This document shows, piece by piece, positions 1 through 64,000 of a DNA stretch of 64,000 nt. The position numbers and the translations under genes are program-made. The DNA lies in the IMG/VR virus record IMGVR_UViG_3300037069_000805, positions 1-64,000 of that record, one strand, 5' to 3'. Each line of letters begins with the position of its first letter. Positions within the stretch are counted from its first letter, which is position 1. Origin of the DNA: a virus. Below the pieces are notes generated by a model. That model did not search any database. It was not told the DNA's origin and worked only from the letters and a program-made list of their open reading frames with translations.

Positions 1-54
1 TATATTCCAACACTGAATTGTTGGACAAGTAAATTTTTTATTAACTAAATTATT

Positions 55-162
55 ATGAAGAAACTATTATTTATACTATTTATAGTATTAACAACATCAT
101 GTGCATCCAAAGGAGGCAACATACATAAGTATAATTGTCATTGTAAATCTAAAACAGTATGA
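55..162 (+). CDS. tiny predicted lipoprotein (35 aa)
   Basis: Hand translation MKKLLFILFIVLTTSC-ASKGGNIHKYNCHCKSKTV: basic N-terminus, hydrophobic core, lipobox-like TTSC. Below the ORF-track cutoff. Confidence 0.55.
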   Translation: MKKLLFILFIVLTTSCASKGGNIHKYNCHCKSKTV

Positions 163-533
163 TAACAATATTATTAATTATTCTAATAGTAATTATATTA
201 GATAATAAATATAACAAATGAGTGAGAATTGAATATAAATTATTAAATGAGATGTTAAACAACTTAGCTAATAAGATTATAATTGATTTTCTGAAACTTT
301 GAAATATACACTAATATATAATATCTAAATGATCTTCGTACGTGAATTCATTTAGTATCTGTCAGACTCAGATATATTATTTAAATAGAAGTAAATCTTG
401 TTTGTTATATTTTATAATATTAGAAGTTTTTTAAATAACTAAAACAAAAACAAAATGAAAACAACTAAAAATGAAATATGGAATCCTGTTAATAAACATG
501 GTAACCCAGAAGATATTGATTAAATCTTAAATT

Positions 534-686
534 ATGAAAAAATTAATATTATTAGTAATATTATCATTCACAACATCATGTTCAACATGTAATGTTAAAA
601 TAAAGAAAACTAACCCTAAAATAACTATTTATGAACGTATTTATACCTTGGTTGTTTTTTATAGTATTTATACTAACCCTAAGTAA
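534..686 (+). CDS. tiny predicted lipoprotein (50 aa), paralogous signal to 55..162
   Basis: Hand translation begins MKKLILLVILSFTTSC-STCNVK; shares the DNA word ACAACATCATGT with 55..162. Confidence 0.5.
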   Translation: MKKLILLVILSFTTSCSTCNVKIKKTNPKITIYERIYTLVVFYSIYTNPK

Positions 687-776
687 ACCATCAAAACCTA
701 AAAACTTTAAAATTAAGTTTAAAAAATCTAAAAAAGATGTTACTAATTAGAATATATATAATTATAATAATATTAT

Positions 777-1025
777 GTGTATTATTTGAAGATAATATTA
801 ACAATTAAATTTAACATTATGAAACCTACTAAAACATATTATGATAGAAATCAAACAATGTGGGAATATTGGCTTATTACAAGTATAATTATATTCTTAT
901 GTTATTTCTTTATTGGTACATTGCCTAATAGTATAAAAGAATTTCCTAATTGGTTAATATTCTTTTTATTATCAGTAATAAATTTAACTATATGTATTTT
1001 TAAAGGAATACAAACTAAATATTAA
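777..1025 (+). CDS. small membrane protein (2 TM), hypothetical
   Basis: ORF track; two hydrophobic stretches; likely true start at the internal MKPTK. Confidence 0.55.
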   Translation: MYYLKIILTIKFNIMKPTKTYYDRNQTMWEYWLITSIIIFLCYFFIGTLPNSIKEFPNWLIFFLLSVINLTICIFKGIQTKY

Positions 1026-1712
1026 CAATATATAATATAAAAATAAATATTATATAATAATAAAATTAAAATGAAAACTATTTATAAAATCCTAAAATCT
1101 TTAGGTCAGGGTGCTGGACACGCAATGAGAAACTAATTTAAAACAATAATTATGGTAATATTTATAATAATTCTTATTATATGTGCTATTGTATGGATAT
1201 TACAACCAGCAATAAATGCATCAGCTGAGGTTAAAATAACTTCAGAAGAAAAAGAAGACAAAGGTCATTTAACTGACCATATTAATTCAGTGGTAAATCC
1301 ACCAAAAAGAAAAAGAAAACAAAAGAAATAATATTATGGGAACAGCATGCATTTTAATAGGTTTACTTATATTCCTTCTTGTATCAGCTGTTAACTTCAG
1401 CCATACAGAACATGTTCATAGAAATACTCCTGAACATGAGAAATTAAAAGAAGTAAAAGAAAAGCCTAACTTAGAAACTAAACAAACTTTTAAGTTAGGT
1501 AAAACTAATAAATAACTAACAATTAAATTAAACATTATGAAAAATCAAGATCAAAACAAAGTAGTAAATTTAAATCAGAAATCTAAATCTCATTTTGAGA
1601 AAAAAGAAACTATCTTTAATGATAGAGATAGTATGAGGAATTACTTTCTTAATGAATTATCAAAAGTAAGGTTAATTAGAATGAATCTAAAACCTATTTT
1701 ATTCTTCACCTA

Positions 1713-1985
1713 ATGAAACTAAAATTATTTAGATATATAAAGTATAGATTATACAAATATATACCTGGTACGAGTCAATTAGCTGCTTTAGAAGCACAAA
1801 GACTTGGTAAATATCTATCTGAAAATTATACAGAAGGACAACAACTGATAATATTGGATGAATTACATAATAATATTTGTGAACATCGTAGAAAACAGAT
1901 AGAAGAAAAAGAACAATTGATTATAGATGAAAGTAATCATTTAAAATCATTACAAAACAATTTAGAAAAATTAATTAATAGGTAA
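1713..1985 (+). CDS. hypothetical protein with C-terminal coiled coil
   Basis: ORF track; start overlaps the stop of an upstream 58-aa ORF (1537..1713). Confidence 0.6.
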   Translation: MKLKLFRYIKYRLYKYIPGTSQLAALEAQRLGKYLSENYTEGQQLIILDELHNNICEHRRKQIEEKEQLIIDESNHLKSLQNNLEKLINR

Positions 1986-2215
1986 AATGGTCACATAATG
2001 ATTATATCTTATTTATTGTCTTAATATATATTAGTTTCGATTAATATATAGGTATAATAAAGCATTGAGATATAGTGGTATTCTTGCACTAGCCACAAGA
2101 TTATTAATTAAATAGGTAAAGTATGAATATTTTATTATAACCCACGTTATGGTAATTATAATATTTTGGATTACTTTACCTCTTTTCTAAATTATAAAAT
2201 AACTAATTAAATATT

Positions 2216-2563
2216 ATGAAAAATTTAAAAGTAACAAAAGTAAATATTGATCAAATTCTATTTGATAATGGTGTAATATTAACTTCTGATCATTATCAAG
2301 ATTGTTGTGAAAATCATTATTTATCAATGTCTGATTTAACACTTAAGGATTTTGAAGGATTAGAATTTGATTTATCAAATGATAACTTTTTCAATAGAAT
2401 TGATGGTTATGGTATTGAATTAATACCAATTAAAGGTCATTCTGTTAAAATACCAGGATATGGAGAAAATAATGGATATTACTCATCAAATTTAAAATTA
2501 GTATTATCTGGTAATAAAGATTATAATAAAGAATTTGATATAACAGAATGTCAAAATTATTAA
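2216..2563 (+). CDS. conserved phage hypothetical protein
   Basis: HYQDCCE and NNGYYS motifs typical of a widespread small phage protein family. Confidence 0.65.
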   Translation: MKNLKVTKVNIDQILFDNGVILTSDHYQDCCENHYLSMSDLTLKDFEGLEFDLSNDNFFNRIDGYGIELIPIKGHSVKIPGYGENNGYYSSNLKLVLSGNKDYNKEFDITECQNY

Positions 2564-2571
2564 ATTAAAAC

Positions 2572-2708
2572 AATCTATTTTTCTGGTAGTTGTAGCTACG
2601 AAGTCCCAGTAATAGATTATGGCTTTATAGAGTGGTCTAATTAACTCTTGTAGCTTCAGTAACTTATCGGGTTAGACGTGATTGTATCTTACCTAACCCT
2701 TGTTACTG
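2572..2708 (+). ncRNA. intergenic structured RNA candidate
   Basis: Stems AATCTATT/AATAGATT, CTGG/CCAG, AGAGT/ACTCT, CAGTAAC/GTTACTG and GGGTTAG/CTAACCC; possible pseudoknot AGCTAC/GTAGCT. Confidence 0.45.
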
Positions 2709-2729
2709 TTGATTAACTAATTAAGTATT

Positions 2730-2939
2730 ATGGAAAATAATGAAAAAATAACAATAGATAATGAAGTTTATGAATATTCTAAATTTTATGATAGATTACA
2801 GATCATTAATGATGATTCAAATAAACCAGGAATAATATGTCCAAAATGTTTAAATACACTTTTTACTATTACATATGGAGATTATAAATGTATAGCGAAT
2901 TGTAAATGTGGTCACAGTATGACTGTTTACGATGGTTAA
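2730..2939 (+). CDS. small zinc-ribbon protein
   Basis: CPKC...CKCGH motif. Confidence 0.6.
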   Translation: MENNEKITIDNEVYEYSKFYDRLQIINDDSNKPGIICPKCLNTLFTITYGDYKCIANCKCGHSMTVYDG

Positions 2940-3184
2940 ATTATAAATTAAAAAATAAATAAATTATGAAACACTCATACAATCAACTTATGAATTGGAT
3001 TAGTTCCAATAAGAAAGATACTTATGTATCTCTTACAGAATACAAATAGGAATCTAAATGATTCTAATTGGAAGCACCAGCCATCAATTGGTGCCCTAAT
3101 ATTTATTTATAAATATTTTGTAAGGTGACACCATCTTCAAAGGTGTATCAGATGTGGAAAGTAGAGTACTGTCTGATTGTCGTT

Positions 3185-3277
3185 AGGTGAGTAAATAACT
3201 GGTAATGAATATGGACGTTTATGCCATATTAATGTGATAGACACGGGCGTGTTCTATTTGGTTCGACTCCCACCTCA
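3185..3277 (+). ncRNA. degenerate tRNA-like element
   Basis: AGGTG/CACCT terminal pairing, two internal hairpins, GGTTCGACTCC T-loop, ends in ACCTCA like the next two elements. Confidence 0.3.
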
Positions 3278-3290
3278 TCGTGTAATTATA

Positions 3291-3359
3291 GGTAAGGGTA
3301 CATGAGTTAGTACTACTTATTGCCAACAATAAGGGAGGGTTCGAGTCCCTCTCTTACCT
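3291..3359 (+). ncRNA. non-canonical tRNA-like RNA
   Basis: Acceptor GGTAAGG/TCTTACC, D-like arm GTAC-ATGAGTTA-GTAC, central stem CTTATTG/CAATAAG with a 4-nt loop, perfect T arm GAGGG-TTCGAGT-CCCTC. Confidence 0.65.
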
Positions 3360-3395
3360 CAAAGATTAATATCTAAAGAAACTCAATCCGAGTGT

Positions 3396-3467
3396 GGTAG
3401 AATATGAGTAATTTAAAGGCTGGACGTAGTCGCCTTGTTGTGTAAGGTTCGATTCCTTCGTCTACCT
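3396..3467 (+). ncRNA. non-canonical tRNA-like RNA
   Basis: GGTAGA/TCTACC acceptor, ATGAGT D-loop word, AAGGC/GCCTT central stem, AAGG-TTCGATT-CCTT T arm. Confidence 0.5.
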
Positions 3468-3506
3468 CAAATAAACTTCATAATGTTTATTTAGTAGTTA
3501 GTTAAA

Positions 3507-3569
3507 GTGTGGGTGAGAGTTATTGAACCCGATTAAAAGGGAGCGTTTAGCTGTTAACCCACATTTTTT
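3507..3569 (+). terminator. long-loop hairpin with U tract after the tRNA-like cluster
   Basis: GTGTGGGT...ACCCACAT followed by a T run. Confidence 0.45.
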
Positions 3570-3757
3570 ATTATAAATTTAAAAAATAAATATTATGTTT
3601 AAAAGAGTAAAACAAGGTTACAAAGTAACTAAATTAGAATTTTGGTTATATAAACAATATAAAAGATTACCAATTTATATATGTATAATATTTATAATTA
3701 TATTCTTATATTTTTGGGTAAGAATTAGTATTAATTTTATTAAACAATATTGGTAAT

Positions 3758-4003
3758 ATGACAACAAAACAATGGATTAAAATATTACAAGATTTTGGAT
3801 TAGATTATTATAATCAATGTAATACATTTATTTGTGTTAAAGGTATAAATGGTCAAGTAACAATACTACATTCAAATCATCCAGATAATAAAATCTATGC
3901 AGTATCAACATTATTAACTCTAAAAGACCATATTAAACAAATGGGTAGAGATTCATTAAAAATGGAATTACATTCATTATTAGATATAACTAGACATGTA
4001 TAA
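3758..4003 (+). CDS. hypothetical protein
   Basis: ORF track; co-oriented with the early region. Confidence 0.55.
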   Translation: MTTKQWIKILQDFGLDYYNQCNTFICVKGINGQVTILHSNHPDNKIYAVSTLLTLKDHIKQMGRDSLKMELHSLLDITRHV

Positions 4004-4125
4004 TAATAAATATAACTATGAAGAAACATTTTGTAATTTACATTTTCCAACTGGAGAAATGATAACAGTACATATATGGAATATAATAGACCTTAATAGA
4101 GGCTTAAGATTAAATTAAAAAAATT

Positions 4126-4350
4126 ATGACAAATACACAAGTTTCATATTTTATTTATATAATAGGATATATTTTAAGTTTTATATTATGTAAAATTTTA
4201 AGAGATAAATCAAAAAGTAATAATTGGGATGATATTGTTTCGTCAGTATTTTTATCAATATTAAGTTGGTTTTTTATAATTCTTGTAGGAATTGTATATT
4301 TATTAGATTACTTAATGATAAAAAAACCTAAACCACCAAAATGGCTATGA
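4126..4350 (+). CDS. small membrane protein (2 TM)
   Basis: Two hydrophobic helices; C-terminal KPKPPKWL. Confidence 0.6.
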   Translation: MTNTQVSYFIYIIGYILSFILCKILRDKSKSNNWDDIVSSVFLSILSWFFIILVGIVYLLDYLMIKKPKPPKWL

Positions 4351-4443
4351 AAAAACTATTTGAGGCTTTACTAGATAGAGCTAAAGAAATTGAAAATAAA
4401 TGTAAAAAAGATCCTATTGAATTTATTGATAATAAATTAATGA

Positions 4444-4791
4444 ATGATTTTTATTTACAAGGTAAACATTATAAAATATCAGGATATTAATATAAAATCA
4501 ATAGAATTAAAAGAAGAACATAAATCTAAATTATTAGAAATGTGTAAAGAATTGTTTCCTGAATATCCAAATTTACAATTTGGAGTTAAAGAAAAACACA
4601 ATTGGTCTAAAGATTATTTAGTTTTTGGATTAATAGGTGATGAACCAATAATTCATTGGTTTGAATTTTGTATGAGATATTTATTACCAAAAGTATTTAA
4701 TAAGAAAAGAATAAAGTTAGATTGTACATTCGGAGAAGAATCAGATCTAATTGAAATAATTTATAAACAATTTAAAAAAATGAAAAAATGA
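4444..4791 (+). CDS. hypothetical protein, paralog of 6702..6992
   Basis: Shared KLLEM...LFP and HWFEFC motifs. Confidence 0.65.
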   Translation: MIFIYKVNIIKYQDINIKSIELKEEHKSKLLEMCKELFPEYPNLQFGVKEKHNWSKDYLVFGLIGDEPIIHWFEFCMRYLLPKVFNKKRIKLDCTFGEESDLIEIIYKQFKKMKK

Positions 4792-5246
4792 AAAAAATAA
4801 TATTATTAGTAGTTATAACAATGAGTCTTATATCTTGTATGAAAGATAATAATTCTGGATTATATCCAGAGAATAAATTAGTTACACAGCAACCTAAATT
4901 AGAAAATACATTAAAAGAAGGTGTAATTGTTGGGATAAGTAAAGTAGTTACTACACATGATAGTTCTAATGATAGAGCTGTTAATGGAGCCTTATTAGGA
5001 GGTGCTGCAAGCTATTTTTTATCTCGTAGACCATCTATTACCAAAACTTTAATAGGAGCTAGTACAGGAGCTGTAGTAGGTAAGACAACAGGTGGAGATA
5101 TTACGCAAACTACAAATTATATATTAACTATTAAGAATTTATCAGATAATAGTATTACACAAAAAGCAACAACATCGTCAGGATTTATGGTTAAAGATAC
5201 TATTAATTATGATGAATATAGTGATGTAATATTTAAGAAATCATGA
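4788..5246 (+). CDS. lipoprotein with glycine-zipper 2TM segment
   Basis: Signal MKKIILLVVITMSLIS-C; GALLGGAA...GASTGAVVG glycine zipper (SlyB/YcfJ-like layout). Confidence 0.7.
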   Translation: MKKIILLVVITMSLISCMKDNNSGLYPENKLVTQQPKLENTLKEGVIVGISKVVTTHDSSNDRAVNGALLGGAASYFLSRRPSITKTLIGASTGAVVGKTTGGDITQTTNYILTIKNLSDNSITQKATTSSGFMVKDTINYDEYSDVIFKKS

Positions 5247-5538
5247 AAGAACAACATTATTTAGATGATATGGAAGAAGACTGGATGAATGGTCATGTAG
5301 TAGCTTCTTAAATAAAGTAATTATGACTATACAAAAAGTTCATAGAATGTACCCACCAAATTATACTGGTGATAGTGTAAAAAAACTAAATGATTATTTA
5401 TTAGATGGTTGGAAAGTTGTAAGAGTTGATCCAATTTCTCATGATGGAAAAACTATTTATAATGATTATTTATTAGAAAAATAAAATTCAGTTATCGGTG
5501 GGCAAGTCTGAATTAAAATAAAATCTTGCCTATTTTAA

Positions 5539-5914
5539 GGGGGTGACAGGTTTTGACATATAATTAATAGATATATAATTCAGCCAGAGAGATAACTGTA
5601 AACTAAGGTGAATTTAATAATAAACGGCAAAAATAACAAATCTGTTGGAAACAACACACAAGTTAGCGCAAATATGCGTGTAGTACATAACATCTTAAAC
5701 GGTGGTACTGAAGTGAGAAGTAATTCTCAGCCAATTGTTGCATTAGCAGCATAATATTAAGTTAAAGATTTCTTATTTAGATTAAAGTAAGTGGTGGAAT
5801 CACTAGGAAACTAGTTGACCTCGTGTATCTAAACACATAAATCTATAGTAAAGCTGTATATAAATTATATATTGAAGGTTGATATGGACCCGTTTTCAAT
5901 TAACGGCACCTCCA
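5539..5914 (+). ncRNA. ssrA: tmRNA (transfer-messenger RNA)
   Basis: 5' end GGGGGTGACAGGTTTTGAC; 3' end GGAC-CCGTT-TTCAATT-AACGG-CACCTCC-A; acceptor stem with G3:U wobble and discriminator A; tag frame 5626..5754 ends in ALAA-stop. Confidence 0.93.
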
Positions 5915-5995
5915 CTAACACGACTGTTACTAATTCATAGGGTTCCATGTGAAACTGCATAGAATTAGATTTTTTAATTAACTAATATAAATATT

Positions 5996-6358
5996 ATGAA
6001 AAGAAAATTTACATTTTATAAAGAAGATGGTATTTGGTTTATAAAACTTAAATATTGGTTAGGTCCTAAATGGATGTTAGCAATGGTGTGTGGTGCAGAT
6101 ATTTTATTAGAAAAATTAGCTGAAGGAAAACCTGAAGTTATATTAAGAATATCAACAAAACATTTCAATGAGTTTCATAGTGTCTTAACTAAAGAAAACT
6201 ATGATTTAAAATTATCTCAAGGAGCTGTATATAGAGGTGGTACATCAAGCGCTATTAATAATACAGTATTTAAATTTAATGAATTATGGTTATGTCCAGT
6301 TACATTATTTGTATTCGGAAGATATCCAGAAAAAATATTTTATGAAGTAATAAAATAA
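5996..6358 (+). CDS. DUF6717-like protein
   Basis: FYKE..WFI, LAMVCGAD.LL and LWLCPVTLFVFG.YP motifs. Confidence 0.7.
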   Translation: MKRKFTFYKEDGIWFIKLKYWLGPKWMLAMVCGADILLEKLAEGKPEVILRISTKHFNEFHSVLTKENYDLKLSQGAVYRGGTSSAINNTVFKFNELWLCPVTLFVFGRYPEKIFYEVIK

Positions 6359-6375
6359 ATTACTTTAAACTTATC

Positions 6376-6463
6376 GACTGATGTATGAGTTTAAACAGCT
6401 ATGGTGATAGCAGCAACTATCTTTTAAAAGTAACATAGTTAAGGTTCGAATCCTTATCAGTCA
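6376..6463 (+). ncRNA. non-canonical tRNA-like RNA
   Basis: Acceptor GACTGAT/ATCAGTC plus A, ATGAGT D-loop word, extended central arm CTATG/CATAG enclosing GATAG/CTATC, T arm AAGG-TTCGAAT-CCTT. Confidence 0.6.
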
Positions 6464-6493
6464 CAAAAATTAATAACTAAAATAACAAAAATT

Positions 6494-6697
6494 ATGAATA
6501 TTAAAAAATGGATTAAAATTGAATATAAAGATGGTGATCGAAACAAAGTAAGATTTAATAAAGTAAAAGATATTGATTCTGTTAGTATAATAGATAATAT
6601 TGTTACTTTTACAAAAAAATCTGGTTTTCCACAAAAAAATAATGTTACTAATATCAAAGAAATATTTGATAAAGTAATAGTAAACAATTTAGCTTAA
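6494..6697 (+). CDS. hypothetical protein
   Basis: ORF track; in tight operon packing. Confidence 0.55.
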   Translation: MNIKKWIKIEYKDGDRNKVRFNKVKDIDSVSIIDNIVTFTKKSGFPQKNNVTNIKEIFDKVIVNNLA

Positions 6698-6701
6698 AGT
6701 T

Positions 6702-6992
6702 ATGGAATGTATACAATTAACAGCTAAAGATAAAGCTAAGTTGTTAGAAATGATATTAATATTGTTTCCTACGTGGAAATGTATTAAAATATCAGCATTA
6801 AATTATTTGTACTTTAGAAATATAGAAGGATTACCAGGAAGATTTCATTGGTTTGAATTTTGCATTACTAGAATAGGACCTAAATTAATTGATAAAGGTT
6901 TATCTATTAGTTTTGATGGAGATTATAATCCAATTCCTTATTTACATAGTGAATTCGTAAAAAAACAAGAAAATGCAACAGAAAAAGTATAA
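6702..6992 (+). CDS. hypothetical protein, paralog of 4444..4791
   Basis: KLLEM...LFP and FHWFEFC motifs. Confidence 0.65.
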   Translation: MECIQLTAKDKAKLLEMILILFPTWKCIKISALNYLYFRNIEGLPGRFHWFEFCITRIGPKLIDKGLSISFDGDYNPIPYLHSEFVKKQENATEKV

Positions 6993-7500
6993 ATTAATTA
7001 AATTATTACCATTTGAAAATAGTCCTAGAATAGGATATATTTCTAAACCTCACATTACACAAAATGATAATACACATTATTGTAATGGTATGTGGTTTAA
7101 ACCAGAAAATTATCCAGAATTTTGGGAAGAAGTAATTGAAAAAGATTATGAAATATTAAGTTATTATGAAAATAAAAATATTTTTACTATTGAAGATAAT
7201 TCGGAAATATTAGAGAGATTAGATTTTAAAATTAACTCAATCAGAAGATTATCTGATGGTGAAATTTTTACTATTGGTGATAAAGTAGATCATTTACCTA
7301 CAACTAATTTACCTGTTTATAAAAATGTAGAAATTACATCATTTATAATTTCAGGTGAAAAAATTGAAGTATATGGTAAGTATAATAGTTGTATGTCTGG
7401 TTATATATATTTAGAATTTTTATCTAAATGTAAAACTCCATTATTCACAACTGAACAAGTAAAAGAAATAGAAAATATAATAAAAAATATTATAAAATAA
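6973..7500 (+). CDS. conserved Bacteroidota phage hypothetical protein
   Basis: PENYPEFWEEV, KDYEILS and RRLSDGEIFTIGD motifs. Confidence 0.65.
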   Translation: MQQKKYKLIKLLPFENSPRIGYISKPHITQNDNTHYCNGMWFKPENYPEFWEEVIEKDYEILSYYENKNIFTIEDNSEILERLDFKINSIRRLSDGEIFTIGDKVDHLPTTNLPVYKNVEITSFIISGEKIEVYGKYNSCMSGYIYLEFLSKCKTPLFTTEQVKEIENIIKNIIK

Positions 7501-7949
7501 TGGCTATATATGTAAACTTTAAAAAACCAAGAACTATTAATGAATTTTTATTAATGTTTTATACTCAAAGAAATAATAATACACATCAATCAACAGCTGC
7601 TATTACATATTTTAATAATAAATGTACTATTGTACAATGTGATAAAATAAGAAGAAGCTTTGATGATTTATTAGAATTAGTACAGACATATTATCCTTCT
7701 ACTACACCAAAGATATTAATTGGTAAACTATTAAAATTAAAAATTCCAGAATATAATTCTATAATGTTAACAAATTGTGGAGGAATGAAAAGAATTAGAA
7801 TTTCTTATTTCGCACATAGTTCATATAAAACAAATTATGATAATGCAATAGGTATAAATAAATTAGATTCTAAATATTCATGGAAAGATTTATTAGACAT
7901 GATTGGAATAATGAATGAACAACAATATGAAAACTATATAAATAATTAA
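7500..7949 (+). CDS. hypothetical protein, Cys-containing paralog family A
   Basis: TY.N..CTIVQCD...RS motif shared with 11805..12230. Confidence 0.65.
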   Translation: MAIYVNFKKPRTINEFLLMFYTQRNNNTHQSTAAITYFNNKCTIVQCDKIRRSFDDLLELVQTYYPSTTPKILIGKLLKLKIPEYNSIMLTNCGGMKRIRISYFAHSSYKTNYDNAIGINKLDSKYSWKDLLDMIGIMNEQQYENYINN

Positions 7950-7959
7950 ATAAACAATT

Positions 7960-8229
7960 ATGAAAACAGAGAATACAAGAATAGTTTTTATCTATAATAA
8001 AGATAACTCTATTACAACTATTGTAAAAAATAGAAAAAATAATGAACCAATATTTGATCGTACAGTAAGATTAAGAGGTACTGATACACCAAATAAAATA
8101 GTAGGTAGAAGATTTGCTTTTGAAAAAGCTATGACTCATGCTCGTAAGTATAATGTACTACCTAAAACTGAAGTGACAGCTTTATGGAATGATTTTAGAT
8201 CTAATTTAAAACAACCATTAGGTAAATAA
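7960..8229 (+). CDS. hypothetical protein
   Basis: ORF track; D..NK.VGR..A motif seen in small phage proteins. Confidence 0.6.
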   Translation: MKTENTRIVFIYNKDNSITTIVKNRKNNEPIFDRTVRLRGTDTPNKIVGRRFAFEKAMTHARKYNVLPKTEVTALWNDFRSNLKQPLGK

Positions 8230-8450
8230 TGAAACAAACCTATGAAGAGTTACTTATAGCATTAGGAAATGCTAGAGTAAACGGTGGTAATGTAACTTAT
8301 CACTTTGCTGATGATACTAAAACAGTATCAAATATTAATAAAGAAGTATTTATTAATGAAAAAAATAATAGAGAAAGACCACTAGATGATGTTCTAGGAA
8401 TCTTAGATTCAATTAGACATGATTTAGGAGCAGTTTCTCTTGAATTGTAA
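8229..8450 (+). CDS. hypothetical protein
   Basis: ORF track; coupled to the upstream gene (TAATG). Confidence 0.6.
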   Translation: MKQTYEELLIALGNARVNGGNVTYHFADDTKTVSNINKEVFINEKNNRERPLDDVLGILDSIRHDLGAVSLEL

Positions 8451-8452
8451 TT

Positions 8453-8800
8453 GTGAAAACTCAAGATCAAATCAATAATGAAAATTTTAAATACATTATT
8501 GAAAATACTATATTAACAGTTAATATAATATTACAGAAATGGAAAATAGACAAAGATAATGAATTTAATAATAAAATTAAACTATTTAGGATTTGTTTTT
8601 CCAGATTCTTTTATAAGAAATATACTAAAGAAGTATATAATATACAAGAATCTAATCCATATTGTATAATTGATTACTATAAATTAATTAGTATTAATTT
8701 GAATATAAGTGATGAAGAATTAAAGAATAATAATATTATGATGGAATTTAATAATTTTATTAAAGATTTTGATTTCTTATATTTTAATGAAAAAAATTAA
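8453..8800 (+). CDS. hypothetical protein
   Basis: ORF track, GTG start. Confidence 0.5.
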   Translation: MKTQDQINNENFKYIIENTILTVNIILQKWKIDKDNEFNNKIKLFRICFSRFFYKKYTKEVYNIQESNPYCIIDYYKLISINLNISDEELKNNNIMMEFNNFIKDFDFLYFNEKN

Positions 8801-8822
8801 ATATAATTAAAATTTAAAAGTT

Positions 8823-9017
8823 ATGATGATTAAAGCAATAATAGCAATGTTATTAATAATATTATTAATTGCATTTTTTATAATAGTAACTTCATTTTTA
8901 ATAAGAATATCATTTCTATTAACAAGTGATATGGATAGTTTATGCTATGAAGATCAAAGAAGCAGAACAATTATATTGTTAAAACTGAGGAAACTTGGTA
9001 TAGTATTATATAAATAA
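8823..9017 (+). CDS. small single-TM membrane protein
   Basis: Long hydrophobic N-terminus. Confidence 0.55.
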   Translation: MMIKAIIAMLLIILLIAFFIIVTSFLIRISFLLTSDMDSLCYEDQRSRTIILLKLRKLGIVLYK

Positions 9018-9021
9018 ATTT

Positions 9022-9087
9022 AATAATTAGGTGCTCATATTTTGTATTTGAGCTAAGTGACCGTATGTATCAGCCTAATTATTTTTT
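9022..9087 (+). terminator. branched hairpin with U tract
   Basis: AATAATTAGG/CCTAATTATT closing stem enclosing GCTCA/TGAGC, followed by a T run. Confidence 0.45.
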
Positions 9088-9103
9088 AAATGAAAGTGAA
9101 TGA

Positions 9104-9505
9104 ATGAAAGTTATTGGTAAAAAATATATAAGAGCAGGATCTGTAATGATTAGGATAAATAAGAAATTTTATGAAGTTCCTGATTCATTTCTATTTAAAT
9201 CTCATGACAACAAAGATATATATCTTGTTGGAGTAAGAAAAGATAATGAAAATTCATTTAAACCTAAATATATATCAACTGTGAAATTTATAGAAGACGA
9301 TATATATGAACATGTTCCATATGATTTATTGGAAAGTTTTATGATAAAAAAACATAAAAAACTAATAATAGATAATGAAGAATATGATATTCCAATAGAA
9401 ATTATAGATGATATTAAATTGAAATTAATGAATTTATCTAAATATGATTTAAAAAATTTAAAACAAATTAAAAATGAATGTAGTATATATTTATTTAATA
9501 AATAA
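9104..9505 (+). CDS. hypothetical protein
   Basis: ORF track. Confidence 0.55.
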   Translation: MKVIGKKYIRAGSVMIRINKKFYEVPDSFLFKSHDNKDIYLVGVRKDNENSFKPKYISTVKFIEDDIYEHVPYDLLESFMIKKHKKLIIDNEEYDIPIEIIDDIKLKLMNLSKYDLKNLKQIKNECSIYLFNK

Positions 9506-9592
9506 AAAATTACTTATAGTAAATAATATATATTATTCTTATTTTATTAATATAACAAAATTATTAATTAACATTATTTTAAAATAAAAAAT

Positions 9593-9814
9593 ATGGGATT
9601 TACAATTACAGGAATTACAGAAAATAAACCTACAGGTAAAAGGTTTGAATTAATAAAACATAGAAATGGACAAATTGGTATAATTGTTCATACTGATTCA
9701 GGTAAAACATTAATAAAAGCTGTCGCTTTTGATAATAATCGTGAATCATGTTATGCTGAATGGAGATTAGAAGATTGTACATTATTCGATGGTGAAATAA
9801 TTTTAAAAAACTAA
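9593..9814 (+). CDS. hypothetical protein
   Basis: ORF track. Confidence 0.55.
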   Translation: MGFTITGITENKPTGKRFELIKHRNGQIGIIVHTDSGKTLIKAVAFDNNRESCYAEWRLEDCTLFDGEIILKN

Positions 9815-9816
9815 CA

Positions 9817-10017
9817 ATGGCACATGGAAATCCAAGAATTTGTATTTGTAATAAATGTAATATGTATGGATGTATTCCAAGATTTAGTCAAAATATTTGT
9901 ACTAATTGTAATGGAAAGGTAGAACAAATTACTAAAGAGGAATTAAAAAAGAAATTAGGTTTAGCTATTTATCAAGAATTACCATATATACCATTTACAT
10001 TTATTAAAATTAAATAA
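9817..10017 (+). CDS. small zinc-ribbon protein
   Basis: CNKC...CTNC motif. Confidence 0.6.
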   Translation: MAHGNPRICICNKCNMYGCIPRFSQNICTNCNGKVEQITKEELKKKLGLAIYQELPYIPFTFIKIK

Positions 10018-10019
10018 TT

Positions 10020-10247
10020 ATGTCAAAACCTTATTCAGCTTTAGCAGTAGCAATAGATTTATTATCTAATGAATACAAAACATATGATCCAATTACTATC
10101 TCTGATAAAGCTTGGGAAGATTTAGGTATGTGTATTAGTATTCACGAAATATCTGATTATTTAGATATAAATAGAGTAGAAGATTTTGAAACAGAATCTG
10201 AGAAAATTAAAAATAAAACAATAATAGAAATTAACTATGGAAAATAA
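10020..10247 (+). CDS. hypothetical protein
   Basis: ORF track. Confidence 0.55.
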   Translation: MSKPYSALAVAIDLLSNEYKTYDPITISDKAWEDLGMCISIHEISDYLDINRVEDFETESEKIKNKTIIEINYGK

Positions 10248-10437
10248 TAGTAAAAAAGTAGTAGAATGTCCAAATTGTTTAGGAGCTAAAAATATTATGG
10301 TTCCAAATGAAACAAGAGGTTTTCATTATGAAGATTGTGGATTATGTCATGCTACTGGAGTAGTAGATCCTCAATTAGCTGATGATTATATTTTTAGTTT
10401 AGATGAAGATAATTTAGAAACTAATAATGATTGGTAA
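10237..10437 (+). CDS. DnaJ-type zinc-finger microprotein
   Basis: CPNCLG...CGLCHATG repeats. Confidence 0.65.
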   Translation: MENNSKKVVECPNCLGAKNIMVPNETRGFHYEDCGLCHATGVVDPQLADDYIFSLDEDNLETNNDW

Positions 10438-10796
10438 TTAAAGAAATTCAAGATCAAATATTAATTTATTTTAAAGATACTACTAAAGATAGATTAAATA
10501 GTAGAGGTAATTATTGGTCTTTTAAAGTGTTAGATAATAAGTATAAATATTTTTATACTGGAGTAAGTATACAATATATATGTTATGATTTATTTAAAGC
10601 TAAATACAGAAAATCTGATGTAGCACAAGCAATATATAATTTAGTTATTAATGATGAAATTAAAACACTATATTGTCCACATGTAAAAAAACATGTATTT
10701 TGCAATAAAGAATGTGTATACACTAATATATACACAGAAAGTTATGATAAAAAAGAGGCTCAAATTAAACATTTAGAAAGTTTTATAATAAAATAA
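10431..10796 (+). CDS. hypothetical protein (possible distant family A member)
   Basis: LYCPHVKKHVF resembles the family A C-terminal Cys motif. Confidence 0.5.
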   Translation: MVIKEIQDQILIYFKDTTKDRLNSRGNYWSFKVLDNKYKYFYTGVSIQYICYDLFKAKYRKSDVAQAIYNLVINDEIKTLYCPHVKKHVFCNKECVYTNIYTESYDKKEAQIKHLESFIIK

Positions 10797-10802
10797 AAAA
10801 TT

Positions 10803-11198
10803 ATGAGAAATACATTAATATGTGTATATGGTAGTTTAAGAAAAGAATTTGGAAATCATAGATTAATTAAAGATGCAGAATATAAAGGAATGTTTAGTAC
10901 AGATCCTGTTTATTCACTGTATTCATTAGGAGGATTTCCAGGTTTAAAAGAAAATGGTAACACATCTGTAGTTATGGAAGTTTATGCTGTAAATGACGCA
11001 GAAGCCCATAATGTAGATATGTTAGAAGGTTATACACCTGGTGAACCAGCCTATTTTTATGATAAGGTTAACATTGAAACTCCTTGGGGAGAGGCTGGTG
11101 TTTATATTTATGTTGGAAATATTGCTGAAGATAGATTAGTTAAATCAGGAGATTGGTTTACTTTTAAAAAAGGATTGGAAGTTAAAGAAGTAGTATAA
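10803..11198 (+). CDS. gamma-glutamylcyclotransferase (GGCT/AIG2-like)
   Basis: VYGSLR N-terminal motif, GGFPGL, EVYAV and D.LEG catalytic Glu region. Confidence 0.9.
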   Translation: MRNTLICVYGSLRKEFGNHRLIKDAEYKGMFSTDPVYSLYSLGGFPGLKENGNTSVVMEVYAVNDAEAHNVDMLEGYTPGEPAYFYDKVNIETPWGEAGVYIYVGNIAEDRLVKSGDWFTFKKGLEVKEVV

Positions 11199-11797
11199 TG
11201 AAAAGTAATGCTTTTATATTAGATTTTAATCTATTAAAAGAACAAGGTATTGAACCTGAAGATTTTGTATTATTAATACAAATAAATAATAATTTACCAA
11301 TAGATAATTCAGTTGGAAATATTTGTTTAAATTCTTTACAAAATAATTTATTTATTCGTATAGAAAATAATGATATTATAATCAGAGAAAAAGGTAGATT
11401 ATTATTAGAATTAACAACTATAGATAGTGTTAATTATCAATCTAATAAAGCTATTATTAAAAAGTCTTCAAGAGCTATAAATTCAGAGTTAACAAATGAA
11501 TTTATAAATACTTATAGACAATTATGGAAAGGTTTAAAACTTGGCAGTATGGGCTCTGAAAGTGCTTGTAAAGCTAAATTAACTAGATGGATGTTAGAGA
11601 ATCCTTCTTATACATCTAATGATATATTAAAAGCAGCTAAGATTTATATTGATTCATTAGTAGATTATAGATTTCTACAAACAGCAGATTATTTTATCTT
11701 TAAAAAAGATGGTAAAGAAGAATCTTCTAGATTATCTGCTTTTATAGATGAAATAGATAATGAAGAAATAAAAGATTGGACTACAAATTTGAGCTGA
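11198..11797 (+). CDS. putative replication initiation / helicase-loader protein
   Basis: HTH-like N-terminus plus a helical C-terminal domain, upstream of the DnaB-like gene; function inferred from position. Confidence 0.45.
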   Translation: MKSNAFILDFNLLKEQGIEPEDFVLLIQINNNLPIDNSVGNICLNSLQNNLFIRIENNDIIIREKGRLLLELTTIDSVNYQSNKAIIKKSSRAINSELTNEFINTYRQLWKGLKLGSMGSESACKAKLTRWMLENPSYTSNDILKAAKIYIDSLVDYRFLQTADYFIFKKDGKEESSRLSAFIDEIDNEEIKDWTTNLS

Positions 11798-11804
11798 TTT
11801 AAAA

Positions 11805-12230
11805 ATGAAAAAAAATAATATGATTTATATAGATGAAGTTGATGTTCCTAAAACAAAGACAAGAAAAGAATTCATAAAAAAAATACTTACAAATAAAGGA
11901 GTAATAACTTATTCTAATAAAGAATGTACAATCGTTCAATGTGATAGAAAAGAAGCTTATAGAAGTATAAGTGAATTACATGAAATTGTCAAAGCAAGAT
12001 TTAAATTTACTTCATTAGAGGCTTTATTAAAAATTATTAAAGCTATCAATGATGAAGATAAATGTATAGGTATTGTTTGGTGTACACAAATTGAGAAAGT
12101 AGTTGTTAAATATATGAAAAATACTCCTGGAAATTATATTACTAGTTTTAGTAGAGAAAGATTTTATAATGCAAAAGGTGTAGATGGAAAATCATTAGCA
12201 GACTACGAAAAAATTATGAATGCTATTTAA
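11805..12230 (+). CDS. hypothetical protein, paralog family A
   Basis: TYSNKECTIVQCD...YRSISEL...WCTQIEK. Confidence 0.65.
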   Translation: MKKNNMIYIDEVDVPKTKTRKEFIKKILTNKGVITYSNKECTIVQCDRKEAYRSISELHEIVKARFKFTSLEALLKIIKAINDEDKCIGIVWCTQIEKVVVKYMKNTPGNYITSFSRERFYNAKGVDGKSLADYEKIMNAI

Positions 12231-12320
12231 TATAAAATAATTACAAGATAATAATTTTATAAAAATAAAAGACTAAATAAATAAGTTATTTTATATTGAT
12301 ATTAAAAATTAATATTAATA

Positions 12321-13427
12321 TTGTCAGATAAAAGTTTATTTAATAGAACATTTGAATCCATAGTAAATAAAAGAGAACGTTTACTTAATGGAAAAATAAA
12401 TTGTATTCCTTGGAATTTACCTAGATTTGAAAGACAATGTCCTGGTATTGAACAAGGTAAATACTATTTAGTAACAGCTGCATCAAAAGCAGCAAAAACA
12501 CAACTAACAGATTGGTTGTTTGTATATAATACAATTCAACAAATAGTTGATAATAAATTAGATATTAGATTAAAAATATTTTATTTTTCATTAGAGCTTT
12601 CTAAAGAAGAAAAAATGTTAGCATGTTTTGCAAATATTTTGTATGTTAAAGAAGGAATACGTATATCACCTAGTGATTTAAAATCAACAAGAGAATCTAA
12701 TATTTTATCAAAAGATATATTAAATATTATTAAAAAATATGAAATATATTTTAAGAAAATAGAAGAAATTGTTGAATTTGTCGATGATGTTCGCCATCCA
12801 ACTGGAATTTACAATTTAGTTAGAAGATATGCTTTAGCTAATGGTAAAATTTATACAAGAAATATAGATATTAAAGGTGTTTTAACAGAAGTTGAAGATT
12901 ACTATGAGCCAAATGATCCTGACGAATATGTTATGATTATAATTGATCATATTAGCTTAATTTCAAGTGAAAAAAGAAATGATCAACAGTTAACACAACA
13001 TGAAAGTATTTCTATATTATCTTCAGATTATTTAATTAAACTTAGAAATAGATTTAATTATATACCTGTAGTTGTACAACAACAAGCATTAGCTGGTGAA
13101 AATATTGAACACAAGAAAATGAATAGTTTAAAACCTTCTGCTGCAAATTTAGCAGATAATAAATTAACTATTCGTGATTGTAATGTAGCATTAGGAATAT
13201 TTAGTCCTTTTAGAAATGAAATACCAGAATACTACGGATATGATATTACTCAATTTAAAGATAATATTAGATTTTTAGAAATTATGGTAAGTCGTGATGG
13301 AGGAGCAGGTACAATCTGCCCATTGTACTTTGACGGAGCTGTTAATTATTTTAAAGAGCTTCCTAAACCTGATGATAAAGAAGGTATGAAAGTAGTTTAT
13401 GAATTTTTAAAAAACATAAAGAGATAG
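12321..13427 (+). CDS. DnaB-like (SF4) replicative helicase, crAss-type
   Basis: Walker A variant AASKAAKT, YFSLE, Walker B IIIDHI, VVQQ, SRDGG arginine finger region. Confidence 0.85.
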   Translation: MSDKSLFNRTFESIVNKRERLLNGKINCIPWNLPRFERQCPGIEQGKYYLVTAASKAAKTQLTDWLFVYNTIQQIVDNKLDIRLKIFYFSLELSKEEKMLACFANILYVKEGIRISPSDLKSTRESNILSKDILNIIKKYEIYFKKIEEIVEFVDDVRHPTGIYNLVRRYALANGKIYTRNIDIKGVLTEVEDYYEPNDPDEYVMIIIDHISLISSEKRNDQQLTQHESISILSSDYLIKLRNRFNYIPVVVQQQALAGENIEHKKMNSLKPSAANLADNKLTIRDCNVALGIFSPFRNEIPEYYGYDITQFKDNIRFLEIMVSRDGGAGTICPLYFDGAVNYFKELPKPDDKEGMKVVYEFLKNIKR

Positions 13428-13428
13428 A

Positions 13429-13887
13429 ATGAAGAAAAGTGATGTAGTGAGTTTAGATACTTTAGATGAATACTATACAAAAACAAGAAAAATAAAATTT
13501 AACAATGATATACAAATAGAATCTTTAGATAATATTTATGATTCATTATTTTATAAAAAATTATATACTAATTTGCCAACTTATTATAGTAGGGGAGCAA
13601 GACATTGTAAATCTGGTAGAGCAAGAAGTATAGATGATTTTTTTAGAATTTCTAAATTTTATTTTCCAAATATGAATATCAAGGAAATAATTATTTTTTT
13701 AAAACTTAAAAATAAAGAAGAATTGAAAAATAGAGAAGTAATGCGTTTATTTTTTTGCAATACTATTAGAAAATATAATTTTCATGGTATTGTAAGTAAT
13801 ACAACATATTATAAATATTTATTAGATTATAATTTTCTTAGAGATGGTTTTATTAACTTTAATAAATCAATTGTAGATATAGTATAA
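13429..13887 (+). CDS. hypothetical protein, paralog family A
   Basis: TYY...HC..GRARSIDD...FFCNTIRK. Confidence 0.6.
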   Translation: MKKSDVVSLDTLDEYYTKTRKIKFNNDIQIESLDNIYDSLFYKKLYTNLPTYYSRGARHCKSGRARSIDDFFRISKFYFPNMNIKEIIIFLKLKNKEELKNREVMRLFFCNTIRKYNFHGIVSNTTYYKYLLDYNFLRDGFINFNKSIVDIV

Positions 13888-13918
13888 ATTTAAAGTGGAT
13901 GGTGGTCGGAATAAATGA

Positions 13919-14686
13919 ATGATAGATTTACCAAAAGAAGTTGGAGGACCTTCTAGAAAAAACCCTAAAAAATTAATTATATTTAGTTCACCTAAAGCTG
14001 GTAAAACACACGCATTAAGTTTACTTGAAGATAATTTAATTCTTGATTTAGAAAGTGGTTCAGGATTTGTAGCTGGTCTAAAAATAAATGTTTTAGATGA
14101 AGCAAAAAAGCAGGATATTAAACCTATTATGGCTTTAAAACAAATTATTGATTCTATTACTAAAGCTAATAATGCAAAAAAAGGATATTTATATAAATAT
14201 ATCTCTATAGATACTGTTTCAGCTTTAGAAGATTTTTATGCTCCAACACTTGCATTAAGCCTTTACAAAAATACACCTATTGGGCGCAACTTTCAAGGTG
14301 ATAATGTTTTAGAATTACCACAAGGTGCAGGTTATTACTGGCAGAGATTAGCAATGATAATGATTTTAGATGAATTAGAAGCTCTTTGTGAAACATTAAT
14401 TATATCAGGTCACACAAAAGATAAATTAGTAGAACTTAATGGTAAAGAAATGACCCAGAGAGGATTAGATTTAGTAGGAAAAATGCCTTCTATATTATGT
14501 TCCAAAAGTGATGCAATTTGTTATTTATATCGTAAAGATAATCAAACAATAGCTAATTTTAAGACAGCAGATTCATTATCTGTAGGTGCTAGACCTGAAC
14601 ATCTTAAAAATCAAGAGATTGTTCTATTAGAACAAAATGAAAATGGAGAATTTGTATCTCATTGGGATAAAATCTTTATAGAATAA
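13919..14686 (+). CDS. AAA_24 / Sak4-like P-loop ATPase (recombination)
   Basis: SSPKAGKT Walker A, LDLESG, IDTVS Walker B, SGH motif. Confidence 0.85.
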   Translation: MIDLPKEVGGPSRKNPKKLIIFSSPKAGKTHALSLLEDNLILDLESGSGFVAGLKINVLDEAKKQDIKPIMALKQIIDSITKANNAKKGYLYKYISIDTVSALEDFYAPTLALSLYKNTPIGRNFQGDNVLELPQGAGYYWQRLAMIMILDELEALCETLIISGHTKDKLVELNGKEMTQRGLDLVGKMPSILCSKSDAICYLYRKDNQTIANFKTADSLSVGARPEHLKNQEIVLLEQNENGEFVSHWDKIFIE

Positions 14687-14949
14687 TGAGTTTTTATAAA
14701 GAAGAAGCTTTTAATCTTTTTATTTCAGAATTAACTGAATTAATTGAAAAAGGTGAAGGTACAATAGAAAATGATTGTTTATGTATAGGAGATATTGAAT
14801 CTCATCTTGGAGAAATAGCATCATTTAATGATGATTTTGATTCTAATGGTTGGGAATTTGATTATTGGTGTACATATAAAATAAATGATAAAACTCTTAA
14901 CATAAATGGTTCTGGGTATTATGGTGGTTTAAGTATCACAATAGATTAA
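14686..14949 (+). CDS. acidic hypothetical protein
   Basis: ORF track; SNGWEFDYW...GSGYYG motif. Confidence 0.6.
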   Translation: MSFYKEEAFNLFISELTELIEKGEGTIENDCLCIGDIESHLGEIASFNDDFDSNGWEFDYWCTYKINDKTLNINGSGYYGGLSITID

Positions 14950-15003
14950 ATAAGTTATAGTTCTTTAAAAACTAAAAATTTAATATAAGCAGATAAAATA
15001 AAT

Positions 15004-15600
15004 ATGGGAATAGATTTAAATGGAAGTGAGTATAATTCTCCAGTAGTGGGAATTTTCAACAATGGACAGGCTGGAAAAGTCAATGGAGTAAAAGTATCAG
15101 TAGAAAAGAAAGGAATAGCAGATTCAGATAATGCACCTGCATATAAAGTTCTATTTACTGATGAAATTGGTAGTATTAACATGGGATTATTCTACCCAAC
15201 TGAGCAATCAACAGATTCTCAAAATAAATTACTAGCAGGTAAATGTGCTGATTTAGTTAAAGCAGTTATGGGTGTAGATTATGTATTTCCTCAATATAAT
15301 TCATATAATGAATTACTTGATGGTTGTATGACAATCTTATCTCAAAATGCTGAAGGTAAATTAGTAAATGTATTTGCTACTTATGGAACTAAAGGAGCTC
15401 CTAAGAAATTCTTAGGTGTTTATAAAAACTTTAATTTCGTAGAAGGTGCTGATGTTAAAGCTTCTGCATTACGTCAAACTATTAATCCTAATAAGGAACA
15501 ATATGATGATTTAATGGAAAGAATTGTTGAAGATCAACAACCTACACAAATTAATGAAAGTAATGTATCTTCTGAACCAGTTTGGGGAGCAAGATCATAA
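15004..15600 (+). CDS. putative single-stranded DNA-binding protein
   Basis: Lies between the Sak4-like ATPase and primase; beta-rich N-terminus and a polar flexible tail ending near Trp. Confidence 0.5.
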   Translation: MGIDLNGSEYNSPVVGIFNNGQAGKVNGVKVSVEKKGIADSDNAPAYKVLFTDEIGSINMGLFYPTEQSTDSQNKLLAGKCADLVKAVMGVDYVFPQYNSYNELLDGCMTILSQNAEGKLVNVFATYGTKGAPKKFLGVYKNFNFVEGADVKASALRQTINPNKEQYDDLMERIVEDQQPTQINESNVSSEPVWGARS

Positions 15601-15608
15601 ATATAAAA

Positions 15609-15630
15609 ATAGGGAGTGAATGCTCCCTAT
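15609..15630 (+). terminator. hairpin after the putative ssb
   Basis: ATAGGGAG-TGAATG-CTCCCTAT perfect stem; no strong U tract. Confidence 0.4.
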
Positions 15631-15632
15631 AT

Positions 15633-15707
15633 GGGCTGTATGGTGGTAATGGATTTGCCATAGACGACGTGTGTTGTACAGTATCGGTTCGAGTCCGAAA
15701 CAGTCCA
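15633..15707 (+). tRNA. tRNA-like gene with Ala acceptor identity and a non-functional anticodon arm
   Basis: 75 nt; acceptor GGGCTGT/ACAGTCC (G3:U70) plus A73, D-loop with TGG, T arm TCGG-TTCGAGT-CCGA; anticodon stem pairs poorly and lacks U33. Confidence 0.65.
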
Positions 15708-15742
15708 CTATAAAATAAATAACTAATAAATAATAAACAAAT

Positions 15743-16054
15743 ATGAAATCGCAAGAATTTCCACAATGTTGTGGTATGAAGATATTATCAGAATTTGGTC
15801 ATACTACTACTGCTGTAGTTACAACAAAATATACCAGAGATGAAATAAAAGAATTTATAGTAAATGATAGAGGTGTTAGTTTTACACGTAGTACAATACA
15901 AGTAATATCTTTAAATGAACAACAACTTAAAAGTATAGGTAGAGATTTATTTGTAGAATTAGGATTTAAAATATCAGAACCAATGTATTATCCTGGTCAT
16001 GGTAATAATTTATTTATATTAACATATAATCCAAATGGTAGTAAACCTGAATAA
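15743..16054 (+). CDS. hypothetical protein, paralog family B
   Basis: QCCGMKIL...PGHGNNLFILTY, similar to 34383..35111 and 18360..18854. Confidence 0.6.
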   Translation: MKSQEFPQCCGMKILSEFGHTTTAVVTTKYTRDEIKEFIVNDRGVSFTRSTIQVISLNEQQLKSIGRDLFVELGFKISEPMYYPGHGNNLFILTYNPNGSKPE

Positions 16055-17069
16055 AAAATATGTAAGTAAAGAATTATTATTTGAACATATATCTGATTTA
16101 CAAATATATAGAGCATATATAGATTTTGATATAAAATTTGGAACTGTATTTTCATCTCCCTTAAGAGAAATAGATAATAAACCATCATTTGGTTTTTTTG
16201 AAGGTGAAGGTGGTGAAATATGTTTTAAAGATTTTGTATTAGGTACAGGTGACTGTATTAAATTTGTACAAATGAAATTTGGTTTAAATTATTTTGAGGC
16301 ATTAAGTAAAATTGCATTAGACTTTAATTTAGAAGATGAATTTAAAATTACAAATACATTCAAAACAAACATTAATTCTAATTATCAAAATTTTAAAGAT
16401 AGAGAAGCTATTATAAGAGAAATTAATAGTAATAATTTAGGTAAAACAGCTCGTACTTGGGCTTTACATGATTTAGCATTCTGGAATAAATTTGGTATAA
16501 CTAAAACTACATTAGAAAAATATAATGTAGAACCAGTATCTTATTTACATGTAGGTGTAAACAAAAAAATAATACCTGCTGATAAATATGCTTATTCATT
16601 TAGAGAAGCCAAAGAAGGTTCTTTTACTTATAAGATATATCAACCATATAATATAAATTATAAATGGTTAAATAATCATAATAATTCTGTATGGCAAGGA
16701 TGGTCACAATTACCATTAACAGGTAATGAAATTATAATAACTAAATCATTAAAAGATGTAATGTCTATTCATGATGTATTAGGAATACCTGCTGTAGCAT
16801 TACAATCAGAATCTGTAATACCTAAAGAAAAAATAATTGATGAATTAAAATCAAGATTTAAATATGTTTACATATTATATGACAATGATTACGATAAAGA
16901 AGAAAATTGGGGACAGATATTTAGTAATAAATTAACTAAAGAATTTGGATTTTATGAAATGTTTATACATGAAAAATATAAAAGTAAAGATTTTAGTGAT
17001 TTAGTTAAAAATCATGGTTCTAAAATAGCAACAGATTATATTAATACATTAATGGATTTACCATTTTAA
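16035..17069 (+). CDS. DNA primase (crAss-type, TOPRIM)
   Basis: SPLRE.DNKPSF, FKDF, IITKSLKDVM, LQSE, YDND and KDFSD motifs. Confidence 0.9.
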   Translation: MVVNLNKKYVSKELLFEHISDLQIYRAYIDFDIKFGTVFSSPLREIDNKPSFGFFEGEGGEICFKDFVLGTGDCIKFVQMKFGLNYFEALSKIALDFNLEDEFKITNTFKTNINSNYQNFKDREAIIREINSNNLGKTARTWALHDLAFWNKFGITKTTLEKYNVEPVSYLHVGVNKKIIPADKYAYSFREAKEGSFTYKIYQPYNINYKWLNNHNNSVWQGWSQLPLTGNEIIITKSLKDVMSIHDVLGIPAVALQSESVIPKEKIIDELKSRFKYVYILYDNDYDKEENWGQIFSNKLTKEFGFYEMFIHEKYKSKDFSDLVKNHGSKIATDYINTLMDLPF

Positions 17070-17082
17070 ATACTTTTAAGAT

Positions 17083-17484
17083 ATGGAAAAAAAGTTTTTG
17101 ATAGCTGTATATGGTTGTCTTAGAAAAGGTCTAAATATGCACGGTTATTTATCTTCCAATTCAATATATATGGGTAGTTATGATACAGATCCTATTTATA
17201 GTATGTATTCAATTAAATCATTTCCTGGTTTAGTAAAAAATGGTAATACTTCTATAAGAATGGAAGTATATGAAGTCAATGAAGGAGTATTAGATAATAT
17301 AGATGGATTAGAAGGAGTTAGTTCAATACACGATGATTTAAGTATGTTCTTAAGAGAATTAATAGAAACACCATATGGAGATGCTTATACTTATTTTTAT
17401 AATGAAGAAATTAATACAAGAGTAAAAGTAGATTGTGGTGATTGGTTAGAGTTTAAAAAACAATTAAAAAAAATGATTAAATAA
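17083..17484 (+). CDS. gamma-glutamylcyclotransferase (GGCT/AIG2-like)
   Basis: AVYGCLRKG, FPGL, MEVYEV and IDGLEG motifs; paralog of 10803..11198. Confidence 0.88.
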   Translation: MEKKFLIAVYGCLRKGLNMHGYLSSNSIYMGSYDTDPIYSMYSIKSFPGLVKNGNTSIRMEVYEVNEGVLDNIDGLEGVSSIHDDLSMFLRELIETPYGDAYTYFYNEEINTRVKVDCGDWLEFKKQLKKMIK

Positions 17485-17491
17485 TAATATT

Positions 17492-18367
17492 ATGGGTATT
17501 GTAAGTATTAAAAAAAATAAAAAAGAAATAACAAAAACTACAGATACTGGTAGAGGATGGATTCCTCAAATACGTAGTAGACATCCTAGCCATCATGGTT
17601 TAAGAGGTGCTCTTAGAAGATTAGGTTTTAGAAGTGTAATTAGATTTGGTTCTACAACAGAATTAGATGTTAATTATAGAGTTGAATTAAATTCAGCAGA
17701 AGCTATTAGAAATAGTTCTAGTAAACTTAAAATGAAAGAATGTTTTGATAATCTAAAAGTTAAAACAGCTAAATGGACACAATTAACTGGTGAAGCATTA
17801 ATTAATTGGATTCAAAATGAAAAAGATGGAGTTGGTTATCCAATTGTAGCTAAACATCATTTTGGAAGTAGAGGTACAGGTAATTATTTATTAAGAAATA
17901 AAAAAGAAGTAGAAGAATTTCTTAGTAAACAATCTAAAAATTTAGGTAGATATATATTTGAAAAATATTATAACTATAATAGAGAATATAGATTACATGT
18001 AACTAAAAATGGTTCATTCTATGCTTGTAGAAAAATGTTAAAAGGAGAATTTAAAGATAGTGATAAAGCATGGCAAAGACATGATGATAATTGCTCTTGG
18101 ATTTTACCAAACAATCCTTTATTTGAAACACCTAATAACTGGAAAGAAATAGAAGAACATTGTGTAAATGCTTTAAAATCTTGTGGTTTAGATTTTGGTG
18201 CTTGTGATTTAAGAGTTCAAAATAATACTGATGAAAAAGGTAAGGTAAGAGCTAATCCTGATTTTATTGTAATTGAAATTAATAGTGCTCCATCATTTGG
18301 ACAGATAACATTAGAAAAATATAAAGAAATGTTACCTGAACTACTTATACAGAAAAGTAATGAATGA
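17492..18367 (+). CDS. ATP-grasp peptide/amide ligase (RimK / phiEco32-like)
   Basis: YPIVAK...GSRGTG, FEKY, REYRLHV, LDFGACD and IEINSAPS motifs. Confidence 0.9.
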   Translation: MGIVSIKKNKKEITKTTDTGRGWIPQIRSRHPSHHGLRGALRRLGFRSVIRFGSTTELDVNYRVELNSAEAIRNSSSKLKMKECFDNLKVKTAKWTQLTGEALINWIQNEKDGVGYPIVAKHHFGSRGTGNYLLRNKKEVEEFLSKQSKNLGRYIFEKYYNYNREYRLHVTKNGSFYACRKMLKGEFKDSDKAWQRHDDNCSWILPNNPLFETPNNWKEIEEHCVNALKSCGLDFGACDLRVQNNTDEKGKVRANPDFIVIEINSAPSFGQITLEKYKEMLPELLIQKSNE

Positions 18368-18854
18368 ACCTTTTTATTTTTTTAACCAAAGTCCTTACAT
18401 AATCAATGATAATATAACTAAAGAAGTTTCAAAAATAGAATATAAAACAAGACTTCTTGTTACTGATTATTTAAAAGCTGGTAAAGTTACACAAATAGGA
18501 GAACATTTTTCTATAGAATTTATAATACAGAAAAATAGTTTTCCATATGATTTACGATTTGATGTATATACTGGAGCTTTTGGTAATTGTCAAAATGTTA
18601 CAGTAAGAAATTCTAATAAAATTATATTTGCAACAAATGATTATCAAGAATTTAAAGATGTTTTATTATATATAGTTGAACATTCTAAAAAGAAAGTTAT
18701 TATCTTTGATATTAAAGAAAGTTATTATGATCAATTAATTAAATTAATAGAAGGACATAATACAGAAGAAAAGCTGTTTTTAGTTAAACAAAAATATACA
18801 AATTTAACAAACAATATTATGTATTGCTTATACATAAATACAAATAATTTATAA
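18360..18854 (+). CDS. hypothetical protein in the amidoligase cluster (possible family B)
   Basis: FGNCQ...YTNLTNNIMYCLYI; overlaps the ATP-grasp stop. Confidence 0.6.
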   Translation: MNEPFYFFNQSPYIINDNITKEVSKIEYKTRLLVTDYLKAGKVTQIGEHFSIEFIIQKNSFPYDLRFDVYTGAFGNCQNVTVRNSNKIIFATNDYQEFKDVLLYIVEHSKKKVIIFDIKESYYDQLIKLIEGHNTEEKLFLVKQKYTNLTNNIMYCLYINTNNL

Positions 18855-18855
18855 A

Positions 18856-20547
18856 ATGAAAAAAACAATAGGTATTTATGCCGACACATTTAATGGTAAA
18901 GTTGGACAAACATTTGCTTATATGCAATTTTTTAGTCAATTTGGTTTTGTTAGAATGATATCTACACATGAAAATTTAGATAATATTATAAATGAAATTG
19001 ATATTCTAGTTATACCAGGTGGTGCTGATGTTGATGCAACATTATATGGTGAAATACCAGGTGTAAATGATAGTAGAATTAATCAACATTATGAATATTT
19101 AGATAATTTGTTAATACCTCAATTTATACAAGCAAATAAACCTATTATAGGGATAAACTAACATGTCCCATTATGTAGTGATACATAATTAAAAACGGGG
19201 TGAACTCATGGAAAAGCTGAAATGCCAATCATGAGCTAAGCTTAGAGAGAAATCTATTTGAAAGTGCAACGACTAGGAATCAAGACTAAGTTCTTCATTA
19301 TTAAAGAATATGTCAGTAATATTCCCACGAGCGCCCTGGTTCTCATTAAAACAAATAATATTTAAAATATTTTTAGAAAAAAGTTTAAGTTGATTAAAAT
19401 TTGCTTCATTCTTCATAGCATTAGCTAATCTAGAAATAACAATAATATTTCCTTTAATATATCCTTTAGAATTATTAATTCTATCTATTGTATGTGTATT
19501 GATAGCATAGGAAATATTTTTAGAATAATCTAATTCAAATTCTAATATTGGACAATATCTTGGTAAGATAATATCCGTATATTCTAAATTGAATTCTAAA
19601 TTTCTTCTTTTTGCAGATCCTTTTAAATTTCGTATCATATAACCTTTAATTCTATCTTCTCTATTTGAATAATTTCTTTCAATAAAGTTAGTTTTTAAAC
19701 CTAGTTTTTTACGAATATTTTGAGTCATTGATTTAGAAATATTAAGTTTTTCTGAAATCATTCTATCTGAATATCCTTTTTCTACATAATCTATAAATAA
19801 TTCTTTATAGGCTGTAATTTTAGAGGCTGGTTCAAGATTTAATGATTTTCTAAAAATACCTATTTTTTTACGATCAATATTTAATTCTGCTGCGATTTTA
19901 TAATCGCTTAATCCTTTATTATATAAAGGTAAAAATAATTCTTCCATAATTAAAATGTGTTTTATATTAAACATATAATAAAGATAGGGAATTTTTATTT
20001 AAAAAACAAGAAATAATTAAATTATTTTATAATAAAAAATATTATATTGAGAATATGATATAGTCTGGACTTACGTTAATAGAAAGCGTAAGAAGTATAG
20101 AATAAAGAGTCTATACGATAACAGCGACGATGTCGCGGAATGCAACGTCTAAATGTATATTTTGGTGGAACCCTGAACCAACATATTATTGGACATCATC
20201 AAGGTGATGATAGAGATAAAAGATTACAAATGTTACAATTTCCAGATAGTGAAAATGTATATTATGTAAATACTTTACATCATCAATCAGTTGATAAATT
20301 AGGTGATAATTTAGAAATATTAGCATATACACCAATATATGATGGATGTTATTCTAAACATACTAATTATCAACCTTGGAGAAGATTTGATAAATCTGGT
20401 AAACTTGAATCTACAGATAATTCACCTGTAACTATTGAAATATTTAAACATTCAGATTTAAAAGTTTTAGGAATACAATATCATCCAGAACAGTTCAATT
20501 GTAAACTAGCAAAAATGTTAATAGAAAATTTAATCGATGATGAATAA
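18856..20547 (+). CDS. class I glutamine amidotransferase / gamma-glutamyl hydrolase (peptidase C26, PuuD-like), spliced from exons 18856..19154 and 20130..20547 (238 aa)
   Basis: Exon 1 has IPGGADVD and ends KPIIG-AT; exon 2 begins A-TGT-CGC-GGA. Joining restores GICRGMQ; exon 2 also has VNTLHHQ and QYHPE. Confidence 0.9.
19273..19974 (-). CDS. intron-encoded HNH-type homing endonuclease, antisense to the intron (likely start 19947)
   Basis: Two N-terminal HTH repeats; SAKRRNLEFNL...YCP...IDRINNSKGY.KGNI...AN..K nuclease motif. Confidence 0.85.
   Translation of the reverse strand: MFNIKHILIMEELFLPLYNKGLSDYKIAAELNIDRKKIGIFRKSLNLEPASKITAYKELFIDYVEKGYSDRMISEKLNISKSMTQNIRKKLGLKTNFIERNYSNREDRIKGYMIRNLKGSAKRRNLEFNLEYTDIILPRYCPILEFELDYSKNISYAINTHTIDRINNSKGYIKGNIIVISRLANAMKNEANFNQLKLFSKNILNIICFNENQGARGNITDIFFNNEELSLDS
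19979..20010 (-). promoter_or_regulatory. Bacteroidota sigma70-type promoter for the intron endonuclease
   Basis: Minus strand CTTG-N20-TATCTTTA, a variant of TTTG / TAnnTTTG. Confidence 0.55.
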
Positions 20548-21205
20548 AAAAATAACAGTATTAATAAATGATAAGTTAAGTAATTCATCTTATTTAGCTT
20601 TCTTAAAAGAAATATTCACAGTTGAAGTTGTAGAATATTCAAAATACAATTACGAACATATTGACTTAGCATTATTTACAGGTGGAGAAGATGTAAATCC
20701 TATTTACTATAATGAAGGACAAGGAAATAGAACTCAATGTAATCCTGATAGAGATAAAGTTGAAAAAGCAATGTATAATTCTGTAGGTAAAAAAACATTT
20801 AAATTAGGAATTTGTAGAGGTTCTCAGTTATTAACTGTTTTATCTGGTGGAAAATTAGTACAACATGTTGAAAATCATACTAGATCTCATAGTATTATTT
20901 CTAATTTTCCAGAACATAATTATAAATTTATTATAACTTCTACACATCATCAAATGATGTACCCTTTCTTAATGAAAAAAGAAAGTTATCATATTATTGC
21001 TTATTCTGAATATTATTTAAGTAATACATATTTAAATGGAAAAAATGAAGAAATTTCTATTCCTGATGATTTTGTAGAACCTGAAATAGTATTTTATAAA
21101 GATAGTAATTCTTTATGTATTCAAGGACATCCTGAAATGTCAAGTTGTCCAGATGATACTAAACAAATGGTTGCTCATCTAATATTAAAATATTTAAACA
21201 AATAA
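20537..21205 (+). CDS. class I glutamine amidotransferase (peptidase C26-like)
   Basis: FTGGEDV, GICRGSQ, STHHQMM and QGHPE catalytic triad motifs. Confidence 0.9.
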   Translation: MMNKKITVLINDKLSNSSYLAFLKEIFTVEVVEYSKYNYEHIDLALFTGGEDVNPIYYNEGQGNRTQCNPDRDKVEKAMYNSVGKKTFKLGICRGSQLLTVLSGGKLVQHVENHTRSHSIISNFPEHNYKFIITSTHHQMMYPFLMKKESYHIIAYSEYYLSNTYLNGKNEEISIPDDFVEPEIVFYKDSNSLCIQGHPEMSSCPDDTKQMVAHLILKYLNK

Positions 21206-21208
21206 AAA

Positions 21209-22021
21209 ATGGTTAAAATTAAAGAAAATAAATATAAAATAACATTGGGGAGTGATCCTGAAATATTCATTAAAAATGAAAAAGAAATTGTATCAGCTGA
21301 AGGATTAACTGGTGGTTCTAAATGGGCACCAGTTCCTATTAGTGAAAGTGGTCATATGATTCAAGAAGATGGAATCGCTCTTGAATATAATATTCCACCA
21401 TCTGAAACAGTAGAAGAATTTATTGAAAATCATGAATTTGTACAAGATTATTTAAAACAAATGATTTTAGCTCACGGATATACATTTTCAATAAATAGAA
21501 GTGCTGAAATTAATCCTATATATTTACAAACAGAACAAGCAACTACATTTGGTTGTGAACCTGATTATAATGTATATTTAAAAGGAGAAAATATATCACC
21601 TAATCCTAATACAAATTTAAGATGTTGTGGTGGTCATATTCATATTGGATATCCAAATAATAATCAAGAACAAACTGAAAAAATAGTTTTAATGTTTGAT
21701 ATATTTCTTACATTACCTGCTCTATTTAAAGACAATGATACGCGTCGTAGAGAATTATATGGTAAAGCTGGTTCTTTCAGATTTAAAGATTTTGGTGTAG
21801 AATGTAGAGCATTATCTAATTTTTGGATTCATAATAGAGAAGATATGACTTGGATTTGGGAACAAACTATTAAAGCTGTAACTTGTGTATTGGATAATGA
21901 ATGTGATGAATTAATTGCAAAATATTCAGAAAAAACTAGAGAAGCTATTGATACTAATAATTTAGTATTAGCTAGAGAAATATTAACAAGTATAGAAAAA
22001 GAAGAATTAATAACAATTTAA
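21209..22021 (+). CDS. phiEco32-like COOH-NH2 ligase type 2
   Basis: LGSDPEIF, QEDG..LEYN, FGCEPDYN, GGHIHIG, RRELYGKAG and GVECRALSNFW motifs. Confidence 0.92.
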   Translation: MVKIKENKYKITLGSDPEIFIKNEKEIVSAEGLTGGSKWAPVPISESGHMIQEDGIALEYNIPPSETVEEFIENHEFVQDYLKQMILAHGYTFSINRSAEINPIYLQTEQATTFGCEPDYNVYLKGENISPNPNTNLRCCGGHIHIGYPNNNQEQTEKIVLMFDIFLTLPALFKDNDTRRRELYGKAGSFRFKDFGVECRALSNFWIHNREDMTWIWEQTIKAVTCVLDNECDELIAKYSEKTREAIDTNNLVLAREILTSIEKEELITI

Positions 22022-22022
22022 G

Positions 22023-24050
22023 ATGATAAACACATTAATAATTTTATTATTAATTCACTATGTGGGATTAATAGTCTTTAAACCAAAATTAAACATATTA
22101 AGTTGTGGTATATTTGCCTGGGCTGGTAAAGATTTTAAGAAATTTGATAAAGCAAAATTTGATATCCAAGGACTTTATAATAATGATAGAGGTGGAGATT
22201 CATGTGGAGTTAGTACAGATGGAGAAATATATTATGGTGTTGGTAATTTTCAAAAACACTATAATCAATTTATTGTAGAAAAAAATTATAAAACACCATT
22301 ATTATATCCAACAGTTATAGGTCATACTAGAAAATCTAGTTATGGAGTAATTAATGAACATAATGCACATCCATTTGGATTTGGTAATATTGATGGAGCA
22401 GGTTTTTCTTTTATAGGTTGTCACAATGGAACATTAATTAATCATAAAGAACTTGCAGAAAAATATAATGTAGATGAAGATCACTATAAACAAGAAAATG
22501 GAAATTTTGATAGAACTAAAATTGATTCAGAAATATTATTAGAAGGTATTTATTTATCTAAAGATATTAAAATACTTAATGATTATATTGGTGGGGCAGC
22601 TATTATATTTCAAGACTTAAGTGAACCTAATATAATATATGCTTATCATGGTGCATCTAGAAAAGAAACTACTGATACAGATGCTACAATATATGAAGAA
22701 AGACCTTTATATTATTATAGAGAAACTAAAAATAGTTTATATATTTCATCTATACCTGAACCATTAATAGCTATTGGTGGAGAGTTAGAAAAAACTGTAT
22801 TTGAATTTGATTATAATTATGTTTATAAAATCGAAAATGGTGATATAGATAAATGTGTTAAATTTAAAGTAGATAGATCTAAATCTGCACATAAAAGAGG
22901 TTATGCTAGTTCTGTTAGTAATCATAATCAAGCATCTGCATTTCATATGGGACAAAATTATAGTCAAATGATGAATAATAGAAATAGTAAGAAAAATAGA
23001 AAAAATAAGAAGAAATTATCAGATAATACTAAAGTAATTAATATTTATGATGAAGTTGAAGATAATTTCTTCAAATCTAAAGTATATTATAAAAATTTAA
23101 GATATTTTAGAAATGGTCATAAAATTAATGGTGTATGGACATTTATTAAAGGTTATGGTTTTTATTTTCTTAGTAATGATACTACTGCAGCTGAAAAAGA
23201 ATCTTATGATTTAATTGAAAGAGATTTTGATTTATCATCTGGTACTTTTATTAGAGTAGATAAAAAAGTTGATAAAAATAATAAAAATCTCTTTAAACCA
23301 TTTCCATTTAATTCTGAATTTCCTACTTTAATATATTTTCATGAAGGTATATTACTTAAAGATCCATTAGATTATAAAGTTCTTACTACAGAAAAAAGTA
23401 GAACATTTACATTAAGTGATTTATCTTATATGTCAAAATATCCATTAATATATAATATTACTATTAGAAAACCTGATTTACATCAAGAAATTTGGTTAGA
23501 TGGTAAAGCTTATACTGATACTTTTTCACCTACACAAAGTGGTAAAATTTATGAAGTTATTAATGGTAATTTAAAAAGTATTGAGGTATGTGAAAATATA
23601 TCTGATATTGTAGATATTCCTGATAATGAAACTCCTGTAATTCAATTACCTATTTCTTTAAATACATGTTGTAATATTGATGATCAAGATGATACAGAAA
23701 TGTTAGCAAATCTTGAGCAAGGTTTAATAGGACAATATTCACCATTAACAGAAGAAAATACTTTATTCACTCTACATTTAGAATCAAAAGTAACTGAATA
23801 TTTTATTAAAAAAAATAAATTTATTGAAGATGAAAAAATAATAGATGATGAATTACCATTAGTTAATTTTGATAAAGAAAGTACTGATAAAATTAATAAT
23901 TTAATGACTCCAATTTATGTAACAGTACAAAATGCTAATATTGAGTTAAAAAATATTAAAAATAATGATCAAGCATCACAATTAATTGATATAAATAAAG
24001 AATATTTAATGAATATTGATGATGTTGTAAATACAGATAACAAGAACTAA
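22023..24050 (+). CDS. class II (Ntn) glutamine amidotransferase with N-terminal hydrophobic extension and long C-terminal region
   Basis: CGIF at residue 28, RGGDSCG, GHTRKSS, NAHPF, HNGTL, DSE and ERPL motifs. Confidence 0.88.
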   Translation: MINTLIILLLIHYVGLIVFKPKLNILSCGIFAWAGKDFKKFDKAKFDIQGLYNNDRGGDSCGVSTDGEIYYGVGNFQKHYNQFIVEKNYKTPLLYPTVIGHTRKSSYGVINEHNAHPFGFGNIDGAGFSFIGCHNGTLINHKELAEKYNVDEDHYKQENGNFDRTKIDSEILLEGIYLSKDIKILNDYIGGAAIIFQDLSEPNIIYAYHGASRKETTDTDATIYEERPLYYYRETKNSLYISSIPEPLIAIGGELEKTVFEFDYNYVYKIENGDIDKCVKFKVDRSKSAHKRGYASSVSNHNQASAFHMGQNYSQMMNNRNSKKNRKNKKKLSDNTKVINIYDEVEDNFFKSKVYYKNLRYFRNGHKINGVWTFIKGYGFYFLSNDTTAAEKESYDLIERDFDLSSGTFIRVDKKVDKNNKNLFKPFPFNSEFPTLIYFHEGILLKDPLDYKVLTTEKSRTFTLSDLSYMSKYPLIYNITIRKPDLHQEIWLDGKAYTDTFSPTQSGKIYEVINGNLKSIEVCENISDIVDIPDNETPVIQLPISLNTCCNIDDQDDTEMLANLEQGLIGQYSPLTEENTLFTLHLESKVTEYFIKKNKFIEDEKIIDDELPLVNFDKESTDKINNLMTPIYVTVQNANIELKNIKNNDQASQLIDINKEYLMNIDDVVNTDNKN

Positions 24051-24051
24051 T

Positions 24052-25881
24052 ATGGAAAATATTGAAAAAGTAATAGCAATAGATAATAAAACTTATCCTA
24101 AAGATTCTTGTAGATTTATAGATGGTAAATATTATTTAATTGGATTAAAAGAAATTAAATGTTCTGGTCATGTTTATTTGATTAATGGTAGATATATTAG
24201 AGAAAATACTAATAGATTAGTTTATAATCATACTACAATGGAATATGAGTTGAAAAATAATTCAGTAATAGAAGGTATTATTGGATTTGATAAATTTAAT
24301 GTTCCTATATTAGGTTATTTTAATTTAAATCCAGTATATAATGTTAAAATTGTACTACAAAATGGCAATGAAAATATCTGTATTAATGAATCTATAATTA
24401 ATTTAAATTATAGAGAAGAAAAAAGTACAGGTATTTATTATCATATAACTTTAAAAAGCGTATTAGAATTAAGATCATTAGAATTAGTAGGAAGAGAATA
24501 TAAAGAATCTTTACCTTATGATTCAAGAGGTATTACATCTAAATATTTAAAAAATTATAATGATAATTATAATCCTATTTATAATGATAGTGTTGAAAAA
24601 TATAGTCTATTATTAAAAAATTATACTTTTGGTTTAGAATTTGAAAGTGTACTAGGTATTATACCTAATAATAAATTAAATTATTTACCATTAATTCCAT
24701 TAAGAGATGGTAGTATTGATGGTATAGAATATGTTACAGTTCCATTACAACATAAAAAGGGAATGCAAGCATTAATTGATTCAGTAAAAGAGTTAAATAA
24801 AAGAACAGAATATAATGAATCTTGTTCTTTACATTTACATATAGGTAATATACCTAGAACACCTGAATTTATATTAGCATTTTATAAATTATCTTGTTAT
24901 TTTCAAGAAGATATATTTAAGATGTTTCCTTTGTATAAAAAATATAATTTTGGAATAAAACGTAAAAATTATAGTAAACCATTTGATTTTAATAAGATTA
25001 ATATTTGCTTAGAACCAAGTATTGATATTAAAAATAAAGATCAAGTAAATAAAAATTTTAGTTTAATATTTAATTATTTATCAGAGGTTACACCTTTTTC
25101 AGAATTTAAATATGATTTAAATAATGTTAAAGAGCATCCTAGAGATCCTAATGGAAATACAAAATGGAATATTACAAATAGATATTATTCTGTAAATTTT
25201 ATTCCTTTAATTTTTGGAAATAAACAAACTGTTGAATTTAGAATTCATACTCCTACTTATGATATAGGTAAAATTATAAATTTCTTATTAATTAATATTT
25301 ATTGTATAGATTATACTATTAATAATATTTCTGAAATATTAAGTAATCCTAAGTTTTTATTAAAATATAATAATTTTCAACATTTTGTAGAAGATTATAT
25401 TTATAATCACAATCCTTTAAAAAAAGGTTTAAAAAATACATTATCAACTCATCAATTAAATTATTTAAGAGAAAGAATTTCTAAAACCTATGATGGAAAT
25501 TGTAATGGTGAAATTTCTGGTAATGAAAAGATTATTAAATGTAATAATGTTATAAACTGGAAAAATAATAATTTAGTTAATTATGATGAACTATATTATG
25601 ATAATAAATATGTTATTTCTAATGAAAATGATTTAGAAATTGATGAATCTAGAGAAATAAATAATAACGAAAAAGTTTTAAAAGCTAAAAAGAATTTTGG
25701 TTATATGCCAAGTCCTTTTGATGAAATTAGACAACCAGATTCACAAATAATATCTGATGCTAAAATTCACTACAAAAATACTATTAATAAAATACATAAT
25801 GAAATAAATTCTACACAATCAGTACATGGTGGATTTTTTCAACAGATACGTGAACGTGAAACTAATGTAAAACCAGTATAA
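24052..25881 (+). CDS. putative amidoligase (glutamine-synthetase-like COOH-NH2 ligase fold)
   Basis: TFGLEFE, RDGSI...EYVT.PL, CSLHLHIG, RY.SVN and TVEFRIH motifs. Confidence 0.88.
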   Translation: MENIEKVIAIDNKTYPKDSCRFIDGKYYLIGLKEIKCSGHVYLINGRYIRENTNRLVYNHTTMEYELKNNSVIEGIIGFDKFNVPILGYFNLNPVYNVKIVLQNGNENICINESIINLNYREEKSTGIYYHITLKSVLELRSLELVGREYKESLPYDSRGITSKYLKNYNDNYNPIYNDSVEKYSLLLKNYTFGLEFESVLGIIPNNKLNYLPLIPLRDGSIDGIEYVTVPLQHKKGMQALIDSVKELNKRTEYNESCSLHLHIGNIPRTPEFILAFYKLSCYFQEDIFKMFPLYKKYNFGIKRKNYSKPFDFNKINICLEPSIDIKNKDQVNKNFSLIFNYLSEVTPFSEFKYDLNNVKEHPRDPNGNTKWNITNRYYSVNFIPLIFGNKQTVEFRIHTPTYDIGKIINFLLINIYCIDYTINNISEILSNPKFLLKYNNFQHFVEDYIYNHNPLKKGLKNTLSTHQLNYLRERISKTYDGNCNGEISGNEKIIKCNNVINWKNNNLVNYDELYYDNKYVISNENDLEIDESREINNNEKVLKAKKNFGYMPSPFDEIRQPDSQIISDAKIHYKNTINKIHNEINSTQSVHGGFFQQIRERETNVKPV

Positions 25882-25904
25882 TTTAAATTAAAATATAGAA
25901 GGTA

Positions 25905-26594
25905 ATGGAAATAAAACATTTAAATCGCGAACATAATTATGATCTAGTTGTAGATTATGATGAGTTATTAGGAAAAAAATGGGCTAATTGTATTAAAAAT
26001 ACTCTTATCTCTAAACAAATGAATGAACTGATGTATAATCTTCATGAGAAATATAAAAATTGTAATTTCTTTTATCCTAGTAAACATGATATATTTAATG
26101 CTTTTAAGTATGTTGGTCCTTCTGAAATAAAAGTAGTAATTGTTAATACATTACCTAAATTTTCAGAACATAGTAATGGTCTTGCATTTGGTTCTAAATA
26201 TACTGATAAGGAAGATGTTCCAAGAGATATAATAGATTTATTTAAAAAAATAAATGAAAAATATCATTCTGATATAACTATTAGTAATGATTATACATTG
26301 AAAACTTGGGCTAATCAAGGTGTTTTATTATTAAATTCAGCATTAACTGGAACACATATGTCCAGAGATATATCTGAATGGTATTTTTTTGTACAAAATA
26401 TTATAAAATATATAAATGATTTTAAAACAGGTGTTGTATTTTTATTTGTAGAAGATGCTAATTTTTATTCTTCAATGGTGAATAAGAAAAGACATACTGT
26501 AATAAAATCAAAATCTTTAACTATAGATAAATTAGATGAAATTAATAATGAAATATTATTTATAAATGGTGAAGGTCATAACATTGAATGGTAG
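25905..26594 (+). CDS. uracil-DNA glycosylase family 1-like protein, catalytic motifs degenerate
   Basis: DIFNAF, KVVI, GLAF and WANQGVLLLNSALT match Ung, but GQDPY reads NTLPK and HPSP is absent. Confidence 0.8.
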   Translation: MEIKHLNREHNYDLVVDYDELLGKKWANCIKNTLISKQMNELMYNLHEKYKNCNFFYPSKHDIFNAFKYVGPSEIKVVIVNTLPKFSEHSNGLAFGSKYTDKEDVPRDIIDLFKKINEKYHSDITISNDYTLKTWANQGVLLLNSALTGTHMSRDISEWYFFVQNIIKYINDFKTGVVFLFVEDANFYSSMVNKKRHTVIKSKSLTIDKLDEINNEILFINGEGHNIEW

Positions 26595-27024
26595 TGAATA
26601 TTTATTTATAAGCACTAATGTTCCGAGTTTAAAAAACTCAAAAGTAAAAACTTCAAAAGGTATTTTCTCATCAAAGACGGTGGGAAAATATCTAAGAGGT
26701 TTAGGTATACAATCATATTCCTCAAGTAAAAAGATTGTAAAAGGTTATGTAAATAGACCTAATGAATTCTTGAAATGTCAAGAATACTTTGAAAAATATT
26801 TAATTAATAAACCATATGAAATAGGATTTCATTTTGTTAGAGGTACTAAACATAAATTTGATTTTAATAATGCTACACAAATTATTGCTGATTTAATGAC
26901 AGCACATAATTTTATAGAAGATGATGATATGGATAATTTTATTCCATTTCCATTTAAAATTAATAATCAATTTTATACTTATAATAAAGAAAATCCTGGA
27001 GTATATATAAAAATATTAAATTGA
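26566..27024 (+). CDS. RusA-like Holliday junction resolvase
   Basis: VPSLKNSK, KFDFNN...IADLM...IEDDD motifs. Confidence 0.7.
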   Translation: MVKVITLNGSEYLFISTNVPSLKNSKVKTSKGIFSSKTVGKYLRGLGIQSYSSSKKIVKGYVNRPNEFLKCQEYFEKYLINKPYEIGFHFVRGTKHKFDFNNATQIIADLMTAHNFIEDDDMDNFIPFPFKINNQFYTYNKENPGVYIKILN

Positions 27025-27050
27025 TAAAATTTAATTGTGAATGAAGATGA

Positions 27051-28070
27051 ATGGTAGAAAAGTTAAACAATTTAACAAAAATACTCAGTAATGAGGAAAT
27101 AATAGATTTAACATTATCATATAGTAAACTATCAGATTTTGATAGGAATGGATCTGTTTCTTTAATTAGAAACACTTTTATAGATAATGATGGTGTGAAA
27201 TTTGGATCATTAGTAGATGATTTATTATTTCAAGACAAAAATTATTTCAAAAAAACATATTATATTTTTGATGGAGAAAAACCCACTGGTACTTTAGGTT
27301 TACTTACTGATATAATTTTAAAAAATTATATGAAAATACCCAATACTGAAAAAGTATTAGAAATTATAAAAGTAAATAACTTTTGGGCTTCTACTAAAAA
27401 AGAAGAATTATTGCAAAAGAATTTTGACCAAGATAATTTTTGGCAATATTTAAGATGTAAATTTGAAGTTAACGATAGAGTTATTATAGCAAATAAAGAA
27501 TATGAAGATGCAATTGAATTAGTTGATATTTTAAAAAATCATAAATATTCTAAGAATGTATTATATAATAACTTTGATAAATACTATCAGTTTAGATTTG
27601 AGTTTGAATACAGAAAATTTAAAATAAGAGGTATTTTAGATATAATTAATATTGATCATGAAAATAAAAAAGTATATTTTATAGATTTAAAAACAGGTAA
27701 AAATCCTGCTATTGAATTTCCAGATAGTTTTATTAAGTGGAGATATTATTTTCAAGGTGCTATATATAAATTAGCTTTTGAATCAATTTGTAAAAAATTA
27801 GATTTGAAAGATTACACATTAGAACCTTTCCAATTCTTATATATTTCAAAATCAGATAAGATACCTTTAATATATGAAATGACTGATAAATGGTTTAATG
27901 CTGCAGTCAAAGGATTTAAAATCAATAATTATAAATTTAAAGGAATTAATGAGTTATGTGATGAAATTTATTGGTGTTGGAAAAATAAACAATACGATAT
28001 ACCAAAATATATCGTAGAAAATGATGGATTAGTAGAAATTAATGATAATTTTATAAGTGTAAATGAGTAA
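27051..28070 (+). CDS. PD-(D/E)XK exonuclease (RecE/Cas4-like)
   Basis: LSYSKL, FGSLVD, RGILD...IDLKTG, YYFQGAIY motifs. Confidence 0.85.
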   Translation: MVEKLNNLTKILSNEEIIDLTLSYSKLSDFDRNGSVSLIRNTFIDNDGVKFGSLVDDLLFQDKNYFKKTYYIFDGEKPTGTLGLLTDIILKNYMKIPNTEKVLEIIKVNNFWASTKKEELLQKNFDQDNFWQYLRCKFEVNDRVIIANKEYEDAIELVDILKNHKYSKNVLYNNFDKYYQFRFEFEYRKFKIRGILDIINIDHENKKVYFIDLKTGKNPAIEFPDSFIKWRYYFQGAIYKLAFESICKKLDLKDYTLEPFQFLYISKSDKIPLIYEMTDKWFNAAVKGFKINNYKFKGINELCDEIYWCWKNKQYDIPKYIVENDGLVEINDNFISVNE

Positions 28071-28623
28071 TCTCAAGTATAATGCATCAAAAACATATTT
28101 ACTACCTTTAATATCTGAAGTAATACATTTAGAACCTAAATTTATTAACTATTTAGAAAATACATACATGTTTGATGAGAATAATGAATATAACGAATGT
28201 TTTTTTATAAGACATAAGTTTTCATTCAGAAATCCTGAATTTACATCGTATGAACATAAACTAATAGATAATGAATATTTTATAAAATGTATTGATATAG
28301 ATGATGAGGTAATATATATATTCAAATTTCCTAAAGAATATTTAAAAGAATATTACTGTTTAATGAACAGTAAATATTCAGAATTTGAAGAAGATGCTAA
28401 AGAATTAATATTAAGATTTTGGACTAGAATTTATGGTAAAATACCTACTGGTGTAAATGTAATATTAAGAATAAAACAAATACTATACAAAGACGAGAAA
28501 CTTAAAAAACAATTAGAAGAAAAATTAAATGTGAAATTAAACAGTAACTCCGAACTTGGAGAAAATGTTAATATAAAAGACGAAACTTTTAAATATGAAA
28601 GTAAGAATAAAGAAAAAAGTTGA
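28063..28623 (+). CDS. conserved crAss-like hypothetical protein
   Basis: ORF track; YIFKFP...SKYSEF motif; typical position after the exonuclease. Confidence 0.6.
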   Translation: MSNLKYNASKTYLLPLISEVIHLEPKFINYLENTYMFDENNEYNECFFIRHKFSFRNPEFTSYEHKLIDNEYFIKCIDIDDEVIYIFKFPKEYLKEYYCLMNSKYSEFEEDAKELILRFWTRIYGKIPTGVNVILRIKQILYKDEKLKKQLEEKLNVKLNSNSELGENVNIKDETFKYESKNKEKS

Positions 28624-28630
28624 CAATTAA

Positions 28631-28662
28631 TTAGGAATTCTAATATTTTTTCACTATATTTG
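28631..28662 (+). promoter_or_regulatory. Bacteroidota sigma70-type promoter
   Basis: TTAG-GAATTCTAAT...-TATATTTG with a 20-nt spacer. Confidence 0.65.
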
Positions 28663-28678
28663 TAAAAAACAAATATAT

Positions 28679-29182
28679 ATGGAAATAAAAAGAAGAATAT
28701 CTAGATATTCCAGTGGAATGTTATTTACAGAATATTTAAAAATATGTAAATATTGTAAAGAGGAATGTTGGGTTAATAAAAAAAATATTGAACATTGTTC
28801 TAGAAATTGTGCAAATAATCATTTAAGAAAAATAATTAATCCTCTAGAATTTTATTTTAGAGAAAAAATTAGTAGATTAAGAAGTAATGCAAAAACAAGA
28901 CGAAAAGAATTTAATTTAACATGGAATGATTTGTTGGAAAGATATAATAAACAAAACGGTTTATGTTATTATACTAATATTAAAATGTCATTAACTTATT
29001 CTGTAAAATCTGAAAAAATTTGTCCACCTAAACAATTATCAGTAGATCGATTAGATAATAAAAAAGGTTATGATAAAGATAATATCGTATTATGTTTATT
29101 TTGTATTAACAATTTCAAAGGAGAAATGTCAATTAATGAATTTAAAGAAATTATTAATGAAATAAGATTTAATGAAGATTAG
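28679..29182 (+). CDS. free-standing HNH-type homing endonuclease
   Basis: CKYC...CSRNC zinc module; AKTRRKEFNL...CYYT...SVDRLDNKKGY.KDNI.LC...N..K. Confidence 0.8.
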   Translation: MEIKRRISRYSSGMLFTEYLKICKYCKEECWVNKKNIEHCSRNCANNHLRKIINPLEFYFREKISRLRSNAKTRRKEFNLTWNDLLERYNKQNGLCYYTNIKMSLTYSVKSEKICPPKQLSVDRLDNKKGYDKDNIVLCLFCINNFKGEMSINEFKEIINEIRFNED

Positions 29183-29600
29183 AATTAAAAAATTACATGA
29201 AAACGCAGTTATACCATCTTATTCAAAGATTGGGGATGCTGCAGTTGATTTGACTGCAATAGATATAAATACTATTGATAATAAAGATCATGGTTATATT
29301 GAATATAATACTGGCTTAGCTGTTGAGGTACCTGAAGGACATGTTGGATTAATATTTCCACGTAGCTCTATAAGCAATACAGGGCTCATTTTAGCTAATG
29401 CTGTAGGTGTAGTGGACTCTAACTATAGAGGACCAATTAAATGTCGTTTTAAAGCTATTCCTGGTACTATTATTTATAGTGTAGGAGATAGAATAGCACA
29501 ATTAATTATTTTACCAATTCCAAATATTGAATTTGAAGAAGTTAAAGATTTATCTGAAACTGAAAGAGGTGAAGGTGGATTTGGAAGTACTGGAAAATAA
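29172..29600 (+). CDS. dut: trimeric dUTPase
   Basis: AAVDL, PRSS, GVVDSNYRG, RIAQL and RGEGGFGSTG motifs. Confidence 0.97.
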   Translation: MKIRIKKLHENAVIPSYSKIGDAAVDLTAIDINTIDNKDHGYIEYNTGLAVEVPEGHVGLIFPRSSISNTGLILANAVGVVDSNYRGPIKCRFKAIPGTIIYSVGDRIAQLIILPIPNIEFEEVKDLSETERGEGGFGSTGK

Positions 29601-29615
29601 GTATATAAAAATATA

Positions 29616-29846
29616 ATGAAAAAAGAAACTTTAGAAGCAACTATTAAATGTTTAGAACATTTAGCAATAAATATTGGAGAAACTACAACAGAATATCACT
29701 GGAGAGAGTTTTGTGGATTAATAGAAATGCTTAAAGAAAATTTTCCAGAATATAATTTACAAGAAGTTCAAACTAATATATATAAGAAATTAATTGTAGA
29801 TAATAATATAAAGGAAAATAATATTATAGATGAAGATGAGTGGTAA
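29616..29846 (+). CDS. hypothetical protein
   Basis: ORF track. Confidence 0.55.
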   Translation: MKKETLEATIKCLEHLAINIGETTTEYHWREFCGLIEMLKENFPEYNLQEVQTNIYKKLIVDNNIKENNIIDEDEW

Positions 29847-29877
29847 AACCACAAATGTTGAATGATAAAAAATTTGA

Positions 29878-31743
29878 ATGCAAAAAGATAAAGAGATATT
29901 AAGCAATATCACTGTATACAGTAAGTATGCAAAACACAAACCTGAATTAGAACGTAGAGAAACATGGGAAGAATTAGTAACTAGAAATATGGAAATGCAT
30001 ATTGAAAAATATCCTAATTTAAAAAAGGATATTACAAATATGTATAATAAATTTGTATTTACTAAAAAAGTGTTACCATCTATGCGTAGTTTACAATTTG
30101 GGGGTCGAGCAATTAAATTAAACAATAGTAGAATATATAATTGTGCTTTCTTACCAGTTGATGATATTCGTAGTTTTAGTGAAACTATGTTTTTATTACT
30201 TGGAGGCACAGGAGTTGGTTACTCTGTACAAAATCACCACATAGATAAATTACCAGAAATTAGAAAACCAAATTACACAAGAAAGAAAAAATATGTGGTG
30301 CAAGATAGTATTATAGGTTGGGCAGATTCTATAAAAACACTATTTAAATCATATACAGGAAGTATAGGTTCTCATATTGAATTTGATTTATCTGATATTA
30401 GGGCTAAAGGTGCTTTATTAATTACAGCAGGAGGTAAAGCACCAGGACCTGAACCATTAAGAATAGCTTTAGTTAAAATTGAAGCTATTCTAAGAGAAAA
30501 AGAAGATGGTTCTAAATTAACAGATATAGAATGTCATGATATTCAATGTCATATAGCTGATGCTGTGTTAGCAGGTGGAATCCGCCGTGCTGCGATGATA
30601 TCATTATTTGACTTAGATAGTGACGCAATGTTAAATTGTAAAGCTGGAAATTGGTGGGAAACTAATCCACAAAGAGGTAGATCTAATAATTCAGTTACAT
30701 TATTACGTCATAAAATTGATAAAAAAACTTTTGATAAAGTTTGGGAAAGAATTGAAGCATCAGGAAGTGGTGAGCCAGGTATTTATCTTACAAATGATAG
30801 AGATTGGGGAACAAATCCATGTTGTGAAATAGCACTTAGACCTTATCAATTTTGTAATCTTGTAGAAATTAATATGTCAAATATTAAATCACAAGAAGAT
30901 TTAAATGAAAGATCACAAGCTGCAAGTTTTATTGCAACATTACAAGCATCTTATACAGATTTTCATTATCTTCGTGATATATGGAAAAAAAATACTGAAA
31001 AAGATGCATTATTAGGTGTATCAATGACTGGTATAGCTTCTAAATATAATTTAACTTTAAATTATGAAGAAGCAGCTAATATTGTAAAAGAGCAAAATAA
31101 ACAATTAGCTGAAATTCTTGGTATTAATCAAGCAGCACGTACAACTGCAGTTAAACCTGCAGGAACTACATCACTTGTATTAGGGACATCATCTGGAATT
31201 CATGCTTGGCATAATGATTATTATATAAGAAGAATGCGAATAGGTAAAAATGAAGCATTATATCATCATTTAGCTATTTATCACCCAGAATTATTAGAAG
31301 ATGAGTATTTCAACCCAAAATTACAAGCTGTTATCTCTGTTCCTCAAAAGGCTCCAGAAGATGCTATCACACGTCATGAATCTACGTTAGATTTACTTGA
31401 AAGAGTTAAATTTATATCTGCAAATTGGGTTAAAACAGGACATATTAAAGGACAAAATACACATAATGTATCTTGTACTGTATCTGTAAGACCTGATGAA
31501 TGGAAAATAATAGGAGAATGGATGTGGGTTAATAAAGATTATTACAATGGTTTATCTGTATTACCATATGATGGTGGTAGTTATCGTCAAACTCCTTTTA
31601 CTGACTGCACAAAAGAAGAATATGAAAAATTAATGGAAACATTAAATAATGTAGATTTATCTAAAGTTATAGAACTTCAAGATAATACTAATCTTAATGA
31701 TCAAGCAGCATGTTCAGGACCTAATGGATGTGAAATAACATAA
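29878..31743 (+). CDS. nrdJ: class II (B12-dependent, monomeric RTPR-type) ribonucleotide reductase
   Basis: LPSMR, YNCAF, GTGVG, IRRAA, TNPCCEI, QFCNL, VKPAGT and a C-terminal Cys pair CSGPNGC; no beta subunit adjacent. Confidence 0.93.
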   Translation: MQKDKEILSNITVYSKYAKHKPELERRETWEELVTRNMEMHIEKYPNLKKDITNMYNKFVFTKKVLPSMRSLQFGGRAIKLNNSRIYNCAFLPVDDIRSFSETMFLLLGGTGVGYSVQNHHIDKLPEIRKPNYTRKKKYVVQDSIIGWADSIKTLFKSYTGSIGSHIEFDLSDIRAKGALLITAGGKAPGPEPLRIALVKIEAILREKEDGSKLTDIECHDIQCHIADAVLAGGIRRAAMISLFDLDSDAMLNCKAGNWWETNPQRGRSNNSVTLLRHKIDKKTFDKVWERIEASGSGEPGIYLTNDRDWGTNPCCEIALRPYQFCNLVEINMSNIKSQEDLNERSQAASFIATLQASYTDFHYLRDIWKKNTEKDALLGVSMTGIASKYNLTLNYEEAANIVKEQNKQLAEILGINQAARTTAVKPAGTTSLVLGTSSGIHAWHNDYYIRRMRIGKNEALYHHLAIYHPELLEDEYFNPKLQAVISVPQKAPEDAITRHESTLDLLERVKFISANWVKTGHIKGQNTHNVSCTVSVRPDEWKIIGEWMWVNKDYYNGLSVLPYDGGSYRQTPFTDCTKEEYEKLMETLNNVDLSKVIELQDNTNLNDQAACSGPNGCEIT

Positions 31744-31745
31744 TT

Positions 31746-31955
31746 ATGGAAAAAGAAACAAAAGATTTATTAATAGAAGTTTATAAAAAATTTGGTGAAA
31801 ATAAAGGTTTACTTTTAAGAGGTAAAAATTCTTATACTGGAAATGAAGTAGCTGAAGAAATTGCTAATGAAACTAAAGTAGGAATGGATATTTATAAAAG
31901 TATAATTTCTTTAACTTGTGACTTGTTGTCAAGACAAAAACTTGAAATAAAATAG
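31746..31955 (+). CDS. hypothetical protein
   Basis: ORF track. Confidence 0.55.
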   Translation: MEKETKDLLIEVYKKFGENKGLLLRGKNSYTGNEVAEEIANETKVGMDIYKSIISLTCDLLSRQKLEIK

Positions 31956-31970
31956 AAAACAAATAATAAT

Positions 31971-32053
31971 AGAGAGAAGTACTTATAACTAAATGGATGT
32001 AACATTTATATGTCGTATAAGCTAAGTACTATTTGTGGAGCTTCTCTCTTTTA
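31971..32053 (+). terminator. branched hairpin with U tract
   Basis: AGAGAGAAG/CTTCTCTCT closing stem enclosing AGTACTTA/TAAGTACT and TAAATG/CATTTA, then a T run. Confidence 0.5.
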
Positions 32054-32069
32054 TTTAATAAATATAAAA

Positions 32070-32825
32070 ATGAATATAACAGCAGAAATAATTAATACAT
32101 TAGGAGATTCATATAAACTTAAAGAAATAATAAGACAAACTAGTTGTTTTTCTGGATTTAATTGTTCAATAACTTCTAGTAGTCATGATATAGGAAGTAT
32201 TATATTAGAAAAAAATAAAATAGATCAGTTAGGTATTGAAGATTTAAAATATTTCTTAGAAAATATTAAATTAGCTGGAACATTAGATTTTAAAATAATT
32301 GAAAAAAATGATGAAATACATTTAGAATTTGACTCAAAAGATTGTAAAGTTAAATCATATTATCAATATACTGGAATGTTAGTTAGATGTTCTTATAATA
32401 ATAGATCAGATACTTTCTTACCTATAGGCAAACACTTTATTAATATGTGTAAATATTTTCCTAAAACAGATAGAGGTAAATTATTTACAATAGCATGTAA
32501 TATATATTTAAGCAATAATACTACTACTGGCTATTCTTATAATTCTAATCATATTTTAATGCTAAATGCAGGATGTAAAATATTAACAACTAAAAAAATA
32601 AAGGAATTATTAGATTTAAATAACGGAATTAATGATAATTTCACTCTAGTTGATAAATTACATAATCCAGATAAAATATATATTGAAAATGAAAATGGAA
32701 TGAAATTATTTAATAAAGATAATCCACCAAAATATAATCCTAAAGCATTTAAAAAAGACTTATTTAACCTTGAAAATAATTCTAAAGAAAGTTATTTAAA
32801 AATAATAAAAAATGGAACTAAATAA
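32070..32825 (+). CDS. hypothetical protein
   Basis: ORF track 32010..32825; the ATG at 32070, after the hairpin and an A-rich leader, is the more plausible start. Confidence 0.6.
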   Translation: MNITAEIINTLGDSYKLKEIIRQTSCFSGFNCSITSSSHDIGSIILEKNKIDQLGIEDLKYFLENIKLAGTLDFKIIEKNDEIHLEFDSKDCKVKSYYQYTGMLVRCSYNNRSDTFLPIGKHFINMCKYFPKTDRGKLFTIACNIYLSNNTTTGYSYNSNHILMLNAGCKILTTKKIKELLDLNNGINDNFTLVDKLHNPDKIYIENENGMKLFNKDNPPKYNPKAFKKDLFNLENNSKESYLKIIKNGTK

Positions 32826-34080
32826 TAAAAAGACAAATATACATGAGGAAGCTTTAGAAAAATGGATTTATCAAGTTAAACATGGTACAGTACAATTAGT
32901 AACTGGTACAGGTAAAACATTTTTATTTCTTAAGGCATTATATACTATGCCAAAAGATATGACTAAACAACATTGGTTTTTAGCAGAAACAACTGAAAGA
33001 GAAAAAGATTTAAATAGAGAAATTAAAAAATATAATCAAATCTATAATGTAGATGTTTATAAAGATTATGATTTAAAATTTCATTGTTATCAATCTGTAT
33101 ATAAATGGTCAGGATTTAAATTAGGTTTAGTAGGATGTGATGAAATCCATGATCAATTAACTCCTGAATATTTTAAATTTCATTTAAATAATAATTATGA
33201 TGCTTGTTTAGGTCTAAGCGCTTTAATTAATAATACAACATCATATACAATTAAAAAAGATGATCAATTACATAAATTATTTGGTAAAGATATCATTAAT
33301 AAATTTGATATGTTGAATGTAATGGCACCAATATGTTATAAATATGATATGAATCAAGCACAATTAGATAATACATCAAGAAAGTTAAATATCTACATTA
33401 TTAAAAATAAATTAGATAATAATAATAAAACTATTTTAAGTGGTAATATGAAAAATAGATTTTATCAAACTGAACAAGAACATTATAAATATTTAAATGA
33501 TGTTTTCATTAAAGTAACTAATTTAGAAAGAAAAGATAATGAAGATATTTATGATTATGAAAATAGAAAAAATCTTGAAATAATTAAAGCATCTAATAGA
33601 AGATCTTCTTTTCTATATAGTTTACAAAGTAAATTAACATTATCAAAAGAATTATTATCTAATATTACTGAAAAAACTATAATTTTTGGAAATTATTTAC
33701 CAATGTTATATAATTTAACTACAAATGTAGTTTCATCAGCAAATAATGATGAAAATAATGAAAAAATTAGAGATGATTTTAATGAAAGTAAAATAAAAAC
33801 TATTGCATCATTTAAAAAACTAAAACAAGGTGCTAATCTTGATGGTGTTGATGTATGTTTAATTGTATCTTATTATAGTTCAGAAGTTGATCTTAGACAA
33901 AGAATGGGAAGACTTAGACAAAATGGAGATAAAGAAGGTAGTGTATTTATTATTGTTACAGAAAATACTCAAGAAGTAGTTTGGTTTAATACAATGATGG
34001 AAAATATTAAAGAACATAATATTATATTATGTGATAATGTAGATAATACTATAAAAGAATATATTAAAAATAAAAAATAA
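32812..34080 (+). CDS. superfamily 2 (DEAD/DEAH-like) helicase
   Basis: TGTGKT, CDEIH, LSA, QGANL and QRMGR motifs. Confidence 0.9.
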   Translation: MELNNKKTNIHEEALEKWIYQVKHGTVQLVTGTGKTFLFLKALYTMPKDMTKQHWFLAETTEREKDLNREIKKYNQIYNVDVYKDYDLKFHCYQSVYKWSGFKLGLVGCDEIHDQLTPEYFKFHLNNNYDACLGLSALINNTTSYTIKKDDQLHKLFGKDIINKFDMLNVMAPICYKYDMNQAQLDNTSRKLNIYIIKNKLDNNNKTILSGNMKNRFYQTEQEHYKYLNDVFIKVTNLERKDNEDIYDYENRKNLEIIKASNRRSSFLYSLQSKLTLSKELLSNITEKTIIFGNYLPMLYNLTTNVVSSANNDENNEKIRDDFNESKIKTIASFKKLKQGANLDGVDVCLIVSYYSSEVDLRQRMGRLRQNGDKEGSVFIIVTENTQEVVWFNTMMENIKEHNIILCDNVDNTIKEYIKNKK

Positions 34081-34376
34081 TGAAATTAAAAAATATATTT
34101 ATAGTATATGATTATTTATTAATTAAAAATGATAGAAATTATAATTTATTAAAAACAGTAGAAGAATTACAAGAGTTAGCTCTCATACTTACACAAAGAT
34201 TAAATAAAGGTGATTTAATACCAGATTATAAAATAATTGAAGAAATAGGAGATGTTAATATAAGAATGAAAGTTCTTAATAAAATGTTTCCACAAGAAAA
34301 AATACAAAAAAGAATGACCTTTAAACTTAAGAAGTTTTTTGGTTTTATACAAACAGAAAAATATAAAAACATATAA
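34080..34376 (+). CDS. MazG-like NTP pyrophosphohydrolase domain protein
   Basis: KTVEELQEL...IIEEIGDV motif. Confidence 0.7.
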   Translation: MKLKNIFIVYDYLLIKNDRNYNLLKTVEELQELALILTQRLNKGDLIPDYKIIEEIGDVNIRMKVLNKMFPQEKIQKRMTFKLKKFFGFIQTEKYKNI

Positions 34377-34382
34377 ATAAAA

Positions 34383-35111
34383 ATGAAAATAAAATGTAAA
34401 CAATTAGGTAATAATAAATCAATATCATTAACAACAGAATACGATGTAATCGATGAATCAGATTCTCGTTATGCAGTAATTAATGATAAAGGTATTCAAA
34501 AAAATTATGCAAAAAGTTTATTTGATATTATACCTGAAGTACCTGTAATACCACCAGTAGAAGTTATTGATGAATTAAATATTGAAACTTCTATTGAAAA
34601 AACGGAAGATGATGAACAATCAATTGATAAATTAGCAATTAAAGTAATATGTCCTTTTATAGGAAGAAATAGATTTGAATATAATTCTGGAAATATTCTT
34701 ACAGTTTCAGGAATGTCAATTAGTTGTGGTATATTACAAATTGAAGGACTTAATTCTTTAATAACTCATTTAAATTCTATGAGAACTGCATTTGATACAT
34801 ATATGAGAAATCATGCAAATGTATTTATTTTAAATGAAGAAATTAATGTTGATGAAGTATTTAAAGATATTACAACATCTTTAGTACAAGATATTATTGC
34901 AGAATTTCAAGGAGAAGATGGTTCTGCAGTTTTATTACTATCAACAACAAATGATTCAATTGCTTCATCACCTGTATTAAAAGAAGCATTAAATGAAGTA
35001 TCTTCTACTGTAACAGCACTTAATCCAAATAGTGGTAATAATATTACTTTGTGGACAATTCTTACAGGTCATGAAGGAAACAATGATGAAGAAGATAATG
35101 AGGAAAGATAA
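34383..35111 (+). CDS. hypothetical protein: SH3-like N-terminus plus family B domain and acidic tail
   Basis: EYDV...Y.VIND.G..KNY.KSLF N-terminus; SISCGILQI...NPNSGNNITLW. Confidence 0.6.
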   Translation: MKIKCKQLGNNKSISLTTEYDVIDESDSRYAVINDKGIQKNYAKSLFDIIPEVPVIPPVEVIDELNIETSIEKTEDDEQSIDKLAIKVICPFIGRNRFEYNSGNILTVSGMSISCGILQIEGLNSLITHLNSMRTAFDTYMRNHANVFILNEEINVDEVFKDITTSLVQDIIAEFQGEDGSAVLLLSTTNDSIASSPVLKEALNEVSSTVTALNPNSGNNITLWTILTGHEGNNDEEDNEER

Positions 35112-35129
35112 TGAATAAATAATAATAGA

Positions 35130-35168
35130 AAAGCCACTACAGTCATATTGATTATAGTGGCTTTAATT
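35130..35168 (+). terminator. intrinsic terminator-like hairpin
   Basis: AAAGCCACTA...TAGTGGCTTT stem. Confidence 0.5.
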
Positions 35169-35177
35169 TTAAATAAA

Positions 35178-35570
35178 ATGAAAATATTTTTAGATGATGT
35201 TAGAATACCTAAAGATTGTATAAATTATATGTACAGAAGAATAGGACCCTTAAATCCTATTTATTTAGAAGAATGGAAAGTAGTTTCAAATTACGATGAA
35301 TTTGTACAAACATTACGAAAACATCATAGAGAAATAACACATATAAGTTTTGATCATGATTTAGGTGAAGATGTAGCACTTGCTGCAATAGAAAGAGGAA
35401 TGTCTAAAAGAAAAGCTCGTAAAAAATTAAAAAAGAATGTTCAATCTGGTTATGATTGTGCTAAATTTACTAAACAATTTTATATTGATTTAGGTAAAGA
35501 TTTACCAATAATGTTTGTACATAGTATGAATCCTGTTGGTACAGAAAATATTATTAATTTGTTTAAATAA
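35178..35570 (+). CDS. cyclic-phosphate-processing receiver-like domain protein
   Basis: IFLDDVR, ISFDHDLG, GYDCAK and HSMNPVG motifs; ATG at 35178. Confidence 0.8.
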   Translation: MKIFLDDVRIPKDCINYMYRRIGPLNPIYLEEWKVVSNYDEFVQTLRKHHREITHISFDHDLGEDVALAAIERGMSKRKARKKLKKNVQSGYDCAKFTKQFYIDLGKDLPIMFVHSMNPVGTENIINLFK

Positions 35571-35571
35571 A

Positions 35572-35892
35572 ATGAGTGGAAAGAGATATAATGAAGGGAA
35601 ATTAAAATGGAGTTTGGTTAGCTGGAAAGCCTTAGAACCAATGATTAAAGTACTAATGTTTGGAGCTGAAAAATACAGTCCAAATAATTGGAAAGGAGGA
35701 CTTAAATATACTGAAGTATGTGAAAGTATGCAAAGACATTTAAACTCCTTTATAGATGGTGAAAATGATGATAAAGAGAGTAAAATAGCTCACGTTGGAC
35801 ATATACTCTGTAACGCAATGTTTCTATCTTATATGTATCTTTTTAGAAAAGATATGGATGATAGATATATTGATAAAAATACTAAAGAATGA
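35572..35892 (+). CDS. dATP/dGTP diphosphohydrolase domain protein (DUF5664)
   Basis: RYNEGKL.W.L, FGAEKY..NNW..G, RHL...GE..D.ES...H..H..CN.MFL motifs. Confidence 0.85.
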   Translation: MSGKRYNEGKLKWSLVSWKALEPMIKVLMFGAEKYSPNNWKGGLKYTEVCESMQRHLNSFIDGENDDKESKIAHVGHILCNAMFLSYMYLFRKDMDDRYIDKNTKE

Positions 35893-36098
35893 AAATATTT
35901 GAAAAAAGAGAATTTACAGATGGTGGACCAAATGATAAAGGTTTTGTAATAGGTTATATAAAAGCTAAATCTAAAGAAGAAGCTCGGAATATATTAAATA
36001 TTAAACATGGTTTTATTCAACTATTTGAAATTTCATTAATTGATTTTTCAAAAAGAAAAATGGAAGCTTGGAAAAATTATAAAATATTTGATATATGA
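35889..36098 (+). CDS. hypothetical protein
   Basis: ORF track; ATGA coupling on both sides. Confidence 0.55.
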   Translation: MKIFEKREFTDGGPNDKGFVIGYIKAKSKEEARNILNIKHGFIQLFEISLIDFSKRKMEAWKNYKIFDI

Positions 36099-36610
36099 GC
36101 TATATAAGAACACATAATGGATTTATGTTTAATTATTTAAATCCAGATGAAAGACAAATAGATATTGATGATATTGCACAAGCTTTATCTAATATACCTA
36201 GATGGTTAGGACATACAGGTCAACACTATTCTGTAGCACAACATTGTTGTTGGTGTTATGATTGGACAGATGGTAATAAATTAGAAGCTTTAATGCATGA
36301 TGCATCTGAAGCATATGTTGGAGATTGTCCTACTCCATTAAAAATATTATTACCAGACTATCAAGCAATGGAACATAAAGTTAGTATTATACTAGCTAAT
36401 AAATATAAATATAATTATCCTTATTCAAATGAAACACATTTTGTTGATAAAATAGCTTTAGCTTTTGAAAGACATAATGTAAAACACCTTGATATAAATT
36501 ATTTACCATTAACATATATACCAGAGCCTATAGAAATATGGACTCATAAAAGAGCTAAAAGAGAATTTTTGAAAAGATTTAATGCTGAAATGAATGGAAA
36601 AATTATTTAA
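36095..36610 (+). CDS. HD-domain 5'-deoxynucleotidase-like hydrolase (YfbR/YfdR-like)
   Basis: IDIDDIA.ALS..PR..GH...YSVAQH and LMHDASEAYVGD.PTPLK motifs. Confidence 0.88.
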   Translation: MSYIRTHNGFMFNYLNPDERQIDIDDIAQALSNIPRWLGHTGQHYSVAQHCCWCYDWTDGNKLEALMHDASEAYVGDCPTPLKILLPDYQAMEHKVSIILANKYKYNYPYSNETHFVDKIALAFERHNVKHLDINYLPLTYIPEPIEIWTHKRAKREFLKRFNAEMNGKII

Positions 36611-36768
36611 AGACAGATTAAATTGTTTAAAAAGTAGATTAAAATCTGCAACAGGTGTTAAGTTAACTAAAGTTAGAAATGAATGTGAAGTATCTTTTAT
36701 AAATGGTCAAATTCACGAATTAACACAATTAGCTTATAAATTAAATATTAAATTATGAAAATGATAGA

Positions 36769-37431
36769 ATGAATGTAGAGTTAATAAGTAAAACTATTGG
36801 AGTAAATAGTTATAAAGAATTAGATAATAATGAAATTATTGCAGCAATTGCAAGACATGGTGTTATTAAAGAAGATAAAGGAAAGCTTGTGAAATATCTT
36901 ATGGATAATGCACATTGGTCACCTTTACAACATATTTCTTTTGGTTTTAAAATTGAAACTAGAAGAAGTATATCAGCTCAGATATTTAGACATCGTAGTT
37001 TAAATGGACAAGAGTGGAGTTTAAGATATGCAGAACCATTAGGTTTTGAAGAAATTAAACTTAGAAAAGAACATCCAACTAATAGACAGAGTAGTCTAGA
37101 AATATTTGACCCTTTAGTTAAAGAAAATGGATTAATAAAATTGTCACAATTATATAAAGAAGCATTAGAACATATAGAATGGTTATATAACAAATCTATA
37201 GAATTAGGTGTGGCAAAAGAATGCGCTAGAGATATATTACCTCTATGTACAAAAACTACAATTCATATTACAGGTACTTTAAGAGATCTTCTAGTATTTC
37301 TAAATGTAAGATGTGATGAACATGCACAAAAAGAAGTTAGAGATATTGCAACAAGAATAGGAGAAGAACTTGAAAAAGAACTTCCTGAAATTATGCAAAC
37401 TATCGATTGGAAGAATGGAATGTTCATGTAA
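36769..37431 (+). CDS. thyX: flavin-dependent thymidylate synthase
   Basis: HWSP, RHRSLNGQEWSLRY (RHRx7S), E.AR.ILP, HAQKEVR motifs. Confidence 0.95.
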   Translation: MNVELISKTIGVNSYKELDNNEIIAAIARHGVIKEDKGKLVKYLMDNAHWSPLQHISFGFKIETRRSISAQIFRHRSLNGQEWSLRYAEPLGFEEIKLRKEHPTNRQSSLEIFDPLVKENGLIKLSQLYKEALEHIEWLYNKSIELGVAKECARDILPLCTKTTIHITGTLRDLLVFLNVRCDEHAQKEVRDIATRIGEELEKELPEIMQTIDWKNGMFM

Positions 37432-37614
37432 TTTAAAATAGAAAATAATGGAACAGAAATTAGTTAAAGTTACACATAGAAATCCTTATTTTGAAGAGCA
37501 TAGTTTTTATTTAAATTTTGATTTAAAAAGAGGATTCAGAGTAATAAGTCAGATATATTATCCTGAAACTAAAGATGTTTATGCACATACAATGTATTTA
37601 ATACAGAAAGATTA

Positions 37615-37707
37615 ATGAAATATACAGATATAATGATTGATATAGAAACTCTAGGTAGAACACCTGGTTGTGCTATAATTCAAATTGCAAAGAAATTAAA
37701 ACAATAA
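37615..37707 (+). pseudogene. truncated DEDD 3'-5' exonuclease remnant (30 aa)
   Basis: MKYTDIMIDIETLGRTPGCAIIQIAKKLKQ-stop: ExoI motif only. Confidence 0.65.
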
Positions 37708-37710
37708 TTT

Positions 37711-38115
37711 ATGAGTAAATTAAAATACGAAACTAAAAAAGTAATTGATTCTTTTGATTGGGATGATTTAGTTCGAGAAACTTATAAAAAACCTTATTGT
37801 TTTCAACAGCAAGACGGATGTCAAAGTAGAGGTGTTGTTAATATTACAATTTCTAAAGATGATATTGAAGATTATGATTTTGAAAATGATACATTACCAT
37901 TTAAAATAAATGGAAATGAAATGGGTGTTAGTTTTAAAGGTTGGTTAGAAACTTCCGAAGAAGATATTAATAAAGATAATCCTGAGTTATATCCTAATGC
38001 AAATAAATTATTTTGGTCAAGAAATTTTTATCCTGCATTAGATGTAGTTGCAAATGATTTATGTAAAAAAGGATTAATTGAACCAGGTGATTATGTAATT
38101 AATATTGATTGGTAA
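37711..38115 (+). CDS. conserved phage hypothetical protein
   Basis: ORF track; Y.KPY.FQQQ.GC and G.Y.INIDW motifs. Confidence 0.65.
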   Translation: MSKLKYETKKVIDSFDWDDLVRETYKKPYCFQQQDGCQSRGVVNITISKDDIEDYDFENDTLPFKINGNEMGVSFKGWLETSEEDINKDNPELYPNANKLFWSRNFYPALDVVANDLCKKGLIEPGDYVINIDW

Positions 38116-38801
38116 TGAAAAGAATCTGGCATATTAGTGATACTCACACTTATCATGATTTACTATTAGTTCCAGATAATATAGATATTGTAATATTTAG
38201 TGGTGATTGTAGTAACCCTAGAGATAAATTATTAAGCTCTTATGAAATTAAAACATTTATATCTTGGTTTAAAGAATTACCTATTAAACATAAAATATTT
38301 GTAGCAGGTAATCATGATATAGGTATTGAAAAAGGATTAGTTCAAAGAATTGATTTCTCTGGATATAATATTTATTATTTAGAAAATGATTATATAAATA
38401 TTGAAGGAATAAAAATATTTGGTAGTCCTTTAACACCTAGTTTTGGTTCTGGTTGGGCTTTTAATAAAGATAGAAGTAAAATCAATAAATACTGGTCTGA
38501 AATTGATGAAGATACAGATATTGTAGTTGTTCATGGACCTCCTAAGGGAATATTAGATTTATCTTACAGTAGAGATGGTATTTTAGAATATTGTGGCTGT
38601 AATAGCCTTAAAAAGCATATTTTAAATAGAATAAAACCAAAGTTTTGTTTATTTGGGCATATACATAATTGTGAAGATATTATTAATGCTGGAGTAACCA
38701 AATTATCTAATTATAATACTATCTTTAGTAATGGTTCAGTAGTAACTGATCGTAAGTTTGGAATATTAACTTCAAATGGTAATATATTAGAATATATATA
38801 A
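38109..38801 (+). CDS. calcineurin-like metallophosphoesterase
   Basis: ISDTH, SGD, AGNHD, VHGPP and FGHIH motifs. Confidence 0.92.
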   Translation: MVMKRIWHISDTHTYHDLLLVPDNIDIVIFSGDCSNPRDKLLSSYEIKTFISWFKELPIKHKIFVAGNHDIGIEKGLVQRIDFSGYNIYYLENDYINIEGIKIFGSPLTPSFGSGWAFNKDRSKINKYWSEIDEDTDIVVVHGPPKGILDLSYSRDGILEYCGCNSLKKHILNRIKPKFCLFGHIHNCEDIINAGVTKLSNYNTIFSNGSVVTDRKFGILTSNGNILEYI

Positions 38802-38971
38802 ATTAAAAAAATATGAATAAAATAACAGCTGATTATGATTATGTATCAGGTCATTTAAGATACGGACATCTTGAATTAGAATTAAACGATGAAGGTGAAT
38901 TAATTATAGATGATTTTGAAGTAAATGATCGTGGAGATCTTGGTAAAATAGAATATTAAAAAATTAAGTAT

Positions 38972-39010
38972 AAAAAAAGGGGCAACTACATTTGTAGCAC
39001 CCCTTTTTAT
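38972..39010. terminator. bidirectional intrinsic terminator between the convergent arms
   Basis: A7-GGGG...CTACA-TT-TGTAG...CCCC-T5 located exactly at the strand switch. Confidence 0.8.
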
Positions 39011-39012
39011 TT

Positions 39013-39546
39013 TTAATATATTTTACAACCTTTGCTAAAATTATCTATTGCCCATAATGGTTGTAGATTAGTATAGTTTGATAAAATATATAATTCATCA
39101 ATATTATTGGCTGATGATAATGGTATTATATGATCAATATGCCATTCTCCATAATTATTCCAGTTCATATTTTTAGTAAATTTATTTTCTAAATGAATTT
39201 TTAGTTCACTAAAAGAACAACCTAATAATAAATGTTTTGAATTATCTTTTTTCCATTTTTTTCTTTTAATAGCATTAGAAGTGCGAGAATGTATATTAGA
39301 TTTTAATCTAAAAAGAATATCCTCATTTCTTTGTTTTTTTCTTTTATTTTTTAAAATTTTTTGAAAATATTCTTTACTATAATTAATGTTATATTCTTTA
39401 AAATAGGATATGTTTTTCAATCTATATTCTTTATTATAATTATTTTTACAAAGTTTACATTCACTAGAATAACCATCACTTTTATTTTTATTTTTATGAA
39501 AATCAAATAATTCTTTATTATTTTTACAATTAGTACATTTTTTCAT
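39013..39546 (-). CDS. free-standing HNH-type endonuclease
   Basis: CTNC...CKLC N-terminus; LGCS...HLE..F...MNW.NYGEWHIDHIIP...YTNLQPLWA.DN..K. Confidence 0.85.
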   Translation of the reverse strand: MKKCTNCKNNKELFDFHKNKNKSDGYSSECKLCKNNYNKEYRLKNISYFKEYNINYSKEYFQKILKNKRKKQRNEDILFRLKSNIHSRTSNAIKRKKWKKDNSKHLLLGCSFSELKIHLENKFTKNMNWNNYGEWHIDHIIPLSSANNIDELYILSNYTNLQPLWAIDNFSKGCKIY

Positions 39547-39566
39547 AATTATTTTTTTTAGACTTT

Positions 39567-42500
39567 CTAATACATTCCAAACATGGATTTTTGATAGTTA
39601 TATAAATCTTCACTATCTTTATTCCAGTTATTAAGAACAGGTATTAATTTTTCCCATGATCTTATAACTTTTAATTTACCTTTATTAGGACCAGATTTAT
39701 ATTCTTCTTCCCAATCAAATACATTAATAGTTTTACCAATAGCATCTAATGAATTTTCTAATATTCTCATTGAAGGAATTGGTGATCTAAGTAATTTAAT
39801 ATTAGCAGATGGATTTCTATATTGAGCTAATTCTGATTCCATTCTATTTACTTGGTATAACCAGAAATAAAGTACTTTATCATCATCTCCATCTCCTGCA
39901 CCACCTAACATAGAACCTAATAACATAGCTGTAAGTGGTAATATAACAGCTGTAGCAACTAATTCACCAACAGCATATCTAATATTACCTCTTTCTAAAT
40001 CAGATAACTTATTCCACTCTTTACTAATTATATCAAATTTCATTTGTTTTAAAGCAGGTATTACTCCATGAGCTAAGTATCTCATTGCTGAAGTATATAC
40101 ACCTTCTTCATAATTTTGTAAAGCATAAGAATATTGTTTAAATTTCTCAGGATCTGCGTCAATTTCTTCTTTAGATTTTAATGAATTAGTAAAACCCATA
40201 TATCTCTTAGTTCCCATTTCAACAAAGAATCTTCTAAACATCATAAATAATTTACCCCACCAATGTCTTAATGCTTCTGGTTGAGTATTTGGATCATAAT
40301 TACCAAAACAATCCATTATTTTCTTTTTAATTAACAGATTAATTTTTGCCTTACCACCTTCATTAACTTTAGAAGTTAGTGATTGTGTAGTATAAATAAC
40401 TTTATCGTTAATTTTAAGAATACCATCTTCTTTATCAATGTATAACATGTCTAATAAAGATGCAGATTTAGATTTATCTACAACATTACCATTCTTATCA
40501 ATATAATTATTATCAGCATCCATTACTTTAATACTGTCTAATACAGAAGCAGTAAGTACAGATTGTACCCAGTGTTCACCACCAGAATGCATAAATTGTA
40601 ATGATTCAGCATTTACATAAGATTTTAAAACACCTTTTTTAATAAAAGCTTCCATACTATTTCTATCAAATCCAAATGTATCAAACATTCTATTCATTTG
40701 ATTTATAAATGATTTTTCAACAGGTTGACCTAAATCTTTCATAGTATTTGCAAATTCTTTAAAATATAAAGCTTCTGCTTTAGCAAGATTTGTTTTATTA
40801 ATTACATTCTTACTTAACCCTTCTAAAAACATCATTGCTTTAGCATTTAATATATTCTGAGTAGCTGCAAACTTATTTAAACTTAATCCAATAGTAGCAA
40901 GTGAACCATTCATAAATCCAATAGCTTTATTAACGTCTACAGGACCTAATTTACCAGCATAATGATGTCCAATATCATAAATGTTTTTTTCCATTAGAGA
41001 TTGTAATCTTTTATAAGTATTACTATTCTCACCAGTATCTAACATTTGTGGATTGTTTTTATTAAATATAGATTTAAGAACTTCTTTACCACTTTGAGTT
41101 TTATAATATTTTTTAGATTTAGCAATATCTGTAATAGTATTTAATTCTCTTTCTCTTTTAGACTTTTCTTTATAATTAATACCATTTAGATATTGTAGTC
41201 TAAATACTGTCATTAAATCTAATGATTGATCTTTAGGATCTATTTGACCACTATATCTAACAGGAATATTATAAAGAATATTATTATCATTATCAGTCCT
41301 ATAATTAAAATCTATATCATCAGCTTTAATTGTAGTTAAATCTGTCCATTTATCTTTTATAATACCTTTAATATCACCACCTAATACTCTTTCTAAGTCA
41401 GATTTAGTAATAGAAGGTAATTCATAATAATAAGCATTATTCTTTTTATTACCTACAAATTTCTTTTTAGATTGTTTACCAAATGTTACATCTGTAACTA
41501 AATCTTGAATTTCTGTAAAAGTTTTTAATACATCTTTTTCAATATCAGATAAATTAACTTTATTTTCATATTTATCTATATTTTTTAAAAGTGTATATTT
41601 TTCTTTAGCTTTAGTTCCAAATTCTATAGAATTAGTTGTATGAGTTTTTAATATTTCATCTATTTCAGAATCAATTTTATTTAATTTATCTTTAAATTCT
41701 AAATTATGTGTACCAAGTAAATAATAATTACCAGCTTTATCTTGTTGAATAATATTTTTATAAAGTTTAGTTACATCTTCTGTACCTTTCTCTTTAACTA
41801 ATTTATCAAACAAACCACTTAATTCAAATTCTTTTTGTCTAACTTGATCATTAATAGCCTCCTTAACCTCATTTAATATCTGATTAAATATTTGTATTAG
41901 ATGAGAATTAGTATTAATAGAATCATTAAAGAATTTAGTGCCAGATGATATATCATATGCAGGACTATCTATTAAATTATTTACATAAGATTCAGCATCA
42001 TTTTGAATATCTTCTTTATATGTAGTATTCATTTGTCTAGCAATCCATACATCTTCAGATTCAGTTCTAGGAATAACTTTATAATCAATTTTTAACTGAT
42101 CTTTCCATTTAGTTTCTAATTCTGGTAAATATTGAATATTAGATATTGTTAATTTTAAAGCTTTTTTAAGATAAGAATTATATTCAGTTTTTAAACTATC
42201 ATATGTTCCTATAATATGTTTTAATGCATCATCCATTTCATTAATATCATCATTAGATAAACCAAATTTATTTTCTACTTTAATATCAGCTAATAAATCT
42301 TGAATATCTTTAGCAATAGTAAATGAATCTAAATATTTACTATAATGACCAATAGTTTTTAATATTTCTTCTTCAGTAAAAGATTTTCTATCAAAACTTC
42401 TTTCTAGTGAATTAATATCTTCAAATAATGATTTAGTATAAAATGATACAGCTTCTAATTGTTTAGCAGCATCAAAGTTTTCTAAAGCTTTTAATGTTTC

Positions 42501-44636
42501 TTTAAATTTATCTGAAAATTTTATAAATTTATCTTGTTGTTCACCTTTAGTAGTTCTATTACCAATTGCATTATAAAAGTTAATATTTTGATCTAATATA
42601 TCTTTAGCTTTATTAATTACATGAGTAATCTTCTTATCAATAGTATTTAAGTCATAATAACCTTCTTTCTTGTCTTTTAAGACAGTTTTAAACATTGCTG
42701 GACTATATATATCACCTTCAAAAGAAAAGCCTTTAAAATCACTATTATCATTATTCTCAACAAAGTCATTTACTTTATTAATTAATAATGCAGCATCTAT
42801 AAGTTCATTATTAGATAATGTTCTAGGTAATCCAAATAATCTTCTAATAATATCTTTTAATTCATTCCAGAAAGATTTATTTTGTCTTAATTCAGCTTGA
42901 AATTCTGGATTACTAAATATCTCAGCTACAAATTCATCAGTATTAGTAAAACCATACTTAGAATTTATATCACCTCTTTCATTTGCTACAAACTTATGTT
43001 GTTCAAATGCTTTTTCAATAAATTTTTTAAATTCTCTTTCTTCAAAAGTTTGAGGATTTTTTAATGCTTTATGAGTAATAGCGTGAACAACTTCATGTAT
43101 AAATGATTCAATAGTTTGTTCTTTAGATAAAGATTCTAACGACTCTTTAGCTATAATTATTTTATTAAGATTAGCATCGTAAGCCATAGCTACAGAACTA
43201 TCTACATAATCATATCTTTTAGACATGTTTTCTAAAGTATCTATTTCTACAGTAGCTTTAGTATTATTAATAATCTTTTGACCTTTTTCTAATAAAGTTA
43301 TAAAATTAGGTTGTAAATTCTCTTTATTTTGATTAATGATATTAGTTAAAACTTCTTCTACAGTATAACTATATTTTTCTTCAGAATTAAATAATAATTG
43401 TTTATTAGATTGAGTATTATCTGTTTTAATATTTGTAGTTGATGTATTTTCACCAGTAGTAAATATTTCTTCTTTTTTATTTTCATCTAATAATTTATTA
43501 AATAATATAGTAGAATTATCTCTTTCATTATCTAAAATAACTTCATTCCAAGTATTATCATATTCGTCAGTAATTTGATTAGAATTATAATAATTTTGTA
43601 AATTTTTTCTAATTTTATCTTGACTTAATTTTTTAAATGATTCCAAACTTTCAATTTGTTTTTCTAAATCATCAATTTTATCTGTAATGTTAAATAATTG
43701 ATTATCATAAATTTCTTTAGTTATTTCATATTCTAAAGGACCAACTCCTTCTGGAGTATTATTATCTATTTTAATATCTCCAATTTTAGAAGTAGTTTTA
43801 AAATTTAATAATTGTTTTCTTGCTAATATTAATTTTTTATTTAATTCTTCAATTTTATTTTCAAAATATTTATTTATATTTTCAAGTTCTCTTTTAGCTA
43901 TTTTGTCAGTAATTTTATTATTTAATTTTACAACTTTATTTGAAATTATAAGTTGGTATAAATCTTTAATTGTAGAATCTTCAGGTATTTTTATATTATC
44001 GTTAATTCCAAAAAATTCTTTAATAAAATCTAAAATTTTACTTAATATAGAACGTTTAACTTTTAAATCTTCATTTTTAAATTCTTTTTCAATTGCTCTT
44101 ACAATATATTCTTCTTGTTGCCAAGATTTTGGCATATCGGAATATGTTTTATTATTTAAAAATGAAGATATTTCTGGATATAATCTTTTAGAATCATTAT
44201 AAATTTTATTAAATAATTCAGGATTTGAAGAATTTAAATAAGTTACAAAAGGATGTGATATTTCATGTAAAAATGTACTAGCATTTACTTTGTTTTTATT
44301 TAAATTTACAGTATTTGTATTTTTATCATATTCACCATATGTTATAAAACCATCTTCTTTATCTTTAAATTCAACAAGGTTTAAATTTACTTTTTTATCT
44401 TTTGCAAAATAATTTAAACTTTTAATTATTTTTTCATCATTATCTTCATTAATTAAATTTAAATTATTTTGATAATTTATTTCATTAGATTGTTGTAATT
44501 CATCAATAGTAGGAAAACTATCTACACCATTTTTATCCTGAAAGATAGAAATTTTAGCTTTCAGGATAATTGGATTTAAATCTGTTTGTTCTAATAGCTC
44601 TTTGTATTGAGCATCATTTATATTTATACAATTCAT
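39567..44636 (-). CDS. large virion/ejected protein of the vRNAP block with two zincin-like HExxH domains
   Basis: FLHEISH...EE and FIHEVVH...DEFVAE motifs; 1689 aa, downstream of the RNAP gene. Confidence 0.75.
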   Translation of the reverse strand: MNCININDAQYKELLEQTDLNPIILKAKISIFQDKNGVDSFPTIDELQQSNEINYQNNLNLINEDNDEKIIKSLNYFAKDKKVNLNLVEFKDKEDGFITYGEYDKNTNTVNLNKNKVNASTFLHEISHPFVTYLNSSNPELFNKIYNDSKRLYPEISSFLNNKTYSDMPKSWQQEEYIVRAIEKEFKNEDLKVKRSILSKILDFIKEFFGINDNIKIPEDSTIKDLYQLIISNKVVKLNNKITDKIAKRELENINKYFENKIEELNKKLILARKQLLNFKTTSKIGDIKIDNNTPEGVGPLEYEITKEIYDNQLFNITDKIDDLEKQIESLESFKKLSQDKIRKNLQNYYNSNQITDEYDNTWNEVILDNERDNSTILFNKLLDENKKEEIFTTGENTSTTNIKTDNTQSNKQLLFNSEEKYSYTVEEVLTNIINQNKENLQPNFITLLEKGQKIINNTKATVEIDTLENMSKRYDYVDSSVAMAYDANLNKIIIAKESLESLSKEQTIESFIHEVVHAITHKALKNPQTFEEREFKKFIEKAFEQHKFVANERGDINSKYGFTNTDEFVAEIFSNPEFQAELRQNKSFWNELKDIIRRLFGLPRTLSNNELIDAALLINKVNDFVENNDNSDFKGFSFEGDIYSPAMFKTVLKDKKEGYYDLNTIDKKITHVINKAKDILDQNINFYNAIGNRTTKGEQQDKFIKFSDKFKETLKALENFDAAKQLEAVSFYTKSLFEDINSLERSFDRKSFTEEEILKTIGHYSKYLDSFTIAKDIQDLLADIKVENKFGLSNDDINEMDDALKHIIGTYDSLKTEYNSYLKKALKLTISNIQYLPELETKWKDQLKIDYKVIPRTESEDVWIARQMNTTYKEDIQNDAESYVNNLIDSPAYDISSGTKFFNDSINTNSHLIQIFNQILNEVKEAINDQVRQKEFELSGLFDKLVKEKGTEDVTKLYKNIIQQDKAGNYYLLGTHNLEFKDKLNKIDSEIDEILKTHTTNSIEFGTKAKEKYTLLKNIDKYENKVNLSDIEKDVLKTFTEIQDLVTDVTFGKQSKKKFVGNKKNNAYYYELPSITKSDLERVLGGDIKGIIKDKWTDLTTIKADDIDFNYRTDNDNNILYNIPVRYSGQIDPKDQSLDLMTVFRLQYLNGINYKEKSKRERELNTITDIAKSKKYYKTQSGKEVLKSIFNKNNPQMLDTGENSNTYKRLQSLMEKNIYDIGHHYAGKLGPVDVNKAIGFMNGSLATIGLSLNKFAATQNILNAKAMMFLEGLSKNVINKTNLAKAEALYFKEFANTMKDLGQPVEKSFINQMNRMFDTFGFDRNSMEAFIKKGVLKSYVNAESLQFMHSGGEHWVQSVLTASVLDSIKVMDADNNYIDKNGNVVDKSKSASLLDMLYIDKEDGILKINDKVIYTTQSLTSKVNEGGKAKINLLIKKKIMDCFGNYDPNTQPEALRHWWGKLFMMFRRFFVEMGTKRYMGFTNSLKSKEEIDADPEKFKQYSYALQNYEEGVYTSAMRYLAHGVIPALKQMKFDIISKEWNKLSDLERGNIRYAVGELVATAVILPLTAMLLGSMLGGAGDGDDDKVLYFWLYQVNRMESELAQYRNPSANIKLLRSPIPSMRILENSLDAIGKTINVFDWEEEYKSGPNKGKLKVIRSWEKLIPVLNNWNKDSEDLYNYQKSMFGMY

Positions 44637-45349
44637 ATTTTTTCTATTTTAAAACACTCTGTTGAACTACCTAAAAATTTGTTATTAGGAATGTAGTGAA
44701 AATTTTTTAGATATTTTATTAATAATTTTTCAGAAGTCCAAATATTTTCTGGAGTATCTTCTATTTGAGATAACATTTCTAACTTATAACCTGTTTTAGA
44801 AAAACCACTATATCTTCTATTTATATTTTTATGTTTAGTTATACCTATTTTAAAAAAAGACTCATTTTCATTGTATATATTTAATAAATATAAATAAGCT
44901 TTATTATTAATACATATAGCTTTCCAGTTTTTAAATTTGAAATTATTATAATCTCTTGGATAACATTCTGGACATCCTTTACCTCTTAGAACATTTCTAG
45001 CTATCGTTTTAAAATGTCCATGATGATTACAAGTTAAAATAACTTCATTCAGAATTCCTCTAAATTCAAGTTTATCAAATGAATATAAATCATTGTAAGC
45101 TTCTTTAACATCAAATATATATTTTTCTCTTCCTATTTTTAATTTAGTCTTTGATTTATTAATATCTCCACATTTTTTACAATTTCTAGAATGTGTTAAA
45201 AAATTATTAACAATAATTTCAAAATCACCATGTTTTTTACATGTAATTGTTACTTTATCATTATAAGATATAAAGATACTTTTTGAATAATCATATTTAT
45301 TTCCATGAGTGTCCTTACATCTTTTAATAAATTCTTCTTGTGTTATCAT
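44633..45349 (-). CDS. free-standing endonuclease (Cys/His repeats plus GIY-YIG-like C-terminus)
   Basis: HG.KYDY...ITC..HG.F...C..C repeats; LYLL...FFKIGIT...R...E motifs; likely start 45349 (track 45430). Confidence 0.75.
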   Translation of the reverse strand: MITQEEFIKRCKDTHGNKYDYSKSIFISYNDKVTITCKKHGDFEIIVNNFLTHSRNCKKCGDINKSKTKLKIGREKYIFDVKEAYNDLYSFDKLEFRGILNEVILTCNHHGHFKTIARNVLRGKGCPECYPRDYNNFKFKNWKAICINNKAYLYLLNIYNENESFFKIGITKHKNINRRYSGFSKTGYKLEMLSQIEDTPENIWTSEKLLIKYLKNFHYIPNNKFLGSSTECFKIEKI

Positions 45350-45350
45350 A

Positions 45351-48300
45351 TTAACAAGATTTTTTCTGCCATAATATTGTAGCTTTTTCTTCTTCAGATA
45401 GATTATTATATTCTTGTTCAGATAATTCATTAAAAGTATTATCTTTAGGTTCTATTGAAGTTTTTTCATTACTAGGTAATATACTTCTTTCTGTTTCATT
45501 CATATCTATATCATAAGCTACTTCAGGTAGCAATGTTTCATTATAATATTTTAACAATCCTTCTTTATTAGCAATATCATTTTGAGCTAATAATGATCTA
45601 TTGTTTTCATCAAATGAATATTCAAAATATTTATTACCTTGTTTATCTTTAAAACCTTTAGTATAAGTTCTTACATAAATTGGATCATGATGTTGGTCAT
45701 ATCCTATAAGTTTAAATAAATTATCATTCTGTTTAATATATCTTCTAACCTTATTAACAAGTTGAGAATCTAATACAAATCCAAAATCTTTACTACCTCT
45801 TAATATTTGATTAGTAAATACGTTAGGAACATATAAAGAATTATCATAATTATTCTGATAAAGCTGTTCTATAAAATTAGTATCAATATGTTTAAGTTCT
45901 CTTGAATTTAAATAACCATTAATATCTTTTTCAATAAAGAATTCATTAGGTATTAATGTAAAAAATTGTCCTTTATTCATATTAAATCCTGATGTAATAT
46001 AAGAATATTTAACTAAGTTTTCAGCCATTTCTTTATCATTATTTAACATATCTAACCAAGACTTAGTAAGTTCTTGTTGAATATCAGCACTTTTTCTTCT
46101 ATTACTTAATGTAATAAATAATTTATCATCTTTATTTTTAGATAAATCTAATTCTTTAAGAATAGCATATCTATTAGACTTACTATCTTTAAAAGCACTA
46201 AATTCTTTAACAAAATCATTAGATGTTAAATGTGTATATTCTGGAGAAGATGTTTTAATACCTTCAAATCCAGATAGTACATATGATAAGTATTTCTGTT
46301 CTAAGTCTTTACCAAAATCTTCATCCATTAACTTAGTACCTTTAACATCATTACTAATGATATCAAAGTTATTTATAATACTAGATTGAGTCATAAAGAA
46401 TAATTTAGGATTTTTAACAACCATATTTATCATATCAAATATAGAATTATTTGTATAATGACCCAATAAAGTAGGTTTACCATTTCTTTCTAACTTGGTT
46501 TCAAATCCTAATAATTGACCTTTATCTTTATTATTTAATAAATCATTAATAATATTATTTCTAGCAACTAATGAAGTTACTGTTGAACCTATACCAGATA
46601 CATCTTGTGTAGAACCATCAATATTTTTCTTCATTTTTTTAGCATCTTCTTTTAATTTAAAGAATGTAGATAATACTTTCATCTGAAATTCAGGAGTATC
46701 ATTTAATAATAATGAATTAAACTCTGGAAAATAGCTCGGTTCTATCTGTTGTGATTTAACAAATGAAGCCTGTCTAGTACTAACTATATTAATAAATCTA
46801 TCAAAACTTTCTTTATATTGTATAAGTTGTTCTTTAGTAAATAAGGCTTTTTTAGTTCTTTCACCATCTTCAGTTACAAACTTTTTAGCTGATTGTAACT
46901 TAGTATTAATTTCATTATATGTTAATTTCTTATAATCAGTTTCAAAACTATTTTTAAATACTAATTTATGTAAATCTGCAACAGATATATTTCTATCACC
47001 AAATGGTAATTGTAATTGGAAATCTTTAGAATTTCTTAATACATCTAGTTTAAATTTATTTTCAATGTTACCAGTATCATTATTAATTTTAGATTCTTTA
47101 TTGTTTTGAAATTGTATAAAACTTTTAAGAATTGGTTGTTTTAAGAAAGCATTTACTTGAAATGGATGTGCTCCAGCTCTTAATAACATATTACCAACAT
47201 TTGTAGTAGCTGTATTCCAGTTACCTCTAGTAATATAAGGATCTTTAGCTATATCTACAAAAGCATTAAGAATAGCTGATAATGAATTAGCTATCTTGAT
47301 TTTTTTTAGACTTTCTAAATCAGAAGCACTTATTTTAGAATCAGATAATTCATTATATTTTTTAGAATATAATTTTAAATCTTCATCTGATAATTCTTCT
47401 GAAAACTCTTCATCAAATTTAGTTTCACCTAATTCATTTTTAAAACCAACACCTAAATAATAACCATTAAATCTAAGATTAGCCATAGTACCTCTAACAT
47501 GATCTACTAATGAATTAGCTTCCATTCCAACTCCAGCTTTACCAGCTTTATATTGAGCTTTAATATATATATCTTTAAGTCCATCAAAATGATATGTATC
47601 ACTAGTTTCATCTTCTTTATTAAAAGCTAAAATATCATTTTTAATAAAGTCAAAATCAATAGGTGTCATTAAATCATTTAATACATCTGGACTAGTAAAT
47701 ACAGCTTTATAAGCTTCAATAAGATCATTTTCTAATGAATCTTTATATACTAACTTACCATCTACCTTATTAAATGAAGGTATCATCATATACATTTTAT
47801 CAATATCGTAGTCACTACCAGTCTTAGTAGTAATACCTGTATAAGCAACAATAGTATCACCCATTCCTTCTGGTAATATACCAGCTATTTGAAATGCATC
47901 ATTTGAAGAAATTCCTTGATTAGGTATTCTATATCCAATAATATTATTTAGTATCTTATAATCAATTAAACCACCTTCATATTCATTAGTTTCAGGATTT
48001 AATGTACCAAATAATATTTCTGGTTTATTAGTATAATCTCTATAATTAGGAATATGTTGTGCTATTAATGAACCTGGTATTAATATACCTGCTGGTCTAA
48101 TCAATGGTTTACCATTAGGACCTTTTAATATATTACCAATACCATCTTTTTGTACTGTATAAGGTTGTACTTTATTTTCTGACCAAGGTGTCCATAAAAC
48201 TCCTTTTTCATTTGCTTCAGTTTTATTTAAACCAAAATCAGACATTTGAATAAAAGAACCACCATTAGTTTTAATCTTAACAACTCTATCTAATACAATA

Positions 48301-51300
48301 GATGCAAACATATTCATAATCTTACCATATGCTTGTGGTATACCTACTGGATTAATTTGAGCTTTTAAACCGTTAATAATATTTTTATTACCTTCTTGTT
48401 CAATTAATTGATTGGCTAAACTATCATAAAATAAAGATACATTATTAATTTTACCATTCTCATCAATACCTAATTCTTTATATAGTTGTTTAACACCTTT
48501 ATTAGATAATTGTCCAACTATATTATTAATTTTATCAATTAATTGACTACCAGTTATATCTTCACCTTTATAATGAAACATTTTATCTAAATTAAAAGAT
48601 AATCCTTGAAATACATTCTTTTGTATCTGAGAACCTGTATCAGTATCATGTACACCCTTAGTAGGTAAATCTTGTTGAAGTTTCCAACCTGAATTTAAAA
48701 GTTCTTGTTTATTTAAAGTAAAATCTTTTTCTAATTCAGTTTCATTACCATCTTTATGTAATCTAGTAGTATTTAAAGAACCTACTTTAATACCATCTAA
48801 TGTAATAACCTCATGTATCTGATCATTATAATGACTAGCTTCAGTCATTTTATTATACATATTCTCTAAAGATGTTCCTCTAATTAAAGAGGGAATAAGT
48901 ACAGCTTGTGAATATTTAAGCATTGTAGGAACTCCATCTTTTACTTCAAAATATACACCTTTTAAAGGTTGCATTACAAATTTTAACTCTTTTTCAGTAA
49001 GAGTTTCTTCATTCTTTGTAATTTTATTATATACATGTTCATAATTATCATTCCATTTACCCAAACCATTCATAATAAACTTCCATCTTGTAGGAGTTAT
49101 CCATGCTTGAGCATCTGCAATATTAATATTATTACCCTTATATTCTTTACCTTTATATGTAATACTATTAGTAGAACCAATATAATGTGCAGCAATTTCT
49201 GGTTTTAATATTTTATTATCAACTAATTCTTGAAAATAATCTGTAAATGGTGAGCCACCTTCTACTGAAGCAATTGAAGCAATATTAAAATATTTATCAT
49301 TAGTATTAAGATATTGACCATCTGTATAAGTAGCAGGTACTCTTTTCTTATAATCAACCATATTTTTATAATATGCATAATCACCTGAAAAAGCTTTAGA
49401 ATATTCTATTTGAGAAATTAAACCATTAATATATACATCTGCAGCAATTTGCTCTCTTATTTTATAAGATGATAATTGATTTTTATCTGCATATTTTTGA
49501 TATATAGCACTATCAATAGCATAATTTTCAGTATCTAATTTATCAGTACCTTTAAATAATTCAATATCTAACATGGTATTTAATGTACCATTAATATTTT
49601 CTTTAATATTTTGTTTAATATGTTCTTTAATTGCAATTTTTATTCTACTTGGAAATGTATTCATTACAGGAAATCCAGTTACAGAATCATATAATATAAC
49701 ATCATTACCTTCTAAATCTTTAATTTTAGGTAATGTGGATAACTTTCCTTTATTAAAGTCAACAGATAATGAAGGAAATAAAGCTGATTTAAGACCATTT
49801 TTATTACCAAGATGATAATGAATATATAACTTACTATTATCTTTGTTTAAATCAGCTTGTTTTATCTCATAAGCTACTTTATTCATCCTATCATACTCAT
49901 CTATAAAGTAATTATACAATACTTCAATAGCTTCATCATTAATAATATCGTTTTCAGAATCATAATTTGATTCAATAAATATTTCTTTAGGATATTCTAT
50001 TAGTTTTTGTTGAGATTTATCTGCTGGAGTAACTGTTCTAATAATAGGATTATTATTTTTAACAAAAGATAATAAATTATTAATATAACTAGCAATTTCA
50101 TCATTAGTAGTTATTTCTTTATTATCTACAGCATTTTTAAAATCTTCAGTTTCCTGTAAATTATTAAATATACCTACATTAAAATTTTCTAATCTATCTT
50201 TTATTACATTATCTTTTTCAGCTGGAGTTAAATATTCTAAATCTGAAGCTAATAAATAATTTAATAATTTAGATCTTTTATTAAATGGTGTTGATTCTAA
50301 ATGTTGTCTAATTAATTCAGGATGTTTTTTCCATTTTTCAACCTTAATAGTTAAATAATCTGGTTTACTAAAAACCCATTTGGTAGTTCCTGCAGAAAAT
50401 ATAGTTGATTCAGAACCTTCTGTAAAATATTTTGCTTCAGCATTAGCTAATTGTTTAAATATATTTTCATATTTTAAAGCATTACCTTCTGAAGGTTTAA
50501 TATTTTTGTTAAGTATATTTTTGGAAAAGTATTGTAATTTATTTATTAAACTATTTGTAGCAAGTTTTATAGAATCTGTATCATATATATCTTCTAGATT
50601 ATTTCTAAGAAAATAATTCATACCTTCTTCTGTAGTAACTAAACCTAAATCAGACAATATTTTAACTAAAGGATTTAATTTATGTAATAATTCAGTAGAT
50701 ATTAAATCTTCTTTAACTATTTTAGTATTAAATTCTTGTTTAAAATCATTAATTTTATCTGAAACTATTTTAAATTTTTCATATTTAAAATTATCGTTAT
50801 TAAGATATATTTCATTAAATTTAATACCCCATTCTTCCAATATTCTAGAAGCTTTGGAATTAGTTTCAGTAACAGGTAATACTCTTTGTGAATAATTAGT
50901 TAATAAATTATCTTTAGTATATTGCTTATCTACTTCAAATGTATAAAATTCATTTTTTGACAAATCAAATGCTTGTACAAATTTATTCTTAGTATTTAAA
51001 CTTAAAGGTTTGTTAGTACTTTCTAATATATTAAGTACATCTTTAATGAAAGGTTGAAATTCTTTCTCTTTTTCTAGTATACTTATAAATTCATTAAACT
51101 TATTTTCATCATCTTTAACTACAACATTATTTAATACTTGTAATAGATGTCCATATACTTGTTCAAATGTATAAAATGAATTACTATCTAATACATCATC
51201 TACCTCATTAACATTTGGTATTAAAGATAACATAAGTTTAACATCAGAATTAATATTTTCTTTATATGATCTTTCATATGATGATACATTAAAAGAATGT

Positions 51301-51953
51301 TCTCTTGTATCATCTTGAACAGTATTCATATCATCAATATTATTTTCATTTTCATTATACTTAATCTTAATAGATTTAAAATAATCTATAACCTCATCTT
51401 TAATCTCATCAATATTATCTAATAATTTAGTGATACGTTGTGATTTGATTTTAGCTATAGGTGTACTAATTGTAGATAATTCTTTAAGTTTATTATGTAA
51501 AGTATCTTCTATAAATTTACTAATATTAGTATTACTAGTTTGATTAAAATCTAAATCTTCAAATTGTTCAACTAATCTAAAATTATTTTTAATATATTGA
51601 GCACCTAAAGTTTTCTTAAGTTTATTAATACTATTAGATGTTAATACTTTAGTTAAACCTTTTTCAGGGAAAAATACTCTTTCATTATTTTTATTTAAAT
51701 AATAATGTCTATTATAGTTTTCATCTTTAAATAACTTAGGTTCACCATTATCATCAACTCTGTCTTGATTAATTTCCTTAACTTCATTCTGATAATCTTC
51801 TTCATAATTACCAAATTGATTTATAAAACTTTCAGATTTAAATTGTGTATAATAACGATTAGCTAACAATTCATCATTACTAGTTAATTTAAGTAAACTA
51901 TTAAATAAAATAGATTCATTATCATTTGTATTTGTTTGTCTTTTACAACTCAT
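45351..51953 (-). CDS. virion-packaged DNA-dependent RNA polymerase (phi14:2 gp66 / crAss-like)
   Basis: 2200 aa; GYRIPNQ...GSDYDIDK (DxDxD variant), KR, DAQ, LKYS, LQQD and AFVDIAKDP motifs. Confidence 0.92.
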   Translation of the reverse strand: MSCKRQTNTNDNESILFNSLLKLTSNDELLANRYYTQFKSESFINQFGNYEEDYQNEVKEINQDRVDDNGEPKLFKDENYNRHYYLNKNNERVFFPEKGLTKVLTSNSINKLKKTLGAQYIKNNFRLVEQFEDLDFNQTSNTNISKFIEDTLHNKLKELSTISTPIAKIKSQRITKLLDNIDEIKDEVIDYFKSIKIKYNENENNIDDMNTVQDDTREHSFNVSSYERSYKENINSDVKLMLSLIPNVNEVDDVLDSNSFYTFEQVYGHLLQVLNNVVVKDDENKFNEFISILEKEKEFQPFIKDVLNILESTNKPLSLNTKNKFVQAFDLSKNEFYTFEVDKQYTKDNLLTNYSQRVLPVTETNSKASRILEEWGIKFNEIYLNNDNFKYEKFKIVSDKINDFKQEFNTKIVKEDLISTELLHKLNPLVKILSDLGLVTTEEGMNYFLRNNLEDIYDTDSIKLATNSLINKLQYFSKNILNKNIKPSEGNALKYENIFKQLANAEAKYFTEGSESTIFSAGTTKWVFSKPDYLTIKVEKWKKHPELIRQHLESTPFNKRSKLLNYLLASDLEYLTPAEKDNVIKDRLENFNVGIFNNLQETEDFKNAVDNKEITTNDEIASYINNLLSFVKNNNPIIRTVTPADKSQQKLIEYPKEIFIESNYDSENDIINDEAIEVLYNYFIDEYDRMNKVAYEIKQADLNKDNSKLYIHYHLGNKNGLKSALFPSLSVDFNKGKLSTLPKIKDLEGNDVILYDSVTGFPVMNTFPSRIKIAIKEHIKQNIKENINGTLNTMLDIELFKGTDKLDTENYAIDSAIYQKYADKNQLSSYKIREQIAADVYINGLISQIEYSKAFSGDYAYYKNMVDYKKRVPATYTDGQYLNTNDKYFNIASIASVEGGSPFTDYFQELVDNKILKPEIAAHYIGSTNSITYKGKEYKGNNINIADAQAWITPTRWKFIMNGLGKWNDNYEHVYNKITKNEETLTEKELKFVMQPLKGVYFEVKDGVPTMLKYSQAVLIPSLIRGTSLENMYNKMTEASHYNDQIHEVITLDGIKVGSLNTTRLHKDGNETELEKDFTLNKQELLNSGWKLQQDLPTKGVHDTDTGSQIQKNVFQGLSFNLDKMFHYKGEDITGSQLIDKINNIVGQLSNKGVKQLYKELGIDENGKINNVSLFYDSLANQLIEQEGNKNIINGLKAQINPVGIPQAYGKIMNMFASIVLDRVVKIKTNGGSFIQMSDFGLNKTEANEKGVLWTPWSENKVQPYTVQKDGIGNILKGPNGKPLIRPAGILIPGSLIAQHIPNYRDYTNKPEILFGTLNPETNEYEGGLIDYKILNNIIGYRIPNQGISSNDAFQIAGILPEGMGDTIVAYTGITTKTGSDYDIDKMYMMIPSFNKVDGKLVYKDSLENDLIEAYKAVFTSPDVLNDLMTPIDFDFIKNDILAFNKEDETSDTYHFDGLKDIYIKAQYKAGKAGVGMEANSLVDHVRGTMANLRFNGYYLGVGFKNELGETKFDEEFSEELSDEDLKLYSKKYNELSDSKISASDLESLKKIKIANSLSAILNAFVDIAKDPYITRGNWNTATTNVGNMLLRAGAHPFQVNAFLKQPILKSFIQFQNNKESKINNDTGNIENKFKLDVLRNSKDFQLQLPFGDRNISVADLHKLVFKNSFETDYKKLTYNEINTKLQSAKKFVTEDGERTKKALFTKEQLIQYKESFDRFINIVSTRQASFVKSQQIEPSYFPEFNSLLLNDTPEFQMKVLSTFFKLKEDAKKMKKNIDGSTQDVSGIGSTVTSLVARNNIINDLLNNKDKGQLLGFETKLERNGKPTLLGHYTNNSIFDMINMVVKNPKLFFMTQSSIINNFDIISNDVKGTKLMDEDFGKDLEQKYLSYVLSGFEGIKTSSPEYTHLTSNDFVKEFSAFKDSKSNRYAILKELDLSKNKDDKLFITLSNRRKSADIQQELTKSWLDMLNNDKEMAENLVKYSYITSGFNMNKGQFFTLIPNEFFIEKDINGYLNSRELKHIDTNFIEQLYQNNYDNSLYVPNVFTNQILRGSKDFGFVLDSQLVNKVRRYIKQNDNLFKLIGYDQHHDPIYVRTYTKGFKDKQGNKYFEYSFDENNRSLLAQNDIANKEGLLKYYNETLLPEVAYDIDMNETERSILPSNEKTSIEPKDNTFNELSEQEYNNLSEEEKATILWQKKSC

Positions 51954-51954
51954 A

Positions 51955-54900
51955 TTAATTTCCTTTACAAATTTTCTTAATTTCTTCTGGTTTGTAGTTT
52001 AACTCTATAATTTTTTCAAAATCTACATAAGTTAAATCATTATCAGATTTATTATTTTCATCTTTATATATATCCATTCCTTTTAAGAATGTTTCATCTT
52101 CAAGAAATAAATCTATTTGTGGTTCAGATAATTTAGTATTATCTTTTTTAACATCTTCAGTTAATTTTTGTGCCTCTTTATTTTCCACTGTACCAGGTAT
52201 TTCACTTTGTGATTGCAAAGATAGTGATTTTTTTTCAGAATTCCTAGTATTTTCTACTTTATTTTCATTACCAGTAGCAACATTAAAGAAATCAGTAGCT
52301 AAATTCATTTCTTCTTCTGGACTTAAATTAGCATCTTTACCTACATATTTATCTAAGTAATCATTTTGTGCTTTAGTAAATTTAGTTGTACTAGGATTTT
52401 TTATAATAGGTTTAGTTTCTAAGTAAATGTTAGTATAACCTCCAAATGTTGGTTTTAAATTACCATTTTCATCAGTTCCTACGACAGCATTTGTATTTAA
52501 TACATTATTTTGAATAAGATAGTTTAAATAATCTATATTATGTGTATTTAAAGCTTTAGTTCCAATATTTTTAGGATTACCAAAGTTTATACCTCTTCTT
52601 TTTTGAGTAGTTAAAAACTCTATTAAATCACCCTCAACAGCTTCTAATTCATCTAAACTATTAACACTTACATTTCTAAATTTAAATGCCCCTGTTTTAT
52701 AATCAAATCTAAATTGTGATTTTTCATTTTCAGAACCATCGTAAATTAATAAATCAATTATATCTTTTAATGAAATTTCATTTTCATTTTTAACAGATTT
52801 AATCAAATCATATTCTATTGGTATAGTTAATTTAATTTTATTTACTAAATCAGGTGCGTCTTTTTCAATATCTTTTAATAAAGTAGCTTTATTTAAGGTT
52901 GTAGGTCTATTATTATTTTTAAATCTATATCTAGTAATATCAAATAATAAATCAGCCTGATTAAAATCTAATTTTAAAGTATTTAATTTTAAATGAAACA
53001 ACTCACCATTAGTCATTGGTATTTTTAAATAAAATTCTCCAGAAGATAAAGTTTCTCCATTAACATTATATTTAGTTTCAATATCTCCTTTAGGATTAAT
53101 TAAAGTACCAAAATCTTGCACATTAAATAAATTCTCTCTAATATATTGATAACCTTTTTTAGTTAAATTACCATTTTCATCTACTAATTTTAATGTTTGA
53201 AATGCTTGTAATTGAGAAATAGTATTCTCTTTTACATTTCCATTTTCATCTGTATCTGTAATTAGCGTACCAGGCATTTGTCCTGCAATTTTAATAGACA
53301 TATTATTTAAAGAATTACCATCTAATATAGAATTAACTATCAGTAATCTACTATCTCTATCTTTGCTATTAAATATTTCAGCACTAACTTTAGTAGAAGG
53401 TAGTGTTTCCATTGGCGCAACTACATTAGAGTCCTTTATACCTACATTTAAAGGAAGATAATTAGTTAAGAACTCTCTAAGTTCATCTATAGATTTAATG
53501 TTGTTCTTAGGACTGTTAATTATGTATTGTATTGTTTCTTTAATACTATTACTTTGTAAATATGTAGCAATTTCTGAAGCAAGTTTTAAATTAGCATTAT
53601 CTCCAGGATTAGTGTTTATACTAAAATTTAATACTCTTCCTGTTTTATCTTCAGGAGTATTTTCATAATCAATCCAATCTTGATTTATAAATTCAAATTT
53701 TACTCCAGTCTTTTGATTTTTACTTATTAGTTTTAATTTATTTTGTTGTAAAGTTTTATACTTAGTATCACCTGCTATTTTTTTACTTTCATTAATATTA
53801 TCTTCTAAATTTACATCATCTACTTGTTCAAATGAATTATCTGGATTATCAGTTAAAGTTCCACTAGGAGTTGTTGAAGTATTACCTTCATTTTCAACTT
53901 CATCTTTTTGGTTTGATATAGTAGCATCTTCTTCTTGTTTTAAAGACTCTTTAGAATCTTCTATTGCTTTGCTAATAATTGGATTATCTTTTTGTTCTTT
54001 AGATAATTTATCTGTAAAATCTTGTAAATCTTTACTAGTAGGTTGTTTTCTTATGTTATCTATAACTTCTTGATGTTTTTCTGTATTTTCGTCAGAAGTT
54101 TCTTTTTCTAGATTTTCTCTTTGGTTTATTAAACTATCAAAATAATTCTGATTAGCCTTTTTATCCCAAATAACATCATTAACTAATTCAGATATTTCTT
54201 TTAGATTATTTTTAGATTTTTCTATCTGCTTATCTAAATGTTCTATTACATTACCTTTATTTTCTTTTTTGTATTTATAGATTTCTTCAGTAACACCTTC
54301 TTTGTAATCAGGATTTAATTCTAATTCTTTTTTAGGCAAATAATCTAAATTCTTTTCAAATTCAATTTTTTGTTTCTCTAATTTATCTAATTTTTTACGC
54401 TCATGATATTCATCTGACTTTTCACCTATATAAGTGTTTAATAAATTCATATAGTATGATTTATAGTCATTATCATTAGCTTTTACATTTTTAGGTTGTA
54501 TTTTTAATGCTTTTTGAAAGTCATTAAAAGCTTGAACATGTTTTTGTAAATATTTAGCTTTATCTATAACTCTTTCAATAGATTCTCTATTTTCTTTATT
54601 TTTATTTTTACGTTCTTTTTCTTCTAATGTATTATCAGACTCTTGTGTATCTTCTGAGAACAATTGTTTTAAATGTTCATGTAAAGCGTCAATACCCATC
54701 TCGTCCTCACCTATAAAATTATTAATTAATTGAGTTTCTGCAGAATGTTTTAAATCTTCAATAAGTTGTTCATTACCATTTTTAACAGCTAAGTCGAATA
54801 ATTCAGACTTACCTTCCATTATATTTAAAGCATCATGTACTTTTTTAACATTTTCTGGAATTATAATTTTATTACCTTTTTTATCCTTATCAAATACTCT

Positions 54901-56592
54901 TTCTTCTTTACCAGTTTCTTTATTTAGTTCTACATGGCTTTTATAAATATCTGTATTTAATATTGTATTATAATCAGATGAATGAAGATTTATTTTGTCT
55001 ATTAATTTATTTGTTTTTTCTCTATCTTGTGCATCATGTTTCATTCCTCCATATACACCAAAAGCACCACCTTGTACAGCTCCTAATAATACTGAAACCT
55101 GCCCTTCAGTTGTTCCTAATGTTTTTATATAATCAGATCCTAATGATATTAAATCTAAATTTAATTCGCCATCATCTGTAATTAAATTATTAGAATCTTT
55201 TTTACCATATAATCCTCTTTTTACAATTCTATTTTCTAAAGTAGTTTGAATACCTTCTTCCCATAAACCTTCAGATGCAGCATTTTTAACAAAATGTCCT
55301 AATACATCTTTAACTACATTTTTACCACTTCTTTGCGCTACATTCTCTAATTTAGGTATTTCTTTTTCAGTAGTTGATGTTATAGCTTTACCTAATTTCT
55401 GTAGTGGTTTATATTCTGAATTTGCAATTTTACCACCAACTTGATCAACTAAGTTAGTTAAAGTTTTATTTTCAGCTGTTTTAACTAAAGACTTAGCTCC
55501 TTTACCATATAATAGTCTTGTCTGAATATAATCTGGACCAGCCAATACAGCTACATTATCCCAAAATGATGTAGACATTGCATTAGCAACTCTTTCTTTA
55601 AATTCATTTTCAGCTACATCATCTGATACTGTTGCTGATTTTTGATTATATTCTTCGTCAGTTATTTGATGAGTTCTTCTTTTTATATCTAAATCAGCTA
55701 ATTCATTTAGAACTTTTTGTTGATAATCTGGTTGTGCTTTTCTATTTTTAATCCATTTAGGTTTTTCTTTCATCATATCATCAGAAACACCTTTTGATTC
55801 TGCTCCAGCTTCAAAAAATACATTTGCAGCAGTTATACCTATCTCATTAACTTTTTCAGCAGTAAAACCTAATTTTGTTAATTTTGAAATTGTATCTCCA
55901 GTATCTTTAGCGTAACCAACTCTATTTAACGCTTTAGCTGATAAACCTAATAATTCTTCACTTATTCCCATAGCTTTAAATGCAGCTCCAGGAGCCATAG
56001 CTGATAACATATAACCTAAACCATCTGCACCATCAGTAGCAAAAAATGAAGTAGATTTCATTTTATCAATAACATTACCATCCTGGACTGCTCTTGATAT
56101 ATATACTGGTAATAAATCACTATTAATTTTTGCATTTAGATTATCCAATGCTTTTACACCAACATTATTAAATGTTGTATCTAAAAAATTATGTTCATCC
56201 TTACCTGTTGTAAGATCACCAATATTTTCAACAGTTCCAGCTATAGCACCACCTAAGTAAGCTACTGTTTTAGCCATTTCTATACCTGCTTTATCAGCAG
56301 TTCTAATAAGACCTAAACCAGCTTGTGCTAAACCAGATTGTTCATTAGCTCTATGTTCATTAATAGAACCTTGAACATCATCTTTTCTAATATCAGTTGC
56401 CCAGTTTAAACCTTCGTCATATTTAGAATCACCGTATCCAGTATTTACACCAAGTAATGAAGTGTTTATTTTACTATAAACTTGCTTCATTTTATTTGGA
56501 GTATCTTGTTTTAGTCCTAATTGATCAGCTAAACCCTTTTTTGGAGGATCTGTAAACTCATTATCATAAGGATTGTTTTGTAATAAACTCAT
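51955..56592 (-). CDS. large virion/ejected protein of the vRNAP block
   Basis: 1545 aa directly upstream of the RNAP; Gly/Ala-rich amphipathic N-terminal half with SEG.WEEG.Q; coiled coils. Confidence 0.7.
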   Translation of the reverse strand: MSLLQNNPYDNEFTDPPKKGLADQLGLKQDTPNKMKQVYSKINTSLLGVNTGYGDSKYDEGLNWATDIRKDDVQGSINEHRANEQSGLAQAGLGLIRTADKAGIEMAKTVAYLGGAIAGTVENIGDLTTGKDEHNFLDTTFNNVGVKALDNLNAKINSDLLPVYISRAVQDGNVIDKMKSTSFFATDGADGLGYMLSAMAPGAAFKAMGISEELLGLSAKALNRVGYAKDTGDTISKLTKLGFTAEKVNEIGITAANVFFEAGAESKGVSDDMMKEKPKWIKNRKAQPDYQQKVLNELADLDIKRRTHQITDEEYNQKSATVSDDVAENEFKERVANAMSTSFWDNVAVLAGPDYIQTRLLYGKGAKSLVKTAENKTLTNLVDQVGGKIANSEYKPLQKLGKAITSTTEKEIPKLENVAQRSGKNVVKDVLGHFVKNAASEGLWEEGIQTTLENRIVKRGLYGKKDSNNLITDDGELNLDLISLGSDYIKTLGTTEGQVSVLLGAVQGGAFGVYGGMKHDAQDREKTNKLIDKINLHSSDYNTILNTDIYKSHVELNKETGKEERVFDKDKKGNKIIIPENVKKVHDALNIMEGKSELFDLAVKNGNEQLIEDLKHSAETQLINNFIGEDEMGIDALHEHLKQLFSEDTQESDNTLEEKERKNKNKENRESIERVIDKAKYLQKHVQAFNDFQKALKIQPKNVKANDNDYKSYYMNLLNTYIGEKSDEYHERKKLDKLEKQKIEFEKNLDYLPKKELELNPDYKEGVTEEIYKYKKENKGNVIEHLDKQIEKSKNNLKEISELVNDVIWDKKANQNYFDSLINQRENLEKETSDENTEKHQEVIDNIRKQPTSKDLQDFTDKLSKEQKDNPIISKAIEDSKESLKQEEDATISNQKDEVENEGNTSTTPSGTLTDNPDNSFEQVDDVNLEDNINESKKIAGDTKYKTLQQNKLKLISKNQKTGVKFEFINQDWIDYENTPEDKTGRVLNFSINTNPGDNANLKLASEIATYLQSNSIKETIQYIINSPKNNIKSIDELREFLTNYLPLNVGIKDSNVVAPMETLPSTKVSAEIFNSKDRDSRLLIVNSILDGNSLNNMSIKIAGQMPGTLITDTDENGNVKENTISQLQAFQTLKLVDENGNLTKKGYQYIRENLFNVQDFGTLINPKGDIETKYNVNGETLSSGEFYLKIPMTNGELFHLKLNTLKLDFNQADLLFDITRYRFKNNNRPTTLNKATLLKDIEKDAPDLVNKIKLTIPIEYDLIKSVKNENEISLKDIIDLLIYDGSENEKSQFRFDYKTGAFKFRNVSVNSLDELEAVEGDLIEFLTTQKRRGINFGNPKNIGTKALNTHNIDYLNYLIQNNVLNTNAVVGTDENGNLKPTFGGYTNIYLETKPIIKNPSTTKFTKAQNDYLDKYVGKDANLSPEEEMNLATDFFNVATGNENKVENTRNSEKKSLSLQSQSEIPGTVENKEAQKLTEDVKKDNTKLSEPQIDLFLEDETFLKGMDIYKDENNKSDNDLTYVDFEKIIELNYKPEEIKKICKGN
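52216..52247 (-). promoter_or_regulatory. intragenic sigma70-type promoter upstream of the vRNAP gene
   Basis: Minus strand CTAG-GAATTCTG...-TATCTTTG with a 20-nt spacer, about 260 nt before the RNAP start. Confidence 0.55.
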
Positions 56593-56601
56593 ATTTTATA
56601 T

Positions 56602-58413
56602 TTATTTACCTGTCATTAAATCTTCCATTTCAGTAGAAAATTCAGCAGGTGATAATTTTTCAGCTTTAGCGTTTCCTTTTCTCATATCTATAGTACCATC
56701 TTCATTATATCTAATTTGAGTACCTTTTAAGTTTTCATTTCCAGAATATCTACCTGTAGCCGTAACCCAATCACCAAATTTCTGAACTGCATTTTTATAA
56801 ACTTGATTTATTTCATACGCTCTTTTGAATTCTGGTTTTGCAATTTCATTTAATGTTCTTCCAATTGCAACTTTATGAACTGGATTACCATCTTTGTCAA
56901 CTACTAATGCTCTATGAGCCATTACACTTTGTTCTTTATTATTTTCAAATTTATAATTGTTATAATTAACAGGTGAATCATATCCAATATATTGAACTTT
57001 TTCACCATCTCCTAGTGTAATTTTTTCACCAGTTTTTATATCAATCATTGGTCTAAGACCAGCTTTAGTATCTAAAGTAAGTTGTTGATCTCTATCTGCT
57101 GGAGCTTTACCTGATAATTCTCCCATAAATAATTGATCTTCTCCTGTTGTATCAGGTCTTAATATATCATTACCTATAGTTAATTTATCCATATATTTTT
57201 TCATATATTCACTAGCAGCAGCTGCAGTTTTTGGATCATTTAAATCAGCATTAGATGGTAATTTATGAGAACTTTTTAATTTATTAACTGCTACTTCATA
57301 AGCTCTTTGAGATAATTTATCATCAAATATATCTTTATAAGTATACTTATTAGGATTTTCACCTGGTTTATATGGAGTATTTCTACCTTGTAATCCAGTA
57401 TGAGAATTAGCTAATGCATAAGAAAATCCAACTTTACTTTTACCTATTTGACTAACATCAACATCATTTATTCTTCCTGTTAAAGTATGAGTACTATCTG
57501 GATCAAATATACCAGATGGTTCTGCTTTATCTTCTTTTTTCTTAGCATTTGGATCACCTATAAATTGTGCATTTTCTCCTCTGTTATCAACTACTCCAGT
57601 TTTTAACATTGAATTAACTCCATTTACTAATTGAGATTGAACATTTGCATCATTAGCACCTTCAAATTTTCTTGAATCACTCCATTCTTTTTCACCAAAT
57701 TGATTTTGTAACAGTCCTAATGCACTTTGTAAATTAGGTTTATTAGATGTTTCTATTCTTCTTCCAGAACGATCAACCATTATCATTCCACCAAATGGTC
57801 CTTGTGCAAAACTGTATCCATTAGCTCTCATTTCACCAGTAACTTGTTCTCCTAATAAATCATGAACACTTTTAAGTTTATCTAAAGTTTCAATTTTCTT
57901 AGGTGCTCCAAGTAAACCAATGTTTGATATATTATTTTGACTATCAAAGCCAGTATATTTATCTTTTGAACTAAAATCATTCCATGCATTTAATGCACGT
58001 TCCATTGACCAACCTTTTGTTTTAGTAGCATCTTCTAGAAAATCTTTACGATTTTCCATATATACTTTCTTAGCATTATTTATTTGTCCAATCCTTCCAG
58101 TTGGTGCAACTAAATTTTGATATTCTCTATTTAAAGCTATAGTTTTACCAACCATATCATTATTAAAACCATTTGTTGCTAAATCAGATGCTTGTTGATC
58201 TATTTTTGATTCAATATTATTTTTTAATTTAGCTGCTTCTTCCAAATGTACATCTAATGGATCTACTTTTGCAAGTCCACCAATAATTTCTTGTTGTTGT
58301 GCTAGTAATGCATCATGCTTTTGTCTTTTTAACATAGGAACAAAAGCTAATTCTTGCATGGTCTGAGGAGTATATGCTGAAGGTGAAATCTCTGTGTAAC
58401 GGTTAGTTGCCAT
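56602..58413 (-). CDS. virion cargo/ejection protein (crAss-like)
   Basis: 603 aa; N-terminal NRY...Y.P...QEL typical of crAss-like cargo proteins; position in the block. Confidence 0.6.
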   Translation of the reverse strand: MATNRYTEISPSAYTPQTMQELAFVPMLKRQKHDALLAQQQEIIGGLAKVDPLDVHLEEAAKLKNNIESKIDQQASDLATNGFNNDMVGKTIALNREYQNLVAPTGRIGQINNAKKVYMENRKDFLEDATKTKGWSMERALNAWNDFSSKDKYTGFDSQNNISNIGLLGAPKKIETLDKLKSVHDLLGEQVTGEMRANGYSFAQGPFGGMIMVDRSGRRIETSNKPNLQSALGLLQNQFGEKEWSDSRKFEGANDANVQSQLVNGVNSMLKTGVVDNRGENAQFIGDPNAKKKEDKAEPSGIFDPDSTHTLTGRINDVDVSQIGKSKVGFSYALANSHTGLQGRNTPYKPGENPNKYTYKDIFDDKLSQRAYEVAVNKLKSSHKLPSNADLNDPKTAAAASEYMKKYMDKLTIGNDILRPDTTGEDQLFMGELSGKAPADRDQQLTLDTKAGLRPMIDIKTGEKITLGDGEKVQYIGYDSPVNYNNYKFENNKEQSVMAHRALVVDKDGNPVHKVAIGRTLNEIAKPEFKRAYEINQVYKNAVQKFGDWVTATGRYSGNENLKGTQIRYNEDGTIDMRKGNAKAEKLSPAEFSTEMEDLMTGK

Positions 58414-58966
58414 ATTCTATTTGTTTAAATATTGTTTTATTATTACGAGTACCATTTATGTTTTGTGATAATGTAACATAATTAATATTATTAATTCTTG
58501 CACATTCGGCAGCAGATGAGTAAATTTCTCCTGTTTCTGTGTTTATAATTTCTTTAGCCATTCCACTATTCTTTTTTAAATTTTCTTTATGAGAATTAGA
58601 ATGTTTTAATCCTTTATTCCAAGCTAATTGACCTTTATGACTAATTGATAATTTAAGACGTTGTTCTTTTGTAGCAATCCTACCAAAAGCTCCTTCTCCA
58701 CCTAATGAAATATTACAAAGAGTTCCTGTTTTATTACATTTTCTTCCGTAGTAATCTATTAAAATTATTTCTAATTCTTTAGCTTCTTCGATTGTAATAT
58801 TTTTTTTTAAAATATCAATTTCATAATTAGGATATTTTTTAATTGTTTTAGACCATATATTATTACGATGTCTTCTTTCAAAAGGTCTTTTTATATTTCC
58901 AATACCAATATAGAATACCTCACCGTTTGGTTTAATATGTCTATATATACAATAATTATTGTTCAT
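58403..58966 (-). CDS. GIY-YIG-like homing endonuclease with NUMOD3-type tail
   Basis: YCIYRH...FYIGIG...R...E...N.S.GGEG; K.S.SHKG..AWNKG. Confidence 0.82.
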   Translation of the reverse strand: MNNNYCIYRHIKPNGEVFYIGIGNIKRPFERRHRNNIWSKTIKKYPNYEIDILKKNITIEEAKELEIILIDYYGRKCNKTGTLCNISLGGEGAFGRIATKEQRLKLSISHKGQLAWNKGLKHSNSHKENLKKNSGMAKEIINTETGEIYSSAAECARINNINYVTLSQNINGTRNNKTIFKQIEYGN

Positions 58967-58968
58967 TA

Positions 58969-60666
58969 TTAATATCCTTTATTATTTTTACGTAAATAAC
59001 CTCCATACATATTACTTGTAATAGAAGTTCCTACAAATTTATTTGGATCACCAAAAGATGGTGTACTATTTTTTTCAGCTAGTACTTGTTCATATGTTTT
59101 TTTAACACCAGTTTTCTTATTTACCATATACTTTCCATCCCACGAATATCCTAAGGCTTCAGCAATTTGATTTTTTTCAACTTCTTCTTTACCAATAGCT
59201 CCTAAATCAGTACCTATACTACCAAGTAATTTAGATTTTTGAGTATCATAATTAGCTGTATTTCTATCATTAATATCTAATTCAGCATTAGATTGACTCA
59301 TATTAGCTTGATTAACTCCTAAATCAAATTGTTGTTTATATTGTTTTTGTGCATTATTTAATTCGTTTGCTTTTAGATATGCATCTGACATACCTTTAGT
59401 ATAATTAAGATTAGCTCCTAATATATTACTTCTTAAAGCTCCTTCTGAACCATTAGTAGCATTTGTAAGTGCATTAATAGTATTATCATTTTCATTAGAT
59501 ACTGTATTTTGTAAATTTCTTTCATCAACATATGAAGGATTATATGTATTAGATAATCTATCTAATCTTTCAGCTTTTGGTTTTTTTAATTGAGATAACT
59601 GAAATGCATTCATAGCTACTGGAGCATATTTTAAAAACTTACCACCATTTTTATCTAAATAATCACCAATACCTGAATTAGAATTAACTGGTAAAGTAGA
59701 TTTAACTAGTGAATTAGATGGTTGTAATAGTGATGTTGTAGGTTGTAAATTATTACTAACTAAACCTTGCTTTAAACCTGTTGTATCTATTGAAGATACT
59801 GGATTTCTTGCCGATGTAAAAGCATATTGTCCATTTGGAAAACCTAAATTACTAGAATCATATATTCCTTTAGGAAAAGTATCTTCTTCTAATGGACCTC
59901 CATATGCAAAATCATTACTAAATTGATTACTAGCTTTAAAAGCTTGTCTATTTGCTTCACGTTTAGCTTCTTTTTTAGCACTAATTCCAGTTATAAATCC
60001 ACTTGCTAATTTACCTACTTGACTACCAATCATTCCACCAATAGGACCACCAATAGCAGTTCCTGCCAATGTTGTACCTGTTTCAATTCCAGCACTTAAT
60101 GCACCATCATTATCTCCAGCTATAAGTGAATTTATTCCAGCCATAGCAGGTTGTATTGCAGCAGTATATCCACTACCTTCAGCACCTTCTGCATTATCTA
60201 AATCACCACCTAAAAACATTTGTTTTTGTTGTGGTTGTACAAATTGTTCCATACCTTCTGGTATATCTCCACTATCTTGATTAGAAACTTGTTGAGAATT
60301 AGCTTGCATAGATTGATTAATTTGTTCTGCTTCAGCTTGTCTTTTAGCTTTTTCAGCTTCTTGAGCTTGTGTTAATCTACCTAATAGAGTCTTTCTAGTT
60401 TCCATTGAAGGTTTATCATTCCTATCTTTAAATTTCTTATCTATTATTTTTGAAGCATCTGCATAAGTTTTACCTTTAACATAAGATGGTAAGTTCATAT
60501 CTTTAGCAGTATTTTCATCAATAGATAATCTATTTGAATAAATATAATTACCAATCTTGGATTCACCTTGTTCTACTGTATTATTTTTACCCTGTGGTAT
60601 TCCGCCTCTTGGGTTTTCACTATGTGTTTCACCTACATTAAATTCCGTTAGTTTATTATTCTCCAT
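58969..60666 (-). CDS. virion cargo/ejection protein with glycine-zipper segment (crAss-like)
   Basis: GETHSENPRGG...VEQGE...YSNR N-terminus; GTAIGGPIGGMIG TM-like region; likely start 60666 (track 60702). Confidence 0.65.
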   Translation of the reverse strand: MENNKLTEFNVGETHSENPRGGIPQGKNNTVEQGESKIGNYIYSNRLSIDENTAKDMNLPSYVKGKTYADASKIIDKKFKDRNDKPSMETRKTLLGRLTQAQEAEKAKRQAEAEQINQSMQANSQQVSNQDSGDIPEGMEQFVQPQQKQMFLGGDLDNAEGAEGSGYTAAIQPAMAGINSLIAGDNDGALSAGIETGTTLAGTAIGGPIGGMIGSQVGKLASGFITGISAKKEAKREANRQAFKASNQFSNDFAYGGPLEEDTFPKGIYDSSNLGFPNGQYAFTSARNPVSSIDTTGLKQGLVSNNLQPTTSLLQPSNSLVKSTLPVNSNSGIGDYLDKNGGKFLKYAPVAMNAFQLSQLKKPKAERLDRLSNTYNPSYVDERNLQNTVSNENDNTINALTNATNGSEGALRSNILGANLNYTKGMSDAYLKANELNNAQKQYKQQFDLGVNQANMSQSNAELDINDRNTANYDTQKSKLLGSIGTDLGAIGKEEVEKNQIAEALGYSWDGKYMVNKKTGVKKTYEQVLAEKNSTPSFGDPNKFVGTSITSNMYGGYLRKNNKGY

Positions 60667-61186
60667 AATATTTATAAGTTGTTTTATTATTCCTACTACC
60701 ATTCAACCAACGTGACATGTATTTAGGATTTAAGTTATTTTCTTCACAACATTCTGTTAGTGAATTATATATTTTATTTGTTAAGGTACAAATTACTTTT
60801 TTAGAATTATGATGTTTTTCTCCTTTAATTCCATACATAGGATTATTTTTACCAGTATTTCTAATTTTAGAATTAAGCAAGTACTCTTTAGTATATATTC
60901 TTGGTAAAATATTAGTTTCTACTAAAACACAATTTAATCCATTTTCAGATAATACATCATAATAATCTTGCCAATATCTTTCTCTAATATTTAGTTCTTC
61001 AAATTTACATTCTTCAATAAATTCTATGATATGATTTTCAAAACTATATTTATCAAAACTATTAAATAATCTAACTTGTTTATTATGACATTTATATTTA
61101 TAATAAGATATTCTTTTCTTGTAATTTCTTGTCTGCCCAATATATATTCTACCTTTTGGATTTGTTATTTTATATATTCCAATCAT
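60656..61186 (-). CDS. GIY-YIG homing endonuclease
   Basis: GIYKITN...IYIGQT...R...LNIRE...GLN; KNNPMYG tail. Confidence 0.9.
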   Translation of the reverse strand: MIGIYKITNPKGRIYIGQTRNYKKRISYYKYKCHNKQVRLFNSFDKYSFENHIIEFIEECKFEELNIRERYWQDYYDVLSENGLNCVLVETNILPRIYTKEYLLNSKIRNTGKNNPMYGIKGEKHHNSKKVICTLTNKIYNSLTECCEENNLNPKYMSRWLNGSRNNKTTYKYYGE

Positions 61187-61198
61187 ATTTAATATTAT

Positions 61199-61226
61199 AA
61201 AAAAAAGGAGAGCGTTAACTCTCCTT
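61199..61226 (-). terminator. intrinsic terminator after the 98-aa gene
   Basis: AAGGAGAG/CTCTCCTT stem followed on the minus strand by a T run. Confidence 0.7.
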
Positions 61227-61234
61227 GATTGGTT

Positions 61235-61531
61235 TTACTTAAATGTTAAATTCTTAAACGTCTTTCCACTGTCGGTAACAATGTAGTAATAATTAGATTT
61301 TGTTAAACAAATCAATTTTTTACCTCCTTCTGTAGCGACAATACAATGAATATTTGGATTAATGTTTTCCAAAGTAAACATCTTATCGTCAGGCTTGTTG
61401 TAAAAGGCATTGTAAGCCGTTTCAAATTTTGAAGGTGAATTTTCTCTTTCAATAATTGAAAAAGATTCTCCTAATCCCTGATTATAGACCACGTTATCTT
61501 GGTCTATGCTAATCTCTGTTAATGTGTACAT
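61235..61531 (-). CDS. hypothetical protein in a moron-like cassette
   Basis: ORF track; N..LG..F and YYIVT.SGKTF.NL motifs; has its own promoter and terminator. Confidence 0.7.
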   Translation of the reverse strand: MYTLTEISIDQDNVVYNQGLGESFSIIERENSPSKFETAYNAFYNKPDDKMFTLENINPNIHCIVATEGGKKLICLTKSNYYYIVTDSGKTFKNLTFK

Positions 61532-61603
61532 AATTTGTGTGTATTTATATATTGCCTACTCTTTAGCTTTTCGGCTTCCGCTATGATTTTAAATATGTCA
61601 ATA

Positions 61604-61635
61604 CAAATATAAGGAATTTTTATTAGAATTCCAAA
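61604..61635 (-). promoter_or_regulatory. Bacteroidota sigma70 consensus promoter
   Basis: Minus strand TTTG-GAATTCTAATAAAAATTCCT-TATATTTG: perfect -33/-7 elements with a 20-nt spacer. Confidence 0.75.
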
Positions 61636-61666
61636 TTTTTAAATACATATTTTATAATATTTTTTA

Positions 61667-64000
61667 TTATGTAGTATAATAAATAGATGGTGAATAGAAA
61701 ATTAATTTATAGTTATTTTCATTTTGAAACTGAAGTTTCAATTTAATATATGGAGCACGAATTCTATTTCTATTTTGACGAGGAATCAACACATTCCAGT
61801 CACGAAATTTTCTTCTTGCATTTTCATTTCTTCCAACAACTATTGGAACCAGTCCACTATCTTGATAATCATTATAAGCTTGTATTTTATTTAAAGTTAT
61901 TTCAGGTTGATCTACATTATTTAATGTAACATCAGATTTAAAATTAATATTATCAAATACACAATCTAAATTTGGTTCTGGGTTAACATTAAATGTAATA
62001 TAAGAAGGAAATATTTCACCATAAAATGAATTATAATCTCCAGCATATTGTTTCCATATTTGAGATATATCAGGTGAAGTAGTAATAAAATTATCACCTT
62101 TACTCATATACATAGACGGAATATAATCATAGAAACTAATAAAGTTCTGCTTATTCTCATTATAAGATAATGTAAATGATTGATCATTTTGATGTAATGT
62201 TATAAATATATCATTATTAATATAATCAAAAGATACTACCACACCTTGTTTAATTAACGGATTATCTATTTTAAGCTCTTGTAAGGAACTATTATTATAA
62301 AAGTATGTATGCATACCTTTTGTATCAGATTGTCCTTCTATTTGTCCTCTAAATGAGTTAAATGATCTATTTAAAGCATCATAGTAATATATAGCAGATG
62401 ATGAACTTGCAATAGCCCATTTATTTATACTTCCAGATTCAGTAGTAATATAATTATAATCTTGTAATACTGAACCTAAACCTAATTCTAATGATAATCC
62501 ATCACTAGCTTGTGTTTGAACTCTTGGTAATATAGATATAAATGCAATACCTGTATCTTGAAATGAAAATATATTATCTTTGAAACTATATAATGAATTT
62601 ATTGGTCCATATTCACCTTTTAAATGTAATATATTATTTACTTGAATATCAGTCCAGCTATCTATAATCTCACCAGGAACTTTAATTTTAGTTGATATTA
62701 TAGTAGTGTCAAAATTATTTGTTTTTTTAAATTTATAATCAACATCTCTAGTTTTAATTAAATTAGATTGTTGAGAATAAACTGTATTATATTTTTGATA
62801 TTCATTATATTGTGGTTGAAATCTATTATCCCAAGGAGTAAGGCTTAAATCATTTCTGTTTTGTAAATCTATAGATGTTTCCAATCTTACAGATACTATT
62901 TCAGTATGTTGTTGTGAATTTTTACTATATACTTCAGTTTCGGTTTTAACTAATTTTGTAAACTGAAACTTTTGAACAAATGTATCTCCTGGATGTTTAC
63001 AGTAATAAATATTTGTATTTATTTCTTGGTATTCACCTATTTCAATATAATTAGTTCTTTTCTTAGATTCATAACTATTACCTTTGTATAAATTACCAAC
63101 ATATATTAATATATTAGGTATTTTAAATTCTCCAATAACAGCGATATCATCATCCATTCCTAATGATGCATGTATATCTTCAAGTTTAGTTCTATCTTCT
63201 GTTGCAAGTGAAGAATCACCTAATGCAAATGTAATATTTTTAGAACCAAAAGTATTTACTGAATATAAATATCTACCACCATCAGCAGTTAATTGTTCTA
63301 ATGAATTATAAAATACTAGTTCAGAATTATTTGCATATATAGTTCTACCTTGACCTTTTTCAACAAGTAATGGTGTACTATAAGTATCATATGTAGTTAT
63401 AATAGATGGATTAAATGTTCCCATATAACTTCTATACGTTTGCACAAATTCCATATTATCATCACCATGTGCTACTTCAAAAAATCCTTTATCAACTAAA
63501 TCCATCCAATTTCCTATAGTTTCTTGTAGATTTACTCCAACAGCTTTAACATCATATGGTGATATTGCACCTATAACTTTAGTTTCACTAATTACTTGTT
63601 TAGTTTCAATTTTTCTAAGTTGTCCCCAAAAATAATTATTATCATTTTTAGCTCCACCTATCACATTAAGTTGTACATTTGACATATTTTGAATTAAATC
63701 AAATGTTGCTTCTGGAGAATACATTTGCATAAGTTGATTAAACTGAAATGTTTCAGATAATCTATCATCTGCATTTGAAGTATTAAATACTTCTGTACCT
63801 GCACCATATGTAAATGGTGAAATTGGATTAGGTTTTAAATTTGGATGTATAGTAGGATCTTGACTATCAACTCTATCATATGTTGACATTCTATATTGAG
63901 GGCATAAATAATTATCATATCTACGCATTAATGATGGTAATTTATCTCCAGCATTTGCAAAATCTATTGCTTCAGGACTAAATGGTGCTGTATTAACATT
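61667..64000 (-). CDS. tail stabilization / muzzle protein (crAss-like), 5' end outside the window
   Basis: Frame is open to the window edge; GDTF, DSWT, YGPIN, F.SFYDY.P, RKFR.W and NRIR..Y motifs typical of the crAss-like stabilization protein. Confidence 0.75.
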   Translation of the reverse strand, partial: NVNTAPFSPEAIDFANAGDKLPSLMRRYDNYLCPQYRMSTYDRVDSQDPTIHPNLKPNPISPFTYGAGTEVFNTSNADDRLSETFQFNQLMQMYSPEATFDLIQNMSNVQLNVIGGAKNDNNYFWGQLRKIETKQVISETKVIGAISPYDVKAVGVNLQETIGNWMDLVDKGFFEVAHGDDNMEFVQTYRSYMGTFNPSIITTYDTYSTPLLVEKGQGRTIYANNSELVFYNSLEQLTADGGRYLYSVNTFGSKNITFALGDSSLATEDRTKLEDIHASLGMDDDIAVIGEFKIPNILIYVGNLYKGNSYESKKRTNYIEIGEYQEINTNIYYCKHPGDTFVQKFQFTKLVKTETEVYSKNSQQHTEIVSVRLETSIDLQNRNDLSLTPWDNRFQPQYNEYQKYNTVYSQQSNLIKTRDVDYKFKKTNNFDTTIISTKIKVPGEIIDSWTDIQVNNILHLKGEYGPINSLYSFKDNIFSFQDTGIAFISILPRVQTQASDGLSLELGLGSVLQDYNYITTESGSINKWAIASSSSAIYYYDALNRSFNSFRGQIEGQSDTKGMHTYFYNNSSLQELKIDNPLIKQGVVVSFDYINNDIFITLHQNDQSFTLSYNENKQNFISFYDYIPSMYMSKGDNFITTSPDISQIWKQYAGDYNSFYGEIFPSYITFNVNPEPNLDCVFDNINFKSDVTLNNVDQPEITLNKIQAYNDYQDSGLVPIVVGRNENARRKFRDWNVLIPRQNRNRIRAPYIKLKLQFQNENNYKLIFYSPSIYYTT

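Follow-up and report, generated by a model that had tools for sequence, protein, structure and literature searches.

Probable crAss-like version of the phage amidoligase cassette in a replication module: gene content, gene pairs and possible chemistry

Gene content of the locus

The window analysed here is a 64,000-nucleotide stretch of viral DNA (positions 1 to 64,000 of IMG/VR record IMGVR_UViG_3300037069_000805). A preliminary description had reported eight tightly coupled genes in 17083-25881, and this arrangement is real: the region is filled by eight same-strand ORFs with spacings of at most 8 nt or short overlaps in the ORF list (Table 1). Domain calls were checked with Pfam, PHROGs, PDB profiles and two AlphaFold models; all seven enzymes were matched to families (Pfam, PHROGs), and every earlier call held. 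A megablast search with the cluster turned up no close relative among deposited phages. No terminator-like site was detected within the cluster; in DNA this rich in AT, scanning for promoters and terminators was not informative. Genes are abbreviated as G (GGACT), A (ATP-grasp), x (164-aa gene), C (Peptidase_C26), L (COOH-NH2 ligase), N (class II GATase), M (Amidoligase_2) and Y (gp85-like gene).

Table 1. Positions of the cluster genes, their parts and neighbouring features in the window
Feature	Position	Strand	Evidence
Second GGACT (AIG2-like gamma-glutamylamine cyclotransferase) paralog, outside the cluster	10803..11198	+	PF06094 6.5e-16
DNA primase, upstream border	16035..17069	+	phrog_12622 2.8e-66
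GGACT / AIG2-like gamma-glutamyl(amine) cyclotransferase	17083..17484	+	PF06094 1e-13; phrog_2520 3e-18
RimK-type ATP-grasp ligase (alpha-L-glutamate ligase-like)	17492..18367	+	PF02222/PF02786; phrog_2599 3e-32
164-aa protein x, semi-conserved accessory gene	18360..18854	+	no family match
C26a exon 1 (ends ...PIIGI)	18856..19154	+	PF07722 2.6e-08, profile positions 48-111; intronless-homolog alignment
Putative group I intron in C26a, one base before the Cys codon	19155..20129	+	Rfam RF00028 29.5 bits, E 2.6e-05
HNH/EndoVII-like homing endonuclease ORF in the intron	19273..19974	-	phrog_3322 9.7e-26; phrog_3118 HNH 4e-10
C26a exon 2 (starts CRGMQ..., has HPE)	20130..20547	+	PF07722 1.2e-10, profile positions 115-197
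C26b, 'canonical' cassette class I GATase or gamma-glutamyl hydrolase	20537..21205	+	PF07722 1.6e-17; phrog_7218 2.2e-32
COOH-NH2 ligase type 2	21209..22021	+	PF14395 8.1e-08, 32.2 bits (cut-off 25); phrog_3815 4.5e-75
Class II (Ntn) glutamine amidotransferase, GATase_6	22023..24050	+	PF13522
Amidoligase_2	24052..25881	+	PF12224; phrog_2443 6.7e-30
UDG-like protein with decayed catalytic motifs, downstream border	25905..26594	+	phrog_12143; no Pfam match

The borders are a primase and a degenerate UDG, as had been described. The primase is 40% identical to g036 of Cellulophaga phage phi14:2, and a primase lies immediately 5' of GGACT in 16 of the 19 loci having both. Motif A of the UDG-like protein reads NTLPK, compared with GQDPY in phage cr108_1, and the His loop is deleted; its catalytic motifs are lost in exactly the subclade with the enlarged cassette. 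In three loci (L020, L025, L043) the UDG-like gene lies away from the cassette. RNR, dUTPase and ThyX are encoded beside the cluster, and no ThyA-like hydroxymethylase was found in the genome.

The cluster GGACT keeps the YGxL motif (YGCL) and the invariant catalytic Glu61. A second GGACT, missing from the preliminary gene list, lies 6 kb upstream; it is 44% identical to the first and retains both YGxL and the invariant Glu, and an extra GGACT is likewise present in relatives L002 and L005. The ATP-grasp protein matched PF02222 at the family cut-off. As a single sequence it found nothing in the PDB; its family profile retrieved RimK/alpha-L-glutamate ligases best (7qyr, 5zct, 4iwx; 1e-12 to 1e-11), and by this profile evidence it is a member of that group. 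The 164-aa protein, listed earlier as lacking an assigned function, indeed has no match in Pfam or PHROGs, and the Atlas leads were unreliable (scores <0.9, pLDDT 0.46), but its gene is only semi-conserved, in 6/9 two-C26 loci (8 phages; L002 and L003 are near-identical). Homologs occupy the same position in L004-L007 and L016; L002, L003, L012, phi14:2 and cr108_1 are without the gene.

The claim of two class I GATases with intact motifs stood directly for C26b, and for C26a only after removal of 975 nt. C26a is not a single ORF, as read-through from exon 1 stops at 19161 and the Cys codon lies in exon 2; the 975 nt between the exons carry an antisense HNH ORF. The RF00028 score of the insert lies below the gathering score of 50, its core being split by the ORF-bearing insert. 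GGGAU (19150-19154) and GUCCC (19165-19169) can form a P1 helix that places a U.G wobble at the 5' splice site, and the last intron base, 20129, is G. When joined, the exons are in frame, restore GICRG and yield a protein of 238 aa, alignable over its full length with the unbroken 236-246-aa genes of eight relatives, where the insert is absent. C26a is thus interrupted by a putative self-splicing group I intron, whose removal would be needed for an intact enzyme. A dead gene broken by endonuclease insertion was rejected because neither exon has lost its reading frame or its conservation, and joining them recreates the catalytic motif precisely. The intron is evidence that cassette genes are conserved enough to host homing introns.

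Both C26 paralogs contain GICRG and HPE (the Cys-His-Glu triad), which are nearly invariant in 36 homologs. Origin by recent tandem duplication was rejected, since the two are 27% identical and fall into separate, fully supported clades; C26b groups in the tree with the single C26 of cr108_1 and of 50-kb phages. Against the PDB, the C26 profile came closest to Lin1909 and PuuD-type hydrolases, with PuuD (gamma-glutamyl-GABA hydrolase) at 8.5e-13 versus 1e-8 to 1e-9 for CarA/GuaA-type GATases, and for the single C26b sequence Lin1909 was the sole match. Both are predicted class I GATase/Peptidase_C26 proteins, which could either transfer ammonia or hydrolyse gamma-glutamyl amides alone. Complex prediction for C26b with the COOH-NH2 ligase scored 0.22 (mark, 0.32), which counts neither for nor against such a complex.

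In the COOH-NH2 ligase, 36 residues are invariant across 45 homologs; Pfam describes PF14395 as a GCS2/GS-superfamily carboxylate-amine ligase, GCS-like. The adjacent class II GATase and Amidoligase_2 both score above their Pfam cut-offs, and as single sequences neither found anything in the PDB. The GATase consists of a 27-residue hydrophobic leader (22023-22103) followed by Cys28 (codon 22104-22106), the Ntn domain, a conserved middle domain (about residues 340-520) and a C-terminal helical hairpin. The residues of the Ntn glutaminase site (Cys, Arg, Asn-Gly, Asp) are retained; the modelled Ntn domain matches GlmS with Z 20.9, and its Cys28 falls opposite residue 1 of GlmS/PurF. Of 12 homologs, five share the conserved leader and seven start with MCGI. 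A catalytic Cys at the mature N-terminus would require leader removal, for which the propeptide of B. subtilis PurF is a precedent. For the middle domain no usable ESM Atlas match was obtained, and a word-index search retrieved only five proteins, namely the GATase of the window itself and four related ones, each a full-length class II enzyme. Fold searches used the entire model, and their matches were taken up by its Ntn domain.

Amidoligase_2 is modelled with an N-terminal beta-rich domain (1-115), a GS/GCL/PafA-fold core (about 170-490; pLDDT about 90) and a disordered tail. Its top 18 fold matches (VIA) all belong to the GS/GCL/YbdK/PafA/Dop group (Z 6.9-9.5; next 4.2) and include the gamma-glutamyl-amine synthetases GmaS and 1-naphthylamine GS. 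By sequence, the family profiles of both GS-fold ligases had no PDB match at E 1, and neither ligase has a Gln-synt (Gln-synt_C) Pfam match.

Conserved gene pairs and known cassettes

The cassette was compared across 61 loci, of which 25 have the commonest layout, C-L-M-N-A. Amidoligase_2 is paired with the class II GATase in all 55 loci concerned and C26 with the COOH-NH2 ligase in all 44, and GGACT adjoins ATP-grasp in 22/26. The cassette is therefore built from three conserved two-gene modules: C26 with COOH-NH2 ligase, class II GATase with Amidoligase_2, and GGACT with ATP-grasp. This modular logic indicates which proteins to co-express. The synteny survey that had been proposed showed the gene order to recur in phi14:2, cr108_1 and 14 IMG/VR relatives. 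Hosts of the carriers belong to the Proteobacteria, Bacteroidota and Cyanobacteria. Crass-like carriers come from both sea and gut, and marine crAss-like phages have the cassette between primase and UDG-like genes. The COOH-NH2 ligase occurs in 315 phage records, at least 275 of them phages of Gram-negative Proteobacteria.

The region contains a COOH-NH2 ligase, Amidoligase_2 next to a class II GATase, and RimK-like ATP-grasp and AIG2/GGACT in one block; a DnaG-type primase and a UDG-like gene as borders and the order L-N-M are of the Steigviridae type. Family membership bears out the earlier comparison with phiEco32, and cassettes of this kind are already known (phiEco32, LUZ24, PA11, RIO-1 and others). 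On balance, and jointly with the chemistry proposed below, the region is probably the crAss-like (Steigviridae-type) version of this widespread phage cassette, placed in the replication module. The window adds a clear picture of that version.

A close described counterpart is in phi14:2 (Crassvirales, Steigviridae, Akihdevirus; NC_021806; deposited 2013), where g036-g042 give primase, GGCT, ATP-grasp, COOH.NH2 ligase, class II GATase, amidoligase and UDG at the same locus and in the same order, with proteins 30-52% identical to those of the window. Since g040, the GATase, aligns from query residue 1, the N-terminal leader is apparently present there too. Unlike the window, phi14:2 is without C26, the 164-aa gene and the intron, and its UDG motif A is less decayed (GKEPY). 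The uncultured gut crAss-like phage cr108_1 (Steigviridae, Pipoluvirus; NC_055878) has primase, ATP-grasp, C26, COOH.NH2 ligase, class II GATase, an amidoligase-like gene and UDG, with C26 directly 5' of the COOH.NH2 ligase as in the window. It differs in having one C26, no detected GGACT, two other hypothetical genes replacing the 164-aa gene and a canonical UDG motif. The phiEco32/LUZ24/PA11/RIO-1 type, known as the peptidoglycan modification cassette (Iyer et al. 2009; Hardies et al. 2013; PMC5498523), shares the five enzyme families and the M-N, C-L and A-G pairing, but its order is (C)-L-Y-M-N-A-(G) with a conserved Y. Compared with that type, the crAss-like N and M proteins are longer, with extra domains, and the window has a second C26 clade.

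Several features had been presented as new. The crAss-like setting between primase and UDG was already annotated in phi14:2 and cr108_1, and a position next to the primase, in the early/replication region, is shared by the cassettes of phiEco32 and LUZ24-like phages (PMC3890496). Placement of a C26-type GATase next to the COOH-NH2 ligase is the most frequent layout in other loci; of the claim of two C26 GATases, the second paralog stands as particular to the subclade. By sequence comparison, that deeply divergent paralog, the second GGACT, the semi-conserved 164-aa gene and the decayed UDG-like gene appear specific to this subclade, and the intron, absent from the relatives compared, may be counted with them as a feature of the subclade or phage.

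Proposed chemistry and acceptor

In the literature searched, no product of the cassette was reported more than 15 years after the first description. Identifying the product would account for a sizeable and expensive set of early genes in hundreds of phage genomes, and the cultured carriers phi14:2, phiEco32 and LUZ24 already make the question at least as testable as the window does. The gamma-glutamyl or amide chemistry suggested earlier is a reasonable reading of the enzyme families, and our best reading, held jointly with the cassette assignment and with the same slight preponderance, is that three two-enzyme modules carry out gamma-glutamyl/carboxylate-amine amide chemistry. The mechanism is drawn from what the families do. 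The GS/GCL-fold ligases would activate a carboxylate with ATP, by family precedent that at the gamma position of glutamate, for coupling to an amine or ammonia. Their Cys-nucleophile partners would deliver ammonia from glutamine or hydrolyse gamma-glutamyl amides, ATP-grasp would add a glutamate-type residue, and GGACT would free the amine from a gamma-glutamyl amide, as 5-oxoproline. From these activities we propose that the cassette adds and trims amide or isopeptide linkages on a small cytoplasmic acceptor that resembles a peptide, probably during phage replication because of its site in the replication module.

Any choice of acceptor is a guess. A peptidoglycan stem-peptide precursor, with amidation or extension of free carboxylates after the published proposal, is the leading candidate, though a tentative one. 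Peptidoglycan is amidated by enzymes of the AsnB/LtsA type, in which a class II GATase is fused to a synthetase domain. It is also amidated by MurT/GatD, which pairs a class I GATase with a ligase (PMC3267633); like the cassette, both systems combine a glutaminase with an ATP-dependent enzyme, in their case amidating a stem-peptide carboxylate. The name given to the cassette (PMC5498523) and the preponderance of phages of Gram-negative Proteobacteria were likewise counted in favour. Against it, the MurT/GatD and AsnB/LtsA ligase folds are Mur ligase or PP-loop synthetase whereas the cassette has the GS/GCL fold; no Mur ligase domains (Pfam) and no sequence relationship to either system were found. 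The nearest characterised relatives of C26 are hydrolases of free gamma-glutamyl-amines (PuuD), not ammonia-channelling subunits. Amidoligase-GATase pairs in viruses of archaea without peptidoglycan (PMC11706807) and in actinophages (PMC5513430) also argue against a peptidoglycan-only target.

The PuuD relationship bears on an unlikely alternative: the substrates would be free amines such as polyamines, or the cassette would make a small gamma-glutamyl metabolite. The GS-fold ligases would gamma-glutamylate the amine, and C26 and GGACT would cleave or recycle the conjugates. GGACT-family substrates are gamma-glutamylamines. In butirosin biosynthesis, an ATP-grasp enzyme (BtrJ) adds a gamma-glutamyl group that an AIG2-like cyclotransferase (BtrG) takes off. 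In the Puu/Pau pathway, a GS-fold ligase makes a gamma-glutamyl-amine from which PuuD removes the gamma-glutamyl group, and the GmaS and 1-naphthylamine GS matches of Amidoligase_2 point the same way. The purpose might be control of polyamine pools in replication or packaging, or countering polyamine-mediated inhibition of phage replication; polyamine accumulation inside P. aeruginosa inhibits phage replication (PMC9992862), and the cassette lies in the replication module. However, the cassette ligases fall outside the Puu/Pau and BtrJ/BtrG families by sequence and, by the Pfam and PDB searches above, very far from PuuA/PauA; the likeness to the Puu/Pau synthetase is confined to the fold. Seven enzymes would be a large number for a catabolic shunt, the Puu/Pau pathway is without a RimK-type step, and no experimental link exists.

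Modification of a host protein (e.g. ribosomal protein S6) or phage protein is more doubtful. It would combine RimK-like C-terminal glutamylation with PafA/Dop-like isopeptide ligation or deamidation, the hydrolases serving as erasers or tag processors. ATP-grasp is nearest RimK, Amidoligase_2 matches Dop/PafA as well as GS/GCL (Z 9.0-9.3), and peptide tagging is cited in PMC10580990 as having been considered by Iyer et al. 2009. Yet no Pup-like tag gene or obvious substrate lies within the cluster, the 164-aa gene is not conserved, and known substrates of the GGACT and C26 families are small.

It is improbable that the cassette serves auxiliary nitrogen or amino-acid metabolism, with glutamine, glutamate or gamma-glutamyl compounds recycled as a supply for nucleotide synthesis while the phage replicates. 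RNR, dUTPase and ThyX adjoin it, and such a role was suggested for Phage-ZRK32, but from indirect evidence (PMC10945688); recycling needs no three ATP-consuming amide-making ligases, and the strict hydrolase-ligase pairing argues for coupled synthesis. Least credible, and hardly to be expected, is nucleic-acid modification (DNA, nucleotide or tRNA), such as a replication-coupled glutamine/glutamate-derived amide on DNA or nucleotides instead of the cell wall, with the UDG-like protein retooled as modified-base reader or protector: three unrelated phage groups have the primase next to the cassette (PMC3890496) and the UDG motif loss coincides with the enlarged cassette, but ThyX and dUTPase occur without a ThyA-like enzyme, the comparable parts of the two models have no nucleic-acid-binding or transferase domain, and in three loci the UDG-like gene is not beside the cassette.

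Within the three-module gamma-glutamyl reading, the crAss-like cassette may differ in chemistry because the gp85-like gene is absent from it. An HMM built from 32 gp85-like genes picked up six further copies, all of them outside crAss-like loci; the window and its crAss-like relatives gave no match. Fusion of this gene into the longer crAss-like N and M proteins was rejected, as hhalign against the N and M alignments gave no similarity (probability 0.1). In 38 other loci, a gp85-like gene of about 200 aa lies between the two GS-fold ligases; it is frequent in the cassette and stands outside its published definition.

Cassette genes and enzyme folds

The cassette was located in a 104,240-bp IMG/VR virus record rated complete, of which the window comprises the first 64 kb; the G+C content of the window was about 24%. 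The genome layout was that of a crAss-like phage, with three giant minus-strand ORFs (1545-2200 aa) in the window and a plus-strand replication block encoding a DnaB-like helicase, a Sak4-like protein, primase, exonuclease, RNR, dUTPase and ThyX. Eight close-packed plus-strand genes were found between the primase gene and a UDG-like gene. Two RNA matches above the Rfam gathering score were recorded elsewhere in the window, a full-length tmRNA and a DUF805b RNA motif directly upstream of the gene for a 753-aa virion protein.

Positions of features in the window and in two related IMG/VR phage loci (L007, L016)
Sequence	Feature	Position	Strand	Details
Window	tmRNA	5539-5917	+	RF00023, 56.9 bits
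Window	Second GGACT gene	10803-11198		44% identical to cassette GGACT
Window	Primase gene	16035-17069	+	
Window	Cassette, eight genes	17083-25881	+	
Window	C26a, first exon	18856-19154	+	
Window	Start of group I model match	19145		E 2.6e-05
Window	C26a insert, predicted intron	19155-20129		975 nt
Window	Stop on reading C26a straight through	19161		
Window	GUCCC	19165-19169		
Window	C26a, second exon	20130-20547	+	
Window	Cys codon of GICRG	20131-20133		
Window	C26b	20537-21205	+	
Window	Class II GATase gene	22023-24050	+	675 aa
Window	Hydrophobic leader	22023-22103		27 residues
Window	UDG-like gene	25905-26594		motif A NTLPK
Window	DUF805b RNA motif	61553-61584	-	RF02914, 47.1 bits
L007	Amidoligase_2 gene, two parts	12760-13884 / 14754-15479		
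L007	Interruption	13884-14754		
L007	Group I intron match	14518-14751		49.9 bits, E 1.9e-11
L016	COOH-NH2 ligase gene, two parts	4871-5308 / 5729-6130		
L016	Insert	5308-5729		about 420 nt

The domain calls of the preliminary description for all eight genes were borne out by Pfam and PHROGs, i.e., a GGACT, a RimK-like ATP-grasp enzyme, an unassignable 164-aa protein, two Peptidase_C26 proteins of the class I GATase type (C26a and C26b), a COOH-NH2 ligase (PF14395), a class II GATase and an Amidoligase_2 (PF12224). Every enzyme family of the cassette retained its catalytic residues. The nearest structures to the ATP-grasp family profile were RimK/alpha-L-glutamate ligases (1e-12). For the C26 proteins, the closest characterised solved relative was PuuD, a gamma-glutamyl-amine hydrolase, with ammonia-channelling GATases ranking behind. 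For Amidoligase_2, modelled with a core pLDDT of about 90, the 18 leading fold-search rows (Z 6.9-9.5) comprised glutamine synthetases, gamma-glutamylcysteine ligases, YbdK, PafA and Dop; the next score was 4.2.

In its AlphaFold model, the class II GATase contained an Ntn glutaminase domain (Z 20.9 against GlmS), in which Cys28 was aligned with residue 1 of the solved enzymes. The hydrophobic leader preceding this nucleophile was kept in 5 of 12 homologs, the other 7 beginning with MCGI, and the phi14:2 protein, aligned from query residue 1, appears to carry a leader as well. Cleavable propeptides have a precedent in this family in B. subtilis PurF, and the leader is, by analogy, a putative cleavable propeptide.

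Comparison of loci and known carriers

The signature COOH-NH2 ligase was present in 315 deposited phage genomes. Sixty-one loci were compared using iterated HMMs, and layouts were coded as P (primase), G (GGACT), A (ATP-grasp), x (164-aa gene), C (Peptidase_C26), L (COOH-NH2 ligase), N (class II GATase), M (Amidoligase_2) and U (UDG-like gene). The commonest form was C-L-M-N-A (25 loci), phiEco32 and LUZ24-like phages showed L-M-N-A-G, and the crAss-like form was P-G-A-(x)-C-(C)-L-N-M-U. The primase gene likewise marks the end of the cassette in phiEco32 and LUZ24-like phages (PMC3890496). A gp85-like gene of about 200 aa was located between both ligases in 38 non-crAss loci and was absent from the crAss-like form in this family comparison; a hidden fused domain was considered in its place and rejected, as none was found. 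A third group, formed by three large viral contigs of 47-129 kb (L020, L025, L043), carried the cassette in a different order (primase, UDG-like, GGACT, COOH-NH2 ligase, ATP-grasp, 850-aa class II GATase and amidoligase), without C26.

The window gene order was kept in fourteen IMG/VR contigs at 40-72% identity. The cultured Crassvirales phage phi14:2 carries the same locus (primase, GGCT, ATP-grasp, COOH-NH2 ligase, class II GATase, amidoligase, UDG), its cassette proteins sharing 30-52% identity with their window counterparts, and the gut crAss-like phage cr108_1 shares the block, with a single C26 gene. The novelty claimed earlier for the crAss-like primase/UDG setting was therefore overstated, as was that of the C26 genes, since a C26 gene adjoins the COOH-NH2 ligase gene in the most frequent layout. 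The window cassette is a further example of an already known phage cassette type. The preliminary description was right about the type of system and about its being unsolved: a full-text literature search returned genomic descriptions and hypotheses only, and no reported cassette product.

Proposed chemistry and acceptor

With gene anatomy, folds and conserved active sites taken as observed, we infer the cassette chemistry from the enzyme families. To our knowledge, every characterised enzyme with the GS/GCL/PafA fold activates the gamma-carboxylate of glutamate and links it to an amine or ammonia. Enzymes of the RimK type attach glutamate to a carboxyl terminus, and GGACT enzymes free amines from gamma-glutamyl amides. 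The C26 and Ntn families act either as glutaminases that provide ammonia or as hydrolases of gamma-glutamyl amides. Amidoligase_2 was paired with the class II GATase in 55 of 55 loci and C26 with the COOH-NH2 ligase in 44 of 44; GGACT accompanied ATP-grasp in 22 of 26. That each Cys-hydrolase is always paired with a ligase favours two coupled units for glutamine-dependent ligation, each of which would consist of one such pair. ATP-grasp and GGACT may form a third unit that adds and removes glutamyl groups. Given the constant pairing, the cassette may be read as a writer and trimmer of amide bonds acting on a small, peptide-like acceptor.

The peptidoglycan stem peptide has been proposed as target of the cassette (PMC5498523; PMC10580990, citing Iyer et al. 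2009). This proposal matches the logic of cellular amidation systems (PMC3267633) and the mostly Gram-negative hosts of the carriers, but amidoligase-GATase pairs are reported from viruses of wall-less archaea (PMC11706807). Polyamines or other free amines are a serious rival, consistent with the PuuD-like C26 enzymes and with the published block of phage replication by polyamine accumulation (PMC9992862). Less likely readings are protein tagging, nitrogen recycling (PMC10945688) and nucleic-acid modification; against the last, the genome encodes ThyX and dUTPase but lacks a ThyA-like hydroxymethylase.

Interrupted genes and features of the subclade

The preliminary description had assigned the C26 domain of the first paralog correctly, with the one correction that the gene is split. 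Read straight through, C26a reaches a stop codon shortly after the first exon, and the GICRG Cys codon lies just before the second ORF. The joined exons yield a 238-aa protein that was aligned end to end with the uninterrupted genes of eight relatives. By sequence, the insert behaves as a predicted group I intron. The exon-end GGGAU pairs with GUCCC, which places a U.G wobble pair at the splice site, and the last base of the insert is G. The Rfam group I match remained below the gathering score because an ORF-bearing insert interrupts the core; an HNH endonuclease gene (phrog_3322, 1e-25) is encoded within the intron on the opposite strand. In L007 the Amidoligase_2 gene is split and its interruption carries a group I intron match, indicating introns at differing sites in cassette genes of different relatives. 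The COOH-NH2 ligase gene of L016 is also split; Rfam gave no match for its insert.

C26a and C26b shared only 27% identity. In the tree, C26b clustered with the C26 proteins of other phages with only one copy, and C26a formed a separate long-branch clade with full support; a recent duplication was rejected on both grounds, and sequence comparison identifies C26a as an old extra paralog. The 164-aa protein, without recognisable relatives in Pfam, PHROGs or Atlas, is encoded at the same position in the related loci L004-L007 and L016 and is missing from L002, L003 and L012. A second GGACT gene is located outside the cassette. Motif A of the UDG-like protein decays stepwise from GQDPY (cr108_1) via GKEPY (phi14:2) to the form in the window, and the subclade with the second C26 gene has also lost the His loop.
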